Shown: positions 1-59,410 of the stretch, in pieces
How the letters are laid out: each line of letters starts with the position of its first letter
How positions within the stretch are numbered: position 1 is the stretch's first letter
DNA from: a virus
Lineage: Duplodnaviria > Caudoviricetes
Reading direction: 5' to 3' (one strand)
Length of the DNA: 59,410 bases
Virus record (IMG/VR): IMGVR_UViG_3300020021_000010
Span: 1 to 59,410 of that record
The notes under the pieces: model-generated
Seen by the model: the letters and a program-made list of their open reading frames with translations, nothing else
The model's database searches: none
What the model was told of the DNA's origin: nothing
Made by a program: the position numbers and the translations under genes

Positions 1-250
1 TGTATGGGAGCTTGAGCAGTTGCGTGCCGAAGGCGCGGAAGATCGCGTTGAGGACGACCGCAGCGGCCTGTGCTGTGCCGGAGAACATTGCGGCAGCGAC
101 GGCGAGGATGACGACCTCGAGATCGCCTTCGCTGGCTTCGTAACCGACGACGCCACTGGCTTCCACCAGTTCGATGAGCTTCGCCCGTGCGGTCGCTTCG
201 AGTTGCTGTCCTGTGGTCGCGATTTCCGCTTCAACGAACGGGCTACTCAT
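1..250 (-). CDS. Baseplate J-like (wedge) protein, N-terminal part; gene spans the circular junction
   Basis: ATG at 250 overlaps the stop of the gp25-like gene; reads MSSPFVEAEI...GTQLLKLPY with no stop and continues in frame into 59402..58444 when the 8-nt terminal overlap is merged. Confidence 0.85.
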   Translation of the reverse strand, partial: MSSPFVEAEIATTGQQLEATARAKLIELVEASGVVGYEASEGDLEVVILAVAAAMFSGTAQAAAVVLNAIFRAFGTQLLKLPY

Positions 251-555
251 GTCGAGACCTCAAGGCTGACCTGGCGTGCCCTCTGTATCCCGTCAGCCAT
301 TTCGCTCGATTCAAGTGCGGCGCGCCGCTCCCAAAACTGGATTGCGGCTTCGTAGGTCGGGAGGTCCAACGGGACGGCCTGCCACGCCAATTCGGGGACT
401 CCGAAGCTGGGCTGATCCTCCCTGAAACCTTCGGGGCAGACAGCGACGTTGTAGACGCATCCCGTGACATCCTCGGGGGTGTCTTGCTCAACCGTGGCGG
501 CACCCGTCTTGGTGATCGTGAAGGGAACGGCGAGGTGTTCGGGCGTTTCGGACAT
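247..555 (-). CDS. gp25-like baseplate wedge / sheath initiator
   Basis: 102 aa with G.R...P.FG..L pattern (EGFREDQPSFGVPEL) and WE.R motif, directly upstream of baseplate J. Confidence 0.75.
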   Translation of the reverse strand: MSETPEHLAVPFTITKTGAATVEQDTPEDVTGCVYNVAVCPEGFREDQPSFGVPELAWQAVPLDLPTYEAAIQFWERRAALESSEMADGIQRARQVSLEVST

Positions 556-565
556 CGACCCTCCT

Positions 566-868
566 TCAGCTATGCGCGCCCACCCAGAAGATGACCGTAG
601 GGATCTCTTGGTCGTCGAAGATCACGACCACTTCAGTGCCCTGCGCCGGCAGGCTCGCGCCATGGTCGGCGTTCCACCAGCATGGTCCGATGGGGCGATC
701 CAGCGAGTACGCGGGGGAGATGACCCAGAGCAGGTTGTCCTCAGAGTCCGGGACGGGGAAGCCCGTCGGCGCCGCCCTGTTCGTAGAGATGTAGCCGCGT
801 ATCACTTTCGGCTGTACGTTCACGTCGGCGGTGCTCTTGAGCAGGTCCGCGACGTTCGCGCCGGACAT
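566..868 (-). CDS. Putative baseplate spike (gpV-like OB fold)
   Basis: LP..G.EV.V.F motif (LPAQGTEVVVIFD); lies between hub and gp25. Confidence 0.55.
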   Translation of the reverse strand: MSGANVADLLKSTADVNVQPKVIRGYISTNRAAPTGFPVPDSEDNLLWVISPAYSLDRPIGPCWWNADHGASLPAQGTEVVVIFDDQEIPTVIFWVGAHS

Positions 869-2935
869 CTAATGGCCCGTTGCCGAGAAATGCACCGCAT
901 CCTCGATGGTCGTGCCTCCCCAGATCAGAGTCGGCTTGTTCGGATATCCCTGGAGGACTTTGTTGAACTGGTCGGGTTCGGTCACGTCGATCGCACCGCC
1001 GGGGTAGTTCTTTTTGCAGTGGTTAGAGGCCAGCGGCCCGTCCGGGTACTCCTGGCTCACCGGCACCCCAAGCTCGGCGGCGTAGTGGGTCGCAGCCGCG
1101 AGCTGTTCGCTGTTCGTTCGGTATCCGCTCTCGACGGTTCCGTTCCAGCCATGTTCGGAGACCCACATAGCGATCGGGATGATCCAGTTGGCGATCGGCT
1201 TGTTCTCTGGGTTCCACTTGGCTTGCGGCACCGACGTGCCGGACGCTTCTACCGGGACGGTCCCGGCCGGTTCCGTTTCTTCGCCGGGGACTTCTTCCTT
1301 GGTGCTTTCCTTCGGCTCTGGTAGCGGTTCGACGGGCGGCTCGCACAGGATTTCCGTGAAGATGTCTTTCATGCATTTCCGGGTGGTCTGCACAATGATC
1401 CAGCGGCCTATGCTGCTGACCGGGGCGGAGTGGACGAATGCTATGACCTGCCCGCTTACGTACTGGCCTATCTCGCAGATCAGGTCCAGTTTGACCTCAG
1501 ATGGCGAGGATGGCTTGATGGCTCTCGAGCGTCGTTGGGTGCGCTGTTTGATTTTGTGCGTCAGGCGATATTCAAACGCCGTGTTGTCGATCGTGTAGGT
1601 CGAGGGCGACAGGACCGCGCCGTATTCGCTCCCCCCGGCTCGATTGACGACATGATTGTTGGGAATGTCGACATAGAGGGCGGGACGTTGGGCTGCGATT
1701 TCCGGTCCGTCCATGTAGTAGAAGCAGAGTCCGTCGGAGAACGCGAACCAGTCGACCTGCTGCGCGAGTCGCTTTATGCATTCGCCACTGTCTTCGTCGG
1801 GGTTCCCGTCCGTGCCGCGTTTGAGCTGCCCGATGTCACTCTTGGCTTCGGCGCCTGCGCTGTTCCCCGAAGCTCCTCCGCCCCCCTGAATGATGGCCCT
1901 AGCCTCAGCGGGAGTGTTCGTTGGGGTCGTTTGCCCATAGTTCGCGGCGCCTTTGCTGGCTTCCCCTGCGCCAGATGCCTGCACGGCCTGGGCGACTTCG
2001 TATGCGGGTGCGTTGGGGTGCGTCCTAGCGTAGGCGATGGCACCCCCCTGCCCCCCGAATCCCTTCGTTAGAAACGCCGTCACGACGGCCGGGATGTCCG
2101 TCTCCGAGATCCCTAGTCCCGCCGCCGTACTTGGAATTACCTGGAGTAACCCTTCGCCCGTGTTTGTAAAGTCGTTCTCGGTGATACACGCCTCAACGAG
2201 GGCTTCCGTCGCGAGGGGACCTGCGTTTAGCTGGTTGGCCTCGCTAAGCGCCGCGTTGATGTTATGTAGCTGTTCTGCGGTTGGGGCTACGCCCTTAATC
2301 GTGATTGCCGTTCCGGCCGTGACGCCGGGGGACTTGTTGGCGGCAGCGGTCTTGTTGGCGTTGCTGATTGCACTTTCGATGACGATCTGGCCAGCTTCGC
2401 CCTTTGTTTCTTCTTCTACGGGTTGGAGGATGCCGATGCCGGGGATGACCGCCGGGATCTTCGCTTCGACCAGTAGGTCGTGCACGAACTGCGCCCTGGT
2501 CTTGGTACCGGGTGGGGCAGTGATCGGTTTCCAGAACGCTCGCAGTTTGGCGAACAGCTTGTCCTGGAAGGTCATGATGAAGTTCGGTTCGGTTATGTCC
2601 GTAGAGCCTTCAACCTGGCAGAAGATCCAGAGGCGTTTGCTGCCCTCGGGGAATTCGATCTCGATTTCGTCTAGGAGGCCCTGCGAGTCAACGTCAACGA
2701 ACCCCGACCCTTGTAGTGTCCATTCGGGATCGATGATGTGGACTTTGATGTAGTCCGGCCCGTTGATCTGCGTTTCTTCTTCGATCTCGCCGATACGGTC
2801 TGAGAGTTCCGCCTCGTTGACGCTTCCACGCGTGCTGGTGGCCTTCACGCGCTTCGCGAGTAGGTCCGCCATCGCCTGTGCTTCGGGCGTGCGATACGCG
2901 ATGTTTTCGGCGACTTCTTCGCCCAGTCGGGTCAT
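869..2935 (-). CDS. Baseplate hub / tail-associated lysin with C-terminal M15-like peptidase
   Basis: 688 aa after the tail initiator; C-terminal SGYR...SNH...GAID...DAVHF motif of M15 Zn peptidases; internal lysozyme-like segment (ITE...GLLQ...AQAVQ). Confidence 0.7.
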   Translation of the reverse strand: MTRLGEEVAENIAYRTPEAQAMADLLAKRVKATSTRGSVNEAELSDRIGEIEEETQINGPDYIKVHIIDPEWTLQGSGFVDVDSQGLLDEIEIEFPEGSKRLWIFCQVEGSTDITEPNFIMTFQDKLFAKLRAFWKPITAPPGTKTRAQFVHDLLVEAKIPAVIPGIGILQPVEEETKGEAGQIVIESAISNANKTAAANKSPGVTAGTAITIKGVAPTAEQLHNINAALSEANQLNAGPLATEALVEACITENDFTNTGEGLLQVIPSTAAGLGISETDIPAVVTAFLTKGFGGQGGAIAYARTHPNAPAYEVAQAVQASGAGEASKGAANYGQTTPTNTPAEARAIIQGGGGASGNSAGAEAKSDIGQLKRGTDGNPDEDSGECIKRLAQQVDWFAFSDGLCFYYMDGPEIAAQRPALYVDIPNNHVVNRAGGSEYGAVLSPSTYTIDNTAFEYRLTHKIKQRTQRRSRAIKPSSPSEVKLDLICEIGQYVSGQVIAFVHSAPVSSIGRWIIVQTTRKCMKDIFTEILCEPPVEPLPEPKESTKEEVPGEETEPAGTVPVEASGTSVPQAKWNPENKPIANWIIPIAMWVSEHGWNGTVESGYRTNSEQLAAATHYAAELGVPVSQEYPDGPLASNHCKKNYPGGAIDVTEPDQFNKVLQGYPNKPTLIWGGTTIEDAVHFSATGH

Positions 2936-3801
2936 CTCGCCACCGGCCTGTAGAGGGTTTCAGGGATCTTGACCTTCGTCCCGGGGCGCAGCTTCTTTTC
3001 AGCGCTGGTCCCGAGGTTGCGGTTAGCCGCGAGGATCACCTTCCACGCTTCCTTGCTCACCGCGCCGCGGGGAAAGCCCTGCGCCTGGGCGACCTTTTTG
3101 ATCGTGTCTGCGGCCGCCGTGGAGCGCACCGTCCGGTACTTCCCCTTGACGGACGCCTTAGCCCTAGCGGCTTCCGCAGCCTGGCTAGCCGTATCGACGA
3201 TTTCTGTGAGCGTGATCGTCGCGGCCTGGCGCAGGCGTTCGCCGCCCTTGTCCCTGAGCGGGTTGGGGTCGAACGTGATCGGGCCGAGGTACCAGAGCTG
3301 TTCGCTGCCGTTGACGGTCTGAAACTGCTTCGGCACGAGGTTCGTCAGGTTGCCACTGCTGTCGGTGCTGTATATCGAAACCTGTGGCGGTGGGCCTACG
3401 AGTTCCCCGGGTTGACGTGAGCGGCCGGCCATCCATTCCAGCGTGAGGATGTCCGCCTCAACATCGGGGCGGTTTTTAGTCAGGGCCACCGCGTCGAAAA
3501 GCACCGGCACCGAGAGCACGTATGGGTCGTAGCCTTCGGGCGTTGTGATCGACGTGCGCTGGAAGCGCTGCACCTTCGCGATTTTCACCCACCCTTCAGT
3601 TGGCGTGGGAGCGCCTTCCCCGGCCAGCGCCGTGAAGGCTCGGGATTCTCCGGTGAGGGTGAGCCCGAGGAACCCCACTTCCTGTAGCGCGCCGATTGCG
3701 CGATGTGGAAGAGCGTGCTCTTTAGCTTCTTTGGCCGCCTTGGGTCCGCTCCCCGACTTCGGCTGAGGCCAGCTCCGCAGGATCTTCGGTAGTTCGGTCA
3801 T
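2932..3801 (-). CDS. Tail tube initiator-like protein with C-terminal LysM-like domain
   Basis: Follows tape measure; C-terminus DTI..VA...W..I..AN...L.PG..VKIP is LysM-like. Confidence 0.65.
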   Translation of the reverse strand: MTELPKILRSWPQPKSGSGPKAAKEAKEHALPHRAIGALQEVGFLGLTLTGESRAFTALAGEGAPTPTEGWVKIAKVQRFQRTSITTPEGYDPYVLSVPVLFDAVALTKNRPDVEADILTLEWMAGRSRQPGELVGPPPQVSIYSTDSSGNLTNLVPKQFQTVNGSEQLWYLGPITFDPNPLRDKGGERLRQAATITLTEIVDTASQAAEAARAKASVKGKYRTVRSTAAADTIKKVAQAQGFPRGAVSKEAWKVILAANRNLGTSAEKKLRPGTKVKIPETLYRPVAR

Positions 3802-5669
3802 CAGCGTGGAGCTTTCGACTGCGCGTACTTCGTGACGCCTTCCGCGATCGGCTTCACCAGCGTCATGTTGTTACGCAGGTGCGGAACGATCGCTTCGGCA
3901 AACAAGCGGCCCTCTACGTGCAGGTCGACTTTGGTCATTTCCGTTGACCGAGCCGTGGCGGCCGCTGCTGCGGGTGAGGATGGGCCCATGCCCGCCGCCG
4001 CGAGCGCGGCCAAGCTAGAGACGCCGGGATGGACTTGGGAGCGGTAGAGTCGCTGGAGGGACTCCCGCTCTTCCTTAGGCGTGAGGCCAGCTTCGGCGAT
4101 GGTCCCTTTCGGCGCCCAAGGTGCTGCGGAGGCTGCCGATTCCAGTAACGACTTCGGCTTTCCCCTGCCGGATTGTCCCTTTCCTTCCCTCTCGAGCCAC
4201 TTCGGGGTATGGATATGCTGCAGAAGCCAGAGCATCGCCGTGAGGGCCGCTACCGGGAGCGCTATCTCGGTAGCCAGGTACTTGAAGCCACCGCCCAATT
4301 TTGCCAGCGTGCCTGCAAGCCCCGCGCCACCGGTCTCGGCATTCGCGGTCGCCATCGCCGGCCCGAGTTTTCCGAGAAGCGAGATCACCGATCCGACCGC
4401 ACCGATCATGTTGCCGAAGAAGATCAGCAGCGGTCCACCCACCGCCAGCAGCAGCGTGAACTCGACCACTACGTCTTTCAGCGGCTTGGGCATCCGCTTC
4501 AGCCATTCAATGCCGCCGATGACGATCTTTGAGAACTTCGTCAAGGCCGGAATCACAACCGGGATCAGCGTCTGACCGAACGAGATGAGCGCCGCCTTGC
4601 CTGCGGCTAGCGCTTGTTGCATCTTGAATGAGGCGTTGGCGGCCCTCGTAGAGAATTTACTGTTAAGTGTTTTGTCGTTGTAGCTCGACAGCTTGTTGCG
4701 GACGTTTTCCATTTCCGGTAGCGCGTTGAGCAGTCCGATCACGTTCGCCGAGCCCTTCGACTTCCCGAACGCCTCGGAGAGATCCAAGTCCTGCTGGTCC
4801 TTGCTCAGTCCGGCTAGGTGCGCACGAAGGTCACGCATCGCCACGATGAGCCCCTGCGGCTTGCGAAGATCGTTCGCGAGCGAGAACTGCCCCAGGCCGA
4901 GCGATTTGAGCGCCCGCTTCGCGATCCCTGTCGGCGCGGTCATCTGCGTCAAGGTCAGGCGCATCCTCGTCGCCTCGACCTGCGCGGGGATGTTCTGCCG
5001 TGTCATCGCGTCAAGGGCAGCGCCTACGTCGCGGAAGCCGAGACCGGCCTGCTTCGCGCTAGTAAGTACGCCGGTCCCCATCGCTTCCGTCAGTTCGGCG
5101 AGGTGCATCTTGCCGAGACCGACAATCCCGTCCATGATCGACATGGCCCCAGATGCGCTTTTCGTGTCGCGCATCTGAACACGCAGCGCGCCAGCCATAG
5201 CGTTCGCCGTTTCGACGAGCCCCGAGCCGCCGATCTGCGCGCCCTTGGAGGACGCGGTAAGCGCCTGGAGGGCCTTGGAGCCCCGCAAGCCGACAGACTC
5301 GATCGGGTAAAGGGCCGCGGCGAGTTCCGATGGCCCCTCCCCCACCTTCGGGGCGAGCTTGAGTACCGCGGAGCTCATCTTGTTGACCTCAGAGGCAGAC
5401 GCGCCGGCTTGCGTCTGGATCTGCGTCATCGACGTCTGGAAATCCATCGCGGCTTTGATCGAGTAGCCGCCGACCGCGAGTAGTGGGAGGGAGAGGGCGG
5501 ACAGCTTGTGGCCGAAGGAACTCATGCCGCTGCCAAGCGACTTGAGTTTGGAGCCCGTCCTCTCTAGGCCCTCGCCGGCTTTACCGGCGGCGACTTCGGT
5601 CGCTTTCATTGCCTTGACGGCCCCGGCTGAGTCGCCGGTAATGATGTACCTCACAACCCGCTCCGCCAT
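3801..5669 (-). CDS. Tape measure protein
   Basis: 622 aa Ala/Gly-rich helical protein, TP901-like core (AAMDFQTSM), hydrophobic segments, canonical position. Confidence 0.9.
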   Translation of the reverse strand: MAERVVRYIITGDSAGAVKAMKATEVAAGKAGEGLERTGSKLKSLGSGMSSFGHKLSALSLPLLAVGGYSIKAAMDFQTSMTQIQTQAGASASEVNKMSSAVLKLAPKVGEGPSELAAALYPIESVGLRGSKALQALTASSKGAQIGGSGLVETANAMAGALRVQMRDTKSASGAMSIMDGIVGLGKMHLAELTEAMGTGVLTSAKQAGLGFRDVGAALDAMTRQNIPAQVEATRMRLTLTQMTAPTGIAKRALKSLGLGQFSLANDLRKPQGLIVAMRDLRAHLAGLSKDQQDLDLSEAFGKSKGSANVIGLLNALPEMENVRNKLSSYNDKTLNSKFSTRAANASFKMQQALAAGKAALISFGQTLIPVVIPALTKFSKIVIGGIEWLKRMPKPLKDVVVEFTLLLAVGGPLLIFFGNMIGAVGSVISLLGKLGPAMATANAETGGAGLAGTLAKLGGGFKYLATEIALPVAALTAMLWLLQHIHTPKWLEREGKGQSGRGKPKSLLESAASAAPWAPKGTIAEAGLTPKEERESLQRLYRSQVHPGVSSLAALAAAGMGPSSPAAAAATARSTEMTKVDLHVEGRLFAEAIVPHLRNNMTLVKPIAEGVTKYAQSKAPR

Positions 5670-5678
5670 TACGCCCTC

Positions 5679-6155
5679 CTACTCTCCGAGTACGATCACC
5701 TCCGTCACCGCGTCCAGCGCCTCGAGCACGGCTGCGTCGGTCTTCGCCCGGTTCTTTTCACCCGCAGGCGCGAGGAATGGGTGCATGGGTTGATTCACCC
5801 AGTTCTGGAGATTGCCGTGTACGGGATGTCTGAAGACGCCTTTGCTGGATGCGCTGGCGGATTTCCTATTGCCCGTGTTGCCCAGCTCGAAGAGTCCCGC
5901 GATGGCGACTTCCCCGCCCCCCGCTACCACCGATACGCCCACTCCGCGTACTCTCGCCTTGACGGTCGGAGGGATCGACTCCGAGTGCTCTGCGACAATC
6001 GCCTGCGCATCCTTGGCGACAAGGCCGCCGACGAGCTTGAAGTTTCGGAGCAGTTGGGTGCGCACCAGCGGCTGGGCCTTTTTCAACGCTTTCGCGACGG
6101 CCTTGAAGTCGCGGGTATCGATACCACCCGTGCCGCGCTCTGTGATGGTCGCCAT
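5679..6155 (-). CDS. HK97 gp10-like virion morphogenesis protein
   Basis: FELG...HPFL.PA motif. Confidence 0.6.
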   Translation of the reverse strand: MATITERGTGGIDTRDFKAVAKALKKAQPLVRTQLLRNFKLVGGLVAKDAQAIVAEHSESIPPTVKARVRGVGVSVVAGGGEVAIAGLFELGNTGNRKSASASSKGVFRHPVHGNLQNWVNQPMHPFLAPAGEKNRAKTDAAVLEALDAVTEVIVLGE

Positions 6156-6163
6156 GTGGCCCC

Positions 6164-6328
6164 CTAGGTCATCTCGTTCAGCAGAGCGACCGTGTTGTCA
6201 CGGACCGCCGAGAGCATCAGCACATATGCCGGGTCGGCGTCGTCCAATAGTCGCTCAAGGTCGATCGGGACCCCCGCGACGCAGCAGGAGGCGGCCAGTT
6301 TGGCTAGCTGGCCGCCCCGGAGTTTCCC
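6164..6328 (-). CDS. Tail assembly chaperone -1 frameshift extension (GT-like)
   Basis: Slippery heptamer G GGA AAC at 6328-6322; the -1 frame is open (KLRGGQLAK...LLNEMT*) and fills the gap to the next gene. Confidence 0.7.
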   Translation of the reverse strand, partial: GKLRGGQLAKLAASCCVAGVPIDLERLLDDADPAYVLMLSAVRDNTVALLNEMT

Positions 6329-6801
6329 ACCGTGTCCTCTGCGATACGGCTATTGGCCCGCGCCTGCAGCTGGCCCAGTTTGTTCGCCGTCTCGACGATG
6401 TCTGCCTCGCCGCCAAAGATCTCCACTACGGCCTCACGGTCGTCCTGGGCCTGCCCGCATCCGGCTTCCTCGCCGAGGTAGGTAGAAAGCTCGAGGCCAA
6501 GCGCGCGCCCGAGATCGACGGGGCTTCCCTGTGCGTCGACTTGGTCGGTCTCGCACCCCTCGCAGGAGTTCAGCAAGGCGGTGATGCCAGCGTCGATCAG
6601 CCCCTCAACCTGGTCGTCGGCCTCCTGTGCATCCAGGCTGAGGCGCAGCAGGTCCCGGTCGGACATCGTCCGGCACCGTAGGATAAGCCGCCCATTGAAA
6701 CGTGGGACTGCGACTTTCTCAACCGTGCTGGCGCGCTTCGCCTTCATGTCGCCTGTGATATGGGCCCTCAGGGACCCCAGGACCGCCTCGGTCTGCTCCA
6801 T
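6304..6801 (-). CDS. Tail assembly chaperone (G-like)
   Basis: Acidic ORF right after tail tube, GGAG RBS before ATG 6801, slippery site near its 3' end. Confidence 0.75.
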   Translation of the reverse strand: MEQTEAVLGSLRAHITGDMKAKRASTVEKVAVPRFNGRLILRCRTMSDRDLLRLSLDAQEADDQVEGLIDAGITALLNSCEGCETDQVDAQGSPVDLGRALGLELSTYLGEEAGCGQAQDDREAVVEIFGGEADIVETANKLGQLQARANSRIAEDTVGNSGAAS

Positions 6802-6827
6802 TGAGTCTCCCTCCATCGAGTGTTTGC

Positions 6828-7256
6828 CTACTGGCTGTCGCCGTCGAGGTCCGCCATCAGCGTCATGTACGCCACCTCGGATTTCTCCGCGTCATAGTTC
6901 GGCCGCGACACCGTTCCCGTGATCCCGGTGTAGGTCTCCGAGAACACCGCAGATGCCTTCGCGCTGGGTTTCACCGAATAGGTAATCGTGATGAGCGCCT
7001 GCCCTGCCGTTTCCTCCAGTTCCTTGTAAACCAGCAGGATGGGCGCGGACCACAGCTTCTTCACGGTCGCAGGACCGCGCTTGGCGATCCCACCGAGAGC
7101 CCTCTGCGGGAGCTGCCCCCCCGGCATCACCGTGAGGCCCTCTACGGTCTTCTCGGCCCCTTCTAGGACATCCCAGGATTCGTTAGGGAGGCTCATGCCA
7201 GCCACGGTTACCCCGATCGAGACTTGATCGGAGCGGAATATCTGCACTTGCGCCAT
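6828..7256 (-). CDS. Tail tube protein
   Basis: 142 aa beta-rich protein directly downstream of sheath. Confidence 0.75.
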   Translation of the reverse strand: MAQVQIFRSDQVSIGVTVAGMSLPNESWDVLEGAEKTVEGLTVMPGGQLPQRALGGIAKRGPATVKKLWSAPILLVYKELEETAGQALITITYSVKPSAKASAVFSETYTGITGTVSRPNYDAEKSEVAYMTLMADLDGDSQ

Positions 7257-7265
7257 GGCTGTCTC

Positions 7266-8702
7266 CTAAGCGATTTCGAGGTTGGCTGTGCTCGTGACGC
7301 GGACGTTGATCGTCGTGGCGATACCGTCGATCGTGACCACCATTTCTGCGTTGAGCTGCTTTGCTTTCGCCGTTTCGGGCGTGTTGATCGGCGAGCCGAC
7401 CTTGACTTCGCCAGATTCGATTGCTTTCGCTTCCTTCTGACGTTTGATGATCGCCCCGAGATCCCCCGCGAATTCAGCGATCGAATCGGCGCTGATCCTG
7501 TCGAAGAGGTAGGCCTGGCCCGCTTCTTCGGATTCCGTTTCGATCGCTATTACGGCCCGCACCGGGGGGTACTGGCACAGCAATTCGTTCTTGGATGACG
7601 GAAGGGCGGACGCTGCCCCATAGAGGCAGAGGGTTCCGTTCACTTCGGCGAAACAGTTGATCCCCGATTCTTCCAGGGAGGTCATCTGTGCTTCGCTGTA
7701 GGTATTGACGAATCCCGTGATCTCAGGTCCGAGGGGCCAGTTCACACCTGCCGGGGCCTGGTTGTTGTTACCGGTGCGGGACACCTTCGCAAGCTGCGCG
7801 GCGGCGACGACGGAGGCGGGGATGATGCGTGTCGTGCCTCCGGCTAGTCCCGGTGCGTAGCAGGCCTGCGCGAAGAAGTTGATGCGTTCTGCGACCCCGG
7901 ACGGGATCGCTCCTTTTTCGGATTTCAGGGATGCGGGGGTTGTGCCGACTTCTTCGGCGCCTTTGAGGTCCGCCTGGGCATCGCGTTTGTTTTTCAGGCC
8001 ATGTTCGGCCATCGCTACATGCACGGGTTCTTCACTGTTGCCTGGCACGATCAGTTGCCCGGGGCCGAGGCTCTTGGGTATCGATTCGATGCTGGCGATA
8101 GTCGATTTGGAGTTGACGGTCGGGTTCGTTCCGCTCGCGAGTTTTGTCGCTACGAGTTTCTTGACGAGTTCGCTTTTGCCGGACGTGTATCCGGACCCTG
8201 CCGTTATCACGACATAGGTCTGATGCGCTTCGCCCCACGCCAGTAGTTCCGCCGCCGTGGCGTATTCGCCGCTTGTGGAGAGGACTTCGCCTTCGGGGCT
8301 GAGGATGACTAGCTTGGTCGCGGTTTTCCCAGAGTTTTCGACCACTTCGACTTTTAGGCCGTTTCCGTACGTCCCCCTGTAGAGCGCCGTCACGACGAGT
8401 GTTTTGGCTGTTGAGCCTGCTTCCAGTTCCAGTTTCGCGGCGGCCGGCGTGCCTTCTCCCGAGGTGCGCTTTACGTAGGCGCGTGACCCGCCGAGAGCAA
8501 AGAACCTGTCCAGCGCGTCGAAGACTTTGACGGATTCCCCTTCACGGGGGCCGTACAATTCGATGCCCTCGCTTGGCCCCTGGACGAGCGTAACCGTTTC
8601 CGGTCCGTATGCGGCGGGGGCGACAATGAACAGCGTTCCCATCTGTAGGGAGACGCCCGCTGATTGCTGGGTCCCCCCGCTGCTGACAATAACTCCTGGC
8701 AT
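7266..8702 (-). CDS. Contractile tail sheath protein
   Basis: MPGV start, FF..GGSRAYV, A...G.YGN.L.VEV, L...GINCF motifs typical of sheaths. Confidence 0.85.
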   Translation of the reverse strand: MPGVIVSSGGTQQSAGVSLQMGTLFIVAPAAYGPETVTLVQGPSEGIELYGPREGESVKVFDALDRFFALGGSRAYVKRTSGEGTPAAAKLELEAGSTAKTLVVTALYRGTYGNGLKVEVVENSGKTATKLVILSPEGEVLSTSGEYATAAELLAWGEAHQTYVVITAGSGYTSGKSELVKKLVATKLASGTNPTVNSKSTIASIESIPKSLGPGQLIVPGNSEEPVHVAMAEHGLKNKRDAQADLKGAEEVGTTPASLKSEKGAIPSGVAERINFFAQACYAPGLAGGTTRIIPASVVAAAQLAKVSRTGNNNQAPAGVNWPLGPEITGFVNTYSEAQMTSLEESGINCFAEVNGTLCLYGAASALPSSKNELLCQYPPVRAVIAIETESEEAGQAYLFDRISADSIAEFAGDLGAIIKRQKEAKAIESGEVKVGSPINTPETAKAKQLNAEMVVTIDGIATTINVRVTSTANLEIA

Positions 8703-8712
8703 CGGGTTCTCC

Positions 8713-9360
8713 TTACTCGACGGTAACTTTGATGTCCACCGTCTCTACGGTGGGTGCTTCGTCAAACGGTTCTTCGTGCCCCTCATATCCCGGTGATTCC
8801 TGAGGGTTGGGTCCGAGTGGTCCGGCGTCCTCTTTGATTACCTGGGGAACCCAGACCTCGAACTCGGTGATGGACTGCTGGATGGCCCGGCGTTCCGGGT
8901 CGGGGAAGGTCACCTCTGGTAGGGCCGTCATCCGCAGACGCTCGGCGAGACCGCCGAGGTCCGGTTGCTGGACTAGCAGCATCGAGGCGGCGCCGTAGTG
9001 GCCTGCCATGATCCGTGCGTCGTCCTCCGCCCGTTCGGCGAATAGGCCGCCGACACCGACGCACAGGCAGCCTAGGCCGACTGCGTACGCCTGGGTGTAG
9101 CCGTACGAGCCAATCTCGGGCTGCCCTGAGGGTTTGGCCGTGACCATGACCTCGGGTACCTCGGCGCCGATCCACGACTCGAAATCTGTTCCGCCGTGGT
9201 AGCTCTGCGGGGTAGGCGGCCGTGGGATCGCCTTCCGCTCGAGTCCCGTTTTCCGCTCGCGATCAGCGAGGTATTCGGGCATCCATATCCGCAGTGTCGC
9301 GGTGACGGCATCGATTACGTCCTCGGGGCTCACCAGTGGCCCGAAAATGTCTTCGGCCAT
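8713..9360 (-). CDS. Putative tail terminator / neck protein
   Basis: Position between head-tail adaptor and sheath. Confidence 0.5.
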   Translation of the reverse strand: MAEDIFGPLVSPEDVIDAVTATLRIWMPEYLADRERKTGLERKAIPRPPTPQSYHGGTDFESWIGAEVPEVMVTAKPSGQPEIGSYGYTQAYAVGLGCLCVGVGGLFAERAEDDARIMAGHYGAASMLLVQQPDLGGLAERLRMTALPEVTFPDPERRAIQQSITEFEVWVPQVIKEDAGPLGPNPQESPGYEGHEEPFDEAPTVETVDIKVTVE

Positions 9361-9369
9361 GCGGCCTCC

Positions 9370-10341
9370 TCAGGCTATGGATGGCCCCTTGCGTGTTGGG
9401 GCGAGCATCGATTCGCAGTGGTATGGCAGGGCGACCATCGGCCGGGGCTGTTCCGCGTCGGCGGGGTCCATGAGGCCTTTGCCGATCGGCTGTGTGGTGT
9501 TCCACCACCATTTCAGCGCCTCGACAGCAGCCATTTTCACGTTCGCCGGCACCGTTTCCTGCCCGGCTTCGTAGCGAACGTGCACGTCCTGGCCGGCGTG
9601 TTCTCCGCCGCTGGCGAATGCCATCGCTCCCCCGCCCGCGGTCCTACGTGCGATGTAGCCGAGCTGCTTGTCGACGAGGACGCTGTAGACCTGTCCTGCG
9701 GCGGGGCTGTTGACGTTCAGGAGGTCGTACTCGATCGGCCCGCGGTACTCGCCGACCGCGAGAACGTTCAGGATCGGGGTTGTTCCGAACCCTGTGTGTG
9801 GGCGGTGGCGGAGGCTGATTGTCGATGATCCTCCCGCGTACCACTCGTCGAAGACCTGTGGCACGATCGGACCCGTGAGGTTCTCGATCAGGGGCCGGAC
9901 GGCTTCGATCCATTCCACGAGTTTGCTGTCATGCACCCGGTCGTTCGCGGGGATACTCAGACGGTCCTTGACCTCGGGGAGGCTGATGATCTGCCTCGTG
10001 CCGGGTGCGGTGAGGTTCTCCTCCACCCACACGGAGAGGTAGCCGTCGGTTGGAAAGGTCTGGGTCCCGCCGCCGTGGGCGAAGGTGACCTGCCAGCTCG
10101 CCATGTACATCCCCGGCTGAGCCGTGTCCTGGGCGCTGAAGGCGTACGACACGCCGCCTTCCAGTGCGCTCGTGATCGCCGGGGTGCCGGTGAGCCTCAC
10201 TGGAGTGGGGCTCGTGAGCTGCCGCAGGATGAGCGTGACGGTCGCACCCGTCAGGTTGACCTTTTCGCCGTTGCTATAGACGAGGGTCTCGGCGAGGATG
10301 GGCTGTTCGTCGCCCTGCTTGATTGAGAAGTCCGTGGGCAC
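9370..10341 (-). CDS. Head-tail adaptor (gp6/gp15-like) fused to an N-terminal BppU/Ig-like domain
   Basis: N-term IKQGD...VNLTGATV...TFPTDGY; C-term ISL.EVK..L and V.Y.AG...VPANVK.A adaptor motifs. Confidence 0.65.
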   Translation of the reverse strand: MPTDFSIKQGDEQPILAETLVYSNGEKVNLTGATVTLILRQLTSPTPVRLTGTPAITSALEGGVSYAFSAQDTAQPGMYMASWQVTFAHGGGTQTFPTDGYLSVWVEENLTAPGTRQIISLPEVKDRLSIPANDRVHDSKLVEWIEAVRPLIENLTGPIVPQVFDEWYAGGSSTISLRHRPHTGFGTTPILNVLAVGEYRGPIEYDLLNVNSPAAGQVYSVLVDKQLGYIARRTAGGGAMAFASGGEHAGQDVHVRYEAGQETVPANVKMAAVEALKWWWNTTQPIGKGLMDPADAEQPRPMVALPYHCESMLAPTRKGPSIA

Positions 10342-10379
10342 GCTCGCCCCCTTTGGGCTTGTCGTCGTAATCTGGGGGG

Positions 10380-10631
10380 ATGGCGAACCTGCCCCTACCC
10401 GGCCCGTGGTCTGTGATGAAGCGAGAGCGGGGAACGGTCACGATCAGCCAGCTTGAGAACGACAGGCATCAGGTCAGCGCACGAGGTGAGCTGGAGATCG
10501 ATGAGATCGTGCAAGGGCACGATGCCGCTACACGACGTGCCCGGGAGCTAGCGGAGCGGCTCGGGGCCAACACCATGCAGACGGCGGGCACTTGGCCAAT
10601 GCATAGCCACCGGCACCGACTCAGTCGCTAG
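10380..10631 (+). CDS. Hypothetical moron protein, probably leaderless
   Basis: Opposite strand to module; TAATCT at 10368-10373, 6 nt before ATG; stop abuts the convergent gene. Confidence 0.5.
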   Translation: MANLPLPGPWSVMKRERGTVTISQLENDRHQVSARGELEIDEIVQGHDAATRRARELAERLGANTMQTAGTWPMHSHRHRLSR

Positions 10632-11123
10632 TCACAAAAGCGGCGGACGTTCGCTAACCAGAGGCGTCGCAGCAACATCGCCAGAAGCACTCGCTCTATG
10701 CCCACCATGCTGCTCGACCGCCATGTTGTAGCGATCCATCATGTCGAGGATGTCCTGCGCCCGCTGATCGCCGTTCCGTCGACGGAACATGAGGAGCACG
10801 ACGAGACAAAAAATCGCGAAGGCGAAGGCGCCCCACCCTAGCGTCTCCATCTTTGCTCGATTCGCAGCTTCAGGGATTGACGTCGCGGCGACAGTGATCG
10901 CCACGGTCGCAGCGACGCTAAAGGCAGACATCGCGAGGGCGAACCAGGCCGAGCTCTCGATGCGCCCCTTCAGTTCCCGTTTGATGAGCGACTGGACGTG
11001 TTTGTAGTGGTCGTCAGTCATCGCGACCGCAGCCAGTGGGCGCTTGACGCTCAGCAGGTCCTCGGTGCCCGGCGGCGTGACGTTCCGTGCCGGCCTCACC
11101 TCGTGCCCACCTTCGACCTGCAT
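10632..11123 (-). CDS. Two-TM membrane protein (moron)
   Basis: Two hydrophobic helices (AWFALAMSAFSVAATVAITVAA; LGWGAFAFAIFCLVVLLMF). Confidence 0.65.
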   Translation of the reverse strand: MQVEGGHEVRPARNVTPPGTEDLLSVKRPLAAVAMTDDHYKHVQSLIKRELKGRIESSAWFALAMSAFSVAATVAITVAATSIPEAANRAKMETLGWGAFAFAIFCLVVLLMFRRRNGDQRAQDILDMMDRYNMAVEQHGGHRASASGDVAATPLVSERPPLL

Positions 11124-11137
11124 CGGCCGCTCCGTGG

Positions 11138-11437
11138 CTATGCGCTCGCCTCAATGACATGCTCAGCGGGGCTGTATTTGGCCAGCTCCTCGGACCAGTC
11201 CTCGTCCCTGAGAATGCCCGCTGTGATCGCGTTGATCTGAAGGGTGTAGCCGCAGTTGGTGCAGCCAACGAGGAGCACAGGCACGACATTGGTCGTGATT
11301 GGGCCCGTCGGGTTGAGGTTCGGCACCATTCCGAGCCTCCGCAGAGGCGTCCAGAGGTCCGTTTTGCAGACCGGGCACGGCCCGTGGTCCCACTTGTCCG
11401 TAAACCACTGGTTGAGCTTGTCGAGGTCGAGCTCCAT
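11138..11437 (-). CDS. Zinc-ribbon protein (moron)
   Basis: CPVC...W...CTNCGY. Confidence 0.7.
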   Translation of the reverse strand: MELDLDKLNQWFTDKWDHGPCPVCKTDLWTPLRRLGMVPNLNPTGPITTNVVPVLLVGCTNCGYTLQINAITAGILRDEDWSEELAKYSPAEHVIEASA

Positions 11438-11570
11438 GTCCGCCTATTCGCTCGCGTGTTCCATCGATCTGAGGCTACCATTTGCGCCCTCCCGACGTCA
11501 CGTCGGTTCCGTATTGCTCGAATGATCCCACTGCCAGTGCGTCTACCGAAGGTCACGCATAGCGGTAGAG

Positions 11571-14500
11571 CTACGGCGTCATCGAGAAGTACGGGATCGA
11601 CGCCGAGTTCGTGAGCGACGCGGCTTCGATTTCTGCTGGCAGGTCTGTTTGTTCGGCCTGTGCTGCGCAGAGGCGCGGTGATTCGCCGGCTTCTGTGCTC
11701 CCCACCGACGAGGAGATCGCGGCGATCGTCGGGGCCGCCGCCGTTGTGACGACGAGCAGCCCGATCGCATAGCGCGAGCCAGCCACCTTCGCCCACGTCG
11801 CTGAGAGGTTCTTCGAGTACCGGGTGTTCGCTGCTGCAAGCAGCGTCGTGTCGCTCGGGGTCGATGCTACGAGCGCCAGGGCGCCGGCTTCAGAGACCGA
11901 GTAGACACCCAGCCGGATCAGCGAGGGAGTCGCAGCGGCGGCCGTGGCGGTCGTAACGACCCGGAGCGTTTTGATCGTCTCGGACTTACGGGCGGTGAAG
12001 AACGCCAGCCGCAGTAGTTTGGTCGTCGCTGCGATCGTCGTCGCCGCAGCCGATTCGCGGGGAACGGTGCTCTCGCCGGCTGTCAGCTCGTTCGCGCCAA
12101 CCAGCAGCGCGATCCATGTGCCGCCGTTGTTGGCGATCGCGCTCGTAGCGCACACGCAGCGGATGCCCGAAGGTGTCAGCGTGTACAGGTCGCCCGCTTT
12201 CTGCCATGAGCCCGTCGTCGGGATTTCCGGGCCGAAGCTCTCAGCGACACCGTTGGAGTCGAGCAGCACGCGTCCTGTTGCCGTGTTGTTTTCAGCGGCT
12301 GCCGTGGTCTGAGCCGTCGGTTTGCCTTCCGTTGACCACGCCGCGCCCCCGATCGCCGATCCCATATCGGCCAGGTACGCCTGTCCCTGGGGCAGCACGA
12401 TCTCCACCCAGTCGGTGAAGACACCTTCTGCGGTGCCGTGTTCGAGGATGAAGCGGCACGCCTGCCCTGCTTCGATTTCGACGTTCGGGACTTCGCCTGC
12501 CGCGAGCGTGACCAGCTTTTCCGCGCCCATGTTCGTCTTGCGCCCGCGATCATCGACAGCGTAGCCCCGGTAATAGTGTTTGCCCGCAGCTCGCGTCGTC
12601 GGGGCCGCTTTAGCTTGGGTGCTGCCCGAAGCGAACTTGCTCAGCACGAGGTTTGGGGTCGAGAAGCGGTGCGTCGTGACCGAGTCGTTGTTGCCGCCGA
12701 GCGGACGCACCTCCCATGAGGAGGTCGAAGTGTTGTAGCGGATGATGCAGTCCGTGCTCGCGATCATCACGCGCCGGTTTGTGAGCTGCGTCTGCAGGCC
12801 TTCGTCGTCTGATTCGATGCGAATGCCGATCTTGGATCGCGAGTCGAACTGAGAGGCCGCGCTGGTCTGCTGGAAGCACTCTCCCCGCACGTTTATGAGC
12901 TTCAGGGTGGACTGCTTGGAGAACCCTTTCAGCTTGATCGCAACGCCGAGCAGGTTGCCACCAGGCTCGGCCTCACCCGCAGCTCCCGGTTCATCCAGCC
13001 TCTGCAGGAACCGCGTCATGTCGAGCGTCAGATCGGTCGCGCGATTGGCCACTTCAGTGTCGTCCACTTCTATGCACGGCCGCGCGGGATTCGCCAGCGT
13101 ATAGAGCCGAGAGTCCTGCACCTTGTAGACGCCGCCCCTGAACAGCAGCAGCGGACTCGTGGTCTTGCCGCCGACTTCGTTTGGGCCATCACCCTCCAGG
13201 TGGTTCTGCAACAGCGTGAAGCTGGCGGCGTCGAACTCATGGGTGCCGCTAACCGGGCACGCGAACACCCCGGAGCCATGCTTGCCGAGGTAGCCCTTCC
13301 CGGCGAAGGCCATGACCTGAGCGATGACCTTGCCGTCGCCTTCTTCGCTCTGGAGCGCGTAGCCGGTGACGGTGTGATCGGTGTGGACGCCCTTTACGAA
13401 GGTGTGATCGGTGTAGCCACGTTCGGTGACGCCGTTCTTGTAGTTTTCGCCGCTCATCACACCGTTGACGGCGAACGTGCGGCGGTAGGCGGACATGAAC
13501 GAGCCGCCGTCTCCGCTGCCGCTCCCAGCGATGCGGAAATCCCCGTCCAAGATGATGTCCGGGTGCTTGTAGAGCGCCGCGTTGACGTTGACGCCTTCGG
13601 CCGTTTCGTTGAACCGCGTCGCATACTGCCCTTCCGCCATCACCGGAAGGGTGATCGTTGGGCAACCCTCGAAGATGAAGTGGTATTTGAACGTCGCGAC
13701 ATTCCCGGTGACGTGTTCCTTGTTGCCGAGGACCGGGCCTTCTTTCAAAGCTATGTCGAGCGGCGTCAGCAGCGCCTTGCGCTGTTCTTCCATCGCTTTG
13801 AGCGCCGCCGCCCAGTCCACGACACCACCGGCTAGGAACTGCCTCACGTCGAGGACGGCGGTACTGCCGTTTACCACCGAACTCGGGAGATCCGCGGTCG
13901 TCAGCGGATCGCTGCCCGCTTCAGCGTGCGTCGAAGCGTGAGCGGTAGGCGTACGGGCATTCGTCAACCGGGAGTCCGTGCCAGCGACGATCCCACCATG
14001 CGCGGTAGTAGTCAGCGCCGCATGGGTGCTGTCCGCGGTTTCCCGCGCGCCTTTCTCGGCCGAGACGGCTGTTTCCCGGGCTGAGGTCTCCGTGGTCAGC
14101 GCCGTGGAGCTGGCCTTCGTCGCCTCCGCCGTTTCCGCGCGGGTTTTCTCGGTAGTGATCGCCGTGGAGTTTGATCCCTCGGCGGCCTCGGCGCGCGTGA
14201 TCTCCGCACCGAGTCCTACCGCTAAGGCGCTCTCGGCGCCTTCGGCCCTGCCCTTCTCAACGGCGACGCCAGCCGCAGCGACGGCCTCGGCTATCACCTC
14301 CGCGCCAGCTTCAGCTTCGGCCTTCGTGGTCCCGGGTGCGGCCTGCTGCGCATCCGGGCCCAGCGTGCGTAGCGACGGCACACCAGCCGCAGCGTCGCTC
14401 TGACTCCCGAGGGAGCCTGCCGTGAGGAGATGCAGCACTTCCTCACCCTGAGCATGAGAGACGGCGGTGCTTTCCACGCCGCGGGTGACCGTCCAGGTCT

Positions 14501-14687
14501 TTCCGTTGCTCGTAAACCCACCGGTCACGAGGGCGTACTCAGCGGCGCCCAAGAGAACTCGGAACTGGCCTTCTTTCTGCAACGCTTCCGGAGCGGCCTT
14601 CTGAACGGTGATCGTCGTAGCGTTCGACGTGCAGGCTTCGGCGAGCTGCGTGAAGAATGGGTTGGCGAAGAGTTCCGGCAGGCTCAT
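11571..14687 (-). CDS. Large fibre/spike protein with putative beta-helix depolymerase region
   Basis: 1038 aa: Ala/Glu/Thr coiled-coil repeats (E.TRA..AE), HASTHA..GSDP fibre motif, DVR.F...G..DW.AAL start of a pectate-lyase-like region. Confidence 0.65.
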   Translation of the reverse strand: MSLPELFANPFFTQLAEACTSNATTITVQKAAPEALQKEGQFRVLLGAAEYALVTGGFTSNGKTWTVTRGVESTAVSHAQGEEVLHLLTAGSLGSQSDAAAGVPSLRTLGPDAQQAAPGTTKAEAEAGAEVIAEAVAAAGVAVEKGRAEGAESALAVGLGAEITRAEAAEGSNSTAITTEKTRAETAEATKASSTALTTETSARETAVSAEKGARETADSTHAALTTTAHGGIVAGTDSRLTNARTPTAHASTHAEAGSDPLTTADLPSSVVNGSTAVLDVRQFLAGGVVDWAAALKAMEEQRKALLTPLDIALKEGPVLGNKEHVTGNVATFKYHFIFEGCPTITLPVMAEGQYATRFNETAEGVNVNAALYKHPDIILDGDFRIAGSGSGDGGSFMSAYRRTFAVNGVMSGENYKNGVTERGYTDHTFVKGVHTDHTVTGYALQSEEGDGKVIAQVMAFAGKGYLGKHGSGVFACPVSGTHEFDAASFTLLQNHLEGDGPNEVGGKTTSPLLLFRGGVYKVQDSRLYTLANPARPCIEVDDTEVANRATDLTLDMTRFLQRLDEPGAAGEAEPGGNLLGVAIKLKGFSKQSTLKLINVRGECFQQTSAASQFDSRSKIGIRIESDDEGLQTQLTNRRVMIASTDCIIRYNTSTSSWEVRPLGGNNDSVTTHRFSTPNLVLSKFASGSTQAKAAPTTRAAGKHYYRGYAVDDRGRKTNMGAEKLVTLAAGEVPNVEIEAGQACRFILEHGTAEGVFTDWVEIVLPQGQAYLADMGSAIGGAAWSTEGKPTAQTTAAAENNTATGRVLLDSNGVAESFGPEIPTTGSWQKAGDLYTLTPSGIRCVCATSAIANNGGTWIALLVGANELTAGESTVPRESAAATTIAATTKLLRLAFFTARKSETIKTLRVVTTATAAAATPSLIRLGVYSVSEAGALALVASTPSDTTLLAAANTRYSKNLSATWAKVAGSRYAIGLLVVTTAAAPTIAAISSSVGSTEAGESPRLCAAQAEQTDLPAEIEAASLTNSASIPYFSMTP

Positions 14688-14863
14688 GGGCGCACTTCGC
14701 CCGCTTCGTCACGCCTGGGCACTGGAGGACTAGCCGCTTCCACGAGACCTGGGAGTCCCCTTGGCAGCCCTCCTGCCCCTAGGCCGAGAACGATGTTGCC
14801 GAGCTGGGATAGCTTGCTGCCGAGCTGGGCGGTGCGCCCAGCAAATGAGCCGATCGTAGCCAT
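14684..14863 (-). CDS. Small hypothetical virion-module protein (59 aa)
   Basis: MATIGSFAGR...GEVRP*; GGAGG RBS, ATGA overlap with the fibre gene; below ORF-track cutoff. Confidence 0.55.
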   Translation of the reverse strand: MATIGSFAGRTAQLGSKLSQLGNIVLGLGAGGLPRGLPGLVEAASPPVPRRDEAGEVRP

Positions 14864-14872
14864 ACCAGCCTC

Positions 14873-15223
14873 CTAGATAAAAGTGACGCCGACAGGGCTC
14901 GTCGACCCCGAGGAGTGCAGGATCAGCGACGTGGTGCCAGCGGCCAGTGGGAGCACTGCGTAACCCTGTGCCGTGAGGGGCAGGCCAGCGTCGCCCGGGT
15001 TCAGGCTTGTGCGCAGTTTTACTTCGCCACCTTCGTAGTCTGCGGTGAAGACGACCACCGCTGCCGTCGTACCTTTCGGCACCGGGACAGCGTTGTCGCC
15101 GCTGACGAGTTCAAGCGTCTCGACAGCCCCGACGACGCTGCTGCCGGTCATCGTGCTCGGGCCGATGTCGATCTGCCCCGTGGGCCCTTCGGCCTTACCG
15201 CCGATCGTGATCTGTCCGGGCAT
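14873..15223 (-). CDS. Hypothetical virion protein
   Basis: Beta-rich ORF, coupled to the upstream gene within the head module. Confidence 0.55.
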   Translation of the reverse strand: MPGQITIGGKAEGPTGQIDIGPSTMTGSSVVGAVETLELVSGDNAVPVPKGTTAAVVVFTADYEGGEVKLRTSLNPGDAGLPLTAQGYAVLPLAAGTTSLILHSSGSTSPVGVTFI

Positions 15224-15468
15224 CAGACCGCCAGCTCATCGTTGCAGTCGGGGCACCTGTCGGCGATCATGTTGTGCTCGCACCTGGGCTTGGGTGGCCG
15301 ACCCTTTTTCGGGTTCGGAGCCATCGTGGTCTCCATCGGCTCCGGGATAACAGTCTCCCGGTAGCCCATCCGGTCGAGCTCCACATTCATGCAGCGCTCG
15401 ACACTCCGGTCCCCCCGTGAGCGGGCCTTTGCCCGCTCTTGGAGGAACATTTCCGCTCGAGGATGCAT
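15223..15468 (-). CDS. Small head-module protein with C-terminal Cys/His motif
   Basis: MHPRAEMF...KKGRPPK...CEH...CPDC; start 2 nt after the upstream stop. Confidence 0.55.
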   Translation of the reverse strand: MHPRAEMFLQERAKARSRGDRSVERCMNVELDRMGYRETVIPEPMETTMAPNPKKGRPPKPRCEHNMIADRCPDCNDELAV

Positions 15469-15470
15469 CT

Positions 15471-16088
15471 CTAGGAGAGGAAGACCAGGGGAGCCACGGC
15501 CTTGGAGGTCTGCGTGCCGAGAGTCGCTTCCGCTTTGGTCGAAAGCGAAGATCCCGCCGTGGCGGACAGGAACAGCGGTCCACCCGCATACCACTGGTAG
15601 CCAATCGCTTTCGGAGTGGCTGCCACAGCGGCCGTGGGAACCGTCGAAGCGGCAACCACGATCACCGCGTAGAGGAAACCGTTCGGAGCGTTCGTGCCGT
15701 TCGCTTCGACGGTCGATTCCAGCGTGAACGTGAACGGTGCTTCTTTCGCGATCGCCGCCGATCCTCCGTCTTTCGACTGCGCCAGAAGGGCTGGTGAGGC
15801 AACCCCTGAATACAACGCGGCGAACGAGTGCGTCGGCGTCCCCGCGGCCGTCGCGCCGACGAGGAACGTGACCTTGCTCAGAAGGTCCCCGGCGTCGACA
15901 GGGATCGGCACGACGCATGCAACTTCCGTGGCCGCCAGCGCGCCATCCGTCAGGCCACCGGCTCCGAAGAACGCGAGGTTCGTACGGATGCCCTTGTTGG
16001 CCTGTGATGCCTGGCCGTTGTTGCCCAACAGCTTCCTGTAGGGGTCCAGCAGTTGGTAGCTCGCGGCTACTAGATCAGGTCCAGCCAT
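15471..16088 (-). CDS. Putative capsid decoration protein
   Basis: Immediately after major capsid, strong GGAAGGAG RBS, Ala/Thr-rich beta protein. Confidence 0.55.
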   Translation of the reverse strand: MAGPDLVAASYQLLDPYRKLLGNNGQASQANKGIRTNLAFFGAGGLTDGALAATEVACVVPIPVDAGDLLSKVTFLVGATAAGTPTHSFAALYSGVASPALLAQSKDGGSAAIAKEAPFTFTLESTVEANGTNAPNGFLYAVIVVAASTVPTAAVAATPKAIGYQWYAGGPLFLSATAGSSLSTKAEATLGTQTSKAVAPLVFLS

Positions 16089-16171
16089 GATGATGCTCCT
16101 TCCGTTTCGACCACTCGGGGTCGAGGGTGACGGCCCGCCAGCAGAACGCCGGCGGGCCAGTGGTCGAACTG

Positions 16172-17806
16172 CTAGTAGGGCGTTCCGTCAACCGTCGTCG
16201 GCGGGGCGAACCCGGAGCCCGTAGCGATGGACACCGACTGTCCATACCGCTGCAGGAGGGCGACGTAGTTGTACAGGCGGAAGCGAATCTCCAGTGTTCC
16301 TGAGAGGGTCTGGTCGAACACGTCCGTCCGCACGTCACCCTCGAACAGCCAGATGTCATCCCAGATCGCACCGATCGCGATATCGGCGTCGCCTTTCGAC
16401 GCCGTTTCGTGCCCGGTATCCGTGATCGGCATGTTCGCGTCGATGTACGCCTTCGGCCCGAAGGGAACCCGGCCAACCAGGCCCTCAAACGGGGTCTGCT
16501 CACCGATGCTCGCCATCGTCGAGTTGAAGTTCTCGAAACCCCCACCCTCAACCAGCGGACGACCCACAGTGTCCGTGTACGTCGCGCCCCAGAACCAACG
16601 ACGGGGGTGCAAGAGGTACGCGAAGTCCTGCAGGTTGAAGCGGCTGTACGCCGTTTTCGACGCGACGGCCCCGAGGAGCTGGAAGAACCCCTGACCCGTA
16701 GGTGAGCCGGCAGTCCACGTTACTTTCGTGGATTCCCAGTTCGCTGCCGGATAGAGTCCGACGATCTGCCCGCCCGACAGCGGAGCTCCGGTACCGTTAC
16801 CGGAGATCACCTGCTGGTCGAGAGTCACGTCGTAGGCGCCCATCATGTCGCGGGTGACGACCTGATCGATGATCGTTCCCGGGGACTGCTCGATGAGCTG
16901 CAAGGGCAGATCAGCAAAGCCGGCGATTGTCTTCACGCCCGCGTTGATGAAGTTGTCCTTGATGTCCTGTGACGGGAGTGCCGCGCTGTCCTGGCTCTGC
17001 ACTCCGACAACGGTCGGGGTGGTGAGCTTCGGCACGTTGATCGAATCCGTCCCCCGGGGGAGGGGAATATGCCGCGCGAGTTCCGCCGCGACCCTTCCCG
17101 GACGCAAGTACGGGATGTACTCGTCGATCAGCCACAGCGGCGGCACGAAATATCCGCCCTGCCCCGGGGTCCTTGAGGGGGCGCGACTCTCAAATGGGTT
17201 CACCTCCATGTCGCGGGCCTCTACGCCGAGGCGTCCACGGGTGGCGCTCTCCCCCTCCTGGATGCGCTTCTCCGCATCGCGCTTGCGCTGCTCGTCACGC
17301 TTAGGGATGATGTCTTCCATCATCTTGCGGTGCGTCTCCTGACGCTCCTCCCAGCCGTCGATTTTCGGGCCGAGCTCGGAGCGGAGTTCCGGACGCATAC
17401 GGGCCGCCATATCCATGTAGTAGGACGCAGCGTTTTTGTCGCCCATCCGCGCGTAGACTTCGGGTTCGCTGGTGATTCGCACGGTGCCTTCGCGGGTGCT
17501 TGCGCGCTCCGCGATGTCCCGGCCACGCTCGACGAGTTCTTGGCGCCCGATGCGGAGATCGAGGCTGTTGATTTCCTTTTCTTTGCCCTGTAGGTCGGCG
17601 TTGAACTGCGTCTCCGCCTCGGCGAACTCGGTCCGCTGCTCCTCGGAGGGCTTCTCCTCGTCCTGCTCGGACTGCATGCGAACCTCGAACTCGGCCTGCT
17701 CTTTCTCGCGGGCCTCGATCAACGGGTCGATCTCGGCTGCCAATGCGGCCCTTTTCGCCTGGAGCTTCTCCAGCAGTGTCATCTCATCTGTAATGGTCTC
17801 GGGCAT
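16172..17806 (-). CDS. Major capsid protein (HK97 fold) with N-terminal coiled-coil delta domain
   Basis: GGYFVPP, INVPK, YLLHPRRW, GRPL motifs; strong GAAAGGA RBS. Confidence 0.9.
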   Translation of the reverse strand: MPETITDEMTLLEKLQAKRAALAAEIDPLIEAREKEQAEFEVRMQSEQDEEKPSEEQRTEFAEAETQFNADLQGKEKEINSLDLRIGRQELVERGRDIAERASTREGTVRITSEPEVYARMGDKNAASYYMDMAARMRPELRSELGPKIDGWEERQETHRKMMEDIIPKRDEQRKRDAEKRIQEGESATRGRLGVEARDMEVNPFESRAPSRTPGQGGYFVPPLWLIDEYIPYLRPGRVAAELARHIPLPRGTDSINVPKLTTPTVVGVQSQDSAALPSQDIKDNFINAGVKTIAGFADLPLQLIEQSPGTIIDQVVTRDMMGAYDVTLDQQVISGNGTGAPLSGGQIVGLYPAANWESTKVTWTAGSPTGQGFFQLLGAVASKTAYSRFNLQDFAYLLHPRRWFWGATYTDTVGRPLVEGGGFENFNSTMASIGEQTPFEGLVGRVPFGPKAYIDANMPITDTGHETASKGDADIAIGAIWDDIWLFEGDVRTDVFDQTLSGTLEIRFRLYNYVALLQRYGQSVSIATGSGFAPPTTVDGTPY

Positions 17807-17946
17807 CGCCGGACCGTCCTTTCATCGGGAGCCCTAGCGGGCGTTGGTTGACTCCCGGGCGGTCGCGGACCGGAGCAAGGACCAGCACGCGCGTAGAGGG
17901 CGTGAAGGTGCGGCTCCGGTGGACGACAATGCGGGTTACTGCAAGA

Positions 17947-19065
17947 TCAGAAGTGTTCGACTGGGACCATTCCGGCCCCGCTGACCACGGCTATCCCTGA
18001 CGGGTATCTGCCTGTGATCGCCGCTGCGTATCGGTGCATCTGGATACGTGCCTGCATCGTTCCCGACCCCGGCTCCATCATGACCCGGGTGATTGGGTCG
18101 GATTCGAGTAGCAGGAGATCCTGGGGGACGCAGAGAACGATCGGTACTTCTCCGCCTTTGGTGCTGGACATTGCGTCAGTGAGGTATGCGTTGATCCCAA
18201 CCAGCGAGCCGATGGGGAACATGCTCCCCACGTTGTCCGTCACGAGGAGCGGACGTTCTTGGGTGTCCTCCGCTGTGCCGATCCACGCCCAGCGAGACGT
18301 GCTTAGGAGCCATGCCTGCGGCGGCACTTTGCGCTTGTTACCGACAGCGGCCATTGCCTGTCCAAGGATCGGGTAAAGGGTGGTGCCTTTCGCTGGACCC
18401 GCGTAGCTGATTTCCGTTCGTCCGGGGACGTTGGAAAGCCCGAGGATCTGGCCGGCGCCGGAGCCGGCGAGGAGCTGGCGCTCCAGTTCTTCGTCATAGC
18501 CAGCCTGCAGGGTGGAGAAGATCACCCAGTCCAGGTGTGCTCCTTGCGGGGACTGCTCTAGGAGTTGCTGGGGTACGTCCTCGGTGCCGTCGATCGTCAC
18601 GACGGGGTTTTCGTTCGCCGTTCCAGCAAGGTCGGTATCGGGGCTGTCGGAGTCGATCGGAGATGGGCCGGTGTCCGTGCTGGATGTCAGGACGGGCACG
18701 TTGATGGACTGAGCACCCCGAGGGAGGGGGACCTTCGGAAGGAGGCGCGCAAGCACCTGTGCGGGACGGGGGATGTCCGCGAACCGCTCGATCAGCCACA
18801 GCGGGGGTGCGAAATACCCGCCCGAGCCGGGGGTCCAGTTGGCGCGAACCTCGAAGTCGTACTCGTCGCCACGCCCGTCTATCGCGGTGCCGAACACCGC
18901 CTCAAGCTCCACTCCCGCACGCTCGGCCCGATACTCCACGGCATGCCTCTGCAGCCTAGCCTCAGCCTCCTCGTTACGTTCGATCTGGGCTTGGTAGAGG
19001 TCCTGGAAGTAGCTGTGCTCCCCACCCCGGTGATAGGTCCGCTTCTCGATCACGGTGAGGGTCAT
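17947..19065 (-). CDS. Second HK97-fold capsid protein (paralogue)
   Basis: GGYFAPPLWLI, PLPRG.QSINVP.LT, LLEQSP, WLL...RW.W...D...RPL shared with the major capsid. Confidence 0.85.
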   Translation of the reverse strand: MTLTVIEKRTYHRGGEHSYFQDLYQAQIERNEEAEARLQRHAVEYRAERAGVELEAVFGTAIDGRGDEYDFEVRANWTPGSGGYFAPPLWLIERFADIPRPAQVLARLLPKVPLPRGAQSINVPVLTSSTDTGPSPIDSDSPDTDLAGTANENPVVTIDGTEDVPQQLLEQSPQGAHLDWVIFSTLQAGYDEELERQLLAGSGAGQILGLSNVPGRTEISYAGPAKGTTLYPILGQAMAAVGNKRKVPPQAWLLSTSRWAWIGTAEDTQERPLLVTDNVGSMFPIGSLVGINAYLTDAMSSTKGGEVPIVLCVPQDLLLLESDPITRVMMEPGSGTMQARIQMHRYAAAITGRYPSGIAVVSGAGMVPVEHF

Positions 19066-20474
19066 CGTCCGGCCGCCAGTCGCCGCGCGCGAGCCCTAAG
19101 CGCATAGTTGACCGGGACGAGCACGGTGGAGCTACCCGGCGCCTCAGCGGCGCGTTCCGTCGCGTCCGGGTTGGGAACGCCCATCAGCTCGGCGAGTAAC
19201 GGCTGGGCCTCGTCGACCGCCTCATCGGCAGACGCGACGAGATTCAGAACGCTGGAGAGCACCTCCATATTGGAAGCGCTGATCGACTTTCCGGCACGAT
19301 CCTCCTCCGCGAGGAGCGTGTAGTCCCGCCATTCAACCCAAGCCTCGATGAAAGCGTCCGCGCCGTACCCGCGAAGGGCGTGGATAGCCTCCTCTGCGTG
19401 GCGTAGGGTCGCGGAGGTTGTTGGTGAGGCGCCGTAGGTGACGATTGACACGTCCCCCCTGTGAATGTCGGCGGCCTTCACATCTCTTTGCAGGTAGTCA
19501 TCGGACCAGTCGTCGTCCGTGCAGCGGAAGGCGAAGCTCATCTCCCGCAGGTCTCCGCGGCGCATCTTCGGGATCAGGCGTTGAACGTCGGGGTCGTCTA
19601 GGGCTAGGTCTGCGTTGACTTTTAGGCCGACAACACCCTCTTCTCGAAGAATGAGCGTGCCCGAGCTGGTCCTGGCGAGCGGCAAATCCTCGTGTTCCAT
19701 GCGGAGAACACAGTCAAGCTCCGGGTTTTTCAGACTGCGCTTGAAGGCGGAGGGCAAGATCCGCTCTTCATACGGCCCGATGTCGTATTTTCGGTTGAAA
19801 ACAGAGGCGTAGCCTTCGAACACCTTGACGCCTTCCTTCTCATCGCTGTCACGCAGCTCGAAATCCTCGATCGGAAGGGTGCGGATCTCTCTCTCGCCGC
19901 GCTTCGGTAGCCGAGCCTTCCGCCGCTCGAGGGAGCGCGTATAGCGAGCGCGATGCTGCGCGGTGACCTTCGGCGCGGAGTTTTCCTGAACGCCGGAGCC
20001 GTTGCAGTCGGGGCATCCGGTCGTTTCGCCCTTGATCTTGCCGGTTCCGTCACAGGTCGTGCATTCCTTTTGCGCGGCTCGTTCGATGTAGCCCGTGATC
20101 GGCCGGACCTTCGCCGAGTCGCCGAGTTCGATCTTGCCGTCATCATCAGATGAAAATGGGGCCGCGAGTAGATCCTCGCCGACCTGGTAGATGACGCGGT
20201 AGCCGTCGTTGTCTTCGCCGTCCCAGTCCTGCACCCATGTGTACCTATCCGGGTAGGCGTCCTGGACGGCGCCTTCCAGCGCAGTGAACAAGTCCTTGGC
20301 GGTTTCGCGCTTCTCAGACACGCCCGCGTCATCCCAAGCGTCAGGTATGAGGTCGGAGAGCCCAAGCGTCCGAGCGTCCTCGATGGCGCGTAGGCGTGTG
20401 TCGTTGGTGCCTGTTCGGCCCGCGCGGATAGCTCTCTTCAGCCGGTACTCGCCGGAAAGGTCGGTCTTGGTCAT
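19062..20474 (-). CDS. HK97-type prohead protease with N-terminal extensions incl. CxxCxGxG zinc finger
   Basis: FEGYASVFN, EH, LART.SGTL.L, MSFAF, DVSIVTYGA.P.T motifs. Confidence 0.9.
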   Translation of the reverse strand: MTKTDLSGEYRLKRAIRAGRTGTNDTRLRAIEDARTLGLSDLIPDAWDDAGVSEKRETAKDLFTALEGAVQDAYPDRYTWVQDWDGEDNDGYRVIYQVGEDLLAAPFSSDDDGKIELGDSAKVRPITGYIERAAQKECTTCDGTGKIKGETTGCPDCNGSGVQENSAPKVTAQHRARYTRSLERRKARLPKRGEREIRTLPIEDFELRDSDEKEGVKVFEGYASVFNRKYDIGPYEERILPSAFKRSLKNPELDCVLRMEHEDLPLARTSSGTLILREEGVVGLKVNADLALDDPDVQRLIPKMRRGDLREMSFAFRCTDDDWSDDYLQRDVKAADIHRGDVSIVTYGASPTTSATLRHAEEAIHALRGYGADAFIEAWVEWRDYTLLAEEDRAGKSISASNMEVLSSVLNLVASADEAVDEAQPLLAELMGVPNPDATERAAEAPGSSTVLVPVNYALRARARRLAAGR

Positions 20475-20496
20475 CCGCTGCCTCCTTTGGCAGGCG

Positions 20497-21756
20497 CTAC
20501 GTGAAAGGCTCCGGAGGGGCTACCTCCGGTGGCTCGTCCTTTGCCGCCTTCGCGGCTTCAACTTCCTCAAGTGCTTTTTCGAGCAGCTCCGTGTTGATGG
20601 GCACGAACGGCTTTTTGCCTTCGCCGTTCGGGAGCGCCGGCCGGTCGAACAGCTCGCTGCGAATCTCATCCGCGACCGCGAGGCCCGCGAGCATTTGCAG
20701 GGACCCGGACTGGGAGCGCTCAAGCGTGTCCCCCCGCAGTCGATGGCTCAGGTCCACGACCGCGTACTGCTTCGGCGGGTGGAGGGCGGTCATCATCTCT
20801 TCGAAGCGCCCGGTGTAGTCCTGCAACGTGTTCCGCGTGTAGCCGAGCTCCTGCTGCTCCACGCCCCTACCCCAGGATGTGGTCTTGTCGACCAGGCCGA
20901 CCATGTGCGGGGGGACGCGCATGATCGTGCCGCTGATCTCCACGGCCGAATAGCCGCGAGCTTCGAGGAACTGTGAATCCTCGGGGGTGATAGTGATCGG
21001 CTTGAACTTCGCACCACCTGTCAGGACGGCGGGGAGGTTCGCCTTCCCGACTCCCTGGTGTTTCGCCATCCAGCTACGAGCGAGCGCTTCGGTCTCCGTC
21101 TGATCGAGGCTCGCATCCGTCTCGATCGCGCCCGAGGGGAACGCGGAGTTACGGAAGAAGCTCTCGCCGTAACGGGTCGTCTCAAGCGACAGCCCGAAAG
21201 TAAGTCGGAGCGCCTCGATCGGGTTGACGCCCTTCAGCATCCCCGGCATCGAGATCATCTTGACGTGGACGACATCGTCCAGCGGGACGAGCTTGCCGAA
21301 GAACCGGTATTCCAGCTTCCCGGAGTAATCCCGGCGCACCTTGACCTCATCGGCCGGTATCGGCTTGACCTGGGTGGCGTACAGATCCCGGTCACGCTCG
21401 ATGATCTGGCCGTAGAAATTGCCCCTCAAAGCGAGCGAAGCGACGAACTGAACGATCCACTCGAGCCGGCTGATCTCCGCGTACGGTTTCGTCATCAGCG
21501 GCGAGAGCGGGAGTTGCCTCGCCTTGCTCGGAATGTCATCATTGACCAGCCGCAGGGGGGCAGTGGCGACCGAGCTGGAGAGCAGCCCGACGCATCCGTA
21601 TACCGCCGCGATCTGGAGAGCGGAGGCGGTCGTGACGACACCCCCACCCCACCCTGCCGGTGGTGGTGGAGCCGTCGTCGGACCCCATTCCTGCGCTCCA
21701 CTGACAGCGCGCATCTCCCGATTGCCCTGCGGTGTGGCTACTACATGGCCGGACAT
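20497..21756 (-). CDS. Portal protein (HK97 family)
   Basis: AVYGCV.LLS..VA, L.LRGNFY, FF.N.A.PSG, QFLE.R, RVPPHMVG motifs. Confidence 0.92.
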   Translation of the reverse strand: MSGHVVATPQGNREMRAVSGAQEWGPTTAPPPPAGWGGGVVTTASALQIAAVYGCVGLLSSSVATAPLRLVNDDIPSKARQLPLSPLMTKPYAEISRLEWIVQFVASLALRGNFYGQIIERDRDLYATQVKPIPADEVKVRRDYSGKLEYRFFGKLVPLDDVVHVKMISMPGMLKGVNPIEALRLTFGLSLETTRYGESFFRNSAFPSGAIETDASLDQTETEALARSWMAKHQGVGKANLPAVLTGGAKFKPITITPEDSQFLEARGYSAVEISGTIMRVPPHMVGLVDKTTSWGRGVEQQELGYTRNTLQDYTGRFEEMMTALHPPKQYAVVDLSHRLRGDTLERSQSGSLQMLAGLAVADEIRSELFDRPALPNGEGKKPFVPINTELLEKALEEVEAAKAAKDEPPEVAPPEPFT

Positions 21757-21974
21757 CAGGCGATGATCTGTTTCCACAGCACCTGGCTGCGTTCGACCTC
21801 AACATGCCCTGAGACCTCGACGGGGTTGGCGCCTTCGCCAGTGACGAGCCTTGGGGCCCAGATGATCAGATCCGTGCGGTTTTTCCCCGCAAGAACACCC
21901 TCGATCGTCGGCCCGTCCTTCACGTACAGGCGGACCTTGCAGTTGCGGTTGGAGAACGGGTTGCGAAACAGCAT
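21756..21974 (-). CDS. Small Sm/LSm-like hypothetical protein
   Basis: 72 aa beta pattern (V.L..KDG.TIEGVL...VEVERSQV.W.Q), coupled to portal. Confidence 0.5.
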   Translation of the reverse strand: MLFRNPFSNRNCKVRLYVKDGPTIEGVLAGKNRTDLIIWAPRLVTGEGANPVEVSGHVEVERSQVLWKQIIA

Positions 21975-21995
21975 GCGCCGTCTCCTCTCGCAGGT

Positions 21996-22250
21996 CTAGA
22001 AATGAACGATGTGAGCGAGTGCTACATGCACATCGTTCGCCAGCTCGACGAACCCAGCCTTAGCCGCTCCAACGGCGCTGAGTACGTCCTCGCGGACCAT
22101 CTCCACCTTCAAGCCCTCGCCCGTCGTGAGGTGGAGGGTCGTCTGGGGTGGCGTGGCCCGCTCCAGTGGTGTCTCCGCACGCGGTTCTGTCGGGTCGGTG
22201 ACGGGCTCGAAAGCGCCGGCCTCCTGCTTCTGGGTAGCAACATCAGCCAT
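21996..22250 (-). CDS. Hypothetical protein
   Basis: AAAGGAG RBS before MADVATQ. Confidence 0.55.
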   Translation of the reverse strand: MADVATQKQEAGAFEPVTDPTEPRAETPLERATPPQTTLHLTTGEGLKVEMVREDVLSAVGAAKAGFVELANDVHVALAHIVHF

Positions 22251-22316
22251 TTGGGCTCCTTTGCTTCGAGGGTTGAGGTGTCGTGCGTCTTGCAACGACA
22301 CCCTTGGAAACTTGGG

Positions 22317-23852
22317 TTAGAGGGTTCCTTCGCGCTCCATGCGCGCGGCGATCTCGTTGAGGTCGATCACCTCCGGCTTTGCCGGCGCGCCAAGCGTGAC
22401 AAGCCCCCAGTGCGCCAGGGTGACCGTGACCAATGGGCTGATGTCGATACCGGAGTTCTGCCTCGACCATGCCCATGCATCGCCGAGGGGCCGCTTTATG
22501 GCGCCGCGGATCGCCTCCAGGAGGTCCGGCTCGTTCAGATGGCGGATCGTGCCTTGCTCAACACCGTCGAAGAGCATCCCGCACGCTTGGGCGTGCTCCT
22601 TCGCGTTCACGACCGTGATTTCCCCGTCCTTCAACGTGCCGAGCAGGTCGCCGTGTTCGGACTCGCGCAGCGCCTTCGTCAACTCGGGGAGAAGGGTTGC
22701 CGCCGGGCCGCTCGCGTCAAGGATTACGGCTGTCGGCTTGTGCATCCAGACGAGTTCGACGACACGGCCGACGACCCATCCGGTGCCACGCCTGTGCTCG
22801 ACCATCTCCAGATGCATCTTCCCGTCACCCCGGACCCCGGCGGTCCCAACCGCGGACTTCGAGCGGTCGGGGGTCACGTCGACCGCGAAGCAAACCCGTC
22901 CGGAAGCCTCGGACCGAAGGTCGGCGAGAGCGGTCCACTTCTCCGGCGCGATCACAACACCGTCCAAGCCATCCGTCCGGGGCCACTTACCGACCCCGAG
23001 ACGCTCAACAGCGAACGCTCTCGCAGACATCGACCGCTGCTCCTTCGCCACATAGTCCAGGGAGATACGGATTCCCAGCGCCGGGTTCGCTTCGGCCCAC
23101 CGCTCAGGGTCAGTCGCCATCTCAGGCGTGACCTTCTCGGGACTCTCAGCGTCGACCGAGTGCTCGCCGTAGACGAGCGACGGGTCACTCTGGTCAATCG
23201 CCCGCTCCCGCAACCGCGCGAGCACCACGCCATCATGCGCCGGGTCTTCCTCGTCTGCCGCTGAGCCCGTGTACCAAACCTGTGGGTTCGGCCGGGCCGA
23301 CAACGTCGGCATCAAGGTCCCGTGGAACGCCTGCGGCAGGATCATCGCCTCATCTAGGTAAAGGTCATCGCAGGAGAACCCACGACCACCAGAACCGGTG
23401 CGGGGACGAAACCTGAGCCTTGGAGCCAGCCCAGTCTTCGGATGGCGATGCAGGAGGATTTCCTCACTGCCCTTCCCGCGCGTGATTTTCCGGGTGCGCC
23501 GTGAAAACTCCGGGGTGCCTTCGATCAAGGACTCAAGGCGCAGAAACTGCTCAAGCGACGTGTCCGCGATATGCGCCGAGTGGATCTGCAGCGGCGATTC
23601 GAACAGGAACATCCCGCCCAGCTGCCGGGCCTCCAGCTCTCCGTTCTTCCCGTTCTGCCGAGCGGCGACCAAAGCAACCTCAAGCGCAGCCCAAAGCCCC
23701 GACTCCGTTTCCCCAACCGCAGCGATCAGATGCCGCTGCTGCCATTCGTCAAGCTCCAGCCCAGCGAGCCTCGCGAGGTCGATCAGTTCCGGCCCCGAAG
23801 AAGATGCGTACCGGGGAGCCCAGAAAATCCTAGCTTGTTGCGCTCCCCGCAC
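22317..23852 (-). CDS. terL: Terminase large subunit (start approximate)
   Basis: Walker A ARQNGK, Walker B LYLDEA, ANPALG, nuclease-domain AVDV and DISP motifs. Confidence 0.9.
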   Translation of the reverse strand: MRGAQQARIFWAPRYASSSGPELIDLARLAGLELDEWQQRHLIAAVGETESGLWAALEVALVAARQNGKNGELEARQLGGMFLFESPLQIHSAHIADTSLEQFLRLESLIEGTPEFSRRTRKITRGKGSEEILLHRHPKTGLAPRLRFRPRTGSGGRGFSCDDLYLDEAMILPQAFHGTLMPTLSARPNPQVWYTGSAADEEDPAHDGVVLARLRERAIDQSDPSLVYGEHSVDAESPEKVTPEMATDPERWAEANPALGIRISLDYVAKEQRSMSARAFAVERLGVGKWPRTDGLDGVVIAPEKWTALADLRSEASGRVCFAVDVTPDRSKSAVGTAGVRGDGKMHLEMVEHRRGTGWVVGRVVELVWMHKPTAVILDASGPAATLLPELTKALRESEHGDLLGTLKDGEITVVNAKEHAQACGMLFDGVEQGTIRHLNEPDLLEAIRGAIKRPLGDAWAWSRQNSGIDISPLVTVTLAHWGLVTLGAPAKPEVIDLNEIAARMEREGTL

Positions 23853-24279
23853 GACGACGCGCGCGCTCTTTCGCGAGTTCGTCGAGCCCGTCCGCGTCCT
23901 GCTCCTGCTCCGGCGCGAGCTCGCGTAGTCGATCAAGGGTGTCACGCATCTCCCGCGCGCACATCGACTTCGATGTCGCAGAGTTGTAGGGGTGCTCAAT
24001 CTCGAAGGCGAGAGCAACCGCCGAAGCAGCCAAAGCCGAGTCGCCCAACTCCCGGTCGCGGTCGCGGATCGAATCCACGTCACGCTCAGCCGCCTCAACG
24101 ACCGCGGTTCGCTTCGCGGCCCCCAGACCGTCGGGGAATAAATCCTCTGCGGCCTCGGTCGGCATGACGATCAACGTCATTCCCGCCCGGGCCGCCACGC
24201 TCACGACCCTCCCACCAAGGTCGGCAAGGTCAACCGCAGGCCTAGCGGACTTGCGTTTCGATTTGGCCGCAGTCACCAC
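23830..24279 (-). CDS. terS: Terminase small subunit
   Basis: Helical protein upstream of terL with C-terminal D.LDEL...R.RR. Confidence 0.7.
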   Translation of the reverse strand: MVTAAKSKRKSARPAVDLADLGGRVVSVAARAGMTLIVMPTEAAEDLFPDGLGAAKRTAVVEAAERDVDSIRDRDRELGDSALAASAVALAFEIEHPYNSATSKSMCAREMRDTLDRLRELAPEQEQDADGLDELAKERARRRAGSATS

Positions 24280-24533
24280 GCCCTCGATTTCCGACGCCTC
24301 ACCCGCGCATGACGTTTGTTGCGCTCAGCAACATTGCAGCCCGCGTGTTCCGGACCCGCATAGCCACCATTCCGATGGTCATGCCCAAGATGCCACTTCG
24401 ACCCCGGCGCGATCCACCGCCCGCAAGTCGGGTTGACACAGAAACCGCCGCCGGCATCCACCACCCGGGCAACCCGCTCGCGCTCCCGCTGATGATCTTT
24501 CCCGTAGCCCCGATCGGCCGTGCTCGCACGCAA
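24273..24533 (-). CDS. Terminase-associated HNH endonuclease
   Basis: RGYG..HQR.R, C...CG..I, WHLGH, GPEH..CN. Confidence 0.8.
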   Translation of the reverse strand: MRASTADRGYGKDHQRERERVARVVDAGGGFCVNPTCGRWIAPGSKWHLGHDHRNGGYAGPEHAGCNVAERNKRHARVRRRKSRAW

Positions 24534-24889
24534 CGCTCTCGGCCTCCAGTCAGCTTAACGCGATCAGTGGGGGGGAGTTTGACCTGATGCGGGTCAGCAA
24601 GATCCCGCTTGGACTTTTGCGGGTGGCGCGGTGGCCTGAAGGCGAGTCGTTTGTAGCGCCTGACGGTGCTCTAGCGGCTCGTGTGGCGCTGCTTTGCCCT
24701 CCGCCTACCGGGGACGCCGTGCGAACCCTGCCGCCACCCACGGACGCCTTCGGCAGCTCGATCACTGCTGCGCTTCCCGTCCATGCGGTTCAGCGGTAGC
24801 TCTTACCATGTGCCCGACGTATTCAGGTTCGATCCGTGGTGGCCCAAGCCGTGGCGCCACATGGCGAAGCCACTGGGCTAGTAGATGCC

Positions 24890-26884
24890 TCATCGCTCCC
24901 GTGTCCTCGGCAGCGTCAACAGGTCGTCTCGACAGCTCTCGACGAGTCCTTTGAGATCTAGGTCGACCTCGCGATGTGCGTGATCGTCCACATCAGCGAG
25001 GAACTCGACCAGGCGCTCGAAGTGCGGAAGCTCGGTGACACTGAGCTCGTACTTGACGTGGGTAGCCACATCGCCTCCCTGAAGGTTTACGCCGCGATTC
25101 ACGCTCGCGGCGAAGGCCAGCAGTCCTCTGCCCGGATAGGGCTAGCTAGCTCAAGATCAAGATTTGCCGTGAAGCTGAGTCCACGGCAGGCCGGCCACGG
25201 TTCTCGGTTACTTGCCGATTCGCGCTCATCTAAGGACGATGTGTTCCGAACATCAATGAGCGCGCGATGCTCAAGTCAGCAGCACGGTCTATCCGCTCGA
25301 GCACGTCCAGCTCGAAGCCCGTGAGGGGCAATTTGGCGATCTCAAGATCGGCCTGTTCCTCGGCGAGGTCCATCGCGCGAAGCAGATCGTCCGACAGCGG
25401 GAAGCTTTCGACCCTGTAGTCGCTCACGCCGCTTTCCTAGCTGGCCGTTCGCCGGGGATCGCACGTCCACACTTCGCGCAGTCGCCTTCGACCAAGCCGA
25501 AGGGACGGTCGCATTCGCAGGCCTGTGCGACTGGAGCAACGGGGTTGCGCTTCGCCTCGGCGACTTGCGCGCGCTTCATGCAGTCCTCACACACGCATCC
25601 GCTGGTGTAGCCATGGCAGGAGCTTGCCGGTGGATCTACGACGCGAAGCTGGCCGTCCTGCGCGACGACCGCGCAACCGTGCTTGCCGTATGCCGGCAGA
25701 AGGATCTTGACCGTCATACGCATCCTCCCCCGGCTTTGGCTGCCTGCCGCGTCTAGAACGTCTGCGAACAGGGGCTTGCCACGTCTTGGTCCATATTCTA
25801 TATCAGGTCGTCGGACGGAACCTCGTCTATTCGCTCGACGGCGCCGGGAAGAACTCCGATTGCTGTCCCGTCGAGCTGGATGACCTTGAGTTCGGCGTCG
25901 CTGTCGCGCGCGAACTGAAGTCCCGCCTCGATTGCCTCCCGGGTGGTTCTCGTGAGCACATCCGCCGCGCCAACCATCCTCAGAACCAGCGTCACAGGTG
26001 CCGGATCGACAACGACGGTCAGCGTGCGCCAGCCCTCCCCGTCTTCGTGGATCTCCACGGGCACGCCGAGCATCAGTTCGGCGTCCTGCTGGATTGTCTT
26101 TCGCAGGTGCTCGGACGCCTCCCTACCGGCGTACTTCGCGCTGATCGCGTCGTTGACCTCGCGTAGCTGCTGCTCGGTGACTTGCCTCATGCCGAAGACG
26201 TCCTGCGGCTCGCGGGATGCTTGACCGAGCCGTCCAGAGCTGCGATGTCCCTAGCCCCTATCTTCGTGAGGATCGTGCCTTGTCGCACACGCCAACCCAC
26301 CTCGACCGTGACGCCCGGCATCGCGCGGACGTCGGCGAGCTCCTCGTCGGTGAACGGCTCCAGGTTCTCTGCGCGCCGCACCGCCTCCAGGTAGGTCATC
26401 GCATGATCGTCCCGTGGGGCCAGGGCGTCCAGCGCCCGCTTGACAGCCCGGTTTCGCACCTCCGCCACGGCGTGGGTCTCGTCGTCGTAGCCATCGGGCT
26501 TCGGTCTATACTTGCCCTCGTCGTAGTCGGCGAAGTTCACGCCCTCGTCGAACAGCGCCTCCAGGGCTTTGATCCTGTGATCGCTCATGCCGCTTTCCTT
26601 TCTAGGCGCCCGAACTCGCGAGCCAGATCCCTGCATATGGCGAACGCTGCGAGATCGTGGTCTGCCCGCTCGATGAACTGAGCTGTCACGGGGCAGATAG
26701 CGATCATGTCGCGTCGCCATGCCACCACGTAGCACTCCAGGGGACCATAAGAACGCTGCCCGAGCACCCGTGCTGCCTCAGACGGCAAATCAGTCGCGTC
26801 CCCGTAGAGCGCGATTCGGTCGCACTCGACCTGCCCCATTGCACGAGCCTCGTCAAGTCGCCTCTGGAAGTTCTCAACGCTCAT
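24890..26884 (-). other. Run of small coupled hypothetical genes (24890-25069, 25230-25427, 25424-25723, 25798-26190, 26187-26588, 26585-26884)
   Basis: Mostly overlapping ATGA/GTGA junctions, several ending in ..AA as is common for phage early genes; one has a HG...GC.C..C motif. Confidence 0.55.
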
Positions 26885-27438
26885 GCCGCACGGCCCAGGA
26901 TACGCCGAACCGTACTCTTCGGCAGCTTCGTTATCGCAGCTATCTGCCGCTCTCTCATGTGCTGTCCAGCTAGCTCCAGGACACGCGCGCGCTGCTTCTC
27001 CGGTGGCAGCTTCTCCTCGTCCGGGATGACGCTCGCTTTCAGCCAAGCGCGTCTCACAAGCGACGGCGTGACGCGGCAGTGCATCGCCACCTCGTCCACG
27101 GTCCATCCCTCGCGGCACTTCTTCGCGATCCGCGCTTCGAGATCCGCCATGCTCTCGCCTGTGACCTGCCCGTTTGTGGCTTTCCGGTAGCTGCCGAGAT
27201 CCTTCCTCGCCGCCGTGAAGATCGCTTCCTGGGCTTCCTCGCTGAAAGCACCGTTCCAGCGGCCTAGCCAGTAGACGTGCATCGGCATCTCGCTCCCACC
27301 GTCCAAGCGGGCACCGGGAGGAGGCTTAGAATCCGCCACACCGCCTGCTCCGGTCGGTGAGTAGTTCGTGATTGATCCGCCTGCGACCATCTCCATTTCG
27401 CAGAGCACCTGACGGAAGCTGTCCTCGAGTTCGCTCAT
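26881..27438 (-). CDS. Double-HTH transcription regulator (possible late activator)
   Basis: Two HTH motifs (GWTVDEVAMHCRVTPSLVRR; MRERQIAAITKLPKSTVRRIL) near the end of the early operon. Confidence 0.65.
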   Translation of the reverse strand: MSELEDSFRQVLCEMEMVAGGSITNYSPTGAGGVADSKPPPGARLDGGSEMPMHVYWLGRWNGAFSEEAQEAIFTAARKDLGSYRKATNGQVTGESMADLEARIAKKCREGWTVDEVAMHCRVTPSLVRRAWLKASVIPDEEKLPPEKQRARVLELAGQHMRERQIAAITKLPKSTVRRILGRAA

Positions 27439-27485
27439 CTACTCCCCCTTGGTTGGTGATTCGAGTGTCCGAAATGGCATCAGGG

Positions 27486-28817
27486 CTAGTCCTTGAACGG
27501 GTCGAAGATGTCCGCGCCGGCCATAGCCACGCCGATAGGCGTGAGCGTGTGCAGGATGCGAATCGTGTCCTTATGGGCGTCAAGAACCGCGTCGAGGCGC
27601 TTGTAAGCACCTGGCGCCTCGTCTGCCGCTGCCCCGCGAAGCTCGATGTGTTTCTCCCGCATTGAGTTCTGCACGTCGGGCCAGTCGATCACTCCCGGAC
27701 GCACCTGCTCGGTGACCGTGCGTTTGAGTAGCTTCCCGTCCGGGTGATCGGGGCACGGGATGCGTTCTCCGCCCGCGAGCTGCTTGTCGCGCGGCGCGCG
27801 GTAGGAGCAGTCGCGGTCGTTGCACTCCCAGACGTTGAAGCGTCGCGTCTTACCGGCGGCTTGGGTTCTGCTCATCACCCGCCCGGCGCCGTGAACGGTG
27901 CTGTAGAGCAAGCTCTCGCCCGCGGGTGACTCGATGCCTTCGAGGATCACCGAGGGCTCGCCCATCGTCGCGCCGACGAAACCCTGCTGTCCGGGGAATG
28001 CCGGTGTGCAGCCCTTGCGGATCACCCACACGTCCTCCCCCTGGTGCATCTCTTTCCAGGCGAAGTTGTGGTGGTTGTGGACCTCCTCTAGCGCGTCGGC
28101 TCCAAGGATGTCCAGCACCTTTTGGACGACTAGGTCGCGTCCGGCATAGGCGTACTCTCCTGCGAGCGTCATCGCCTCGATATACGCCTGTCCTAGCTCG
28201 CTGTCGGTGCGGAACAGGACGGGCGGACTGTCCATCTCGCCATCGGCGGCGTGCTCGCCGAACTGCTTGCCCTGCGCGAGTGCGAGGAAGCCGCTGGCGG
28301 TCTTGTGGCCGAACCCGCGTGAACCGAAGTGCACGCCGACCCATAGCCAGCCGTCCTCGTCCCCGAACAGGTCGACGTAGTGGTTGCCGGAGCCGACCGT
28401 GCCGAGCTGGTTGCTCGCGGTCTGCGTGAGTTTGCGTTGCGGGGCAAACTCGGCGTGCGCGATCGAATCCAGCACCGAATGGTCGACCGGCTCGTCGTTG
28501 ACACGCCCCACCCCGAAGCTGATGCGCGCCACGATCTCGTCCATAGTCTTCGCGACCGCCCCGTGGAGCAGCCCGTCATAGCGGAGGTCGTCGACCCGGA
28601 TGTTCGTCCGGACCGCCTTGTTACCGCAGCCGATGTCATAGCCCACACCAGACGGACTGATCTGGCCCCGATACGCCACCACCCCACCGATCGGCTGGCT
28701 ATAGCCGACATGTCCATCGGCGCAGATCGCGGCGCCTAGCGCGTCGCCCTCGTCCGCACAGCGCACGAGCTGCTCAATCGCGCGCTGGTCTACATCTCCC
28801 CGAGTCGTGACGTTCAT
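27486..28817 (-). CDS. rtcB: RtcB-family RNA ligase with zinc-ribbon insertion
   Basis: DGHVGY, GYDIGCG, GSGNHY, HFGSRG, HNHHN, RKG, HGAGR, DEAPGAYK motifs all intact. Confidence 0.95.
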   Translation of the reverse strand: MNVTTRGDVDQRAIEQLVRCADEGDALGAAICADGHVGYSQPIGGVVAYRGQISPSGVGYDIGCGNKAVRTNIRVDDLRYDGLLHGAVAKTMDEIVARISFGVGRVNDEPVDHSVLDSIAHAEFAPQRKLTQTASNQLGTVGSGNHYVDLFGDEDGWLWVGVHFGSRGFGHKTASGFLALAQGKQFGEHAADGEMDSPPVLFRTDSELGQAYIEAMTLAGEYAYAGRDLVVQKVLDILGADALEEVHNHHNFAWKEMHQGEDVWVIRKGCTPAFPGQQGFVGATMGEPSVILEGIESPAGESLLYSTVHGAGRVMSRTQAAGKTRRFNVWECNDRDCSYRAPRDKQLAGGERIPCPDHPDGKLLKRTVTEQVRPGVIDWPDVQNSMREKHIELRGAAADEAPGAYKRLDAVLDAHKDTIRILHTLTPIGVAMAGADIFDPFKD

Positions 28818-29299
28818 GCTGCCTCCTTATCGTCGGTGACGTCTTCGAGTGTCCTGATTGCCGTCTCGTAGCGCCGTTTTAGGGACTGCCAGCGGCGAGC
28901 ACTAGCTAAGCCCTCCTCGCTGATATTGCATTCGAGTGGGATGCGAAAGAGGTTGTCTTTCAGGTCTGCGAGCTTGACCTCACGGGCGAGATCCCCCGCG
29001 CCGAAGATGTCTTCGCAGCGAGCGATACGGCCGATGTAATCGGCGTAGGTGCAATGTCCGCGGGTGAGAATGCCTAGGGCGTGGGCGTCGCCCACGGGCA
29101 GACCAAGGTGTGTAGCCACAGTCATCCAATCATCCGATCCGTCCTCGCAGACGTCGTGTAGTGCCGCGACGACCTTCGCCTCGTCGCTCACCGCTTCCAC
29201 CACTCTGAGGATGTGGAGGAGATACGGCTGGCCCTGTTTGTCGACCGTCGCCGCGTGTGCGCGGATCGCAATCTGGAGGGCTGCTGCCAGATCGCTCAT
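28814..29299 (-). CDS. HD-domain phosphohydrolase (SpoT/MESH1-like)
   Basis: A..AH....DK.G.PY..H..RV, ALHDV.ED, VKLADL.DN. Confidence 0.85.
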   Translation of the reverse strand: MSDLAAALQIAIRAHAATVDKQGQPYLLHILRVVEAVSDEAKVVAALHDVCEDGSDDWMTVATHLGLPVGDAHALGILTRGHCTYADYIGRIARCEDIFGAGDLAREVKLADLKDNLFRIPLECNISEEGLASARRWQSLKRRYETAIRTLEDVTDDKEAA

Positions 29300-29988
29300 G
29301 CGGCCATCTCCTCGTGTAGCTCGGGGAACTCCTCCTCCGACCAGACCTCCCACCACATGAGCCCCGCGTTCGTGAGGATCTGGTCTGCTACGTCAAGCTG
29401 GACGCGTTGACGTTCCCCGGTCTTCCAGGCGAACAGGCTCCGGGGGGTGAAGCCGAGCTCCTCACCCAACTGGTCGATGCTGTCCCTTGACTCGGCCATG
29501 CCCAGTAGGAGGTCAGCGAGTGGCTTAGCTGGCAATTCGGGGAGGTTCTCGCGAACCTTCCTAGCGTGGGCGATGTGCCGCATGACGGGCTTGCCGGAGC
29601 GCTCGGCTCTCAAGGCGTGCTGTATGCGTCTGTTTTCCAGCCATCTCGCGTGACTCTGCGAGTCGGCGAAGACGCGCTCCTTGTAGCGCAGTCTTGCGGC
29701 CCGGGCCTTCTCTGGGTTCCGTTTGCGCCAGTTTCGTTGCAGCCTGTTCTTGGCAACGCGATCCCTGGCGCTCCACTCGGGGTCCTTCTTGCGCCTCGCC
29801 TGCAACTCCAGTTTCCGTTTCGCAGCACAGGGCTTGCATTCGTAGGCGCGGTTCGTGACCTCCCCCTGCTCGTTACGCGCCCCGACTGAGAAGTTCAACT
29901 CGTAGTCCTGCTCCACGCCGCAGTCACGGCAGACGCGGAGCTTCCGTCCCGTCTCGGGGTCTATGAACGTTTTGCGCTTCCCGCCCAT
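29296..29988 (-). CDS. Zn-finger plus HTH DNA-binding protein
   Basis: CRDC...CKPC, basic helix, C-terminal HTH (LGEELGFTPRSLFAWKTG). Confidence 0.55.
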   Translation of the reverse strand: MGGKRKTFIDPETGRKLRVCRDCGVEQDYELNFSVGARNEQGEVTNRAYECKPCAAKRKLELQARRKKDPEWSARDRVAKNRLQRNWRKRNPEKARAARLRYKERVFADSQSHARWLENRRIQHALRAERSGKPVMRHIAHARKVRENLPELPAKPLADLLLGMAESRDSIDQLGEELGFTPRSLFAWKTGERQRVQLDVADQILTNAGLMWWEVWSEEEFPELHEEMAA

Positions 29989-30311
29989 CAGGCAGCACTC
30001 CGTATTGGGTCCATCGCCTGCGCTGCGAGGTACTCGCGCATCTCCAGCGTGGCCGCCAGGTGCTCCGCGTGCCGGAACGCGCGTCGTGGCAAATGCCCCC
30101 GGTGAACGTCAGAGAGCGCGGCGAAGTTGTCGGGGTTGCCAGCAAGCTCGGGCCACCGATCGGACGGGAAGATGAGCCGTACTCGGTCGGCTGGCCGTCC
30201 GCATCCACAAGCGCACAGGCCACCCGTTCTATGCAGAGCGATTCGTTCTCCTGCCATACGAGATAGCTCTTCTAGGGAGAAGCAGGTCACGACGAGTTCT
30301 CCAGTAGCCAC
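29988..30311 (-). CDS. Degenerate HNH-like hypothetical protein
   Basis: CACGCG...PEL...PDN...L...H. Confidence 0.4.
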   Translation of the reverse strand: MATGELVVTCFSLEELSRMAGERIALHRTGGLCACGCGRPADRVRLIFPSDRWPELAGNPDNFAALSDVHRGHLPRRAFRHAEHLAATLEMREYLAAQAMDPIRSAA

Positions 30312-30506
30312 ATCTCGTCCTCAAGGTCGATCTTCCCCGGTGCCCACGGGTGAGCGTCGTAGATGGCCTCCATCCGTGTCGCGGGTAGCTGCGGGTCACC
30401 GTGACGGCAGAACGGCGACTGCTCGGCGTCGCGCACCGTTCCGCAGCGTGGGCAGTGGTAGCGGGTCATGCGTGCTGCTCCGTAGAGAGAGAAGCCGCGA
30501 TGAACA

Positions 30507-31283
30507 TCAAGCCACAATCTCAAGCTCAAGCTGAGCGGCGCACTGACATAGCCGGTTAGCGCGATCACGCCCGGGGCGACGGGCACCCCACCGGCACGGC
30601 AACCCGAGATCGGCCGCCTCGGACTCTCGTGGCTCGATCACCCGAGCAAACCAGTCGGGGTACAGCGCCTGGAGCATCTCCCGCTCGCCCTTCGACGCGA
30701 ACGCGCCGCAGTTGCACTCCCCAGAGCGATGCACGAGAGCGCTCGCGTCGGACTGTGGGATCTCGTGAAGCTCCCGGTAGGCGCGCATCTCCTCGTTCGA
30801 CCAGCGCAACAACGGGTTGACCCACACCTGCGCGCCGTCGCGATCGCACGCCTTCGCCTTCCCCATTCGTCTCTGCGACTCGCTGGCGCGAGCGCCGGCA
30901 AGCAGCATGATCCGGTCCGAGCGCTTCTGCTTGTGCTCGCGCACGAGCCGGTCGATCTGACGCTCCTTTAGCAGCGTGTACGCGTACATGTGCGCACCAG
31001 GGCCGGGCACGCCGTGCTTGCGCACCATCCGCTCGTACGCATCGCCAGCCTCGTAGACCAGCAGCTCGACATCGAGGCCCTCGCAGATCGCTTCCGCGTG
31101 CTCGCGAACCCCTGGCAGCGCCGTCCCGGTGTCGATGTGGACGGCCGCCGTGAGTTCGCTGCCGAGCCATCCCTGAACTGCGTGGAGCAGGACAGATGAA
31201 TCTCCACCGCCCGAGAACAGCGCGAAGATGCACTTCGGTTGATGCTCGTCGATCGCCGAATACAAAATCTCCCGTGCGCTCAC
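30507..31283 (-). CDS. PAPS reductase-family (adenine nucleotide alpha-hydrolase) protein
   Basis: FSGGGDS PP-loop, IDTG, GARASES.RR, NPL..W, SGEC.CG. Confidence 0.85.
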   Translation of the reverse strand: MSAREILYSAIDEHQPKCIFALFSGGGDSSVLLHAVQGWLGSELTAAVHIDTGTALPGVREHAEAICEGLDVELLVYEAGDAYERMVRKHGVPGPGAHMYAYTLLKERQIDRLVREHKQKRSDRIMLLAGARASESQRRMGKAKACDRDGAQVWVNPLLRWSNEEMRAYRELHEIPQSDASALVHRSGECNCGAFASKGEREMLQALYPDWFARVIEPRESEAADLGLPCRWGARRPGRDRANRLCQCAAQLELEIVA

Positions 31284-32132
31284 GACTCCTCCCCTCTCTT
31301 AGGGAGCCCGGAAGGATCTCTACGCCAGACGAAAACGCCGCCAGCCTCATCGTCGTCATCGGCGAAGGGGTCAAACTCCACCTCGATGTCGAAGCCCTGC
31401 TCGTGGACCTCGACCTGAACCCCACCCGAGGGGGTCGGCACGATTGAGGCTCTGCCCTGTTCGATCGCGTCGAGGAATACGCTGAAGGAGCGCAGCGTGT
31501 CCGGGTCGATCGGCTTGGCGCCATAGCTGTCCCAGTCCTCCTTCAGCTCAAGGAAGCCCGCCAGCGTGTCTGCGTAGCGGCTCATCGCGCGCACCCACTC
31601 GACCCCAGCTCCAAATCCTTGGAGATATCTGGATCAGTTTGGAGTTGGCCAGCCGATGATAGAAAGATAGAATCATTCCCGCATGCCCGCTCAGCGCGCT
31701 GGGCCTTCTCCTGACCGATCCGCAGCCACTTCGACAACGGCAGACGCAGCTTCCGAGCAAGCCGCCACGGGATTTCCCGCTCACGTTCGACATCCCAGCC
31801 GAACCCACGCTTCAATCTCGCCACCATCTCTACGCCGCCTTTTCTTTAGGGGAACACGCCTGCACGAGTAGCCCTCGCTGGCGCTCTGTCAAATCACCGA
31901 CATGCTTCTGCTCGCCGATCCTCAACCGGTTCAACACGCGGAATGCCGAGACTCGCCCCCACCTCCACTGACACGCCAGCAGGTCGAAGATCGGCATCGA
32001 GCTAGCACGCTCGTCCACCGGCGCATCCCCTATCGACAGGCTTCCACTGCCGATCTCACGCTTGAGTCCGGGGCGTCCTAGACGCACCTCGTTGGCACGA
32101 TCCAGAGCGTCCATGTACTGCGGCTGAGTCAC
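31280..32132 (-). other. Three small hypothetical genes (31280-31585, 31582-31827, 31830-32132)
   Basis: Coupled ORFs; first has L...WDSYGA.PI motif; third resembles an H2TH/mIHF-like fold (LL...RWG.V.A..VL..L.I...K.VG.LT.RQ). Confidence 0.5.
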
Positions 32133-33058
32133 GCGGCGACCTCGGCCTGGGCGAGGATCTGGCCATCTTCGTCGCACTCGTAGAGCACCTTGCACGACTT
32201 GGCCTTCAGCTTGTCCGGCCGCCCACCGCCGGTGATCACAACCGCGTCAGTGACCTTGATCTCACACGCCAGGAATCTCGTGCCGTTCGCGTACTTCTGG
32301 GCCATGAACGGACGCGGGGAGAAATGCAGCCCTCCGCCGCACTCCGGTCGCGTGCTCCAATCCGCGGCAGACGGCTTCGACCCAGGCTCGTATGTGGTCC
32401 CGTGGTCGCTCACCCAGTTCTCGTTGACGAGCTTGAAGACGGTCGCTTTCCCGCGCTTCACCTCGATGCCGTAGTAGTCGAGGAACTGCTCCATCGTCGT
32501 GATCTCGGGCACCTCGATGATGACGCCGGCACCCTTGGCCGTCGATGCCCGGCTCAGCTTGTGAATGGCGGTGTACTTAGATCCCCGCGCCGTGGCGTTG
32601 CCGAACAGCTGCGCCGTGGCGTTGTCGAACAGCTGCGCCGTGGCGTTGCCGGACAGCTGCGCCGTGGCGTTGCCGGACAGCCGCGCCGTGGCGTTGCCGG
32701 ACAGCCGCGCCGTGGCGTTGCCGGACAGCCGCGCCGTGGCGTTGTCGGACAGCTGCGCCGTGGCGTTGTCGAACAGCTGCGCCGCGGCGTTGCCGAACAG
32801 CTGCGCCGTGGCGTTGCCGAACAGCTGCGCCGTGGCGTTGTCGGACAGCTGCGCCGCGGCGTTGCCGAACAGCTGCGCCGTGGCGTTGCCGGACAGCTGC
32901 GCCGTGGCGTTGCCGAACAGCTGCGCCGTGGCGTTGTCGAACAGCTGCGCCGTGGCGTTGCCGGACAGCGAATAGAACCCCCCTCGGCAAATCGGAACTT
33001 CGCCGTTCGCTATGGCTTTCTCTAACTCCTGCTGACTCGACACGTTCACGAACTCCAC
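32129..33058 (-). CDS. Octapeptide-repeat (beta-solenoid) protein with C-terminal CGGGLHF domain
   Basis: AAAGGAG RBS before GTG 33058; 16 x L(S/F)(G/D)NA(T/A)A(Q/R). Confidence 0.8.
   Translation of the reverse strand: MEFVNVSSQQELEKAIANGEVPICRGGFYSLSGNATAQLFDNATAQLFGNATAQLSGNATAQLFGNAAAQLSDNATAQLFGNATAQLFGNAAAQLFDNATAQLSDNATARLSGNATARLSGNATARLSGNATAQLSGNATAQLFDNATAQLFGNATARGSKYTAIHKLSRASTAKGAGVIIEVPEITTMEQFLDYYGIEVKRGKATVFKLVNENWVSDHGTTYEPGSKPSAADWSTRPECGGGLHFSPRPFMAQKYANGTRFLACEIKVTDAVVITGGGRPDKLKAKSCKVLYECDEDGQILAQAEVAA
32585..32968. repeat. 16 tandem copies of a 24-bp coding repeat
   Basis: Unit c(t/c)gcgccg(t/c)ggcgttg(c/t)cg(g/a)acag, contiguous, 384 bp, no spacers. Confidence 0.95.
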
Positions 33059-33080
33059 GCGGTCTCCTTTGGTTGGTTGT

Positions 33081-33629
33081 TCATGCGGCGCTCTCGATCT
33101 CTCGCGGCTGTTCGATCCCCAAGCTGGAGAGCGGGTCCAACTTGCGGGGTCCATCACGATCTCCAGAGGCAAGTGAGGCGACCTCCCGGTGATCCGTCGT
33201 GTCACAGTGCTCGACCCACTTCGCCTCCAACTCCCGGCGGGTCTTCTCCCCCCAATCCGGATCGTCGAGAGGGAGTAGTCGAAGTCGATCCCAGCCCTGC
33301 CGTTGAACGAACGAGCCGATCAGGGGATGCTCACGACCCAAGCGCTCGAACGGGTCGGCGGCTTTCATCGCCTTGCGGAGAAGGATCAGCGTCTCGTCGA
33401 AGGTCGGCTGCGATGGGTCCTTCCGAGCATCGGCGAGGAACTCACTCACCGACGGGCGCCATTTCCGACCTTGCAACAACATGCGCTGAGCGGTCTCGCT
33501 CGCTAGGTCCGGCTCCATACCGTCGAGGGCGACGCGCCACGCTGCTCGAGCGGCGTCGTCGAAGTCTCCAGGCCACCACTCCTCCAGTAGCGCGCAGAAC
33601 GTCGTCCACTGCTCCTTCGTCCACTTCAC
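33081..33629 (-). CDS. Putative helicase loader / loader-inhibitor
   Basis: Directly after initiator; W...L..........A........K.RPSVSE pattern. Confidence 0.5.
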   Translation of the reverse strand: MKWTKEQWTTFCALLEEWWPGDFDDAARAAWRVALDGMEPDLASETAQRMLLQGRKWRPSVSEFLADARKDPSQPTFDETLILLRKAMKAADPFERLGREHPLIGSFVQRQGWDRLRLLPLDDPDWGEKTRRELEAKWVEHCDTTDHREVASLASGDRDGPRKLDPLSSLGIEQPREIESAA

Positions 33630-34429
33630 GTCGTCACCGCTTTCAGTAGGCCGCCTATGTGGGCGGCGTTAGATGCCTTGCGAGTCGTGCGCTCGGCCGT
33701 GGGTGCCGGTGCCGTTGCCTTCATCGAGAGCTGCGTGAACTTCTCCCGTAACTTCGGCATCGAGAGGATGTTGGAGCGCCAGAACTCATCCGCCTGGCAC
33801 CAGTCGATTACCCGCTCGACTTCCGCCACGGTGCGGTGGTCCTGGTCGAGCAGAAGCCGCGCGGCGTCCAGCCAACGACGGCTATCAGGGGCGACGTGGG
33901 CTCGGGGGTCGTTGCGGCGCATTGCCATCGTGAGCCGTTCGCACAAAGAGAGAACGTCTCTTCTTTCCTTCAGCGCTGTTAAAGCCTTTCTCTCTTTGTC
34001 CGAGATAGCTACCCCTTGTTTTGCCATAGGCAAGTTGCCATCCGGGTTGCCTACCTCTTGCCACCTCTTTGCCGCACCGAGGCGACCCGCCTCGCTACGC
34101 GCCTGCCTTAGCTGCTCCTCCTGCTCCGGTGTGCGGAACTCACTCCTAGAGCCAAAGTTGTGAATCAACCAGCCGCCGTCGACCTCAGTCCAAAGTGGGT
34201 TCTCCTCCCCTGGCGCTATCGAAGTAAGGGCAACAATGACAGCGTCGCGCTCGCGTTTCGCCGGCAGCTTTTCGATAACGAACGCCGCGCTCACGACGCC
34301 GCCTGTCGAGTTCTTGTGCGCGTAGCTGACGCTGAGCGCCCAAACCCCGATAGAGGAGTGGTGTAGGCCCCAGGCGTGGATTGCCTTTGGATGTCCGTAG
34401 AAGTCGCCATCGAGAACCCCTGAGCTCAC
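33626..34429 (-). CDS. Replication initiator protein
   Basis: N-term D.F..HPK...GGWLIHNF; C-term VIDW...DEFWRSNILS..KLREKF. Confidence 0.75.
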   Translation of the reverse strand: MSSGVLDGDFYGHPKAIHAWGLHHSSIGVWALSVSYAHKNSTGGVVSAAFVIEKLPAKRERDAVIVALTSIAPGEENPLWTEVDGGWLIHNFGSRSEFRTPEQEEQLRQARSEAGRLGAAKRWQEVGNPDGNLPMAKQGVAISDKERKALTALKERRDVLSLCERLTMAMRRNDPRAHVAPDSRRWLDAARLLLDQDHRTVAEVERVIDWCQADEFWRSNILSMPKLREKFTQLSMKATAPAPTAERTTRKASNAAHIGGLLKAVTT

Positions 34430-34986
34430 GTCATCGCGCCCTGCGTCCCGGCGTCCGTGCCGCTAGCGGTAGGCGACTTCATGTCGCCAAAGATCAAAAG
34501 TGCGCAGCCGAACGGCGGTCTCGCGTTCGGCTTGATCGTGTCCTCGCCGGGGTTGATGAACCGCTGCCTGCCGGCCAGGAACTCGACGGTGAGCCTTGAC
34601 CCTGGACGGTCACGGTCGGGCTCGATCCAGGTCTGCCACCACCGCTGCTCCGTGCGGTTCGCCGGCACAAGCGCGACCACGATCTCGGCAGGCGCTAGCG
34701 ATGCCTTGGCGATCCAGCGCTCGATGTCGGAGTACGGCGGATTCATCCACACGCGCTCACCCCTCCAGGCCTGTATCAGCCCGTCGACCTCCGGTGTGAA
34801 GTACCGTTCGCATTTCGCGTTGTGCGGCTCGGCGCACACGTCGAGCGTGAATCCGAACCGCTCGTTCAACGGGTCGAACAGCTCCGGCGGCGTAGCGCGT
34901 AGATCCACGATGGACCGCGCGCCGTTCTTCCCCACCTGCTGGGGATGGTTGCGGGCCTTGAAGCCGACTAAGTTCATGCCGCCCAT
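34426..34986 (-). CDS. Phage-type DNA N6-adenine methyltransferase
   Basis: TP.ELF..L...FGFTLDVCA...NAKC, DGL, WMNPPYS, VALVPA.RT...WW. Confidence 0.9.
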   Translation of the reverse strand: MGGMNLVGFKARNHPQQVGKNGARSIVDLRATPPELFDPLNERFGFTLDVCAEPHNAKCERYFTPEVDGLIQAWRGERVWMNPPYSDIERWIAKASLAPAEIVVALVPANRTEQRWWQTWIEPDRDRPGSRLTVEFLAGRQRFINPGEDTIKPNARPPFGCALLIFGDMKSPTASGTDAGTQGAMT

Positions 34987-37064
34987 CCCGTGTCCTGGTC
35001 AAACCCACAGTGCGAGCACAACCCGGCCGTGCTCGAGCGGAAGACGTTGCAGCCCTTGCACCGTGCTACCTGTCCGCTACGGGTCGTGTGCTGGCGTCTG
35101 AGGCGACGTTCGTGTAGATCGCTGGCGGACTGTTCGACGGTCTCGCGGGCTTGCTCCGCGAGCATCGAGACGAGGTGCCTCGCAGTTTGCACGTCGAGCT
35201 TGGCGTCCAGGTTCACCATCCGACCGGGACCTCCGGCTGGGGCGTTTTGTCGGTCACAGCAGCACGTAGCCGCACCATCGCCACGGTGGCATCCAGGCGG
35301 TTCTTAGGCTTCGGTATCCCGAGTAGCTCCAGAGCGACGAGGGCGATGTCTTTGTACTGCCCACGCGATGGTGGGAGATCCTCGGACCAGTACCCGTCAG
35401 GGCCTTCTATGTGGCTGGACGCGGCCATGGGGCTAGCCGAACTCGCTGATCTCTTCGACGCGCACCGCGCGCTGGATCACCTTGAAGTCGGCCGCCGGGA
35501 TCACTGCGAAGGTGCCCGACTTCAGCTCTCCGTCGTTCGCCTGCTCCGTGGCGACCTCGATCGCACGCCTCCGCGAGGAAGCTGAGATCGCCACCGGAGC
35601 GCCTGCCGTGTCGATACCGAGGACCGGCCTCCACGCCTCTGGGCCGGCTTCCTCGTCTGAAGTGATCGTCTCCGTCAGACGCAAGACAATGTAGCTCGGG
35701 TTCTTCGTGCGCTTCACTGCGGTTGGGTCGTCGGTCATCGTCTTTCCCTCTATGTCGATTTGGCCTGGAATCACGGTCGTCTGAAGTCGGGCTTGTGCGT
35801 CGTCTAACCCGGCCTGAAGATCACGGGCATCAGCGAGGAGTGACCGTCCCAACTCGCGGTCCCCGTGCGGGTTCTTCGGGTTTGCTAGAGCACGCCCCCA
35901 CTCGCGGATGTTGTGCAGGTTGCAGACGTGGCCCTCTCCCGTGGTCGAGCTTCCGACGACGGGCTCTTTGCAGCGCTTGACCTTGCATTTCCGCTCGGAT
36001 AGGGCGGTAGGGAGAGCGGGTGTCTCCAAGGTGCTCGGGGGCCTAAGCGTCATCGTCCATGGGAACGGCGGTCAGCCTGAATAGGGAGTCGAGGGCGTCG
36101 GCAGCCATACCGAGCTTGAACTGGACATCCTTGACATCCTCGAAGTCGGTGATGTCAAGGTTTTCCCATTGCTCGACGGCCTCGGGCAGCCATGCCGCGA
36201 CCTGGCGCCGGGCTTCCTCGCGGAGCACGTCGATGGCCTCCTGGCGCACCATTAGTGGTCGGTTGCCCTGCTCGATCTCGACCGACACTTCGTGACCCTC
36301 AACGGTCTTGGGCATCGTGCTCTCCTCTGATTGTGCGGAGCGCTGCTCGCGCTTCCGCCGTTAGAAGCAGCGCACGGAGGCACGCTGCGTTGTCCGCAAG
36401 TTTCCATCGGCAGTCCTTGACCGCCGCCGTGACTTTTCCACCGGAGCCCATCAGGATCGCCGTCCTTTCACCGTGAGGTTGAAGTGCCGGCCGTCCGCTT
36501 CTACCACCCAGAGGATCTCTTCGTCACCGCAGGAGACCTGGCGCTCAACTACACAACCCGCGTTCTCTAACTGCTCGACGATGGTTCTCGCCATGCCCTT
36601 GGAGGACGTGTCTGTGTGTGGCTCGGTGAGGGTGGCTGGGGTCATTCGACCGCTCCCGTGTAGTCGGGGTGCTTCGACTCAAGGTGACGCCGTAGCTGGA
36701 CAAATGAGCGCTTGCAGCACGGGCATGTCGCAGCCGCTGCGCGTTTGCGTGCCTTCGTGGCTACGCCCTTGTAGGCCCTCGCCGATGCTTCGGCCTGGTC
36801 TTGCGCTGCGCGGGCGTAGGCCGCCCGGTCCCGCTCTTCACGAAGCTGGCGAGTAAGGCGGTCGGCCGTCGATTCACCCGCCGGGATATGCGCGTGCCCT
36901 AGCGGACAGTACACCGTGACCGGATCGCCGCCCTGGTCCTGGACGCGTAGCTGGTGGCGCCGAAGCTCAGCGGGGATACCGTGACGCATCCCGCACCAGC
37001 ACTTGACGACAAGCAGCTCGCCCGCGTAGGTGAGCGTGTCTGACGGATTATGCAGCGCTGCCAT
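34974..37064 (-). other. Cluster of small hypothetical early genes (34974-35219, 35213-35428, 35433-36053, 36043-36315, 36451-36645, 36642-37064)
   Basis: Closely packed ORFs, several with CxxC zinc motifs (CKGC...CSHC; CPLGH...CPCC...H...KH). Confidence 0.55.
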
Positions 37065-37451
37065 CTAGGCCACCTCTCGTTCGTACTCATAGGGCGAAAG
37101 TGGACGCGCGGCGCTCAGCGAACCCTCAGCAGACGCTCGGGTTATGAGCCCCGCATCGCGCCCCTCTGGCGGTGTGACAGCACCGAGTACCCCAGATGGC
37201 GAGGGCGGCGTACTGGCGGTTCGCTCAACGTCGGGCTCGCTCACCTTCACGTACCGGCAGCCCTCAGCGGTCCCGTGCAGCAGCTCTCGGCCGGAATGTT
37301 TGATAATCCATCCCGCACGCTCCAGGTCCGCTATCCGCTCACTCGGGTTAGAGATGTACGCCTGCCGGAGCTCGAATGTATGCACACCGCGTTTACCGGC
37401 CTGGCGGAGCAGGCGGGCGACGATCTCTTTCTGCGGGGTTTTCTTCGCCAT
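37065..37451 (-). CDS. Winged-HTH protein
   Basis: I..LL...G..GV...EL......PS.RI.DL...GW.I. Confidence 0.6.
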   Translation of the reverse strand: MAKKTPQKEIVARLLRQAGKRGVHTFELRQAYISNPSERIADLERAGWIIKHSGRELLHGTAEGCRYVKVSEPDVERTASTPPSPSGVLGAVTPPEGRDAGLITRASAEGSLSAARPLSPYEYEREVA

Positions 37452-37924
37452 CAGCCCAGCTCCCCGTCATCGGATACGACCCGCAACAGACGCTCGGGGA
37501 CGTAGGATTCGCCCGTGGTGCGCTTCAGGGCCGAGAGGATTCCGACGTGTTTCACCGCATGGGCTTGCTCGTCTAGCGTGAGCCACGGAAGGATGTCCAG
37601 GTCGCCTTCGTCGTACCTGCGGTGAAGGTCGCGCGCCAGTCCGATCACGCAGTCGGAGTCGTCGCACCCGCCCATCCCACGGGGCGTGATATGTGCAGGA
37701 TCGATGACCTCGCGGGGAAACTCGTGGCCGGATAGTCGGCACCCTTCGGCGAGCACCTTGCCTCGCTGCTGGTCACTCGCGTAACCAACTGGCCCGCGCT
37801 TCAACTTCGAGGGCTTCCGGGTCATCTGCGAGCGCTTGAGTCCCTTCGCTGCTTTCGGCTTCTTCTCCAACCGGGCGATCGGGGTCACGTTGCTCTTGGC
37901 TGCGCTGGACGGTAGGGGGGTCAT
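37451..37924 (-). CDS. HNH-like / recombination-associated nuclease
   Basis: DPAH...RGMGG......I.L....H..YD. Confidence 0.55.
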   Translation of the reverse strand: MTPLPSSAAKSNVTPIARLEKKPKAAKGLKRSQMTRKPSKLKRGPVGYASDQQRGKVLAEGCRLSGHEFPREVIDPAHITPRGMGGCDDSDCVIGLARDLHRRYDEGDLDILPWLTLDEQAHAVKHVGILSALKRTTGESYVPERLLRVVSDDGELG

Positions 37925-38148
37925 GCGGACCGCTTTTCGCGGGTGTGGCGGCTGTGCTCGGCGTTTGCCGCAGTGCAAATTGGACAACGGCAACACCAAT
38001 TTTTGTAGCTGCTCAGACCGTGGGTTGGCGGGGTGAGCTTGCGACGCTCTTCCGCCCGCGCGATGCCGTAGGTAGTATTCGCGCGTTTGCACTCCTCGCA
38101 ACGACATTTGCCGTTGACATAGCAGTATCGGGTGCCGTGTTCCATCAT
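37921..38148 (-). CDS. Tandem HG..Y...CRC..C zinc-finger protein
   Basis: Two repeats of the motif. Confidence 0.65.
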   Translation of the reverse strand: MMEHGTRYCYVNGKCRCEECKRANTTYGIARAEERRKLTPPTHGLSSYKNWCCRCPICTAANAEHSRHTREKRSA

Positions 38149-38474
38149 GCGCGCTCCCGAAGTGCCAAGAGCGGCAGCAGCTCGTCAAGCTCGATCAGGG
38201 CGAGCCACGGTGAACGCGAGCGACGGAACGCGACGACCGGCGTGTACCCAACCGCCAAGTCACCCTGCGCCTGCTCCCACCACTCCCAGACGTGGGCCTT
38301 CTCGAAGCGCTTCACCTCAAGATGAACACCAGCGGGTCCCTTGGCGATATCACCGCGCAGGGCCTGCTCGCGACCATCGCTTGTGCGGCGTGCTAGCGGC
38401 CAGCCGGCGTCCCGGATGATCCGTGCCACCTCGCGCTCAGCAGCGGCGCCCTTGTCTCGGCTTGCCTTGCCCAT
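38145..38474 (-). CDS. Holliday junction resolvase-like PD-(D/E)XK nuclease
   Basis: SRDKG...ERE, GDI, EVKR, WWEQA. Confidence 0.75.
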   Translation of the reverse strand: MGKASRDKGAAAEREVARIIRDAGWPLARRTSDGREQALRGDIAKGPAGVHLEVKRFEKAHVWEWWEQAQGDLAVGYTPVVAFRRSRSPWLALIELDELLPLLALRERA

Positions 38475-39543
38475 CTAGCTCGCCTCCTCGGGTATACCCT
38501 CAGAAGCGAGAGCGACATCGATCTCCCTGAGCAGCGCGTCGCCTTCGATGCCTTGAATCCTGTAGCTATGAACAGGCCGGCCGGGGCCAGTTTGTCTCGA
38601 GACCCACTTACTGATGCCGACTACCGCGCGTGTGTGAACCAGCGCCTCCTCAAGTACCTGTATGCGGGCCTCGGCCTCCTCGGCACGTCGCAACAGTTCA
38701 CCTGCGCACACGGCCGTTACCCAACGAGTGCCTCTCCCATCTCGCAAGACTGGCTGCTGGTCCATTACGCGCCTCGACCCTGCGCCCGAAGTAGTGACAT
38801 CCCGATCGCTGCTCTCGTGTCCAAGAGACGCACGACGCCCTTCAGGCCCTCGTACTTCGCCTCGTCATCCATCCCGATCAGTGCTGCCGCTACGTCGGCC
38901 TTCGCGGAGCGTTCCGCGACGGTGCCCTCCGCTGAGAGGAACGCTTCGGCTTTCGCCTTCTCCTTCAGCCGCTTGGAGCCGAAATGCTCCAACGCGGCCT
39001 GCTCAAACTCGTTCTGGCGCATGGCCAGGTCGGTCTCGATCTCGTCGAGGCGGGCCTGCACGGCGCCGGGGCTAGTGAGTGTCACTTGAACGCCCTCGGT
39101 TTCACGCTGACGCGCCGCTCGTGGTTCTCCTTTGGGCGGGCGTGACGCTCTACGATCTCCGCGAGCTGGCCGCCCTGGCGAATGAGCGCTTTCAGGCCGT
39201 TCGCGCGGGGCTTGTACACGGGCACGATCTCCACGGCCCGGTCGAGAGCATCCTGCGAGATCACCTCGTCGTCGACGAACTGCTCAAGCTCCTGGCGTAA
39301 CGGCTCCGCGTCGTATTCGGTTGGGGGCGCTGGCCCGTCGCCCTTGATCTCCATGTCACCCGCGCGGACCGTGTACTGCGCGTCCCGGTCCATCCGGGCG
39401 AGTAGCTCCTGCACGACGCGGCGCTTCTCCGCGCGCATCTGTTCGTCAAGTTCCCGGGCCTCGGTGAGCCAGCGGGCGAGCATCTCCGTGGACGCGTCGA
39501 GTTCGAGGATCTCCCCGGTGGCTGGGTGGACGACGATGCTCAT
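38475..39543 (-). other. Three hypothetical genes (38475-38765, 38765-39085, 39082-39543)
   Basis: Coupled ORFs in the recombination module. Confidence 0.55.
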
Positions 39544-40424
39544 CCTTCGCGCTCGCTTCTGCGCTGGCGGTCACGGTCGTTTGCGTCCATCCGGTCACCG
39601 ATGAGCCTTTCGAGCTCTGTCGCCTGGTCCTCCGTGAGACTTGCAACGGCGGCCTGGATCTCCTGCGCGGAGGCGTTGCCCTGGATATGAGCACCAGCCT
39701 GGTTGACTAGCCCGACCTGCTGGCGGTTCAGTAGCCCCACCTCCGAGAGGGACACGTACAGGTCCACAGCAGAGTGGTCGTCGATGATCGACTCGTCGGA
39801 GACCTCGTCGTCGCCCTGCGCGTCTCCGAGGTCGCCGTGCAGCAAGGGCTCGCCGAACGCGGCCACGCCGACCTGCTCCAGCCACTGCTCGTATCTGAGC
39901 CTCAGATATTCGAGGCCAGCCTGCGTGATATCGACATGCCACTTGCCGTCGTGGCCCTTCCACTTGCCCACGCGTTTATCGGCGACCGTCAGACGCGACT
40001 TGGGAACACGGTTGAGCGACACTCCCACGCCGAGGTGCACCGCCGCACGCTTCAGCGCATCGGAGTAGCGCGCCTTCAGCGTGCCGCCCTCCCCTACGTC
40101 CTCGCGGCTGATGTCGTCCCCGTGGATGGGGTCAGCGATCACGATCCGGCAGAGCATGTGGCCGCGTTCCCGCTCCTCAAAATGCGGGGTCCAGAGGTGC
40201 GGGATCACCATGTTCAAGCGGTCGATGACCAACCCTCGGTCCATGTACGCGACGACTAGCCCGGCGGACGGGCCTTTCTCGGCGTCCTTGCCAATGTTGC
40301 TCTGGACCTTCCATTTCACGGCCTTACCCTCGAACGGCCGGCGGAGCTCCAGGGCGGCATCCCGGAAGCTGCCGAGCGGAAACCTCGGCGTAGGAGCGGC
40401 GGGCCCCGTCCCGACCTCAGGCAT
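39540..40424 (-). CDS. Rad52/Sak-like single-strand annealing protein
   Basis: L..PF....VKWK...AY.D...V..RLN, REDVG, K..YSDALKRAA..LGVG. Confidence 0.8.
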   Translation of the reverse strand: MPEVGTGPAAPTPRFPLGSFRDAALELRRPFEGKAVKWKVQSNIGKDAEKGPSAGLVVAYMDRGLVIDRLNMVIPHLWTPHFEERERGHMLCRIVIADPIHGDDISREDVGEGGTLKARYSDALKRAAVHLGVGVSLNRVPKSRLTVADKRVGKWKGHDGKWHVDITQAGLEYLRLRYEQWLEQVGVAAFGEPLLHGDLGDAQGDDEVSDESIIDDHSAVDLYVSLSEVGLLNRQQVGLVNQAGAHIQGNASAQEIQAAVASLTEDQATELERLIGDRMDANDRDRQRRSEREG

Positions 40425-42285
40425 CCTGCACCCCCGAAGACACCGGAACCTCGATGAACTTCCGCTCCGCGAGCTGGCCTGCGACATGCGCGTCGAACGC
40501 CCCACGACCCTCGCGGTCTACACCGTCGACGACTAGCTGCAGCGCGGCGATCAACGCCAGGGCCTCCCCCGTGTGGAACCACTCGTACGCTTCCATCGCG
40601 CCGGTTTTGAGGCAGAACTGCACGGGGCCGAACATGTTCACGGCGTGCCTGGGAGTGGGCATTACGCGGAACTCGCACGCGCGCGTCTTGACGACTGTGG
40701 TTAGATTCTCATCCATCACGAACCTCGCTTCGTGGTCAAGGGCGAGACGGCTCCAACCGTGCTCGCCCGTTTTTGTGAGTAATCCGGGGAGAGACCTACT
40801 GCCCCGCACCATCCGAAAGCGCTCGACAGTGGCCGGCTCGACCGCACTGCCATCTCCTCCGCGTCGAACTCCGCGTCGTCCCTTTCCCGCTGCCATGCTT
40901 TCCAGATCCGGGGCCAGCGCGAATACGTACGGACACCACGGTGGGGTTTATGCGGCACCGGGTGACGCTTGCGACCGTGGCGGGCCTTGTGCGAAATCTT
41001 CATGCCACGCTCCTGTACCGCTCGCGCAGCTTGTCACTGACAACCTCGTCCGCGTATGGGCAGGGCTTCTCGAAAGTGCAAGGCGGGAAGCCCTTCGGGC
41101 AAGGGTCTTCACACGGGCACGCTGCGCGCTCGTCGTCCCATCCGTCCCGGCGGGCTTCATCCAAGGAGCGGGGAGCCGTCATCGCGTGGCCTCGACCCGC
41201 AAGCAGTGGGCACATACGCGCCCCTCCTGCTCTACGAGTGCGCGGTGCTCAGCCGCCAAGTGGACGCGCGGGAGACCTCCACCATCCGCCCCGCAGAGCA
41301 CCTCCTGTCTGCGGGGCGCTGGACGCAAGATGTGGTACTTGCGCCGTCGACCGAACACACCGAAGCGAATCAGGTCGGCGGTCATGACAACCGTCCGTTC
41401 TCGCGGAGGAAGGCTTCGATCTTGGCGCTGGGCAGGTCGTAGCCAAGCGCGGTGATCTTCTCCAGCAGGTCAAGGACCGGCTCCGCCTCGATGACCTTTG
41501 CCCCGGCTAGGTATTCACGGCACGCATCCCAGCCCGCCTCGAAACGATCGCCGGTAAATGCGCCGGCATGTTCATCGCGATTGCACTGGTAAGCCGCCAC
41601 CTCCATTGCTTTGCGCTCGTGTCCGCCCCGGGTCATCTTGGGCTCCTCACATAGGAACGGCCCTCACAAGACGAAGCGGCGTATTTCTCCTCCAGTGGGT
41701 GGGCCTGTTGTTCGTCGCCGAGCTTGGCGGCTTCACACAAGGCCAGGGCGAGCAGCCCCACGGTAATAAAGGGCAGGAGTGCGCAGAAGATCAGAGCGGC
41801 GAGGATCACGACAGCCCCTCGTGCTTGCAATACCCCGGCACGCTCCCCAACCCCGCCTTACGTAGATCCCCCAACGACACGCAGACAGATACACATACGC
41901 TCTGCTCGTCTACGAGGTCACTGTCTCCTATGCCGTCACGTTGGGCGGCGACACGCTTGAGGATCTCGTCGAGGATTCGACCCTTCGCGGCCGTCGTGTC
42001 CGGTTTGACGTAGAAGACGCCGGTTTGGTCGCGGGTCGTCATGGGCTAAGCCGCCTTCCCTCTGGGCTCGCCAACAACGACGGACACACCGGCTCGCTCC
42101 AGCCGCGTGACCAGGCTCACCGAGGGGTCGTATGCCTTCGCTTGAAGCGTCAGCGGGAGGTGCTCGATGTGCCGCTCGCAGAGGTACGCCCACAGGCCCG
42201 AGTGGCCGGCGCCCTGCGCGCTGACCGACGTGCGCGGGGCGATACGAGACGCGGGAGATCCGCAGAGATGACAGGTCTTCGCCAT
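40417..42285 (-). other. Run of very small hypothetical early genes
   Basis: Tightly coupled 60-100 aa ORFs (40417-40716, 40716-41003, 41000-41181, 41382-41636, 41633-41830, 41806-42042, 42046-42285). Confidence 0.45.
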
Positions 42286-42539
42286 TAGGCGGCTTCCTTC
42301 CGTACCGGAGTCGCCTTGGTCTCGTGCGCCTCGGGCCATAGCTCGACGCTTGCGCAGCCGACTACCGCTGCGATCTCCTCACGACGCTCCGGGAGGGGCA
42401 CGTACTCCCCCCTCGTCCAAGCGCCGACCTGCCGACGGTCGGCGCCAAGAGCTCGCGCCAGGGCGGACTGGCTCAGGCCGGCACGCTCAAGGGCTTTACG
42501 GAGCGGGGTGTGGACTTCGCTTGCGAGGTACGGGGGCAC
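42285..42539 (-). CDS. Cro-like XRE HTH regulator
   Basis: LRKAL.RAGLSQ..LARALG.....V..W..G...P; AAGGAG RBS; first gene of the early operon. Confidence 0.85.
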   Translation of the reverse strand: MPPYLASEVHTPLRKALERAGLSQSALARALGADRRQVGAWTRGEYVPLPERREEIAAVVGCASVELWPEAHETKATPVRKEAA

Positions 42540-42588
42540 TGTGGGCTCCTTGCGGTTAGCTTGGAATCCACTCGACCGCTTCTACTTC

Positions 42589-43590
42589 CTATCGAGTGAA
42601 CACGGAGAACCGTATCACACCCTTCCCGCCCACGTCAAGAGTGCTGGTGCGAGACGTGCGCGCGTCTCTCGCATGGGCGCGCATCTGCCCCTCGAACCGC
42701 GCCCTTCGCGAAGCAACTGGCTCCCCGTAGCGCAGCCCCCGCACGCTCCCCGCGAGTTCCTCAAGATCGGGCCGGTCCACGTACACGGAAGCGGTCGTCT
42801 GCACACTCGCGTGACCCATCAGGGCCTGTGCCGCCCGCAGACCGGCGTGCCTGGCCACGTGATCACCGAAGGCATGGCGAAGTAGATGAGGGTGGACACG
42901 CGTGGCGATACCTGCACGCTCGGCGACGCCCCGGACGACGCGTGCGAGGGCGGTGTGGCTGATCTGGCATGTTCGTGGCCGTTGGATCGGGCTGCTGGTC
43001 TTGTACGTCGCGACGACGTGATGATCAGGGCGGATGGTCGCGCGGATCTCCTCGACGACGGGGGCGAGTTCGGGTAGCACGGGGACCCACCGCTCGTGTT
43101 TGCCCTTCGCGATATCCGCGCTGAACCACACGAACCCCGGCCGCTGGAAGTGGCGTCCTTGGAGCGCGGCGAGTTCGGCTACCCGTGCCCCGGTGCAGAC
43201 ACCGAGCAGGATCATCCACCGCTCCCGCTGGGTCTCGCACGCCGCGATCATCGCCTCGACCTCCCTGCGTGTCAGACGGATCGTCGTCTGCTTGCGCGTC
43301 TTCGTTCGCGCGACCTGCCGCGCCGGGTTATCCACCCGGTGGCCCTCCGTCAGCATCCAGTCGTAGAAGCTCACCAGCACCGAATGCTCGTGCGCGCGCG
43401 TGTTCGGGTGCTCCCATCGTGCGAGCGTCCGCTTCACGTCCTCCCGCACGGCTCCCAACGCGCCGCAGGGCGTGTCCTGGGCGTGGAGTCCGAGCACGCG
43501 CCGGCATCCGCGGACCGTGTTCGGGCTGTTGATCCTCCCGGCCTGCCGCTGGTCGCGCAGATACTCCTCGATCGCATCCTCGAACCGCAT
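42589..43590 (-). CDS. Tyrosine recombinase (XerC/D-like architecture)
   Basis: Catalytic R (TGARVAEL), K (AKGK), HLLRH, MGH, Y; SAM-like N-term; start MRFEDAI. Confidence 0.92.
   Translation of the reverse strand: MRFEDAIEEYLRDQRQAGRINSPNTVRGCRRVLGLHAQDTPCGALGAVREDVKRTLARWEHPNTRAHEHSVLVSFYDWMLTEGHRVDNPARQVARTKTRKQTTIRLTRREVEAMIAACETQRERWMILLGVCTGARVAELAALQGRHFQRPGFVWFSADIAKGKHERWVPVLPELAPVVEEIRATIRPDHHVVATYKTSSPIQRPRTCQISHTALARVVRGVAERAGIATRVHPHLLRHAFGDHVARHAGLRAAQALMGHASVQTTASVYVDRPDLEELAGSVRGLRYGEPVASRRARFEGQMRAHARDARTSRTSTLDVGGKGVIRFSVFTR
42609..42638 (-). promoter_or_regulatory. Putative sigma70-type early promoter
   Basis: TTGACG-18 nt-TACGGT with extended TG, upstream of the cro-like gene, inside the 3' end of the recombinase. 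Confidence 0.6.
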
Positions 43591-43671
43591 TGCGTTGTCC
43601 CTTCCATGGGGGTCGCCTCGCGCGGTATCGTCGGACCCGCATCGAGTGCCTTTTATCCGTCTCGATGTCAC

Positions 43672-43724
43672 GCCCCCGGCTGTTAGAGCAGCGCGGGGGC
43701 ACTTTCTGGCGCGGCACCGTATCA
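43672..43724 (-). promoter_or_regulatory. Extended -10 (TGATACGGT) plus conserved leader hairpin upstream of the recombinase
   Basis: AAGTGCCCCCGCGC-N10-GCCGGGGGC; same arms at 52745-52775. Confidence 0.55.
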
Positions 43725-43956
43725 GGTCGACTCGTTGAGTCCTCTCCAAGCACTAAGACGCGACCCTATCCGCGTTCGGGACGCTTCGCAATAGGCGGAA
43801 CGTCCCGTACTCTCGGCTTAGATACGCTCGCACATGCCGTACGGCCCCGGAGCCCCGCGACACTGACCCCCAGCGGTCGCGGGGCTCCCCAAAACGTCGA
43901 GCAGCCCGAAGGGTTCGCACCGGTATGCTCGACGGGCGCGCCCTCGGGCGTAGCAC

Positions 43957-44028
43957 TGGGGGGTCGTCTAACGGCAAGACACCTGACTTTCCATCATGGA
44001 GATCTCGGTTCGAATCCGAGCCCCCCAG
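43957..44028 (+). tRNA. Atypical tRNA, anticodon UUC (Glu-decoding), U1-A72/G73 acceptor, C37
   Basis: TGGGGGG/CCCCCCA acceptor, GTCT/AGAC D-stem, CCTGA-CTTTCCA-TCATG anticodon arm, CTCGG-TTCGAAT-CCGAG T-arm; no encoded CCA. Confidence 0.85.
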
Positions 44029-44068
44029 CTCTAAAGCACGGCGACCTATCAGTCGATAGACTGGTCAG

Positions 44069-44088
44069 TGGAAAGTCAGGTGTCTTGC
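44069..44088. repeat. Perfect 20-bp inverted copy of tRNA segment 43974-43993
   Basis: tggaaagtcaggtgtcttgc is the exact reverse complement of gcaagacacctgactttcca. Confidence 0.95.
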
Positions 44089-44147
44089 GGGACCCTCGGG
44101 TCTCGTTTAGGCGAATCGAGTGCTGATGGTGCGTTCCAATGCACTTG

Positions 44148-44180
44148 CGAGGGGTCCGTTTCGGCGGGCCCCTCGTCTTT
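44148..44180 (+). terminator. Intrinsic terminator for the tRNA transcript
   Basis: cgaggggtccgt-ttcg-gcgggcccctcg followed by tcttt. Confidence 0.65.
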
Positions 44181-44399
44181 AAGCGCCGCTCCGCTCCGAC
44201 CCCTTAACGCAGAGAAGCGCCCCACGTCCGGGGAGACGTGAGGCGCTTCATGGTCTGCTGTTCTCGGCCCGGGAGGAGAGGGAGGGGCCAAGCTTGGGTT
44301 AGTCGTGGAACGGGTCCAGCAAGCACCGCCAGCAGCGGTTGAGCAGCGCGTAGTACACGCGGCTGCGATACAAGACCCGATAGAGCAGGTAGCTCATAG

Positions 44400-44497
44400 T
44401 GCGCCCGGTGGGATTCGAACCCACGACCTCCGGCTTGAAAGACCGGTGCTACTTCCCACACCCCGAAGGTTGCGGTTGACCACTGAGCTACGGGCGC
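44400..44497 (-). tRNA. Atypical 98-nt tRNA, anticodon UUC (Glu), with hairpin insertion in the D-loop
   Basis: GCGCCCG/CGGGCGC-A acceptor, CCGGT-CTTTCAA-GCCGG anticodon arm, GTGGG-TTCGAAT-CCCAC T-arm; extra ~25 nt after AGTGG. Confidence 0.8.
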
Positions 44498-44512
44498 TTG
44501 TTTGCCTGGCGC

Positions 44513-44590
44513 CTATGCGGCGCCCGGATGTTCAAGGATTGCCGCGGCGATACACACCACGGCGAATGCCACCCCTATCACGAGCCACAT
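44513..44590 (-). CDS. 25-aa hydrophobic peptide
   Basis: AAGGAG RBS; MWLVIGVAFAVVCIAAAILEHPGAA*. Confidence 0.5.
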   Translation of the reverse strand: MWLVIGVAFAVVCIAAAILEHPGAA

Positions 44591-44612
44591 GGGCTCTCCT
44601 TTCGTCGTGCTG

Positions 44613-44739
44613 CTACCGGAGCTCTCGAGCGACGCCCCACGCTTCGGTGGGGAACGACATCGGCGAGAAGCCGAGTGCCTCATCGCCGGGACCGGTTACG
44701 TCGATGCTCCTCCCGGTCGATTCGGCAGGTCCAAAATCG
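44613..44739 (-). pseudogene. 3' fragment of RlpA-like (DPBB) gene split by the transposon
   Basis: Joins in frame to the 5' fragment after removing the element and one TSD: ...CDFGPAESTGRSIDVTG...ELR*. Confidence 0.75.
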
Positions 44740-44801
44740 GGTAGTGCATCAGTTTGATTTTCCGCTGCAAATCGGGCGGCTCTCGGCTACCTTCCGAGGC
44801 G

Positions 44802-45020
44802 ATGCAAGCCGACGAGACGCAACGCCAGGTTGTCCGCCTGGTGCTCGATCGTGAGCGCACGCTGGACGGCCTTGAGCGGCTGCTCGGCTTGGGCGCTGTA
44901 GCTGCGGTCAAGGTGCTCGCCGCCGATGGCGTCGTCATCCGGCATGGCGAGCGGCTGTGGGCCTCCCCAGGCACGTCACGTCTCGACGCGCTGGGTCTGG
45001 TCGTCGGCCAGGTCAAGTGA
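44802..45020 (+). CDS. Small winged-helix-like cargo protein
   Basis: MQADETQRQV...AV..L.ADGVV.R.G..L; TACCTT 8 nt upstream. Confidence 0.5.
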   Translation: MQADETQRQVVRLVLDRERTLDGLERLLGLGAVAAVKVLAADGVVIRHGERLWASPGTSRLDALGLVVGQVK

Positions 45021-45172
45021 GCACGCCCACAGAGCACGACGCCGCCCGGTCGGGGCGCAGGGCGCTAGACACAGCCCTTGACGCATCGGCGGCTGCGTCT
45101 ACCATAGGATCCATCGCGGAGCGTCCTTAGTCCGCCCTAAGGGAGGCGCGCCATCATGGCGATGAACAGATC

Positions 45173-45454
45173 ATGACCGACCACGAGCCCGAGAGCGACA
45201 GCCCACCACTCGTCTACGTGAACTGGTTCCGGTCGATGTCGTCGCCCTACGACCTGACACTGGATTTGGGATATCGCTCAGCCGCAGCGCCCCCTCGACC
45301 GTCGACTCGCCTCGTGCTCTCGTGGGAGTACGCACTGTCCCTACGCGAGACTCTCGACGCGCTGGTCAAAGAATACGAGGAGGACAGCGGCGAAGAGATC
45401 CGCAAGCTAGGCGGAGTTCAGTTGGGTCCGGCGCAGTTCCCAGCGGACAGATAG
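45173..45454 (+). CDS. DUF3467-like protein
   Basis: VY.N.F....SPYDL.LD.G...R.V.S...A..L...L...V..YE...G.I; TTGACG-16-TACCAT at 45078-45105. Confidence 0.65.
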   Translation: MTDHEPESDSPPLVYVNWFRSMSSPYDLTLDLGYRSAAAPPRPSTRLVLSWEYALSLRETLDALVKEYEEDSGEEIRKLGGVQLGPAQFPADR

Positions 45455-45462
45455 GAGATCGA

Positions 45463-45702
45463 ATGGCCGTCAAGGAAGCCATACCGCTTGAGCTCAAGAC
45501 CCGTGACTCGTCTGAGACGATAGGCGCCCTGTTTGGATGGAAGCGAACCGCAGAGGTCATCGAAGAGATGATGGATGTGGTGTGGGTCGAATCGGCAATA
45601 CATGATGAGCCGGGCTGGGCATTGGAGGACATTCTGACGCCTGAGGTCTTGGCCGAGTTCCACCGCGCCTCTGAGCAACTGCTCACCCGTCGCCCTGAAT
45701 AG
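45463..45702 (+). CDS. Small acidic protein, putative antitoxin
   Basis: AGGAG RBS; directly upstream of the RelE-like gene. Confidence 0.45.
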   Translation: MAVKEAIPLELKTRDSSETIGALFGWKRTAEVIEEMMDVVWVESAIHDEPGWALEDILTPEVLAEFHRASEQLLTRRPE

Positions 45703-46035
45703 GTGTTCTCGCTCTCGGAGGAGAGCGAGAAGGATCTCTCGCGGTTCTGCGAGATGCTGAGCCGATCTCAGGCCGAACTCCTCAAACGCCAGGTCGAGCA
45801 GGTTTGCACCGACCCAGGCGGTAGACGTGATCCGACCCATCGCCTAACGCGGCCCTTCCATCCGACCGGCAAACTGTCCTTCCTACCAAAAGGGCAGAAG
45901 GCGTTCGAGTTCGTGGCGAACCACTGCCGCGGCATATTCCTGGTCGACAACGAGGCGCGCGTGCTGACTTTCATCCCCGTCAAAGGAAGGCGCTTCCTCT
46001 CCATGACCGAGTGCCCATGGCACAAGGGCAAGTAG
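45703..46035 (+). CDS. Putative RelE/ParE-like toxin
   Basis: F.LSEE.EKDL...L...V...C.DP...R.IF.VD.E..VL size and pattern. Confidence 0.45.
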   Translation: MFSLSEESEKDLSRFCEMLSRSQAELLKRQVEQVCTDPGGRRDPTHRLTRPFHPTGKLSFLPKGQKAFEFVANHCRGIFLVDNEARVLTFIPVKGRRFLSMTECPWHKGK

Positions 46036-46059
46036 CTGGTTCTCGCTACTATGCAAGCG

Positions 46060-46299
46060 ATGCCTGACCGCTCACGCAAGCGCCCTCGCGACCCGAGCCA
46101 GCTCGGGAAGCTGATCGTAGACCTCGCTACCGGCGAGGCCGAGGACGCCCCTACCGACGAGAGCAAGGACCCAGCAGCGGTCGCACTGGGGCGCAAAGGC
46201 GGCTTGAAGGGCGGGAAGGCCCGCGCGGCCAAGATGACGGCTAAGGAGCGCAGTGAGAGTGCTCGACGCGCGGCTTCTGCTCGCTGGACGAAAAGCTAG
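46060..46299 (+). CDS. Small basic IS-associated protein (KRPRD..QL.K.IVD.ATG / GG.KGG.ARA family)
   Basis: Sequence motif; TACTAT 7 nt before ATG (leaderless). Confidence 0.8.
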   Translation: MPDRSRKRPRDPSQLGKLIVDLATGEAEDAPTDESKDPAAVALGRKGGLKGGKARAAKMTAKERSESARRAASARWTKS

Positions 46300-47390
46300 G
46301 TCGTTACTAGTCTGAGCGGTGGATGCGCTGATGGGATCTTTGTCGGCGTGCCATTCCCCTCGACTGGAAGCATCGCTAGCCCAAACACCAAAGCATCTAG
46401 ATCTGGCTGATAGATATTCAAGGCAGAGGCGATCTCTGTCTTTGTGACGCCCTCTCGTCTCAATGCGGTGAATACTTGGTTAAGTATTTGGGATGTCTCA
46501 CGCTGCATAGGCTGAGGCTCATTAGTTCGGTAGCCGAGTTGAGAGATCTCGACGTAGAGCATTCGGTATTGCCACGGCGTCAGCCACTTAAGCTCAGACA
46601 AGCGGTGAGTAAGGGCTGCGACAGACACCTTCCATCGCCGCTTAGCTTTGATGAGATCGTGCAAAGTCGGCACTCGCGGGGTCGATGCGAGCAGACTTTC
46701 CGCCGGCATTAGCAACGCTGCTGCGAAGCGGTTCGCCTCTTGCTCCGGTTGATTGCCCTGCGGAACCTCATGGTGCCAGTGCATCACGAGATGCCCTAGC
46801 TCGTGCGCAGCGTCGAACCTACTGTGCTCTGCTGACTTCTTGGTGTTTAGAAAGACGAACGGCTGGGTTGATTGCCACAGCGAGAAGGCATCGACCTCTC
46901 GTGCGTCTTGGGCGAGCGAAAACACACGTACTCCGTGTGCCTCCAAGAGGTGGATGACATTGGGCAGTGGCTTTTCGCCCAGCTTCCATTCGGCTCGCAC
47001 AATCTGAGCGGCTGTCTCCGCATCAAGTCCGGGACCAAGCCGTGGTACGTCTTGCGGTGGAAGGCGAAAGCGCTCTGAGATCCAATCATGGAGGGCCAGG
47101 GCGAGGTCCCCGGCGGCGCGTGCAGTGTGGCGCTGAGACGCCGTCATCTTCGCGAGCGATCGAAAACTGACCGCGTCATCCTCGATGCGATCAAGGTCCG
47201 CAGCATGAAAGAAGCTGACCGGAAATTGGAGCACGTCTGCGAGCCGCGCAACGGTTAGCTCGCTCGGGACGGTTTCACCCGACTCGAAGCCAGTCACGGC
47301 GCGCGTCGAGACGCCAACAAGTTCAGCAATGCGCTTCTTGTTTAGTCCGCGCCTCTGACGCGCCAGAGTCAATCGTGATGGGGTGAACAC
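46296..47390 (-). CDS. XRE-HTH + ImmA/IrrE (M78) metallopeptidase fusion
   Basis: N-term HTH; RFDAAHELGH, EANRFAAALLMP. Confidence 0.92.
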   Translation of the reverse strand: MFTPSRLTLARQRRGLNKKRIAELVGVSTRAVTGFESGETVPSELTVARLADVLQFPVSFFHAADLDRIEDDAVSFRSLAKMTASQRHTARAAGDLALALHDWISERFRLPPQDVPRLGPGLDAETAAQIVRAEWKLGEKPLPNVIHLLEAHGVRVFSLAQDAREVDAFSLWQSTQPFVFLNTKKSAEHSRFDAAHELGHLVMHWHHEVPQGNQPEQEANRFAAALLMPAESLLASTPRVPTLHDLIKAKRRWKVSVAALTHRLSELKWLTPWQYRMLYVEISQLGYRTNEPQPMQRETSQILNQVFTALRREGVTKTEIASALNIYQPDLDALVFGLAMLPVEGNGTPTKIPSAHPPLRLVTT

Positions 47391-47392
47391 GC

Positions 47393-48064
47393 CTAGATCC
47401 GTTCGACGGGCACATATACGCCTGCATCCCCATCATCATCATCATCATCATCGTTCTTCCCGCTGGGAATCGATTCAATCTCAATTGGATCGAAGATGAT
47501 CCGGTCGTACCAAGACACGACACGCCCCTGCTCGTCTTGCCCTTTGGGGCGTGACAGCTCGTAGCGAATCTCCTCCTGGGTGGTGGTGATGAGCACGATC
47601 CAGAGCGTTTGCGCCGAGATCGTGGGCTTCTGATCTTGGACGACCTTTGGAGCCGGCCAGAGCGTTAGCTGCTCATCGAGTTTGACGTTTGTCTCGACCG
47701 CGAGCGTCGTCTCTGTGCCCTTTTTGTGCTTCGTCCGCGGTTCTGCTTCGCTTTCTATCCCGGTGTTCTCATCGCCGGTAGCGACCGTAATCGCGATCTT
47801 TGCATCGGGGCTGATGATGCGTGAGTAGTTGTGCGCGTCCGTGGGCGTCCAGTCCTGGGCGACCGCAAGCATCCTCAACGCACGATGGGTCTGCGCCCAT
47901 TGCACGGTTCCGGGGTAGCTCGGCGGATCGAATGACGTGCAACTGGAGCGTGCTACGAAGCCCCTGAGCACTGCCGTCTTGATCGTCTCTTCTGAAACGC
48001 CTACGCGGTGGAGCTGGGTGACGCGCTCGTGCGGTTGGTGGAAGCTGCGAGCAGGCTCAGCCAT
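47393..48064 (-). CDS. Partner of the HTH-peptidase, putative toxin
   Basis: Co-oriented 2 nt upstream; GD..TG....P.T...KG..T, R.ELS.P, W..RI; acidic poly-Asp tail. Confidence 0.55.
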   Translation of the reverse strand: MAEPARSFHQPHERVTQLHRVGVSEETIKTAVLRGFVARSSCTSFDPPSYPGTVQWAQTHRALRMLAVAQDWTPTDAHNYSRIISPDAKIAITVATGDENTGIESEAEPRTKHKKGTETTLAVETNVKLDEQLTLWPAPKVVQDQKPTISAQTLWIVLITTTQEEIRYELSRPKGQDEQGRVVSWYDRIIFDPIEIESIPSGKNDDDDDDDGDAGVYVPVERI

Positions 48065-48071
48065 CAGGGAA

Positions 48072-48105
48072 GGAACCTCCAGTTAGGGACGAGGTTCCTA
48101 TTATG
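48072..48105 (-). promoter_or_regulatory. Putative -10 (CATAAT) and inverted repeat/operator for the toxin-peptidase operon
   Basis: ggaacctc (48072-48079) ... gaggttcc (48091-48098) next to attatg (48100-48105). Confidence 0.45.
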
Positions 48106-48179
48106 CTATCACAGTGCGAGCGGAAAACAGGAAGTACGAAACTGATCTTTCTGTCCGACCGCTCACGCATAATGTCAAC

Positions 48180-49016
48180 ATGAACCGACTGAGCATCGAG
48201 CGGCGCACACAGATCATCGCAATGCTCACGGAGGGGAACAGCATGAGGGCGACGGCCCGCATGGCTGGGTGCTCGTTCAACACCGTCTCAAAGCTGCTGC
48301 TGGACGTGGGCGCGGCCTGCACCGAGTACCAAGACCGCACACTGCGCGACCTTCACTGCACGACGATGCAATGCGATGAGATATGGAGCTTCGTCGGCTC
48401 GAAGGCCAAGAACGTGCCCGACGACCGCAAGGACGAGTTCGGAGTCGGGGATGTCTGGTGCTGGGTGGCGATCGACGCCGACTCAAAGCTCGTGCCGTCG
48501 TGGCTGCTGGGGGAACGGAAGACCGCCGACTGCATCGCGTTCCTGGACGATCTACGCAACCGGCTCCGCTACCGCATCCAGCTCTCCACAGACGCGCACG
48601 CGAGCTACAAGGGCGCCGTGGGGCTCGTGTTCGCCAGCGACGTGGATTGGGCGCAGGTCATCAAGGAATACAAGACCACGACCGTCGCGCCGGGTCGCTA
48701 CAGCCCACCAGCCTGCACGGGCGTCCGCGTCAAGCCGCAGCTCGGCGACCCGGATCTCGCCAAGGTGAGCACCAGCTATATCGAGCGGCAGAACCTCACC
48801 ATGAGGATGAACATGCGCCGGTACACGCGGCTAACAAACGCGTTCTCCAAGAAACTAGAGAGCCACGCCGCAGCGGTCGCGCTGCACTTCATGCACTACA
48901 ACTTCGCCCGTCCGCACAAGACGCTCGCCAACCCTTACCCGCGCACTCCCGCGATGGCCGCAGGGATCGCAGATCACATCTGGACGCCCGTTGAGATCGC
49001 CGAACTCTCAAACTGA
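48180..49016 (+). CDS. IS1-family DDE transposase (single ORF)
   Basis: N-term HTH, QCDEIWSFV, LSTD, IERQNLTMR...RRYTRLTNAFSKK, YNF.RPH; stop lies within the right IR. Confidence 0.9.
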   Translation: MNRLSIERRTQIIAMLTEGNSMRATARMAGCSFNTVSKLLLDVGAACTEYQDRTLRDLHCTTMQCDEIWSFVGSKAKNVPDDRKDEFGVGDVWCWVAIDADSKLVPSWLLGERKTADCIAFLDDLRNRLRYRIQLSTDAHASYKGAVGLVFASDVDWAQVIKEYKTTTVAPGRYSPPACTGVRVKPQLGDPDLAKVSTSYIERQNLTMRMNMRRYTRLTNAFSKKLESHAAAVALHFMHYNFARPHKTLANPYPRTPAMAAGIADHIWTPVEIAELSN

Positions 49017-49025
49017 TGCACTACC

Positions 49026-49361
49026 CAAAATCGCAGTGCAGGAGCCGGGCGTGATGCCCGTCGACCGTGACCTCGAACCACCGGCCGAGGGTCGAGTCAT
49101 CCCGAATGGCGATGCAGGGCCGGTCGGTGTTCCCGCCGTCGGCCGTCTCGCCTTCGGAGTCGCCGGTCAGCGCGCCGAACGTGGAGACGCGACCTTCGAC
49201 CACATACCCCGTGTAGGGGTTGTGCTTCAGCCAGAGCTGGTAGGCGTGATCGTCGCAACGGCGGGTCCTGCACCCGGGCGCGTGCGCCTGGGCTGAAACA
49301 GACGACGCCAGTAGCGCCGCCACGGTGAGCGTGAGAGGTAGTAGGCGTAGGCGGATGCCAT
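49026..49361 (-). pseudogene. 5' fragment of secreted RlpA-like (DPBB) gene
   Basis: Signal-peptide-like RLRLLPLTLTVAALLASSVSAQA, then STF...TADG; truncated by the IR; the RBS-linked ATG at 49361 is out of frame by 1 nt. Confidence 0.7.
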
Positions 49362-49544
49362 GCGTCTCCTTGTCTCGTTGAGCCCGGGCCGATGGCCGAG
49401 GCCTGTCACTTCCGCCCCCGAAGGGGCAGGCGAGCTACCGGACTACGTTCAGCGTGACTTCGTAGTCCTCGTGCTGTTCACGCTCGTGCTTGAACGGGAA
49501 CAGCCACCGATGCGTCACATAGCCAACGCACCATTCGATGCCCT

Positions 49545-49694
49545 TCACGACGCCGGCTCCAACTTCACGCCGTCACGGTCGACCGTGACCTTGCCGAGCG
49601 GGAGGTCGCCTTCTTCGGTCGCGTCGTTCCACAGCAGGACTTCAGCCGTCGGCTTTGCCTTCTGCAGGTGCTTGATCAGCTCGGCGGCCGTCAC
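49545..49694 (-). CDS. 49-aa hypothetical protein
   Basis: MT..ELI..L....P.AEV pattern, GTGA-coupled to the upstream stop. Confidence 0.55.
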   Translation of the reverse strand: MTAAELIKHLQKAKPTAEVLLWNDATEEGDLPLGKVTVDRDGVKLEPAS

Positions 49695-50251
49695 GACTGC
49701 CCCACAACAAGCACGACCCAGCGGCCCCGCTCTGAGTGCGTGGCCTTCCGGACCTCCAGCTTGCTCGACGGCGTAACAGCGCCAGCGAAGCGCGCGTAGA
49801 GCGTCTGGCGTTCAGGTTCATCGGTCGGTGGCCAGCCACTGCCGCCTTCGGCGAGGGCAGCGGCCTGCAGCCGTTCATCCGCGCGCCTGGCCAGCAGCGC
49901 CGTTCGTCGCCAGAAGTGCACGCTGATGACGTGCCGGTGCGTGCCGGCACGGGCGAGCGCGAAGACCCTGCCGGCCTTCGTCGACGTCGTAGTGCGTCGC
50001 GCCAACGCCCCGACAGCAATCGGGATCAGCACGGTCACGATCAATTCCGCAGTGCTCTGATGCAGCACCACCCCGAGCGCACTCGCCACAGCCGTCACGG
50101 CAGCGACGGCGCCTGCGATCACGGCAGTCGGCTCGGAGAACCACACTTCCTGCAGCGCGGCGATCAGGCGTTCCTTGACGAGCACCAGGAGACCGATGAG
50201 CGCCGACGGCAGCTTGACGAGCTTCGTGACGAGCTGCTTGGCGGCCGTCAC
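49691..50251 (-). CDS. Holin-like membrane protein
   Basis: EP.AVI.GAV.AV...A.ALGV.L....E....VL..I.VG.LAR helices, in lysis cassette. Confidence 0.55.
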   Translation of the reverse strand: MTAAKQLVTKLVKLPSALIGLLVLVKERLIAALQEVWFSEPTAVIAGAVAAVTAVASALGVVLHQSTAELIVTVLIPIAVGALARRTTTSTKAGRVFALARAGTHRHVISVHFWRRTALLARRADERLQAAALAEGGSGWPPTDEPERQTLYARFAGAVTPSSKLEVRKATHSERGRWVVLVVGQS

Positions 50252-50979
50252 GCTCCCGCGCTCCCATAGACCTGCGTCCAATCTTCGGTTGCCCGCGGAG
50301 CGACCGAGATGTAGCCGCCGGGGGCGAGTTCGAACGCTGCCTTCACCGACGAGCGGAAGGACATCTGCGTCGGGTTGACGTGCTGGGGCAGCCCGAACCA
50401 TGCGGGCAGCGCGAAGTCCGCGACGGTGACGTTGCCGCGCTTGTAGCCGCACTCCTGCACAGGGTCACCGACCTCGACAATCACCTTCTGCTTCTTCGCC
50501 GCGTTGATGACCGACCGCACTGTGCTGACGACGTTGGGGTCGACCGTCATCTCGAGCATCTCGTGCGAGGCGACTTCGGCCGGGTCGACGCCGTCTTCAC
50601 GCGACGTCTTCACGCCGATCTTCGACAGCGGCGTCAGAGCACCGGCGCGCAGGCCTCGCGACGAGCGTCCCGACGCTTTCTTCGGGCCCGTCGAGTGGCG
50701 GTCAAACGACGCGTCTTCGTGGTATCCGAGCGCGCCCGGGTCGTCGCAGACGTCGAGCAGTTCGATATGCCACGAGTCGTCTGGCACCTTCGCGCCGCGC
50801 GGCACCGCCTGCACCGTGATCGCCGGCGCGAGATCCTGCGTGACCCAGCACGACTCGTTGAAGTCATCGGCGGCCTGCATCGACAGGCCCGCGACGAGAT
50901 CCTTGAACTGCTCGGCGGTGAGCGTCCCTGCGCTCGTGTTGTCCTGCACCGTTATGAGCTGCGGCTTTGAAGCAGACAT
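50248..50979 (-). CDS. Zincin-like metalloprotein
   Basis: GALGYH, SHEMLE..VDP, EVGDPV, V.DF.LP.WF. Confidence 0.6.
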   Translation of the reverse strand: MSASKPQLITVQDNTSAGTLTAEQFKDLVAGLSMQAADDFNESCWVTQDLAPAITVQAVPRGAKVPDDSWHIELLDVCDDPGALGYHEDASFDRHSTGPKKASGRSSRGLRAGALTPLSKIGVKTSREDGVDPAEVASHEMLEMTVDPNVVSTVRSVINAAKKQKVIVEVGDPVQECGYKRGNVTVADFALPAWFGLPQHVNPTQMSFRSSVKAAFELAPGGYISVAPRATEDWTQVYGSAGA

Positions 50980-51009
50980 GTGGCTCCTTTCGAGAGCGGA
51001 GAGGTTGAT

Positions 51010-52065
51010 TCAGGACGCTGCTAAAGCCGCGAGAGCGGCAGAACCGAGCTTCGGTGCGAGCGTGTGCTTCCAGACGCCGTACTGGTTCGTGCCCGAGTCC
51101 TCGGCGTTGATGAGGTTGTAAACGATCAGCATCGCGACGTAGCCCTGCTGCTCGCACCACTCACCGAGGGAGGTGATGTTCGCCGCCTGCTGAGCTTCGG
51201 TCCACGCCTGCGAGTCACCGTCGGCCCCGGTGCCGGTTGGGAAGCCGACCTCGGTGATGTAGACCGGGAGCCCGGTTTCCTTGTGGGCGGCTTCGATCAT
51301 TGCGCGGTTGCCGTTCGCGCCACCAGCCTGACCCTTTTCCCCGCCGTACGGATGGACGGTCACACCGTCGCAGTAGGCGTAGCCGCCGGCTTTCTTGACG
51401 CCGGGACCGAACCTGCTCGGCGGGTTTTCCACCGAGCCGCCATCCCACGAGGCGAGCACCTTGCAGCCCGTGCCCTTCAGCGCTTCGTGCGTCGCCTTCA
51501 ACAGAGTCGTGTACGCGGTGAAGTTCTGCGGGTCCGTCCAGAACCAGCTCCCGCCGGGCTCGTTCAGAACCTCGATCGCGGTCAGCCCGAACTTCTTCAC
51601 AGCAGCCAGCACTTCGGCGGCGTAGCTCGCGGGGTTGATGCTCCCGATCGTCCCGCCTTCGCCGAAGATCACCGTCGCCGGAGTAACGCCGTGCTGCGCC
51701 GCTTCGGCGATATGCGCGGTCGTGCCGGTGCGGAAGCGCTTGATCCCAGCCGCAGCCATCTGCGGGAAGATCGCGGGCCAGCCCCCGATGTCAACGCCGA
51801 CGATCAGCTTGCCCGGTTCAACCGGAGGCACGGGTGGAGCGGGAGGCGTCGGAGGTGCCGGCGGGGGCGTGGGCGGCGCCGGAGGCACAGGCGCCGGGGC
51901 CGAGAGTCCCTTGAGCACGCTCGCCACGTCCGCCTTCGTCAACCGGAGTTCGGGCTTGTACTGCGCGTTGCCCGTCAACTTCACGACCGCCGACCCATCA
52001 GTAGCGAGGGTCGTGACGGTGGTGAGGTTCTTCAGGTCCTTCGAGATTGCGAGTAGCTCGGCCAT
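51010..52065 (-). CDS. Clan GH-A glycoside hydrolase with Pro-rich linker
   Basis: EVLNEP (acid/base), VTVHPY, YITEVG (nucleophile). Confidence 0.8.
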   Translation of the reverse strand: MAELLAISKDLKNLTTVTTLATDGSAVVKLTGNAQYKPELRLTKADVASVLKGLSAPAPVPPAPPTPPPAPPTPPAPPVPPVEPGKLIVGVDIGGWPAIFPQMAAAGIKRFRTGTTAHIAEAAQHGVTPATVIFGEGGTIGSINPASYAAEVLAAVKKFGLTAIEVLNEPGGSWFWTDPQNFTAYTTLLKATHEALKGTGCKVLASWDGGSVENPPSRFGPGVKKAGGYAYCDGVTVHPYGGEKGQAGGANGNRAMIEAAHKETGLPVYITEVGFPTGTGADGDSQAWTEAQQAANITSLGEWCEQQGYVAMLIVYNLINAEDSGTNQYGVWKHTLAPKLGSAALAALAAS

Positions 52066-52140
52066 CAGTAATCCCTTCGCTATACGACGTATTGGATAGG
52101 TGGGTGCTGCGTAGGCGTGCCGGTAGCGGGAAGCGTCGTC

Positions 52141-52716
52141 CTACCGCCCCCCGTCGCGCTCCCGGCGGCAAGTGCGACACGCGCGATAGCCATTCCACCA
52201 ATAGGTATTGGCCTCGTCGAATGGGTGCCCGCGCTTGCAGTGGGTCTGTCTCGCGTGGCGAGCGCCCATGCCCTCTCCCCGCAAAATATTCTCCCGCTTG
52301 GTGACAGGCTCTAGATGCGCTGGGCCGTGATCGTCGGGGGTCACCTTGACGCAGGCACGGTTACGGCAGAGATGGTCGAGCTCAAGGCCCTCTGGGATCG
52401 GCCCCACAAGTAGCTCGTAGGCAAAGCGGTGAGCGACGACCTGGCGCCCAGAACTATCAGCGATATAGCTGTAACCGGCTTTGAGCTTTGCGGTGCGAAC
52501 CCAGCACGACCCCAGCTCGGGACGATGCCCTGGCGTCGGTCCGTTCTTGTCCACCTTGAGCCAGAAACGCTCCTCCGACGATAGGGTGGAGCTAAGCACG
52601 CGGCCACCCACCGACGGGTCGCCGTGCCTTTCCCAGCGGCCATAATGCGCACGACACCATCCCCGCGCCAACGCCGCCCTATCGCACCCATCGATCGAGC
52701 AAGTACCCTTCGGCAT
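52141..52716 (-). CDS. HNH homing endonuclease
   Basis: CSIDGC...ARGWC..HY, RFW.KV, AHRFAY, LDHLC.N..CV, HLE.VT..EN, THC..GH. Confidence 0.9.
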   Translation of the reverse strand: MPKGTCSIDGCDRAALARGWCRAHYGRWERHGDPSVGGRVLSSTLSSEERFWLKVDKNGPTPGHRPELGSCWVRTAKLKAGYSYIADSSGRQVVAHRFAYELLVGPIPEGLELDHLCRNRACVKVTPDDHGPAHLEPVTKRENILRGEGMGARHARQTHCKRGHPFDEANTYWWNGYRACRTCRRERDGGR

Positions 52717-52744
52717 GTCGCACCTCCTAGTTAGGCGTGGCCAT

Positions 52745-52793
52745 GCCCCCGGCGTCCAACCGCGCGGGGGCACTTCTATTGGTGCGAATTATA
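52745..52793 (-). promoter_or_regulatory. -10 TATAAT plus conserved leader hairpin upstream of the HNH gene
   Basis: TATAAT at 52793-52788; AAGTGCCCCCGCGC-N8-GCCGGGGGC. Confidence 0.6.
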
Positions 52794-52799
52794 CCCGAC

Positions 52800-53936
52800 C
52801 TAGTAGATACCAAGATGGTGAAAATCTGCGATCCGAGCGGCCTCGCGCTTGCCGTGCGCAAGCCAGAGACCGCAGAGGGTGTGGTAGCTCGGGGGTGTTG
52901 CGTGCCCGAGCGTCGGTGGTGTCAGACGGCAGTGACGCCGGTCGATGTCCGCGTGGAGCTCGGCACGCAGTTCGTACGCCTTGTTGAGTTCCCTGTGCCA
53001 GCGCGCCACCGCCTGCGCGCGCGTTGGAGCACTCCCGGTGAACGCCGACTCGGCAACTTCGAGGCGGCTCATGTCAGTCGTGCTGACACCGTTGAACCCG
53101 CGGTCGGTGTACTGCCACAGGTCCACACCACCCCAGCCACACGGGATCGCAAGCCTTGAACGGGAGCCGTATCCGCTGACCCAGCGTTTCGCGTGCGGAG
53201 GTCGCCAGCAGCCCAATACAGGGTTCCACCACCACGCTCCCGTGTAGATCGCGGGCCACCTTCCGGTGAGGGAATGCACCGTGTCGATCCACGACGTGAT
53301 CCATGCCCGGGCACCCGTCGTCGTGCAGTTCGGGTGAAGCGGCCACTCCGCATCCCCGACGGGGAGGAATGAGTGTCCGACGAGGCCGATCGCCTTCAGC
53401 CTCGCCGCGAACAGCCGGGCCTCTCCCGCGCTCGACGTGCGACAGACTTCGAGGAAGTCGTAGCCGCCTGGGGTCACACCGGCAGCTCGAGCGGATTTCG
53501 CCATCCCCGACGCCGTGGAGTCCACGTACGCGGTGCCCTGGATCGTCTTTAGGTACGCGAACGGATGCCCGTGCGCCTTGACCGGCGCCCAGCCGTAGAA
53601 CGGGTTGTTGTTGCTCACGTCCGGGCCGGTCGCATGACTCACCGCGCCCTGGGAGACCAGGACGGCGAACCGAGCGGTCGGCGCTTCGACCACGGCGCTG
53701 GGAGCGCATGCCCCGAGTTCGCCGTGGCCAGCTTCGATTTCCGCCTTGACCTTCGGACCGCAACTCGGTGCTTCGCCGGATGGGGGCTTGACGGCGCCAG
53801 GCTTGGGGGCCAGCGGCTTGAGCGGAGCCGGAGCGCTCGGCTTGGACGGCGCGGTTTTGCCGCAACCGACGACGACTATCGCTACGAACAAGACAGCGAT
53901 AGTCGCCCAGTAGCTGGCGAAGAACAGGCGTCTCAT
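52800..53936 (-). CDS. GH25 muramidase endolysin with N-terminal signal / lipobox
   Basis: GPDVS, FAYLK..QG..YVD, DAE, IYTG, WVSGY, LWQYT; hydrophobic N-term ending VVGC. Confidence 0.85.
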   Translation of the reverse strand: MRRLFFASYWATIAVLFVAIVVVGCGKTAPSKPSAPAPLKPLAPKPGAVKPPSGEAPSCGPKVKAEIEAGHGELGACAPSAVVEAPTARFAVLVSQGAVSHATGPDVSNNNPFYGWAPVKAHGHPFAYLKTIQGTAYVDSTASGMAKSARAAGVTPGGYDFLEVCRTSSAGEARLFAARLKAIGLVGHSFLPVGDAEWPLHPNCTTTGARAWITSWIDTVHSLTGRWPAIYTGAWWWNPVLGCWRPPHAKRWVSGYGSRSRLAIPCGWGGVDLWQYTDRGFNGVSTTDMSRLEVAESAFTGSAPTRAQAVARWHRELNKAYELRAELHADIDRRHCRLTPPTLGHATPPSYHTLCGLWLAHGKREAARIADFHHLGIY

Positions 53937-53947
53937 ATGGACCTCGA

Positions 53948-54292
53948 TCAGTCGGAGGGATGCGTAGCGCTCTGATGCGCCACGCGGATGTGCTCGACGG
54001 TCACCGCTTCACCGGGCTTATGAGCGACCGCCGGGTGGTGGCCTTCGTGGTGGCAGGCCCGGTAGCCGGTCCCCGGAACTGGGTGCCCCCACCGTGAGCA
54101 GCCATCGACCTGACATTCCATGTGCTTATGCACGCGTCTCGCCCACGGCCGCACGACCCGTCGGATCACGACGAAGATCAGCAGCAGCTCCAGCAGCTTG
54201 AAAAGGGTTCCACCCCATTCGCTGCTGAAGAAGTTGTAGAGGCTCGGACGCAGCCACAGTTCGCTCACCGGGCCGAGGAGAACGGCGAGCAT
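53948..54292 (-). CDS. Membrane protein (lysis cassette)
   Basis: TM segment then H..C...GC.R.GH. Confidence 0.5.
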   Translation of the reverse strand: MLAVLLGPVSELWLRPSLYNFFSSEWGGTLFKLLELLLIFVVIRRVVRPWARRVHKHMECQVDGCSRWGHPVPGTGYRACHHEGHHPAVAHKPGEAVTVEHIRVAHQSATHPSD

Positions 54293-54609
54293 CAGCACTT
54301 CCGGTGCTTCGGCTGCTCCCCCTCGATCGTCACGTACGCACCAACCTGTTCGCGGAGGTTCGCCAACGGCGCGATAAGGGGCGTTGCGGTCGAAGGGGGT
54401 GTGCGGGGCGCCGGCGTGAGCAGCTCCGCGACGTCGGCCATGATCTCCGTGAGGTGGTGCTGGCCTCTCAACCCACGGCTCTGGATGGTGCACGTCGCCG
54501 CTTCGTCGCTACCTACGCGGCCGTGGTCGTCGATCACGAAGTACGTGTTCACGCCGATCGCCAACAGCAAGATCACCAGGCCAGCCGTGTAGAAGTTGTT
54601 GCGGGTCAT
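54292..54609 (-). CDS. Membrane protein (lysis cassette)
   Basis: N-terminal TM, two Cys incl. C-terminal Cys. Confidence 0.5.
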   Translation of the reverse strand: MTRNNFYTAGLVILLLAIGVNTYFVIDDHGRVGSDEAATCTIQSRGLRGQHHLTEIMADVAELLTPAPRTPPSTATPLIAPLANLREQVGAYVTIEGEQPKHRKC

Positions 54610-54968
54610 CTCACGCCTCCCAGGTGGGGGCCGACAAGAGCCCCGGCGATAGCAGCAACCCCGAGCCAGAACTCGCGGCGGGAAAGCTGCTTGGACACCG
54701 CGTCCGTCGCGGACTGCGCTAGTGCCTGGGAGACCTCCTCGGCGGTCTTCATCTTCGCCAGCACCTCGTCGATCCGGCGCTCCACCCCAGCCACCCTCGT
54801 CCCGAGAACCTCCTGGGCTTTCGCGGAGCGTTCGATCGACCCGTTGATCGCATTCAGGCGCCGGTCGTGCTCGTCGATCCGTCCGTCTACGACCTGTTCG
54901 CGGCGTCCCCTCTGCTCTGCTAGCTGGATCGCCTTCGCTTCTCGGCCCTGATCTGTCTCGGGAGGCAT
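54606..54968 (-). CDS. Coiled-coil + C-terminal TM protein (XhlA-like)
   Basis: Heptad region followed by FWLGVAAIAGALVG. Confidence 0.55.
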   Translation of the reverse strand: MPPETDQGREAKAIQLAEQRGRREQVVDGRIDEHDRRLNAINGSIERSAKAQEVLGTRVAGVERRIDEVLAKMKTAEEVSQALAQSATDAVSKQLSRREFWLGVAAIAGALVGPHLGGVR

Positions 54969-55058
54969 TCTCAGGGTGCCGGCGGGTTGGGTGCATGGGT
55001 CACTTGAAGACCTCCAGGGGATTCCGCTGATTTGACTGCTACCTGTATGCTCTGCGGC

Positions 55059-55343
55059 ATGTCGGATGTCGATGGGGAGATCGGGAAAGCAGCACCAGAC
55101 ATGCCGGCACTGCGCATGGCGCTTGAGCGTGTACTGCCAGCATGTCCGGCCTGCGGTGAGAGGAACTGGTCGCTGCCTGAGGGGACCAATTGGGTCGCTG
55201 GACTTTCTGACGCTGCCGGTGACGTAGACCTCGCGATGGGCTTTGAGGTGGTCGCGGCAATCTGCGAATCCTGCGGATATGTTTCGCTACACCACGCCGG
55301 GAAACTGCTTACTGGTGCCAACCCTGCATCCGATGGCACATGA
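55059..55343 (+). CDS. Zinc-ribbon protein (moron)
   Basis: CPACG...W...CESCGY; TATGCT 7 nt before ATG. Confidence 0.7.
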   Translation: MSDVDGEIGKAAPDMPALRMALERVLPACPACGERNWSLPEGTNWVAGLSDAAGDVDLAMGFEVVAAICESCGYVSLHHAGKLLTGANPASDGT

Positions 55344-55732
55344 CCGCCGCTGAGCCACCGGGACCCGATTCCTCGAAGCATTGGTACCAGCGAGCGTCAT
55401 CGCGCATCCTCATCGTTCTGGTACTCGCCGTGCTGGTCGTGGCCTGGCGTGCGGGCACCTTTGACCACGCCCTCGTCAACGTCGGCCTAAACGCAAAGCC
55501 CTGCGCTCGCAACGGGTTCGGTGCCACGTTCTGTGGCCAGGAACTAGCCGAAGCCCAGGAACGCCAAGCGCAGTCCGCCAAAGAAAGCGAAGCCTCAGTC
55601 GTAAAGGGCGAAGAAGAGGGCGCAAGGATCAAGCGCGAAGGCGAAGAAACGGATGCAAAGCTCCAACGCGAAAGCGAAGAAGCTCAGCGGCAAATCGGCG
55701 AGCCCGAAACGCCAGCGGAAGTCTCAGGATGA
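55340..55732 (+). CDS. Single-TM protein with acidic coiled tail (moron)
   Basis: ILIVLVLAVLVVAW TM; C.RNGFGATFCG; ATGA-coupled. Confidence 0.65.
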   Translation: MTAAEPPGPDSSKHWYQRASSRILIVLVLAVLVVAWRAGTFDHALVNVGLNAKPCARNGFGATFCGQELAEAQERQAQSAKESEASVVKGEEEGARIKREGEETDAKLQRESEEAQRQIGEPETPAEVSG

Positions 55733-55768
55733 GGCGGCTCGGAACGTGGCACCGAACCCGTTGCGAGC
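55505..55768. repeat. Perfect 27-bp inverted repeat (55505-55531 / 55742-55768), 210-bp spacer
   Basis: gctcgcaacgggttcggtgccacgttc vs gaacgtggcaccgaacccgttgcgagc. Confidence 0.95.
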
Positions 55769-56205
55769 TCGCGCTTGCCGCGACGGCCGATGCCCGTCCG
55801 AGGGCAGTCTTCTGCGGCCAAGAACGCGTCGAACGTAGACGGACCTCCAGCGAAAGCGAGGAAGCTCGCTACGGTCGCATCTTCATCACGATCACAACAG
55901 GGGCCATGAGCGCCATCTACCGCGAGAGCCCTCGCAACTGGACGTCTCGACGAGAGGCCACCTGTGAGCTGGCTGACCTAGTCGCAGGCGAGGCCGTGAG
56001 CTATCAGCTCGACGACATCAACACCTTCAGCCCCGGGTTTGTTGGGATGGGGGCAAAATGGTACGTCGGGCGTTATCACTGCATATCCGAAGCGGCACCA
56101 GAGCCGCCGGGTTTCGACCGCGGCGAAGTCGAGACCTGCTCACACAGGGGCCACTACGCCAACAGTGTCAGATTCTGGAGCCTGGAAACCGGCGAAACCC
56201 TTTAG
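55729..56205 (+). CDS. Hypothetical moron protein with scrambled N-terminus
   Basis: ATGA-coupled; Cys-containing C-terminal part; 5' end built from pieces of the upstream gene. Confidence 0.45.
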   Translation: MRRLGTWHRTRCELALAATADARPRAVFCGQERVERRRTSSESEEARYGRIFITITTGAMSAIYRESPRNWTSRREATCELADLVAGEAVSYQLDDINTFSPGFVGMGAKWYVGRYHCISEAAPEPPGFDRGEVETCSHRGHYANSVRFWSLETGETL

Positions 56206-56266
56206 GGCGAAGCCTGAAGAGCATTTCACAGGCGCCCTCGTGCCACGTCGCACGAGTGCTAATTCG

Positions 56267-56974
56267 TCAGCGCGATAGCGTAGATACCCAGACGTTCACG
56301 GTATTTGCGCCGTCCCCGTTGTTCACCTTGAGCTTTTCGCCCGGAGGAACGACCACGGCCAGGTTTGCTTCGGTCCCTGCCACCGACATTGACAAGGTGC
56401 CCGAGACGTTCACGCCTCCGACTTCTATAACGGGGAAGTTTTCGGTACCGACTCCGACCACTTTCACGCTGACCAGCGTCTCGCGCGACGCGGAGTATTC
56501 GCCGGATTCGTAGGTTTTGACGGCAGCTGCGACTTTGCTTACTGCCGTGTATTGATGTTCCCGCTGCGGCTCCCCAGCGACGATGAGCCAGTTGGCGGTG
56601 CCATCCGCCTGGAGAATGACGTGCTGCCACGGCAGTAGCTTGATCGTGGCGGCAGCATGGATGAAGTCTCCGTAGATCGTTCCGCCGTGGGTGCTGGCGT
56701 TGACCGTGACTTCTTTCGCAGCTTCGGTGCAGTAGGCGGCGATCCGCGCATTTATCGTCGGTGCGGGGAGTGTCAGGGTGCCCGGTTCGGTGACCATTAC
56801 GTAGGCGGAGCCGTTGACGCCTTCCGTGCTGCCTTTCTGTACCACGATGCCCAGCAGCAGTTTGTCGACATCTTCCCCGAGCGAAGCAAACCCCGTGCCG
56901 ATTTCGTGCCCAGGGTTTTTGCCGGTTAGCATCCGTAGCGCGAAGTTTTTGCTTGTCGCGTAGTTCAATGCCAT
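56267..56974 (-). CDS. Putative tail fibre protein
   Basis: After baseplate genes; TLTLPAP and L.ADG..NW.I fibre-like motifs; start MALNYATS. Confidence 0.6.
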   Translation of the reverse strand: MALNYATSKNFALRMLTGKNPGHEIGTGFASLGEDVDKLLLGIVVQKGSTEGVNGSAYVMVTEPGTLTLPAPTINARIAAYCTEAAKEVTVNASTHGGTIYGDFIHAAATIKLLPWQHVILQADGTANWLIVAGEPQREHQYTAVSKVAAAVKTYESGEYSASRETLVSVKVVGVGTENFPVIEVGGVNVSGTLSMSVAGTEANLAVVVPPGEKLKVNNGDGANTVNVWVSTLSR

Positions 56975-57789
56975 CAGGTCACCTCCGCTAAGGTCAGTGT
57001 TTCGATTTCGCCCGCGATGTTTTCGATCAGGCGCGCGAACTCGTCGATGTACGGGTCGGTCTGCAACGGTTCTTCGGTCAGCACATATTCGGGCACAAGT
57101 CCTGCCGGCTTGACGCCTTTGACGTTCGCGTCGAGCCGCCCTATGCTTCCTTCGGGGGTCAACTGCTGCGGATGAACGAGTACCGTGAAGTAGTACGGGT
57201 TGGATTCCCCGTTGGCCTTCTCGCGCGGCAGGGGTTCGTACTGGGTGGCGATGTTCACGAGCGTCAGGTGCGCGGTCGTGAACGATGGCCCGGACGTGAA
57301 GTTTGACGTGGCTTCGTAGCACAGCAGCCCCTCGGGGGATTCGTGCCGCACAAGTTGCCCGGCCGTGAACGCAGTGTTCGGCGCCCAAAACCGCGAGATG
57401 GCTCGTTCGATAGCGGCCTTGACCGACGCTTCGGTGCCGCGTTCCAGTCCGCTCTCGGCTTTCACCAACGCGCGGGCTTCCGCTTCGGACGCACCGATCG
57501 GGATCTGGACCCCGACGAACATTCCGAGATATGGGAGGTACTGCGCCGGGCACAGGCGGGGGTCGAAGATCCGGCCGTATCCAGGTATGTATCCGGGCTC
57601 CCCGTCGAAGCCCTCGTCTTCGGCGACTTCCATCACCGGCTGTGCCATCGCGCCGACGGCCTGGCACAGTAGCGCGAGGTCCGGGGTCATCCACGGAGCC
57701 AGTTTCTCTTCCAGGCGTTTACCAACTATGTCCGCTTCTACCGGCTCTAAGGCTTCCCGATCTTCATCCAGCAGTAGTAGGAGGGTCAT
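56974..57789 (-). CDS. Baseplate protein (P2 gpI-like)
   Basis: DP..CP..YLPYL.MFVG, RGT, KPAGL. Confidence 0.75.
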   Translation of the reverse strand: MTLLLLLDEDREALEPVEADIVGKRLEEKLAPWMTPDLALLCQAVGAMAQPVMEVAEDEGFDGEPGYIPGYGRIFDPRLCPAQYLPYLGMFVGVQIPIGASEAEARALVKAESGLERGTEASVKAAIERAISRFWAPNTAFTAGQLVRHESPEGLLCYEATSNFTSGPSFTTAHLTLVNIATQYEPLPREKANGESNPYYFTVLVHPQQLTPEGSIGRLDANVKGVKPAGLVPEYVLTEEPLQTDPYIDEFARLIENIAGEIETLTLAEVT

Positions 57790-57797
57790 CGAGGCCC

Positions 57798-58424
57798 CTA
57801 GAGCGTCAGGCCGTATAGCAGCTCGTAGGTCCAGGATGAGGAGTTGCTGTGAGTGACCGAGAGGATGAACTCTCTCGGTATGAACAGGTTCGCCGTCTGC
57901 GCGTATACCTTGGGCACCGTTGTGACAGCGCCTTCTTCGGCGGCATTCGTCAAGCCGGGGCCGGCCTCAAACCAGTGGATGTTCCCTTCTTCGGTCGGCG
58001 TGATCGGCACGAACCGCGCGAGGGCGCCGTTGTTCGCACCTATCGAGACCTGCAATGTCCCGGTGCCTACGGGACCAGTCTCCACGAGACGGATGAATAG
58101 CTTGCTGAAGTTGTAGTTGATCTGCACCGGGCTGCTCGCAGATCCCGTCCGCGCTTCCGACGCGAGCGCCACCTCGTCATACTGGTTGTTCCGCTGCCGA
58201 TCGATGGTGCCGAATTGGTTGAGCAATCCATTCGTGACAAGCGCGGTTTCGTTGGCTGCCGCGCCATCTTCGTCGGCAGCCGTCTGCGGCTGCCATCCGG
58301 CGCCGTCCCAGACCATTACTCCACCGGCCTCTATCGCCTGTCCCGGGTACGGGTGGCCGCCTGGCTGGACTTTGGACGCAATCGTTTCTTCTTCGCCTTT
58401 AGCGTTCACGCGTGTTGAACCCAT
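57798..58424 (-). CDS. Hypothetical virion protein
   Basis: AAGGAG RBS; lies between J-like and I-like genes. Confidence 0.55.
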   Translation of the reverse strand: MGSTRVNAKGEEETIASKVQPGGHPYPGQAIEAGGVMVWDGAGWQPQTAADEDGAAANETALVTNGLLNQFGTIDRQRNNQYDEVALASEARTGSASSPVQINYNFSKLFIRLVETGPVGTGTLQVSIGANNGALARFVPITPTEEGNIHWFEAGPGLTNAAEEGAVTTVPKVYAQTANLFIPREFILSVTHSNSSSWTYELLYGLTL

Positions 58425-58443
58425 GCCCAACTCCTTACGTCAG

Positions 58444-59410
58444 TTATCCCGAGGACCCTACGATGGTTCCAGATGTCGCTTCGGGCAATGTCACAATTCC
58501 CGATAACGTGATATCGGCCGTACCCGTAGGCGTGGCGCTAGTTCCCATTTTAAGTCCGGTCGAACCCGCGAAGCAATAAGCCACCCCCGGCGTGCTCTCG
58601 ATCGCCTTGAGCACGAGGTTGTACCGGACGATCTTTTCGTTGGCCCACTGCCGCGGGCCAGTCGTGGACGCCGTTGGGTTGCCCCACCACTTCTTGCTAA
58701 TCAAGGTTTCGACGGAAGCCTTGACGCTAGCTACGACCGATTCGGGAGCATAGCCTTCTTCTACATGGATCTTGAAGGTGACATAGATTTTCTCATAGGC
58801 TGGCGCTTCGACGGGTGCTATAAAGTTCAGCGCAAGGAATTTGGCGACCCACGCTTGAAGAGCTTCCATATCTGGCCCACTGAGAGCGCTGCCTTCCGGG
58901 TCGGTAACCCACGTCGTGCAGCAGTTCGGTACGCCTTCTTCTTTCGTTTCGGCGTTGTACAGGTCGATGGCAGTTGCACGACCGACGACGATGCCGGCGG
59001 GCAAGATCGAGGACGGGACCCCGAGCAGGAACGGAGCGAAGTCGGCGGCGTTGACTGGGCGGGGTGCCTGAAGCTGGAGCTGCGCGGCGAGACGAATGAG
59101 GTATGCCGCGTCTTCTTCCTGCTCCGCCCCCCCGGTGGTTTCGCCGATCAGTTCGACGGCGGTTACCCAGTCGTATGGGTTAACTTGGAGCGCGACCCCT
59201 TCGACTTTGTTGTATTCCGTGCCGCGCGCGAGAGCTACTACCTGGAGTTCGACGCTCGTCGCTTTGGCTGGGACTTCAGTCGCGTTTTCGACGTAGAAGC
59301 CGAGTCCGCCGGCTTCTATCTGCGTGCCCGCTTCGATCGTGCGGACACCTTCGGCGGGGACCATCGTCCATGTTGTCTTGGCGGTCGCCGATGCCCCTTC
59401 GTTGTATGGG
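58444..59410 (-). CDS. Baseplate J-like protein, C-terminal part
   Basis: I.AGT, V.A..RG..YN, GGA..E.D..Y..RL, P...DF motifs; frame continues across the junction to ATG at 250. Confidence 0.88.
   Translation of the reverse strand, partial: PYNEGASATAKTTWTMVPAEGVRTIEAGTQIEAGGLGFYVENATEVPAKATSVELQVVALARGTEYNKVEGVALQVNPYDWVTAVELIGETTGGAEQEEDAAYLIRLAAQLQLQAPRPVNAADFAPFLLGVPSSILPAGIVVGRATAIDLYNAETKEEGVPNCCTTWVTDPEGSALSGPDMEALQAWVAKFLALNFIAPVEAPAYEKIYVTFKIHVEEGYAPESVVASVKASVETLISKKWWGNPTASTTGPRQWANEKIVRYNLVLKAIESTPGVAYCFAGSTGLKMGTSATPTGTADITLSGIVTLPEATSGTIVGSSG

What the first reader, a model, noticed from the sequence alone, without database searches (positions are those of the whole stretch)
43974..44088. 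tRNA gene followed by a perfect 20-nt antisense copy of its own anticodon arm
Seen: 44069-44088 is the exact reverse complement of 43974-43993 (3' D-arm through the whole anticodon loop, including the atypical C37), and lies upstream of the terminator. It is flanked by two hairpins (gacc..agtc/gactggtc; cgggacc/ggtctcg) inside a closing agcac/gtgct stem, so it would be presented largely single-stranded like a guide. Inference: (a) a cis switch masking the anticodon until processing, (b) a splint holding cleaved tRNA halves for RtcB or shielding them from anticodon nucleases, or (c) DNA inverted sites letting the neighbouring recombinase flip the 75-bp spacer and turn the tRNA off. I know of no described system with this layout.
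Basis: partly seen in the sequence, partly recalled or inferred. Interest (0 to 1): 0.85.

Follow-up and report, generated by a model that had tools for sequence, protein, structure and literature searches.

The report
Hybrid tRNA locked by its own trailer
A phage tRNA with a glutamine-type body and a glutamate anticodon is followed by a trailer that base-pairs with its anticodon arm, and the same layout recurs in related soil bacteria, which suggests an undescribed way of keeping a possibly miscoding tRNA switched off.

Summary
44069-44088 is the exact reverse complement of 43974-43993, inside a tRNA transcription unit that ends at a terminator-like hairpin (44148-44180). It is not a one-off scar. 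A covariance model built from three copies found the same module in 11 of 151 genomes of one Solirubrobacterales genus (85-166 bits; next best 46). Across the 12 copies, 13 of the 20 pairs of the trailer-arm helix change on both sides, including the first anticodon base. 94.5% of cells pair, no shuffle of 500 reaches this, and slid controls give 31-45%. The cloverleaf stems also covary, so two mutually exclusive folds are conserved.

The tRNA has a glutamine-type body (U1-A72, tRNA-Gln-like D arm). All copies carry acidic-amino-acid anticodons: UUC in most, CUC once, GUC once. The four host genomes checked lack GlnRS and have GatB. Seven of the 11 bacterial copies lie directly behind a toxin gene (RES six times, Doc once).

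Best reading: an RNA-level lock, in which the co-transcribed trailer hides the D and anticodon arm until it is removed. Transcription, processing, charging and toxicity are all inferred. The recombinase-flip and RtcB-splint ideas are not supported. I found no description in the searched literature. Earlier notes of this scan report similar tRNA-plus-antisense pairs on other DNA; I did not check them.

The parts
43957..44029 (+). Hybrid tRNA gene: glutamine-type body (U1-A72, G73, tRNA-Gln-like D arm) with anticodon UUC, loop CUUUCCA (C37) and one extra U in the 3' strand of the anticodon stem. No encoded CCA.
   Evidence: ARAGORN. Rfam tRNA 52.2 bits. 73-76% identity to the tRNA-Gln(UUG) found as best match in each of 5 host-clade genomes. 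Cloverleaf pairs kept with compensatory changes in the acceptor, D and T stems in homologues.
43974..43993 (+). Target arm: end of the D loop, 3' strand of the D stem, nt 26, 5' strand of the anticodon stem and the whole anticodon loop.
   Evidence: It pairs with 44069-44088 in the precursor MFE.
44030..44068 (+). Proximal trailer (spacer). It starts with the motif CTAAAGCA (44031-44038), which the first three copies share. The rest is poorly conserved and holds a local hairpin (about 44044-44066).
   Evidence: Alignment A4. Segment identities. Folds.
44069..44088 (+). Antisense element: 20 nt exactly complementary to 43974-43993. It is an island of conservation within the trailer.
   Evidence: 18/20 identical to G403 while the flanks are 50% and 17% identical. 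Covaries with the arm in 12 copies.
44089..44147 (+). Distal trailer: hairpin 44088-44105, 3' half of the AGCAC/GUGCU closing stem (44120-44124) and hairpin 44128-44145. Not conserved in sequence among homologues.
44148..44180 (+). Terminator-like hairpin (11-bp GC-rich stem, loop UUUCGG, tail UCUUU) that closes the tRNA-trailer unit.
   Evidence: 97% identical over 33 nt to a hairpin just after a gene end in genome G284. Homologues carry an analogous hairpin. Not called by the simple scan.
42589..43590 (-). Tyrosine integrase, divergent from the tRNA unit. It is context only and is not shared by the bacterial copies.
   Evidence: Pfam PF00589, 1e-21. The called form is 333 aa.
44400..44497 (-). 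Second, convergent UUC tRNA with a hairpin inserted in the D loop. It is context and is not part of the antisense module.
   Evidence: Rfam 63.2 bits. Homologues in hosts and other phage contigs.

Best explanation
The 20-nt element is the antisense arm of a conserved two-state RNA module.

The module is a tRNA with a glutamine-type body and an acidic-amino-acid anticodon (UUC here). It is transcribed together with a roughly 120-150-nt trailer that ends at an intrinsic-terminator-like hairpin. Twenty nucleotides of the trailer pair with the 3' part of the D arm, nt 26, the 5' strand of the anticodon stem and the whole anticodon loop.

This duplex is about -37 kcal/mol. The anticodon stem is imperfect in the three copies I examined closely. 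The precursor therefore prefers the locked fold, in which the D arm and anticodon are hidden. Those are the parts needed by the glutamyl-tRNA synthetase, the amidotransferase and the ribosome. The acceptor/T minihelix stays free for end processing. Removal or decay of the trailer would release the cloverleaf, so the trailer would act as a built-in safety catch or timer on the tRNA.

Shown: the complementarity, its conservation and covariation in 12 copies, covariation of the competing cloverleaf stems, and the thermodynamic preference for the locked fold.

Inferred: co-transcription, processing, what unlocks it, charging identity and any toxicity.
For: 1. Exact 20-nt complementarity, far beyond chance.

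2. Homologues. A pattern search found 2 of 401 order genomes, with 0 control hits. Covariance model R1 found 11 of 151 genomes of one genus at 84.9-166.3 bits, with the next match at 46 bits.

3. Covariation on the model-fitted alignment A6. In the 20-pair long-range helix, 13 pairs change on both sides, 94.5% of cells pair and 0 of 500 shuffles reach any of the five measures. Slid controls give 31-45% paired. The pair opposite anticodon base 34 is U-A in 10 copies, C-G in 1 and G-C in 1.

4. Alignment-free check. The arm-trailer duplex is -28 to -43 kcal/mol in 12 of 12 copies. None of 200 shuffled trailers per copy did as well.

5. The antisense is an island of conservation: 18/20 identical to G403, against 20/40 and 10/59 in the flanking trailer.

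6. The competing cloverleaf is also conserved. There are compensatory changes in the acceptor, D and T stems. One D-stem nucleotide covaries both with its D-stem partner and with the trailer.

7. Nine helix cells are G-U, which is an RNA-only pair.

8. Energetics. The locked precursor is -77.8 kcal/mol, against -23.5 (cloverleaf) plus -35.7 (trailer). The MFE of two homologues shows the same lock.

9. In the three copies read closely there is no terminator between the tRNA and the antisense, and a hairpin follows.
Against: There are no RNA data. No listed run is RNA, and only contigs of the source sample could be laid.

No promoter was found for the phage unit.

Alignment A6 was fitted to the model's structure, which favours that structure. 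The alignment-free check and the slid controls mitigate this.

All bacterial copies come from one genus, so the 12 sequences are related. Many compensatory cells may go back to fewer events.

A 20-bp perfect duplex could equally be an RNase III site that destroys the tRNA rather than a reversible lock.

A second helix that I suspected (tRNA nt 8-15 with the distal trailer) is no better than shuffles.
Confidence: 0.6

Rival explanations
1. The functional product is the trailer small RNA. The tRNA-shaped part serves as its processing handle (RNase P/Z cut site), or as its sponge or partner. The pairing would control the small RNA rather than the tRNA.
For: The antisense is the best-conserved part of the trailer. 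It is largely unpaired in the trailer-alone fold. tRNA-linked spacer RNAs with regulatory roles are known (3'ETS-leuZ; recalled, not from a call).
Against: The only conserved complement of the antisense is the adjacent tRNA itself, and it tracks that tRNA's changes. The anticodons are restricted to UUC, CUC and GUC in all 12 copies, and the cloverleaf covaries. Both suggest that the tRNA is more than a handle.
Confidence: 0.12
2. The unit is a mobile or integration device. The tRNA look-alike and its inverted partial copy would form a folded DNA or recombination site used by integrative elements, such as the phage integrase or island cargo.
For: The phage copy lies about 370 nt from a tyrosine integrase gene. 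The bacterial copies lie in variable contexts: next to a tRNA-Pro gene, a sub-threshold IS3-type frameshift-element hit and an IS1595 transposase. G001 keeps a 92.7% identical toxin-antitoxin pair but only about the first 10 nt of the tRNA. Earlier scan notes describe tRNA-end insertion cassettes with antisense 'guides' in other phyla (unchecked).
Against: There are no direct repeats or terminal inverted repeats around the phage module. Related integrases sit next to tRNA-Cys on their other side. No recombinase was found among the annotated genes of the bacterial loci. G-U cells are mismatches at the DNA level. Cloverleaf covariation argues for an RNA product.
Confidence: 0.1
3. The two arms are inverted DNA sites for an invertase or integrase that flips the 75-bp spacer and switches the tRNA off.
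For: A perfect inverted repeat lies next to a recombinase gene in the phage.
Against: All 12 copies have the same orientation. No inverted joint appears in the contigs of two runs, which is weak evidence because contigs drop rare variants. The bacterial loci show no recombinase among the genes I annotated. G-U cells are present. A 73-75-bp spacer is very short for recombinase-mediated inversion (general knowledge).
Confidence: 0.04
4. The trailer is a splint or shield for tRNA halves during attack by an anticodon nuclease and repair by the phage RtcB.
For: The phage encodes RtcB (PF01139, 5.4e-63) and two UUC tRNAs. Phage tRNAs are known to counter tRNA-targeting defences (PMC10264068 and PMC11555353; titles and abstract starts seen).
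Against: The helix ends at position 38, so the 3' half is not held. No RtcB lies next to the bacterial copies within the 3-kb loci. A paired anticodon cannot decode, so shielding would equal inactivation.
Confidence: 0.05
5. A neutral scar of replication template switching, with no function.
For: The edges of the copy are sharp. A second perfect 27-nt inverted repeat lies inside coding sequence of the same genome. Template switching is known to create and maintain RNA hairpins (PMC8794818; title and abstract start seen).
Against: The element is present in 11 further genomes, with compensatory changes and G-U pairs, while the surrounding trailer has diverged to 17-50% identity. Template switching may explain how it arose but not why it was kept.
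Confidence: 0.03

Closest known systems
Fold-back inhibition of hok-type toxin mRNAs (type I toxin-antitoxin systems; recalled, not from a call)
   Same: A 3'-terminal segment of the same transcript pairs with an upstream functional element and keeps the RNA inert until 3' processing removes it. Both are found on mobile DNA.
   Different: There the locked RNA is an mRNA and a separate antisense RNA (Sok) exists. Here the locked RNA is a tRNA, no toxin ORF is involved, and no second antisense gene was seen.
Allo-tRNAs and other identity-mismatched tRNAs near toxin-antitoxin systems (Mukai et al. 2017, PMC5389517; passages read)
   Same: tRNA genes whose anticodon does not fit their body, often next to toxin-antitoxin systems and transposon-related genes. 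Some are toxic or inactive when expressed.
   Different: Allo-tRNAs have 8/4 or 9/3 acceptor/T geometry and a long variable arm. This family has a standard 7/5 cloverleaf with a short variable loop. The main text of that paper holds no occurrence of 'antisense' or 'complementary' (supplements are closed).
Phage tRNAs with altered anticodon loops that escape tRNA-targeting defences (PMC10264068, PMC11555353)
   Same: A phage-borne tRNA with a non-standard anticodon loop in a genome that also carries RNA-repair genes.
   Different: Those tRNAs are ordinary isoacceptors with loop changes. No self-complementary trailer is described in what I read: search listings and one passage of PMC10264068.
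T-box leader RNAs
   Same: An RNA element that reads a tRNA anticodon by base pairing.
   Different: A T-box acts in trans on a free tRNA through a 3-nt specifier and sits in an mRNA leader. Rfam gave no T-box match here. Here 20 nt pair in cis, including the D arm.
Natural and engineered mistranslating tRNAs (for example tRNA-Ser with a proline anticodon, PMC6827378; search listing only)
   Same: The body decides the amino acid and the anticodon decides the codon, giving proteome-wide substitution that is toxic and must be throttled.
   Different: Those rely on synthetases that ignore the anticodon. Here the predicted route is Glu or Asp charging followed by amidation, because the body carries the amidotransferase marks. 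This route is inferred, not tested.

Membership tests
tRNA (Rfam RF00005) | Cloverleaf scoring above the family's gathering score | tested here: met
   52.2 bits against 29. Homologues score 53.8 and 57.2 bits.
tRNA (canonical elongator) | Purine at position 37 and a regular 5-bp anticodon stem | tested here: not met
   C37 plus a bulged or mismatched U in the phage copy. U-U in G403 and G-U in G217. Position 37 is C in most copies, A or G in a few.
tRNA-Glu | Glu-type body as in the host tRNA-Glu (G1-C72, D arm with the extra base) | tested here: not met
   The anticodon is UUC, but the body matches the host tRNA-Gln(UUG) at 73-76% (up to 81% in the wider sample) with U1-A72. The host tRNA-Glu(CUC) body is different.
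tRNA-Gln | Anticodon UUG or CUG | tested here: not met
   Anticodons are UUC, CUC or GUC in 12 of 12 copies; one UUC copy has an 8-nt loop. The U1-A72 pair and a Gln-like D arm are present.
Substrate of bacterial GatCAB amidotransferase | U1-A72 first pair and a D loop without the extra base of tRNA-Glu | tested here: inconclusive
   U1-A72 is present in all 12 copies. The D loop is Gln-like but 1 nt longer in some copies. The rule comes from PMC2811023 (passages). The four host genomes checked have GatB (4 of 4) and no GlnRS above cut-off (0 of 4). Enzymatic recognition cannot be tested with these tools.
Invertible DNA switch (inverton) | Both orientations occur and a cognate recombinase travels with the repeats | tested here: not met
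   One orientation in 12 of 12 copies. No inverted joint in contigs (weak). No recombinase among the annotated genes of the bacterial loci.
attL/attR scar of integration into a tRNA gene | Direct repeat of part of the tRNA at the other end of the element | tested here: not met
   No direct repeat of 12 nt or more of the tRNA region anywhere in the window. The copy is inverted and lies 75 nt away.
Allo-tRNA (Mukai 2017) | 8/4 or 9/3 acceptor/T stems and a long variable arm | tested here: not met
   7-bp acceptor, 5-bp T stem and a 4-5-nt variable loop.
T-box riboswitch | Match to the Rfam T-box model, with a specifier loop and an antiterminator | tested here: not met
   No such match at E up to 1 in 42000-46000.
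Template-switch hairpin (neutral) | Lineage-specific, perfect and absent from relatives | tested here: not met
   Present and covarying in 11 other genomes.

The most novel reading that the evidence does not exclude
The module is a natural RNA-only toxin-antitoxin pair, or defence device.

The tRNA would be charged with Glu (or Asp in the GUC copy) according to its anticodon. It would then be amidated by GatCAB, because its body carries the marks of a glutamine or asparagine tRNA. It would therefore insert Gln at Glu codons (or Asn at Asp codons) across the proteome.

Its own trailer keeps it folded shut until a trigger, such as trailer decay, nuclease attack or loss of the neighbouring toxin-antitoxin transcript, releases it. 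Islands and a temperate phage of Solirubrobacterales would carry it as cargo for addiction, abortive infection or host takeover.
Probability: 0.3. Interest if true: 0.92.

Novelty: categorically new. Interest (0 to 1): 0.8.

Why it matters
If the reading holds, this is a tRNA whose activity is gated by a built-in antisense segment. Both of its folds are kept by selection. I did not find this in Rfam or in the searched papers.

The family has three regularities:
- Only acidic-amino-acid anticodons, on a body that carries the amidotransferase marks.
- Hosts that make Gln-tRNA by the indirect route.
- Frequent placement behind toxin genes, and in one case on a phage.

Together these turn an open question into a testable one. 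Do bacteria and phages use deliberately miscoding tRNAs as weapons or addiction modules, and how do they keep them safe?

The family also offers a compact natural design for switchable tRNAs. It shows that 'odd tRNA plus hairpin-rich trailer' loci in metagenomes should not be dismissed as pseudogenes or integration scars.

Tried and rejected
Relatives through the integrase. IMG/VR gave 3 distant loci. Metagenome contigs gave 59 loci and genome contigs 80 loci. None carries the tRNA-trailer module. The closest phage contig, L007 (integrase 69%), has the second tRNA but an unrelated 386-nt stretch in place of the module. At that stage I favoured a template-switch scar.

Exact or degenerate DNA patterns in IMG/VR gave no homologue. 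The 90 matches to a 15-mer were all chance. Of 53 phage UUC tRNAs with a similar D arm, none has an antisense copy of 11 nt or more downstream, and one has a 10-nt match upstream.

BLAST of the region against 301 order genomes scored only 2 candidates per genome. It missed the family apart from a 79% tRNA match in G217.

Sequencing runs: no RNA holder is listed, and only two DNA runs of the probable source sample exist. The laid contigs show no joint, difference or inversion, which says nothing about rare forms.

Other checks that led nowhere:
- No tRNA-Cys or other host tRNA fragment marks an attP downstream of the integrase.
- No terminal inverted repeats or target-site duplication around the module.
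- No RES or Xre homologue in the phage.
- RES homologues occur in 15 of 151 order genomes, and none of those 15 loci holds a tRNA. The toxin therefore does not need the module.
- A second trailer-tRNA helix was not supported.
- The promoter and terminator scan found nothing.

Supplementary files of papers were closed, so supplements of PMC5389517 and PMC10264068 might hold relevant tRNA lists that I could not see. Genomes flagged as unpublished (G265, G062 and G180; G755) enter only the denominators and background matches.

Full report
WHAT THE WINDOW IS. The window is a complete 59,410-nt virus record. Its large terminase resembles those of Rhodococcus, Arthrobacter and Gordonia phages at about 39% identity. 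The closest integrase relatives (62-76%) lie in Solirubrobacterales genomes, so the host is probably in that order. Between the tyrosine integrase (42589-43590, minus strand) and an IS-like block lie two convergent tRNA genes, both with anticodon UUC.

THE OBSERVATION. Positions 44069-44088 are the exact reverse complement of 43974-43993. Only one other perfect inverted repeat of 14 nt or more with a spacer of 300 nt or less exists in the window. Thirty Markov shuffles never exceeded 15 nt. The left arm covers the end of the D loop, the 3' strand of the D stem, nt 26, the 5' strand of the anticodon stem and the loop CUUUCCA with C37. The similarity stops sharply at both ends. A GC-rich hairpin with a U-rich tail follows at 44148-44180. 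A 97% identical hairpin lies just after a gene end in a host-clade genome, so it is very likely a terminator of this clade, although the simple scan did not call it.

THE tRNA. It scores as a tRNA (52.2 bits). Its body is not that of a Glu tRNA. In each of five host-clade genomes the best match is the tRNA-Gln(UUG), at 73-76% identity. The match shares U1-A72 and the D arm and differs by compensatory changes in the T stem (G73 in four of the five). No genome among 301 sampled has a closer copy than 81%, so this is not a recent capture or an attP copy of a host gene.

FIRST IMPRESSION: A SINGLETON. Integrase-based relatives lack the module. The nearest phage contig keeps the second tRNA but not this one. 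Pattern scans of IMG/VR found nothing. A second perfect 27-nt inverted repeat lies inside coding sequence. Together these made a template-switch scar my leading idea. Notes from earlier agents of this scan describe identity-mismatched tRNAs with their own antisense RNA on other DNA. They are unchecked AI notes and not evidence, but they made me look further.

THE FAMILY. A pattern was built from the anticodon loop, the T loop and the loop's complement. It hit 2 of 401 Solirubrobacterales genomes, with 0 hits for the reversed control. Both hits (G403, G217) are homologous tRNA-trailer-hairpin units. In the three-way comparison all 60 cells of the 20-pair helix are standard pairs. Two pairs changed on both sides and two changed on one side and became G-U. 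The antisense is 18/20 identical to the phage copy, while the neighbouring trailer is 20/40 and 10/59 identical.

A covariance model of the T arm plus the long-range helix was then searched in 151 genomes of the genus of G403. It found 11 genomes at 84.9-166.3 bits, with the next match at 46 bits. On the 12-sequence model-fitted alignment:
- 13 of the 20 helix pairs show compensatory double changes.
- 94.5% of cells pair, and the unpaired cells lie at the helix ends.
- 0 of 500 shuffles reach any measure.
- Slid controls pair at 31-45%.

The base opposite anticodon position 34 follows it (U-A, C-G, G-C). Because that alignment leans towards the model, I also computed arm-trailer duplexes without any alignment. 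They were -28 to -43 kcal/mol in 12 of 12 copies and were never matched by 200 shuffled trailers each (G636 only narrowly, -28.0 against a best shuffle of -27.6).

TWO FOLDS. The cloverleaf stems are themselves kept by compensatory changes: acceptor pair 5-67, D-stem pair 13-21 and T-stem pairs (linear numbering). Nucleotide 21 covaries both with its D-stem partner and with the trailer. Two mutually exclusive structures are therefore conserved, as in a switch.

Thermodynamics favour the locked form by roughly 15-19 kcal/mol. The joint fold is -77.8, against -23.5 or -27.5 for the tRNA plus -35.7 for the trailer. The MFE folds of the phage precursor and of two homologues contain the lock. The 3' strand of the anticodon stem is imperfect in a different way in each of the three copies read closely: a bulged U, a U-U mismatch and a G-U pair. 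That would ease invasion by the antisense, which can start on the 7-nt loop.

RNA LEVEL OR DNA LEVEL. Three things argue for RNA. Nine helix cells are G-U. All copies share orientation and lie in one apparent transcription unit with a following hairpin. No recombinase is shared among the contexts. Six of the 11 bacterial copies start about 20-30 nt after a RES-domain toxin gene that is preceded by an Xre-type antitoxin. One follows a Fic/Doc toxin gene. The other four follow unrelated or unknown genes. Other RES-Xre loci have no tRNA. G001 keeps a 92.7% identical pair with only the first ~10 nt of the tRNA. The module is therefore separable cargo that is often parked at the 3' end of toxin-antitoxin operons. 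In the phage it sits next to the integrase.

WHAT THE tRNA MIGHT DO (inferred). ARAGORN reads the 12 anticodons as UUC (9 copies), an 8-nt loop containing UUC (1), CUC (1) and GUC (1). These are only Glu and Asp anticodons, always on a U1-A72 body. Bacterial GatCAB selects its substrates by the U1-A72 pair and the D loop, not by the anticodon (PMC2811023, passages read). The four host-clade genomes tested lack GlnRS above cut-off and all have GatB. The tRNA is thus predicted to be charged with the acid and converted to the amide, which would put Gln at Glu codons (and Asn at Asp codons). That would be harmful. A harmful tRNA would explain a built-in lock, the company of toxin-antitoxin genes and carriage by a temperate phage. 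None of this is tested. Pyrimidine 37 and the weak anticodon stem may instead mean poor or no decoding.

COMPARISON WITH WHAT IS KNOWN. The module works most like the fold-back inhibition of hok-type toxin mRNAs (recalled). It resembles allo-tRNAs in the mismatch of identity and the toxin-antitoxin neighbourhood (PMC5389517), but it lacks their defining geometry. It is not a T-box, an inverton or an att scar; the membership tests give the details. Template switching (PMC8794818) may explain how the first copy arose. I found no description of a tRNA with a conserved self-antisense trailer in Rfam or in six literature searches. Subscription-only papers and supplements were not searchable.

VERDICT. 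The finding is real, conserved and under selection at the RNA level. The masking mechanism is the best-supported reading, at about 0.6. The miscoding-toxin reading is attractive but unproven, at about 0.3.

MAIN WEAKNESSES.
- All bacterial copies come from one genus.
- No expression data exist.
- The main covariation count uses a model-fitted alignment.

Noticed in passing
window 44400-44497 (-): A second UUC tRNA has a roughly 27-nt hairpin (UUCG-type loop) inserted in the D loop and a body unlike tRNA-Glu. Full-length homologues at 76-87% identity occur in 4 of 5 host-clade genomes first tested, in at least 37 of the listed genomes of a 301-genome sample, in phage contig L007 and in 4 IMG/VR contigs. 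The hairpin stem covaries by eye. A canonical-body tRNA-Glu(UUC) was not found by a pattern in 5 host genomes, so this may be the clade's GAA reader.
   Followed up: partly
window 55505-55531 and 55742-55768: A second perfect inverted repeat (27 nt, spacer 210 nt) lies inside two adjacent ORFs of unknown function (55340-55732 and 55729-56205). It could be a recent template-switch event or a long-range RNA stem around the gene junction.
   Followed up: no
window 43657-43725: A 40-65-nt block just upstream of the integrase start is conserved at 75-95% upstream of related integrases in many metagenome and genome loci. It is probably a promoter or leader element of this integrase family.
   Followed up: partly
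window 27486-29299 (-): The phage encodes RtcB (PF01139, 5.4e-63) directly after a weak HD-domain protein. This fits an RNA-repair module and a conflict over tRNAs.
   Followed up: partly
L332 (G001:C3), reverse strand about 2140-2170: This genome has an Xre-RES pair that is 92.7% identical to that of G403. It keeps only about the first 10 nt of the hybrid tRNA before unrelated sequence begins, which looks like a recent deletion or rearrangement that removed the module.
   Followed up: partly
L351 (G635), module at 1501-1636 (-): One family member has an extra U in the anticodon loop (8-nt loop, read by ARAGORN as a four-base anticodon) while its antisense keeps the 7-nt complement. It is a possible frameshifting or inactive variant.
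   Followed up: no
L169 (IMGVR_UViG_3300050821_006825) 5800-9000: This phage contig has an array of at least 14 tRNA genes, which includes a copy of the long-D-loop UUC tRNA.
   Followed up: no
I confirmed only the HTH-M78 peptidase (46296-47390) and a transposase-like ORF (48114-49016) by Pfam.
   Followed up: partly

Follow-up and report, generated by a model that had tools for sequence, protein, structure and literature searches.

A 98-nt gene for a tRNA with the anticodon UUC, carrying a C(UUCG)G-capped hairpin in its D-loop as a fifth arm, was found on the minus strand of a temperate phage, and the same architecture recurs in a clade of bacteria, in metagenomes and on a second phage. The phage gene is a real and structurally conserved five-armed tRNA(UUC) gene, and its family is undescribed in the literature that we searched. 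On balance we consider it likely that the phage gene encodes a working five-armed tRNA-Glu(UUC) that retains its arm, reads GAA as Glu and supplies the translation of the tail module.

The phage genome and its gene content

The stretch of DNA analysed here (the window) is a complete IMG/VR virus record of 59,410 bp, with the majority of its genes on the minus strand. Its structural genes include those for a tape-measure protein, a tail sheath, a major head protein, a protease and a portal, and it further encodes an HTH/M78 (ImmA-like) regulator, an IS1-family transposase and a tyrosine integrase. Given the integrase, the ImmA-like regulator and the sheath and tail genes, this is a temperate phage with a contractile tail. 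The features referred to below are as follows:

7266..8702, minus strand: tail sheath gene (phrog_23), with 39 GAA and 2 GAG codons
27486..28817, minus strand: RtcB RNA ligase (phrog_1075, E 2.8e-69)
42589..43749, minus strand: tyrosine integrase (PF00589, 77.9 bits)
43957..44029, plus strand: canonical-shape tRNA-Glu(UUC) (ARAGORN; Rfam 52.2 bits)
44400..44497, minus strand: five-armed tRNA(UUC) gene, 98 nt (Rfam RF00005, 63.2 bits; family model R1, 97.8 bits)
44437..44439, minus strand: anticodon UUC (sequence and Rfam alignment), in a 7-nt loop CUUUCAA identical in the host copies
44456..44475, minus strand: extra arm in the D-loop (sequence; the helix covaries across 16 distinct family members)
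48114..49016, plus strand: IS1-family transposase (PF03400), a host marker

The IS1 transposase is 85-89% identical to many soil metagenome proteins, and the six organism-named matches among the best 120 listed all come from Solirubrobacteraceae MAGs, at 85-87% identity. It therefore points to Solirubrobacteraceae as the putative host, in agreement with the tRNA evidence given below. The transposase gene (48114-49016) sits on the minority strand of the phage genome. Searches for close relatives of the tRNA region, the portal or RtcB in INPHARED found none, and a portal query against 401 genomes of the host order, meant to reveal a related prophage, had no match above 30% identity.

Structure of the five-armed phage tRNA

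The original prediction of a tRNA(UUC) with a UUCG-capped D-loop hairpin at 44400-44497 was confirmed. The RF00005 match at 44497..44400 spans the full model (positions 1-71) and scores 63.2 bits against a gathering score of 29, the hairpin falls exactly at 44475-44456, and a whole-window Rfam scan returned just the two tRNAs (63.2 and 52.2 bits). The approximately 25 extra nucleotides described after the conserved GG correspond to a 27-nt insert in the Rfam alignment, at a D-loop site with one consensus nucleotide, between G18G19-U and the 3' strand of the D-stem. The extra arm is thus located in the D-loop beta region, after GG-UCAA and between positions 20 and 21, and comprises eight pairs, including one A.G, under the cap C(UUCG)G. 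The acceptor (7 bp), anticodon (5 bp) and T (5 bp) arms are intact in the alignment, as had been described, and U8, A14, G18G19, U33 and the T-loop UUCGAAU are all present; the D-stem is weaker than described, with three clean pairs plus a C.U, or alternatively a C-G pair with a bulged U. The variable loop measures 5 nt, the discriminator is A and CCA is not encoded. The anticodon UUC reads GAA and probably also GAG.

A resemblance of the 5' end to Arg and Lys tRNAs, likewise part of the prediction, extends to the whole acceptor stem, which is identical to that of the host tRNA-Arg(ACG/CCG) in genome G001 and of tRNA-Lys(UUU) in related genomes. In silico, the five-arm cloverleaf has an energy of -42.0 kcal/mol and an alternative fold is the minimum at -43.8 kcal/mol, 1.8 more stable. 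The five-arm fold is more than chance, since a family model built on relatives (R1) scores the phage copy 97.8 bits. ARAGORN gave only a forced 72-nt reading of the phage copy, at 44399-44470, and a scan for a promoter-like or terminator-like site for the gene found none. We also considered a group I intron and rejected it: group I introns of bacterial tRNA genes are ribozymes of ~200 nt or more in the anticodon loop, and the insert is 27 nt long and in the D-loop.

The other tRNA of the phage (43957-44029, plus strand) has the canonical Glu shape, with the loop CUUUCCA (C37) and one C.U in the anticodon stem, and tRNAs from genomes of the host order match it at 76-81% identity. Its position is between the integrase gene and the five-armed tRNA gene, and every neighbouring gene is on the other strand. 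A single phage carries two tRNA architectures for one anticodon, UUC.

A five-armed tRNA family in a bacterial clade

An insert unique to this genome was named in the prediction as part of the outcome that would count against it; inserts of this type were instead found at at least 27 host loci, in 51 metagenome stretches and in a second phage, G408. A pattern scan of species-representative genomes returned, among the matches listed, at least 27 loci with a 96-nt tRNA that has the same acceptor stem, the lead-in AGYGGUCAAC, a 7-bp hairpin and the loop CUUUCAA. The labels of 20 of these loci read Solirubrobacterales (10), Solirubrobacteraceae (1) and uncultured Actinomycetes/Actinomycetota/Actinobacteria (9), and by such record titles the family would be native to soil actinobacteria of the Solirubrobacterales/Solirubrobacteraceae. 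All 51 of the 51 matching stretches in a metagenome scan were of the five-armed type, and in one metagenome variant the stem sequence is entirely different yet fully paired. The 4-nt loops of the family are mostly UUCG, UACG or UCCG, with UUUG in one member and UCAC in one. Host genes fall into a type I and a type II variant, which differ in the anticodon stem and the T stem.

Distribution within one order

The order that contains G001 was examined by several routes. Full-length five-armed copies were found by BLAST in 13 of 201 genomes and by covariance model in at least 4 of 151 (27 candidates per genome scored), and an exact 3'-half pattern recovered five-arm types in 22 of 301 genomes, 10 of the 22 being verified at full length. 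Together with three BLAST-only genomes this amounts to at least 25 of 301, and the family marks a clade within the order rather than the whole order. The unpublished genomes G041, G062 and G180 enter these tallies only, G180 being among the 39 genomes with a non-five-arm match in the 3'-half pattern scan. One genome, G005 (Solirubrobacteraceae), has a 102-nt UUC tRNA whose D-loop insert is both longer and different and whose discriminator is G (L089:2106-2207, the same as L234), as well as a normal type II five-armed tRNA (L235).

The phage copy shares the traits of this family, namely a hairpin of ~7 bp with a 4-nt loop after GG-UCAAC in the same alignment columns, the loop CUUUCAA with anticodon UUC, discriminator A and a GCGCCCG-type acceptor. 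It is 83-84% identical to the nearest host genes (type II; BLAST), it has identical stretches of 23 nt at the 5' end and 15 nt around the anticodon loop in common with host types, and it deviates from the host copies in two extra nucleotides after the hairpin, the absence of a clean 13-22 pair and the A.G in the hairpin. Its hairpin stem has no pair-for-pair sequence in common with the host stems, yet it is paired. In IMG/VR the phage variant was matched by neither exact nor gapped DNA patterns, metagenome scans gave no near relative, and broader D-loop-insert patterns in IMG/VR retrieved unrelated cases only.

The extra helix covaries

Covariation was assessed on an alignment of 16 distinct sequences, made up of the window, phage G408, nine type I and four type II host variants and one metagenome variant. 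Five of the seven pairs of the extra helix change on both sides and one on one side only, and the seventh deviates only via the A.G of the two phage copies. In the extra helix 98.2% of cells are paired, and no other helix of the molecule varies as much or is compensated as well. For the structure as a whole the covariation score is 0.283, against 0.120 for shuffles (0 of 500 attain 0.283), and sliding the 3' partners by 1 to 3 columns lowers it to 0.077 or less. Relatedness among the sequences inflates the significance given by the shuffle control; it does not affect the slide control or the fact that the stem sequence has been replaced completely in three lineages. Judged by this comparison of sequences, the extra arm is a conserved structural element. 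It would project from the D-loop beta region just past G18G19, where the D-loop/T-loop elbow need not be disturbed.

Hosts depend on the five-armed tRNA and lack splicing enzymes

Genome G001 is a complete chromosome of 2.63 Mb with 48 Rfam tRNA matches that cover every expected anticodon. It has a canonical Glu(CUC), and its sole intact UUC tRNA gene is the five-armed one, accompanied by a decayed UUC copy (L381). A canonical Glu(UUC) is present in 17 of 17 fetched genomes of the same order that lack the five-armed type, and likewise in G018, and an extra, low-scoring UUC tRNA-like sequence, not of the canonical Glu type, occurs in 2 of the 22 five-arm genomes (L394, L395). By gene content the five-armed tRNA replaces canonical tRNA-Glu(UUC) in its clade, and these hosts depend on it for GAA.

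Two readings of the insert had been offered, a retained fifth arm, with protein docking or protection against nucleases as conceivable roles, and an intron-like element that is excised, the halves being sealed by the phage RtcB; the covariation and the lack of RtcB and endonuclease in the hosts bear out the former, and the latter did not hold up. The phage does encode an RtcB, and archaeal tRNA genes are known to carry introns in the D-loop. However, the tRNA-intron endonuclease domain (PF01974) is found neither in the phage record, where the prediction had recognised no splicing endonuclease either, nor in any of five five-arm hosts (0 of 5; archaeal control genomes positive), and RtcB (PF01139) is missing from the same five hosts (0 of 5; control genomes positive), which need the five-armed tRNA for GAA. 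Moreover, a compensated stem with a mostly UNCG-type tetraloop is the signature of a structural element and not of a bulge-helix-bulge junction. The phage RtcB is 45-49% identical to RtcB of other phages; no RNA-repair or RNA-processing families were found among its neighbours, and no link between it and the D-loop hairpin was found.

Contigs from RNA libraries

Contigs from soil metatranscriptomes (4 of 4 runs, from 4 studies) read through the hairpin of the host copy, the only copy represented; their flanks are unlike the reference, and they may stem from precursor RNA or contaminating DNA. No joined form occurs in the contigs of these four RNA runs, contigs being prone to drop rare forms and standard RNA-seq capturing few mature tRNAs. 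Stretches of the host locus that these contigs do not cover carry no weight either way. Because of the covariation, the host dependence, the lack of RtcB and endonuclease and the unjoined RNA contigs, we regard an intron sealed by RtcB as very unlikely. The arm is most likely part of the working tRNA rather than spliced out, as far as sequence data can tell, and the hairpin would accordingly be kept in the mature tRNA. Each of the five five-arm hosts has one GluRS-family gene (PF00749), and a dedicated second GluRS was therefore rejected; charging with Glu by the single host GluRS would fit the codon behaviour described below.

Other phage copies

Ten sheath-related viral records were searched whole with the family model. 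Two, G408 and G406, were positive, and the remaining eight, several of them fragments, had no five-armed copy. The copy in G408 (82.8 kb), detected only by covariance model, is a 96-nt five-armed tRNA scoring 103.5 bits. It belongs to an array of about 20 tRNAs, with His and Asp on either side of it and a canonical Glu(CUC) further on. The upper part of its hairpin, including the A.G, is common to the window; the lower stem is different and compensated, as are two pairs of the acceptor. G406 (56.7 kb, sheath 53% identical) has a 119-nt UUC tRNA-like gene (L348:1501-1619, record positions 9204-9322). The D-loop of this gene contains a structured insert of 41 nt and no GG, its T-loop is AGUGGCAA, a perfect 11-bp inverted repeat on its flanks lengthens the acceptor stem, and it goes unrecognised by the Rfam tRNA model.

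These copies bear on whether the phage gene is a captured host tRNA gene that is decaying and non-functional. Its weakened D-stem, the A.G in the hairpin and the two extra nucleotides could be read as decay, as could the uniqueness of the phage variant in the collections searched and the far more aberrant version in G406. Against this, all five helices are paired through changes on both sides relative to the host copies, the A.G is common to the G408 copy and so conserved rather than random damage, and the anticodon loop, the T-loop, the GG and the acceptor are intact, which makes decay quite improbable in our view.

Many viral tRNA genes in IMG/VR (L005-L050), some from giant-virus records, have inserts of 15-45 nt, mostly in the anticodon-loop region; three (L008, L028, L042) combine a small D-loop hairpin with a 7-bp palindromic anticodon stem.

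GAA behaves as glutamate and is concentrated in the tail module

Over 62 crude gene calls of the phage, GAA makes up 455 of 1062 Glu codons, and in the host loci around the five-armed tRNA it makes up 27%. Usage differs between the modules of the phage genome:

Tail module: 263 GAA to 123 GAG, 68% GAA (263/386)
Head module: 57 GAA to 135 GAG, 30% GAA
Early genes: 53 GAA to 208 GAG, 20% GAA
Sheath gene: 39 GAA to 2 GAG, 95% GAA

The GAA-rich tail module occupies 49691-59364 and 869-14687, and further genes in it with a strong bias are 58444-59364 (24:3) and 56267-57694 (18:3). GC3 is equal across the tail, head and early modules (0.75-0.78), CAA/CAG has no tail-module bias and AAA/AAG follows weakly. 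Related sheath genes have 33-43 GAA to 1-5 GAG in 7 of 8 cases.

The rarity of GAA/GAG interchange in sheath genes and host orthologs raised the question of a reassignment of GAA to another amino acid. We rejected it as the main reading: GAG is the commonest non-identical partner of GAA in host orthologs (389 of 774), with Asp next, and in 130 distant sheath homologs (<40% identity) the 39 GAA columns hold 10.8% E and 11.5% D, over backgrounds of 4.1% and 5.9%. By these comparisons of sequence, GAA behaves as Glu. The HExxH glutamate of the phage M78 peptidase is encoded by GAG and is uninformative on the meaning of GAA. As to the exchange deficit itself, observed/expected values for GAA/GAG in host orthologs (84 loci around the five-armed tRNA, a subset of L051-L235) are 0.21-0.45, as against 0.5-1.1 in other two-fold families, among which Lys AAA/AAG is also depressed (0.51-0.69); the deficit persists in orthologs that are 50-70% identical (0.23), and next-base context has a modest effect on it.

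With the five-armed and the canonical-shape tRNA(UUC) both expressed during infection, the phage would raise the GAA-decoding capacity available to its tail module, to the presumable benefit of tail-gene translation. The codon-supply idea rests on correlation, and the tRNAs are probably used for the GAA-rich tail genes; expression of the head genes is late as well, yet they favour GAG, and this counts against it. The body of the tRNA has none of the D-arm features recognised by GluRS (U11-A24, U13.G22 and a missing 47), which counts against charging with Glu, although the hosts have just one GluRS-family gene.

The hairpin stands at position 20, at which the D-loop is inspected both by ArgRS and by the GatB tail of the amidotransferase. 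The D-loop arm could accordingly act as an identity switch in an Arg/Lys-type body recruited for GAA, letting GluRS in and shutting out ArgRS, LysRS and GatCAB, a proposal that we hold to be distinctly unlikely. Were it true, tRNA architecture would be a host-range factor, and possession of both architectures would let the GAA-laden tail genes be translated in either type of host.

Integration and defence at the tRNA locus

The five-armed tRNA lies 650 nt from the start of the tyrosine integrase gene, and it might mainly be part of an attachment site, with the phage copy keeping the host five-armed gene intact in the lysogen. Host genome G001 offers a parallel in a 13.4-kb island directly downstream of its five-armed tRNA gene (L401, 686500-700400), which ends in a decayed tRNA copy near 13500-13601 of L401; bounded in this way by the tRNA gene and a decayed copy, the island indicates that at least one element integrates at the five-armed tRNA gene. 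The identical 23-nt 5' stretch in the phage and host genes would also suit such a role. However, att cores are normally exact 3' segments, whereas the phage carries the entire gene, with no more than 83-84% identity to the closest host type. None of the 84 host loci around the five-armed tRNA has a homolog of the phage integrase, which resembles the integrase of the G001 island in the catalytic motif only; neither a prophage form nor attB was found in the 401 genomes and these loci, and in G408 the five-armed tRNA sits in a tRNA array. Relatives of the integrase in IMG/VR are at most 48% identical, none of them with a five-armed tRNA. We therefore consider attachment unlikely, though conceivable, as the main role; it is compatible with a working five-armed tRNA-Glu(UUC) and does not exclude it, and on sequence grounds a part for the phage tRNA in attP is possible.

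The G001 island contains a tyrosine integrase (2322-3413), a SIR2-like gene (7022-8611), DUF6615 and HEPN, and looks like a defence island that uses the five-armed tRNA gene as its attachment site. Phage strategies that employ tRNAs and RNA repair against anticodon nucleases are known, and the two phage tRNA(UUC) together with RtcB might replace or repair a host tRNA-Glu(UUC) cut by such a nuclease. This would account for an RtcB where there is no need for splicing and for a pair of tRNAs that share an anticodon but not a build, the canonical-shape one having the unusual C37, and the five-arm locus of G001 adjoins SIR2-like and HEPN genes of defence type. Set against it are the lack of an identified nuclease or target, the codon bias as a simpler reason for the tRNAs, and the position of RtcB, 16 kb from the tRNA and without RNA-repair neighbours; counter-defence of this kind is, to our mind, rather improbable.

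Comparison with known tRNAs

To our knowledge, the elongator tRNAs of textbooks are cloverleaves of four arms in which only the variable arm may be longer. A full-text literature search brought up no tRNA from bacteria or phages that keeps a hairpin in its D-loop, and matching passages of a 2020 review of non-canonical tRNAs (PMC7609411) and of PMC7590224 describe no D-loop-arm tRNA. Like canonical bacterial tRNA-Glu(UUC), the five-armed tRNA has the anticodon UUC in the loop CUUUCAA, and it is the only GAA decoder in its hosts; it departs from it in the additional D-loop helix of 7-8 bp and in its length, 96-98 nt as against 72-75. Its acceptor and D-arm are of the GUAGCUCAG type, as in Arg, Lys and Val tRNAs, whereas canonical Glu tRNAs in the same genomes have a GUC..GAC D-arm. 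An attempt to trace the body to one of these three was given up, as it is 75-88% identical to all of them.

Class II tRNAs (Leu, Ser and bacterial Tyr) are likewise five-armed and ribosome-compatible, with a retained extra stem-loop, but their arm stands between the anticodon and T arms rather than between D-loop positions 20 and 21. Archaeal tRNA genes with bulge-helix-bulge introns have in common with the present genes that extra sequence interrupts the D-loop; here, by contrast, the genes belong to bacteria and phages without a splicing endonuclease, the hosts are without RtcB, and the insert covaries and is capped by a tetraloop. As with phage tRNAs that match codon usage, the codon is far more frequent in the phage tail genes than in host genes, but here the tRNA has the host's non-canonical five-armed architecture, and the phage has two structurally different tRNAs for the one anticodon.

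The conserved, covarying D-loop arm belongs to a natural tRNA on which its hosts rely as their one decoder of GAA, and of which at least two phage genomes have acquired a copy. If the arm is retained, the ribosome, EF-Tu, RNase P, the CCA-adding enzyme and GluRS must tolerate or exploit a D-loop helix on the elbow side. Such a tRNA could serve as a natural scaffold for tagged or orthogonal tRNAs, and it makes a change of amino-acid identity of a tRNA body testable. A host-specific tRNA architecture combined with an extreme, module-specific GAA bias is also a clean test case for the codon-supply idea.

Annotation of five-armed tRNAs

On five-armed tRNAs (L230, L235, L300, L314-L317, L360), ARAGORN reports tRNA-Pro(GGG) or an undetermined tRNA with a 4-base anticodon, or misses the gene. 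Standard annotation therefore misreports the GAA decoder, and annotated genomes of the clade and its phages will seem to be without one. Two further G001 genes are atypical: a 90-nt tRNA-like gene (L301) that ARAGORN calls Ile(GAU) and Rfam scores at 28.2 bits, below threshold, and a second Arg(UCU) (L299, 35.3 bits) with an atypical D-arm.
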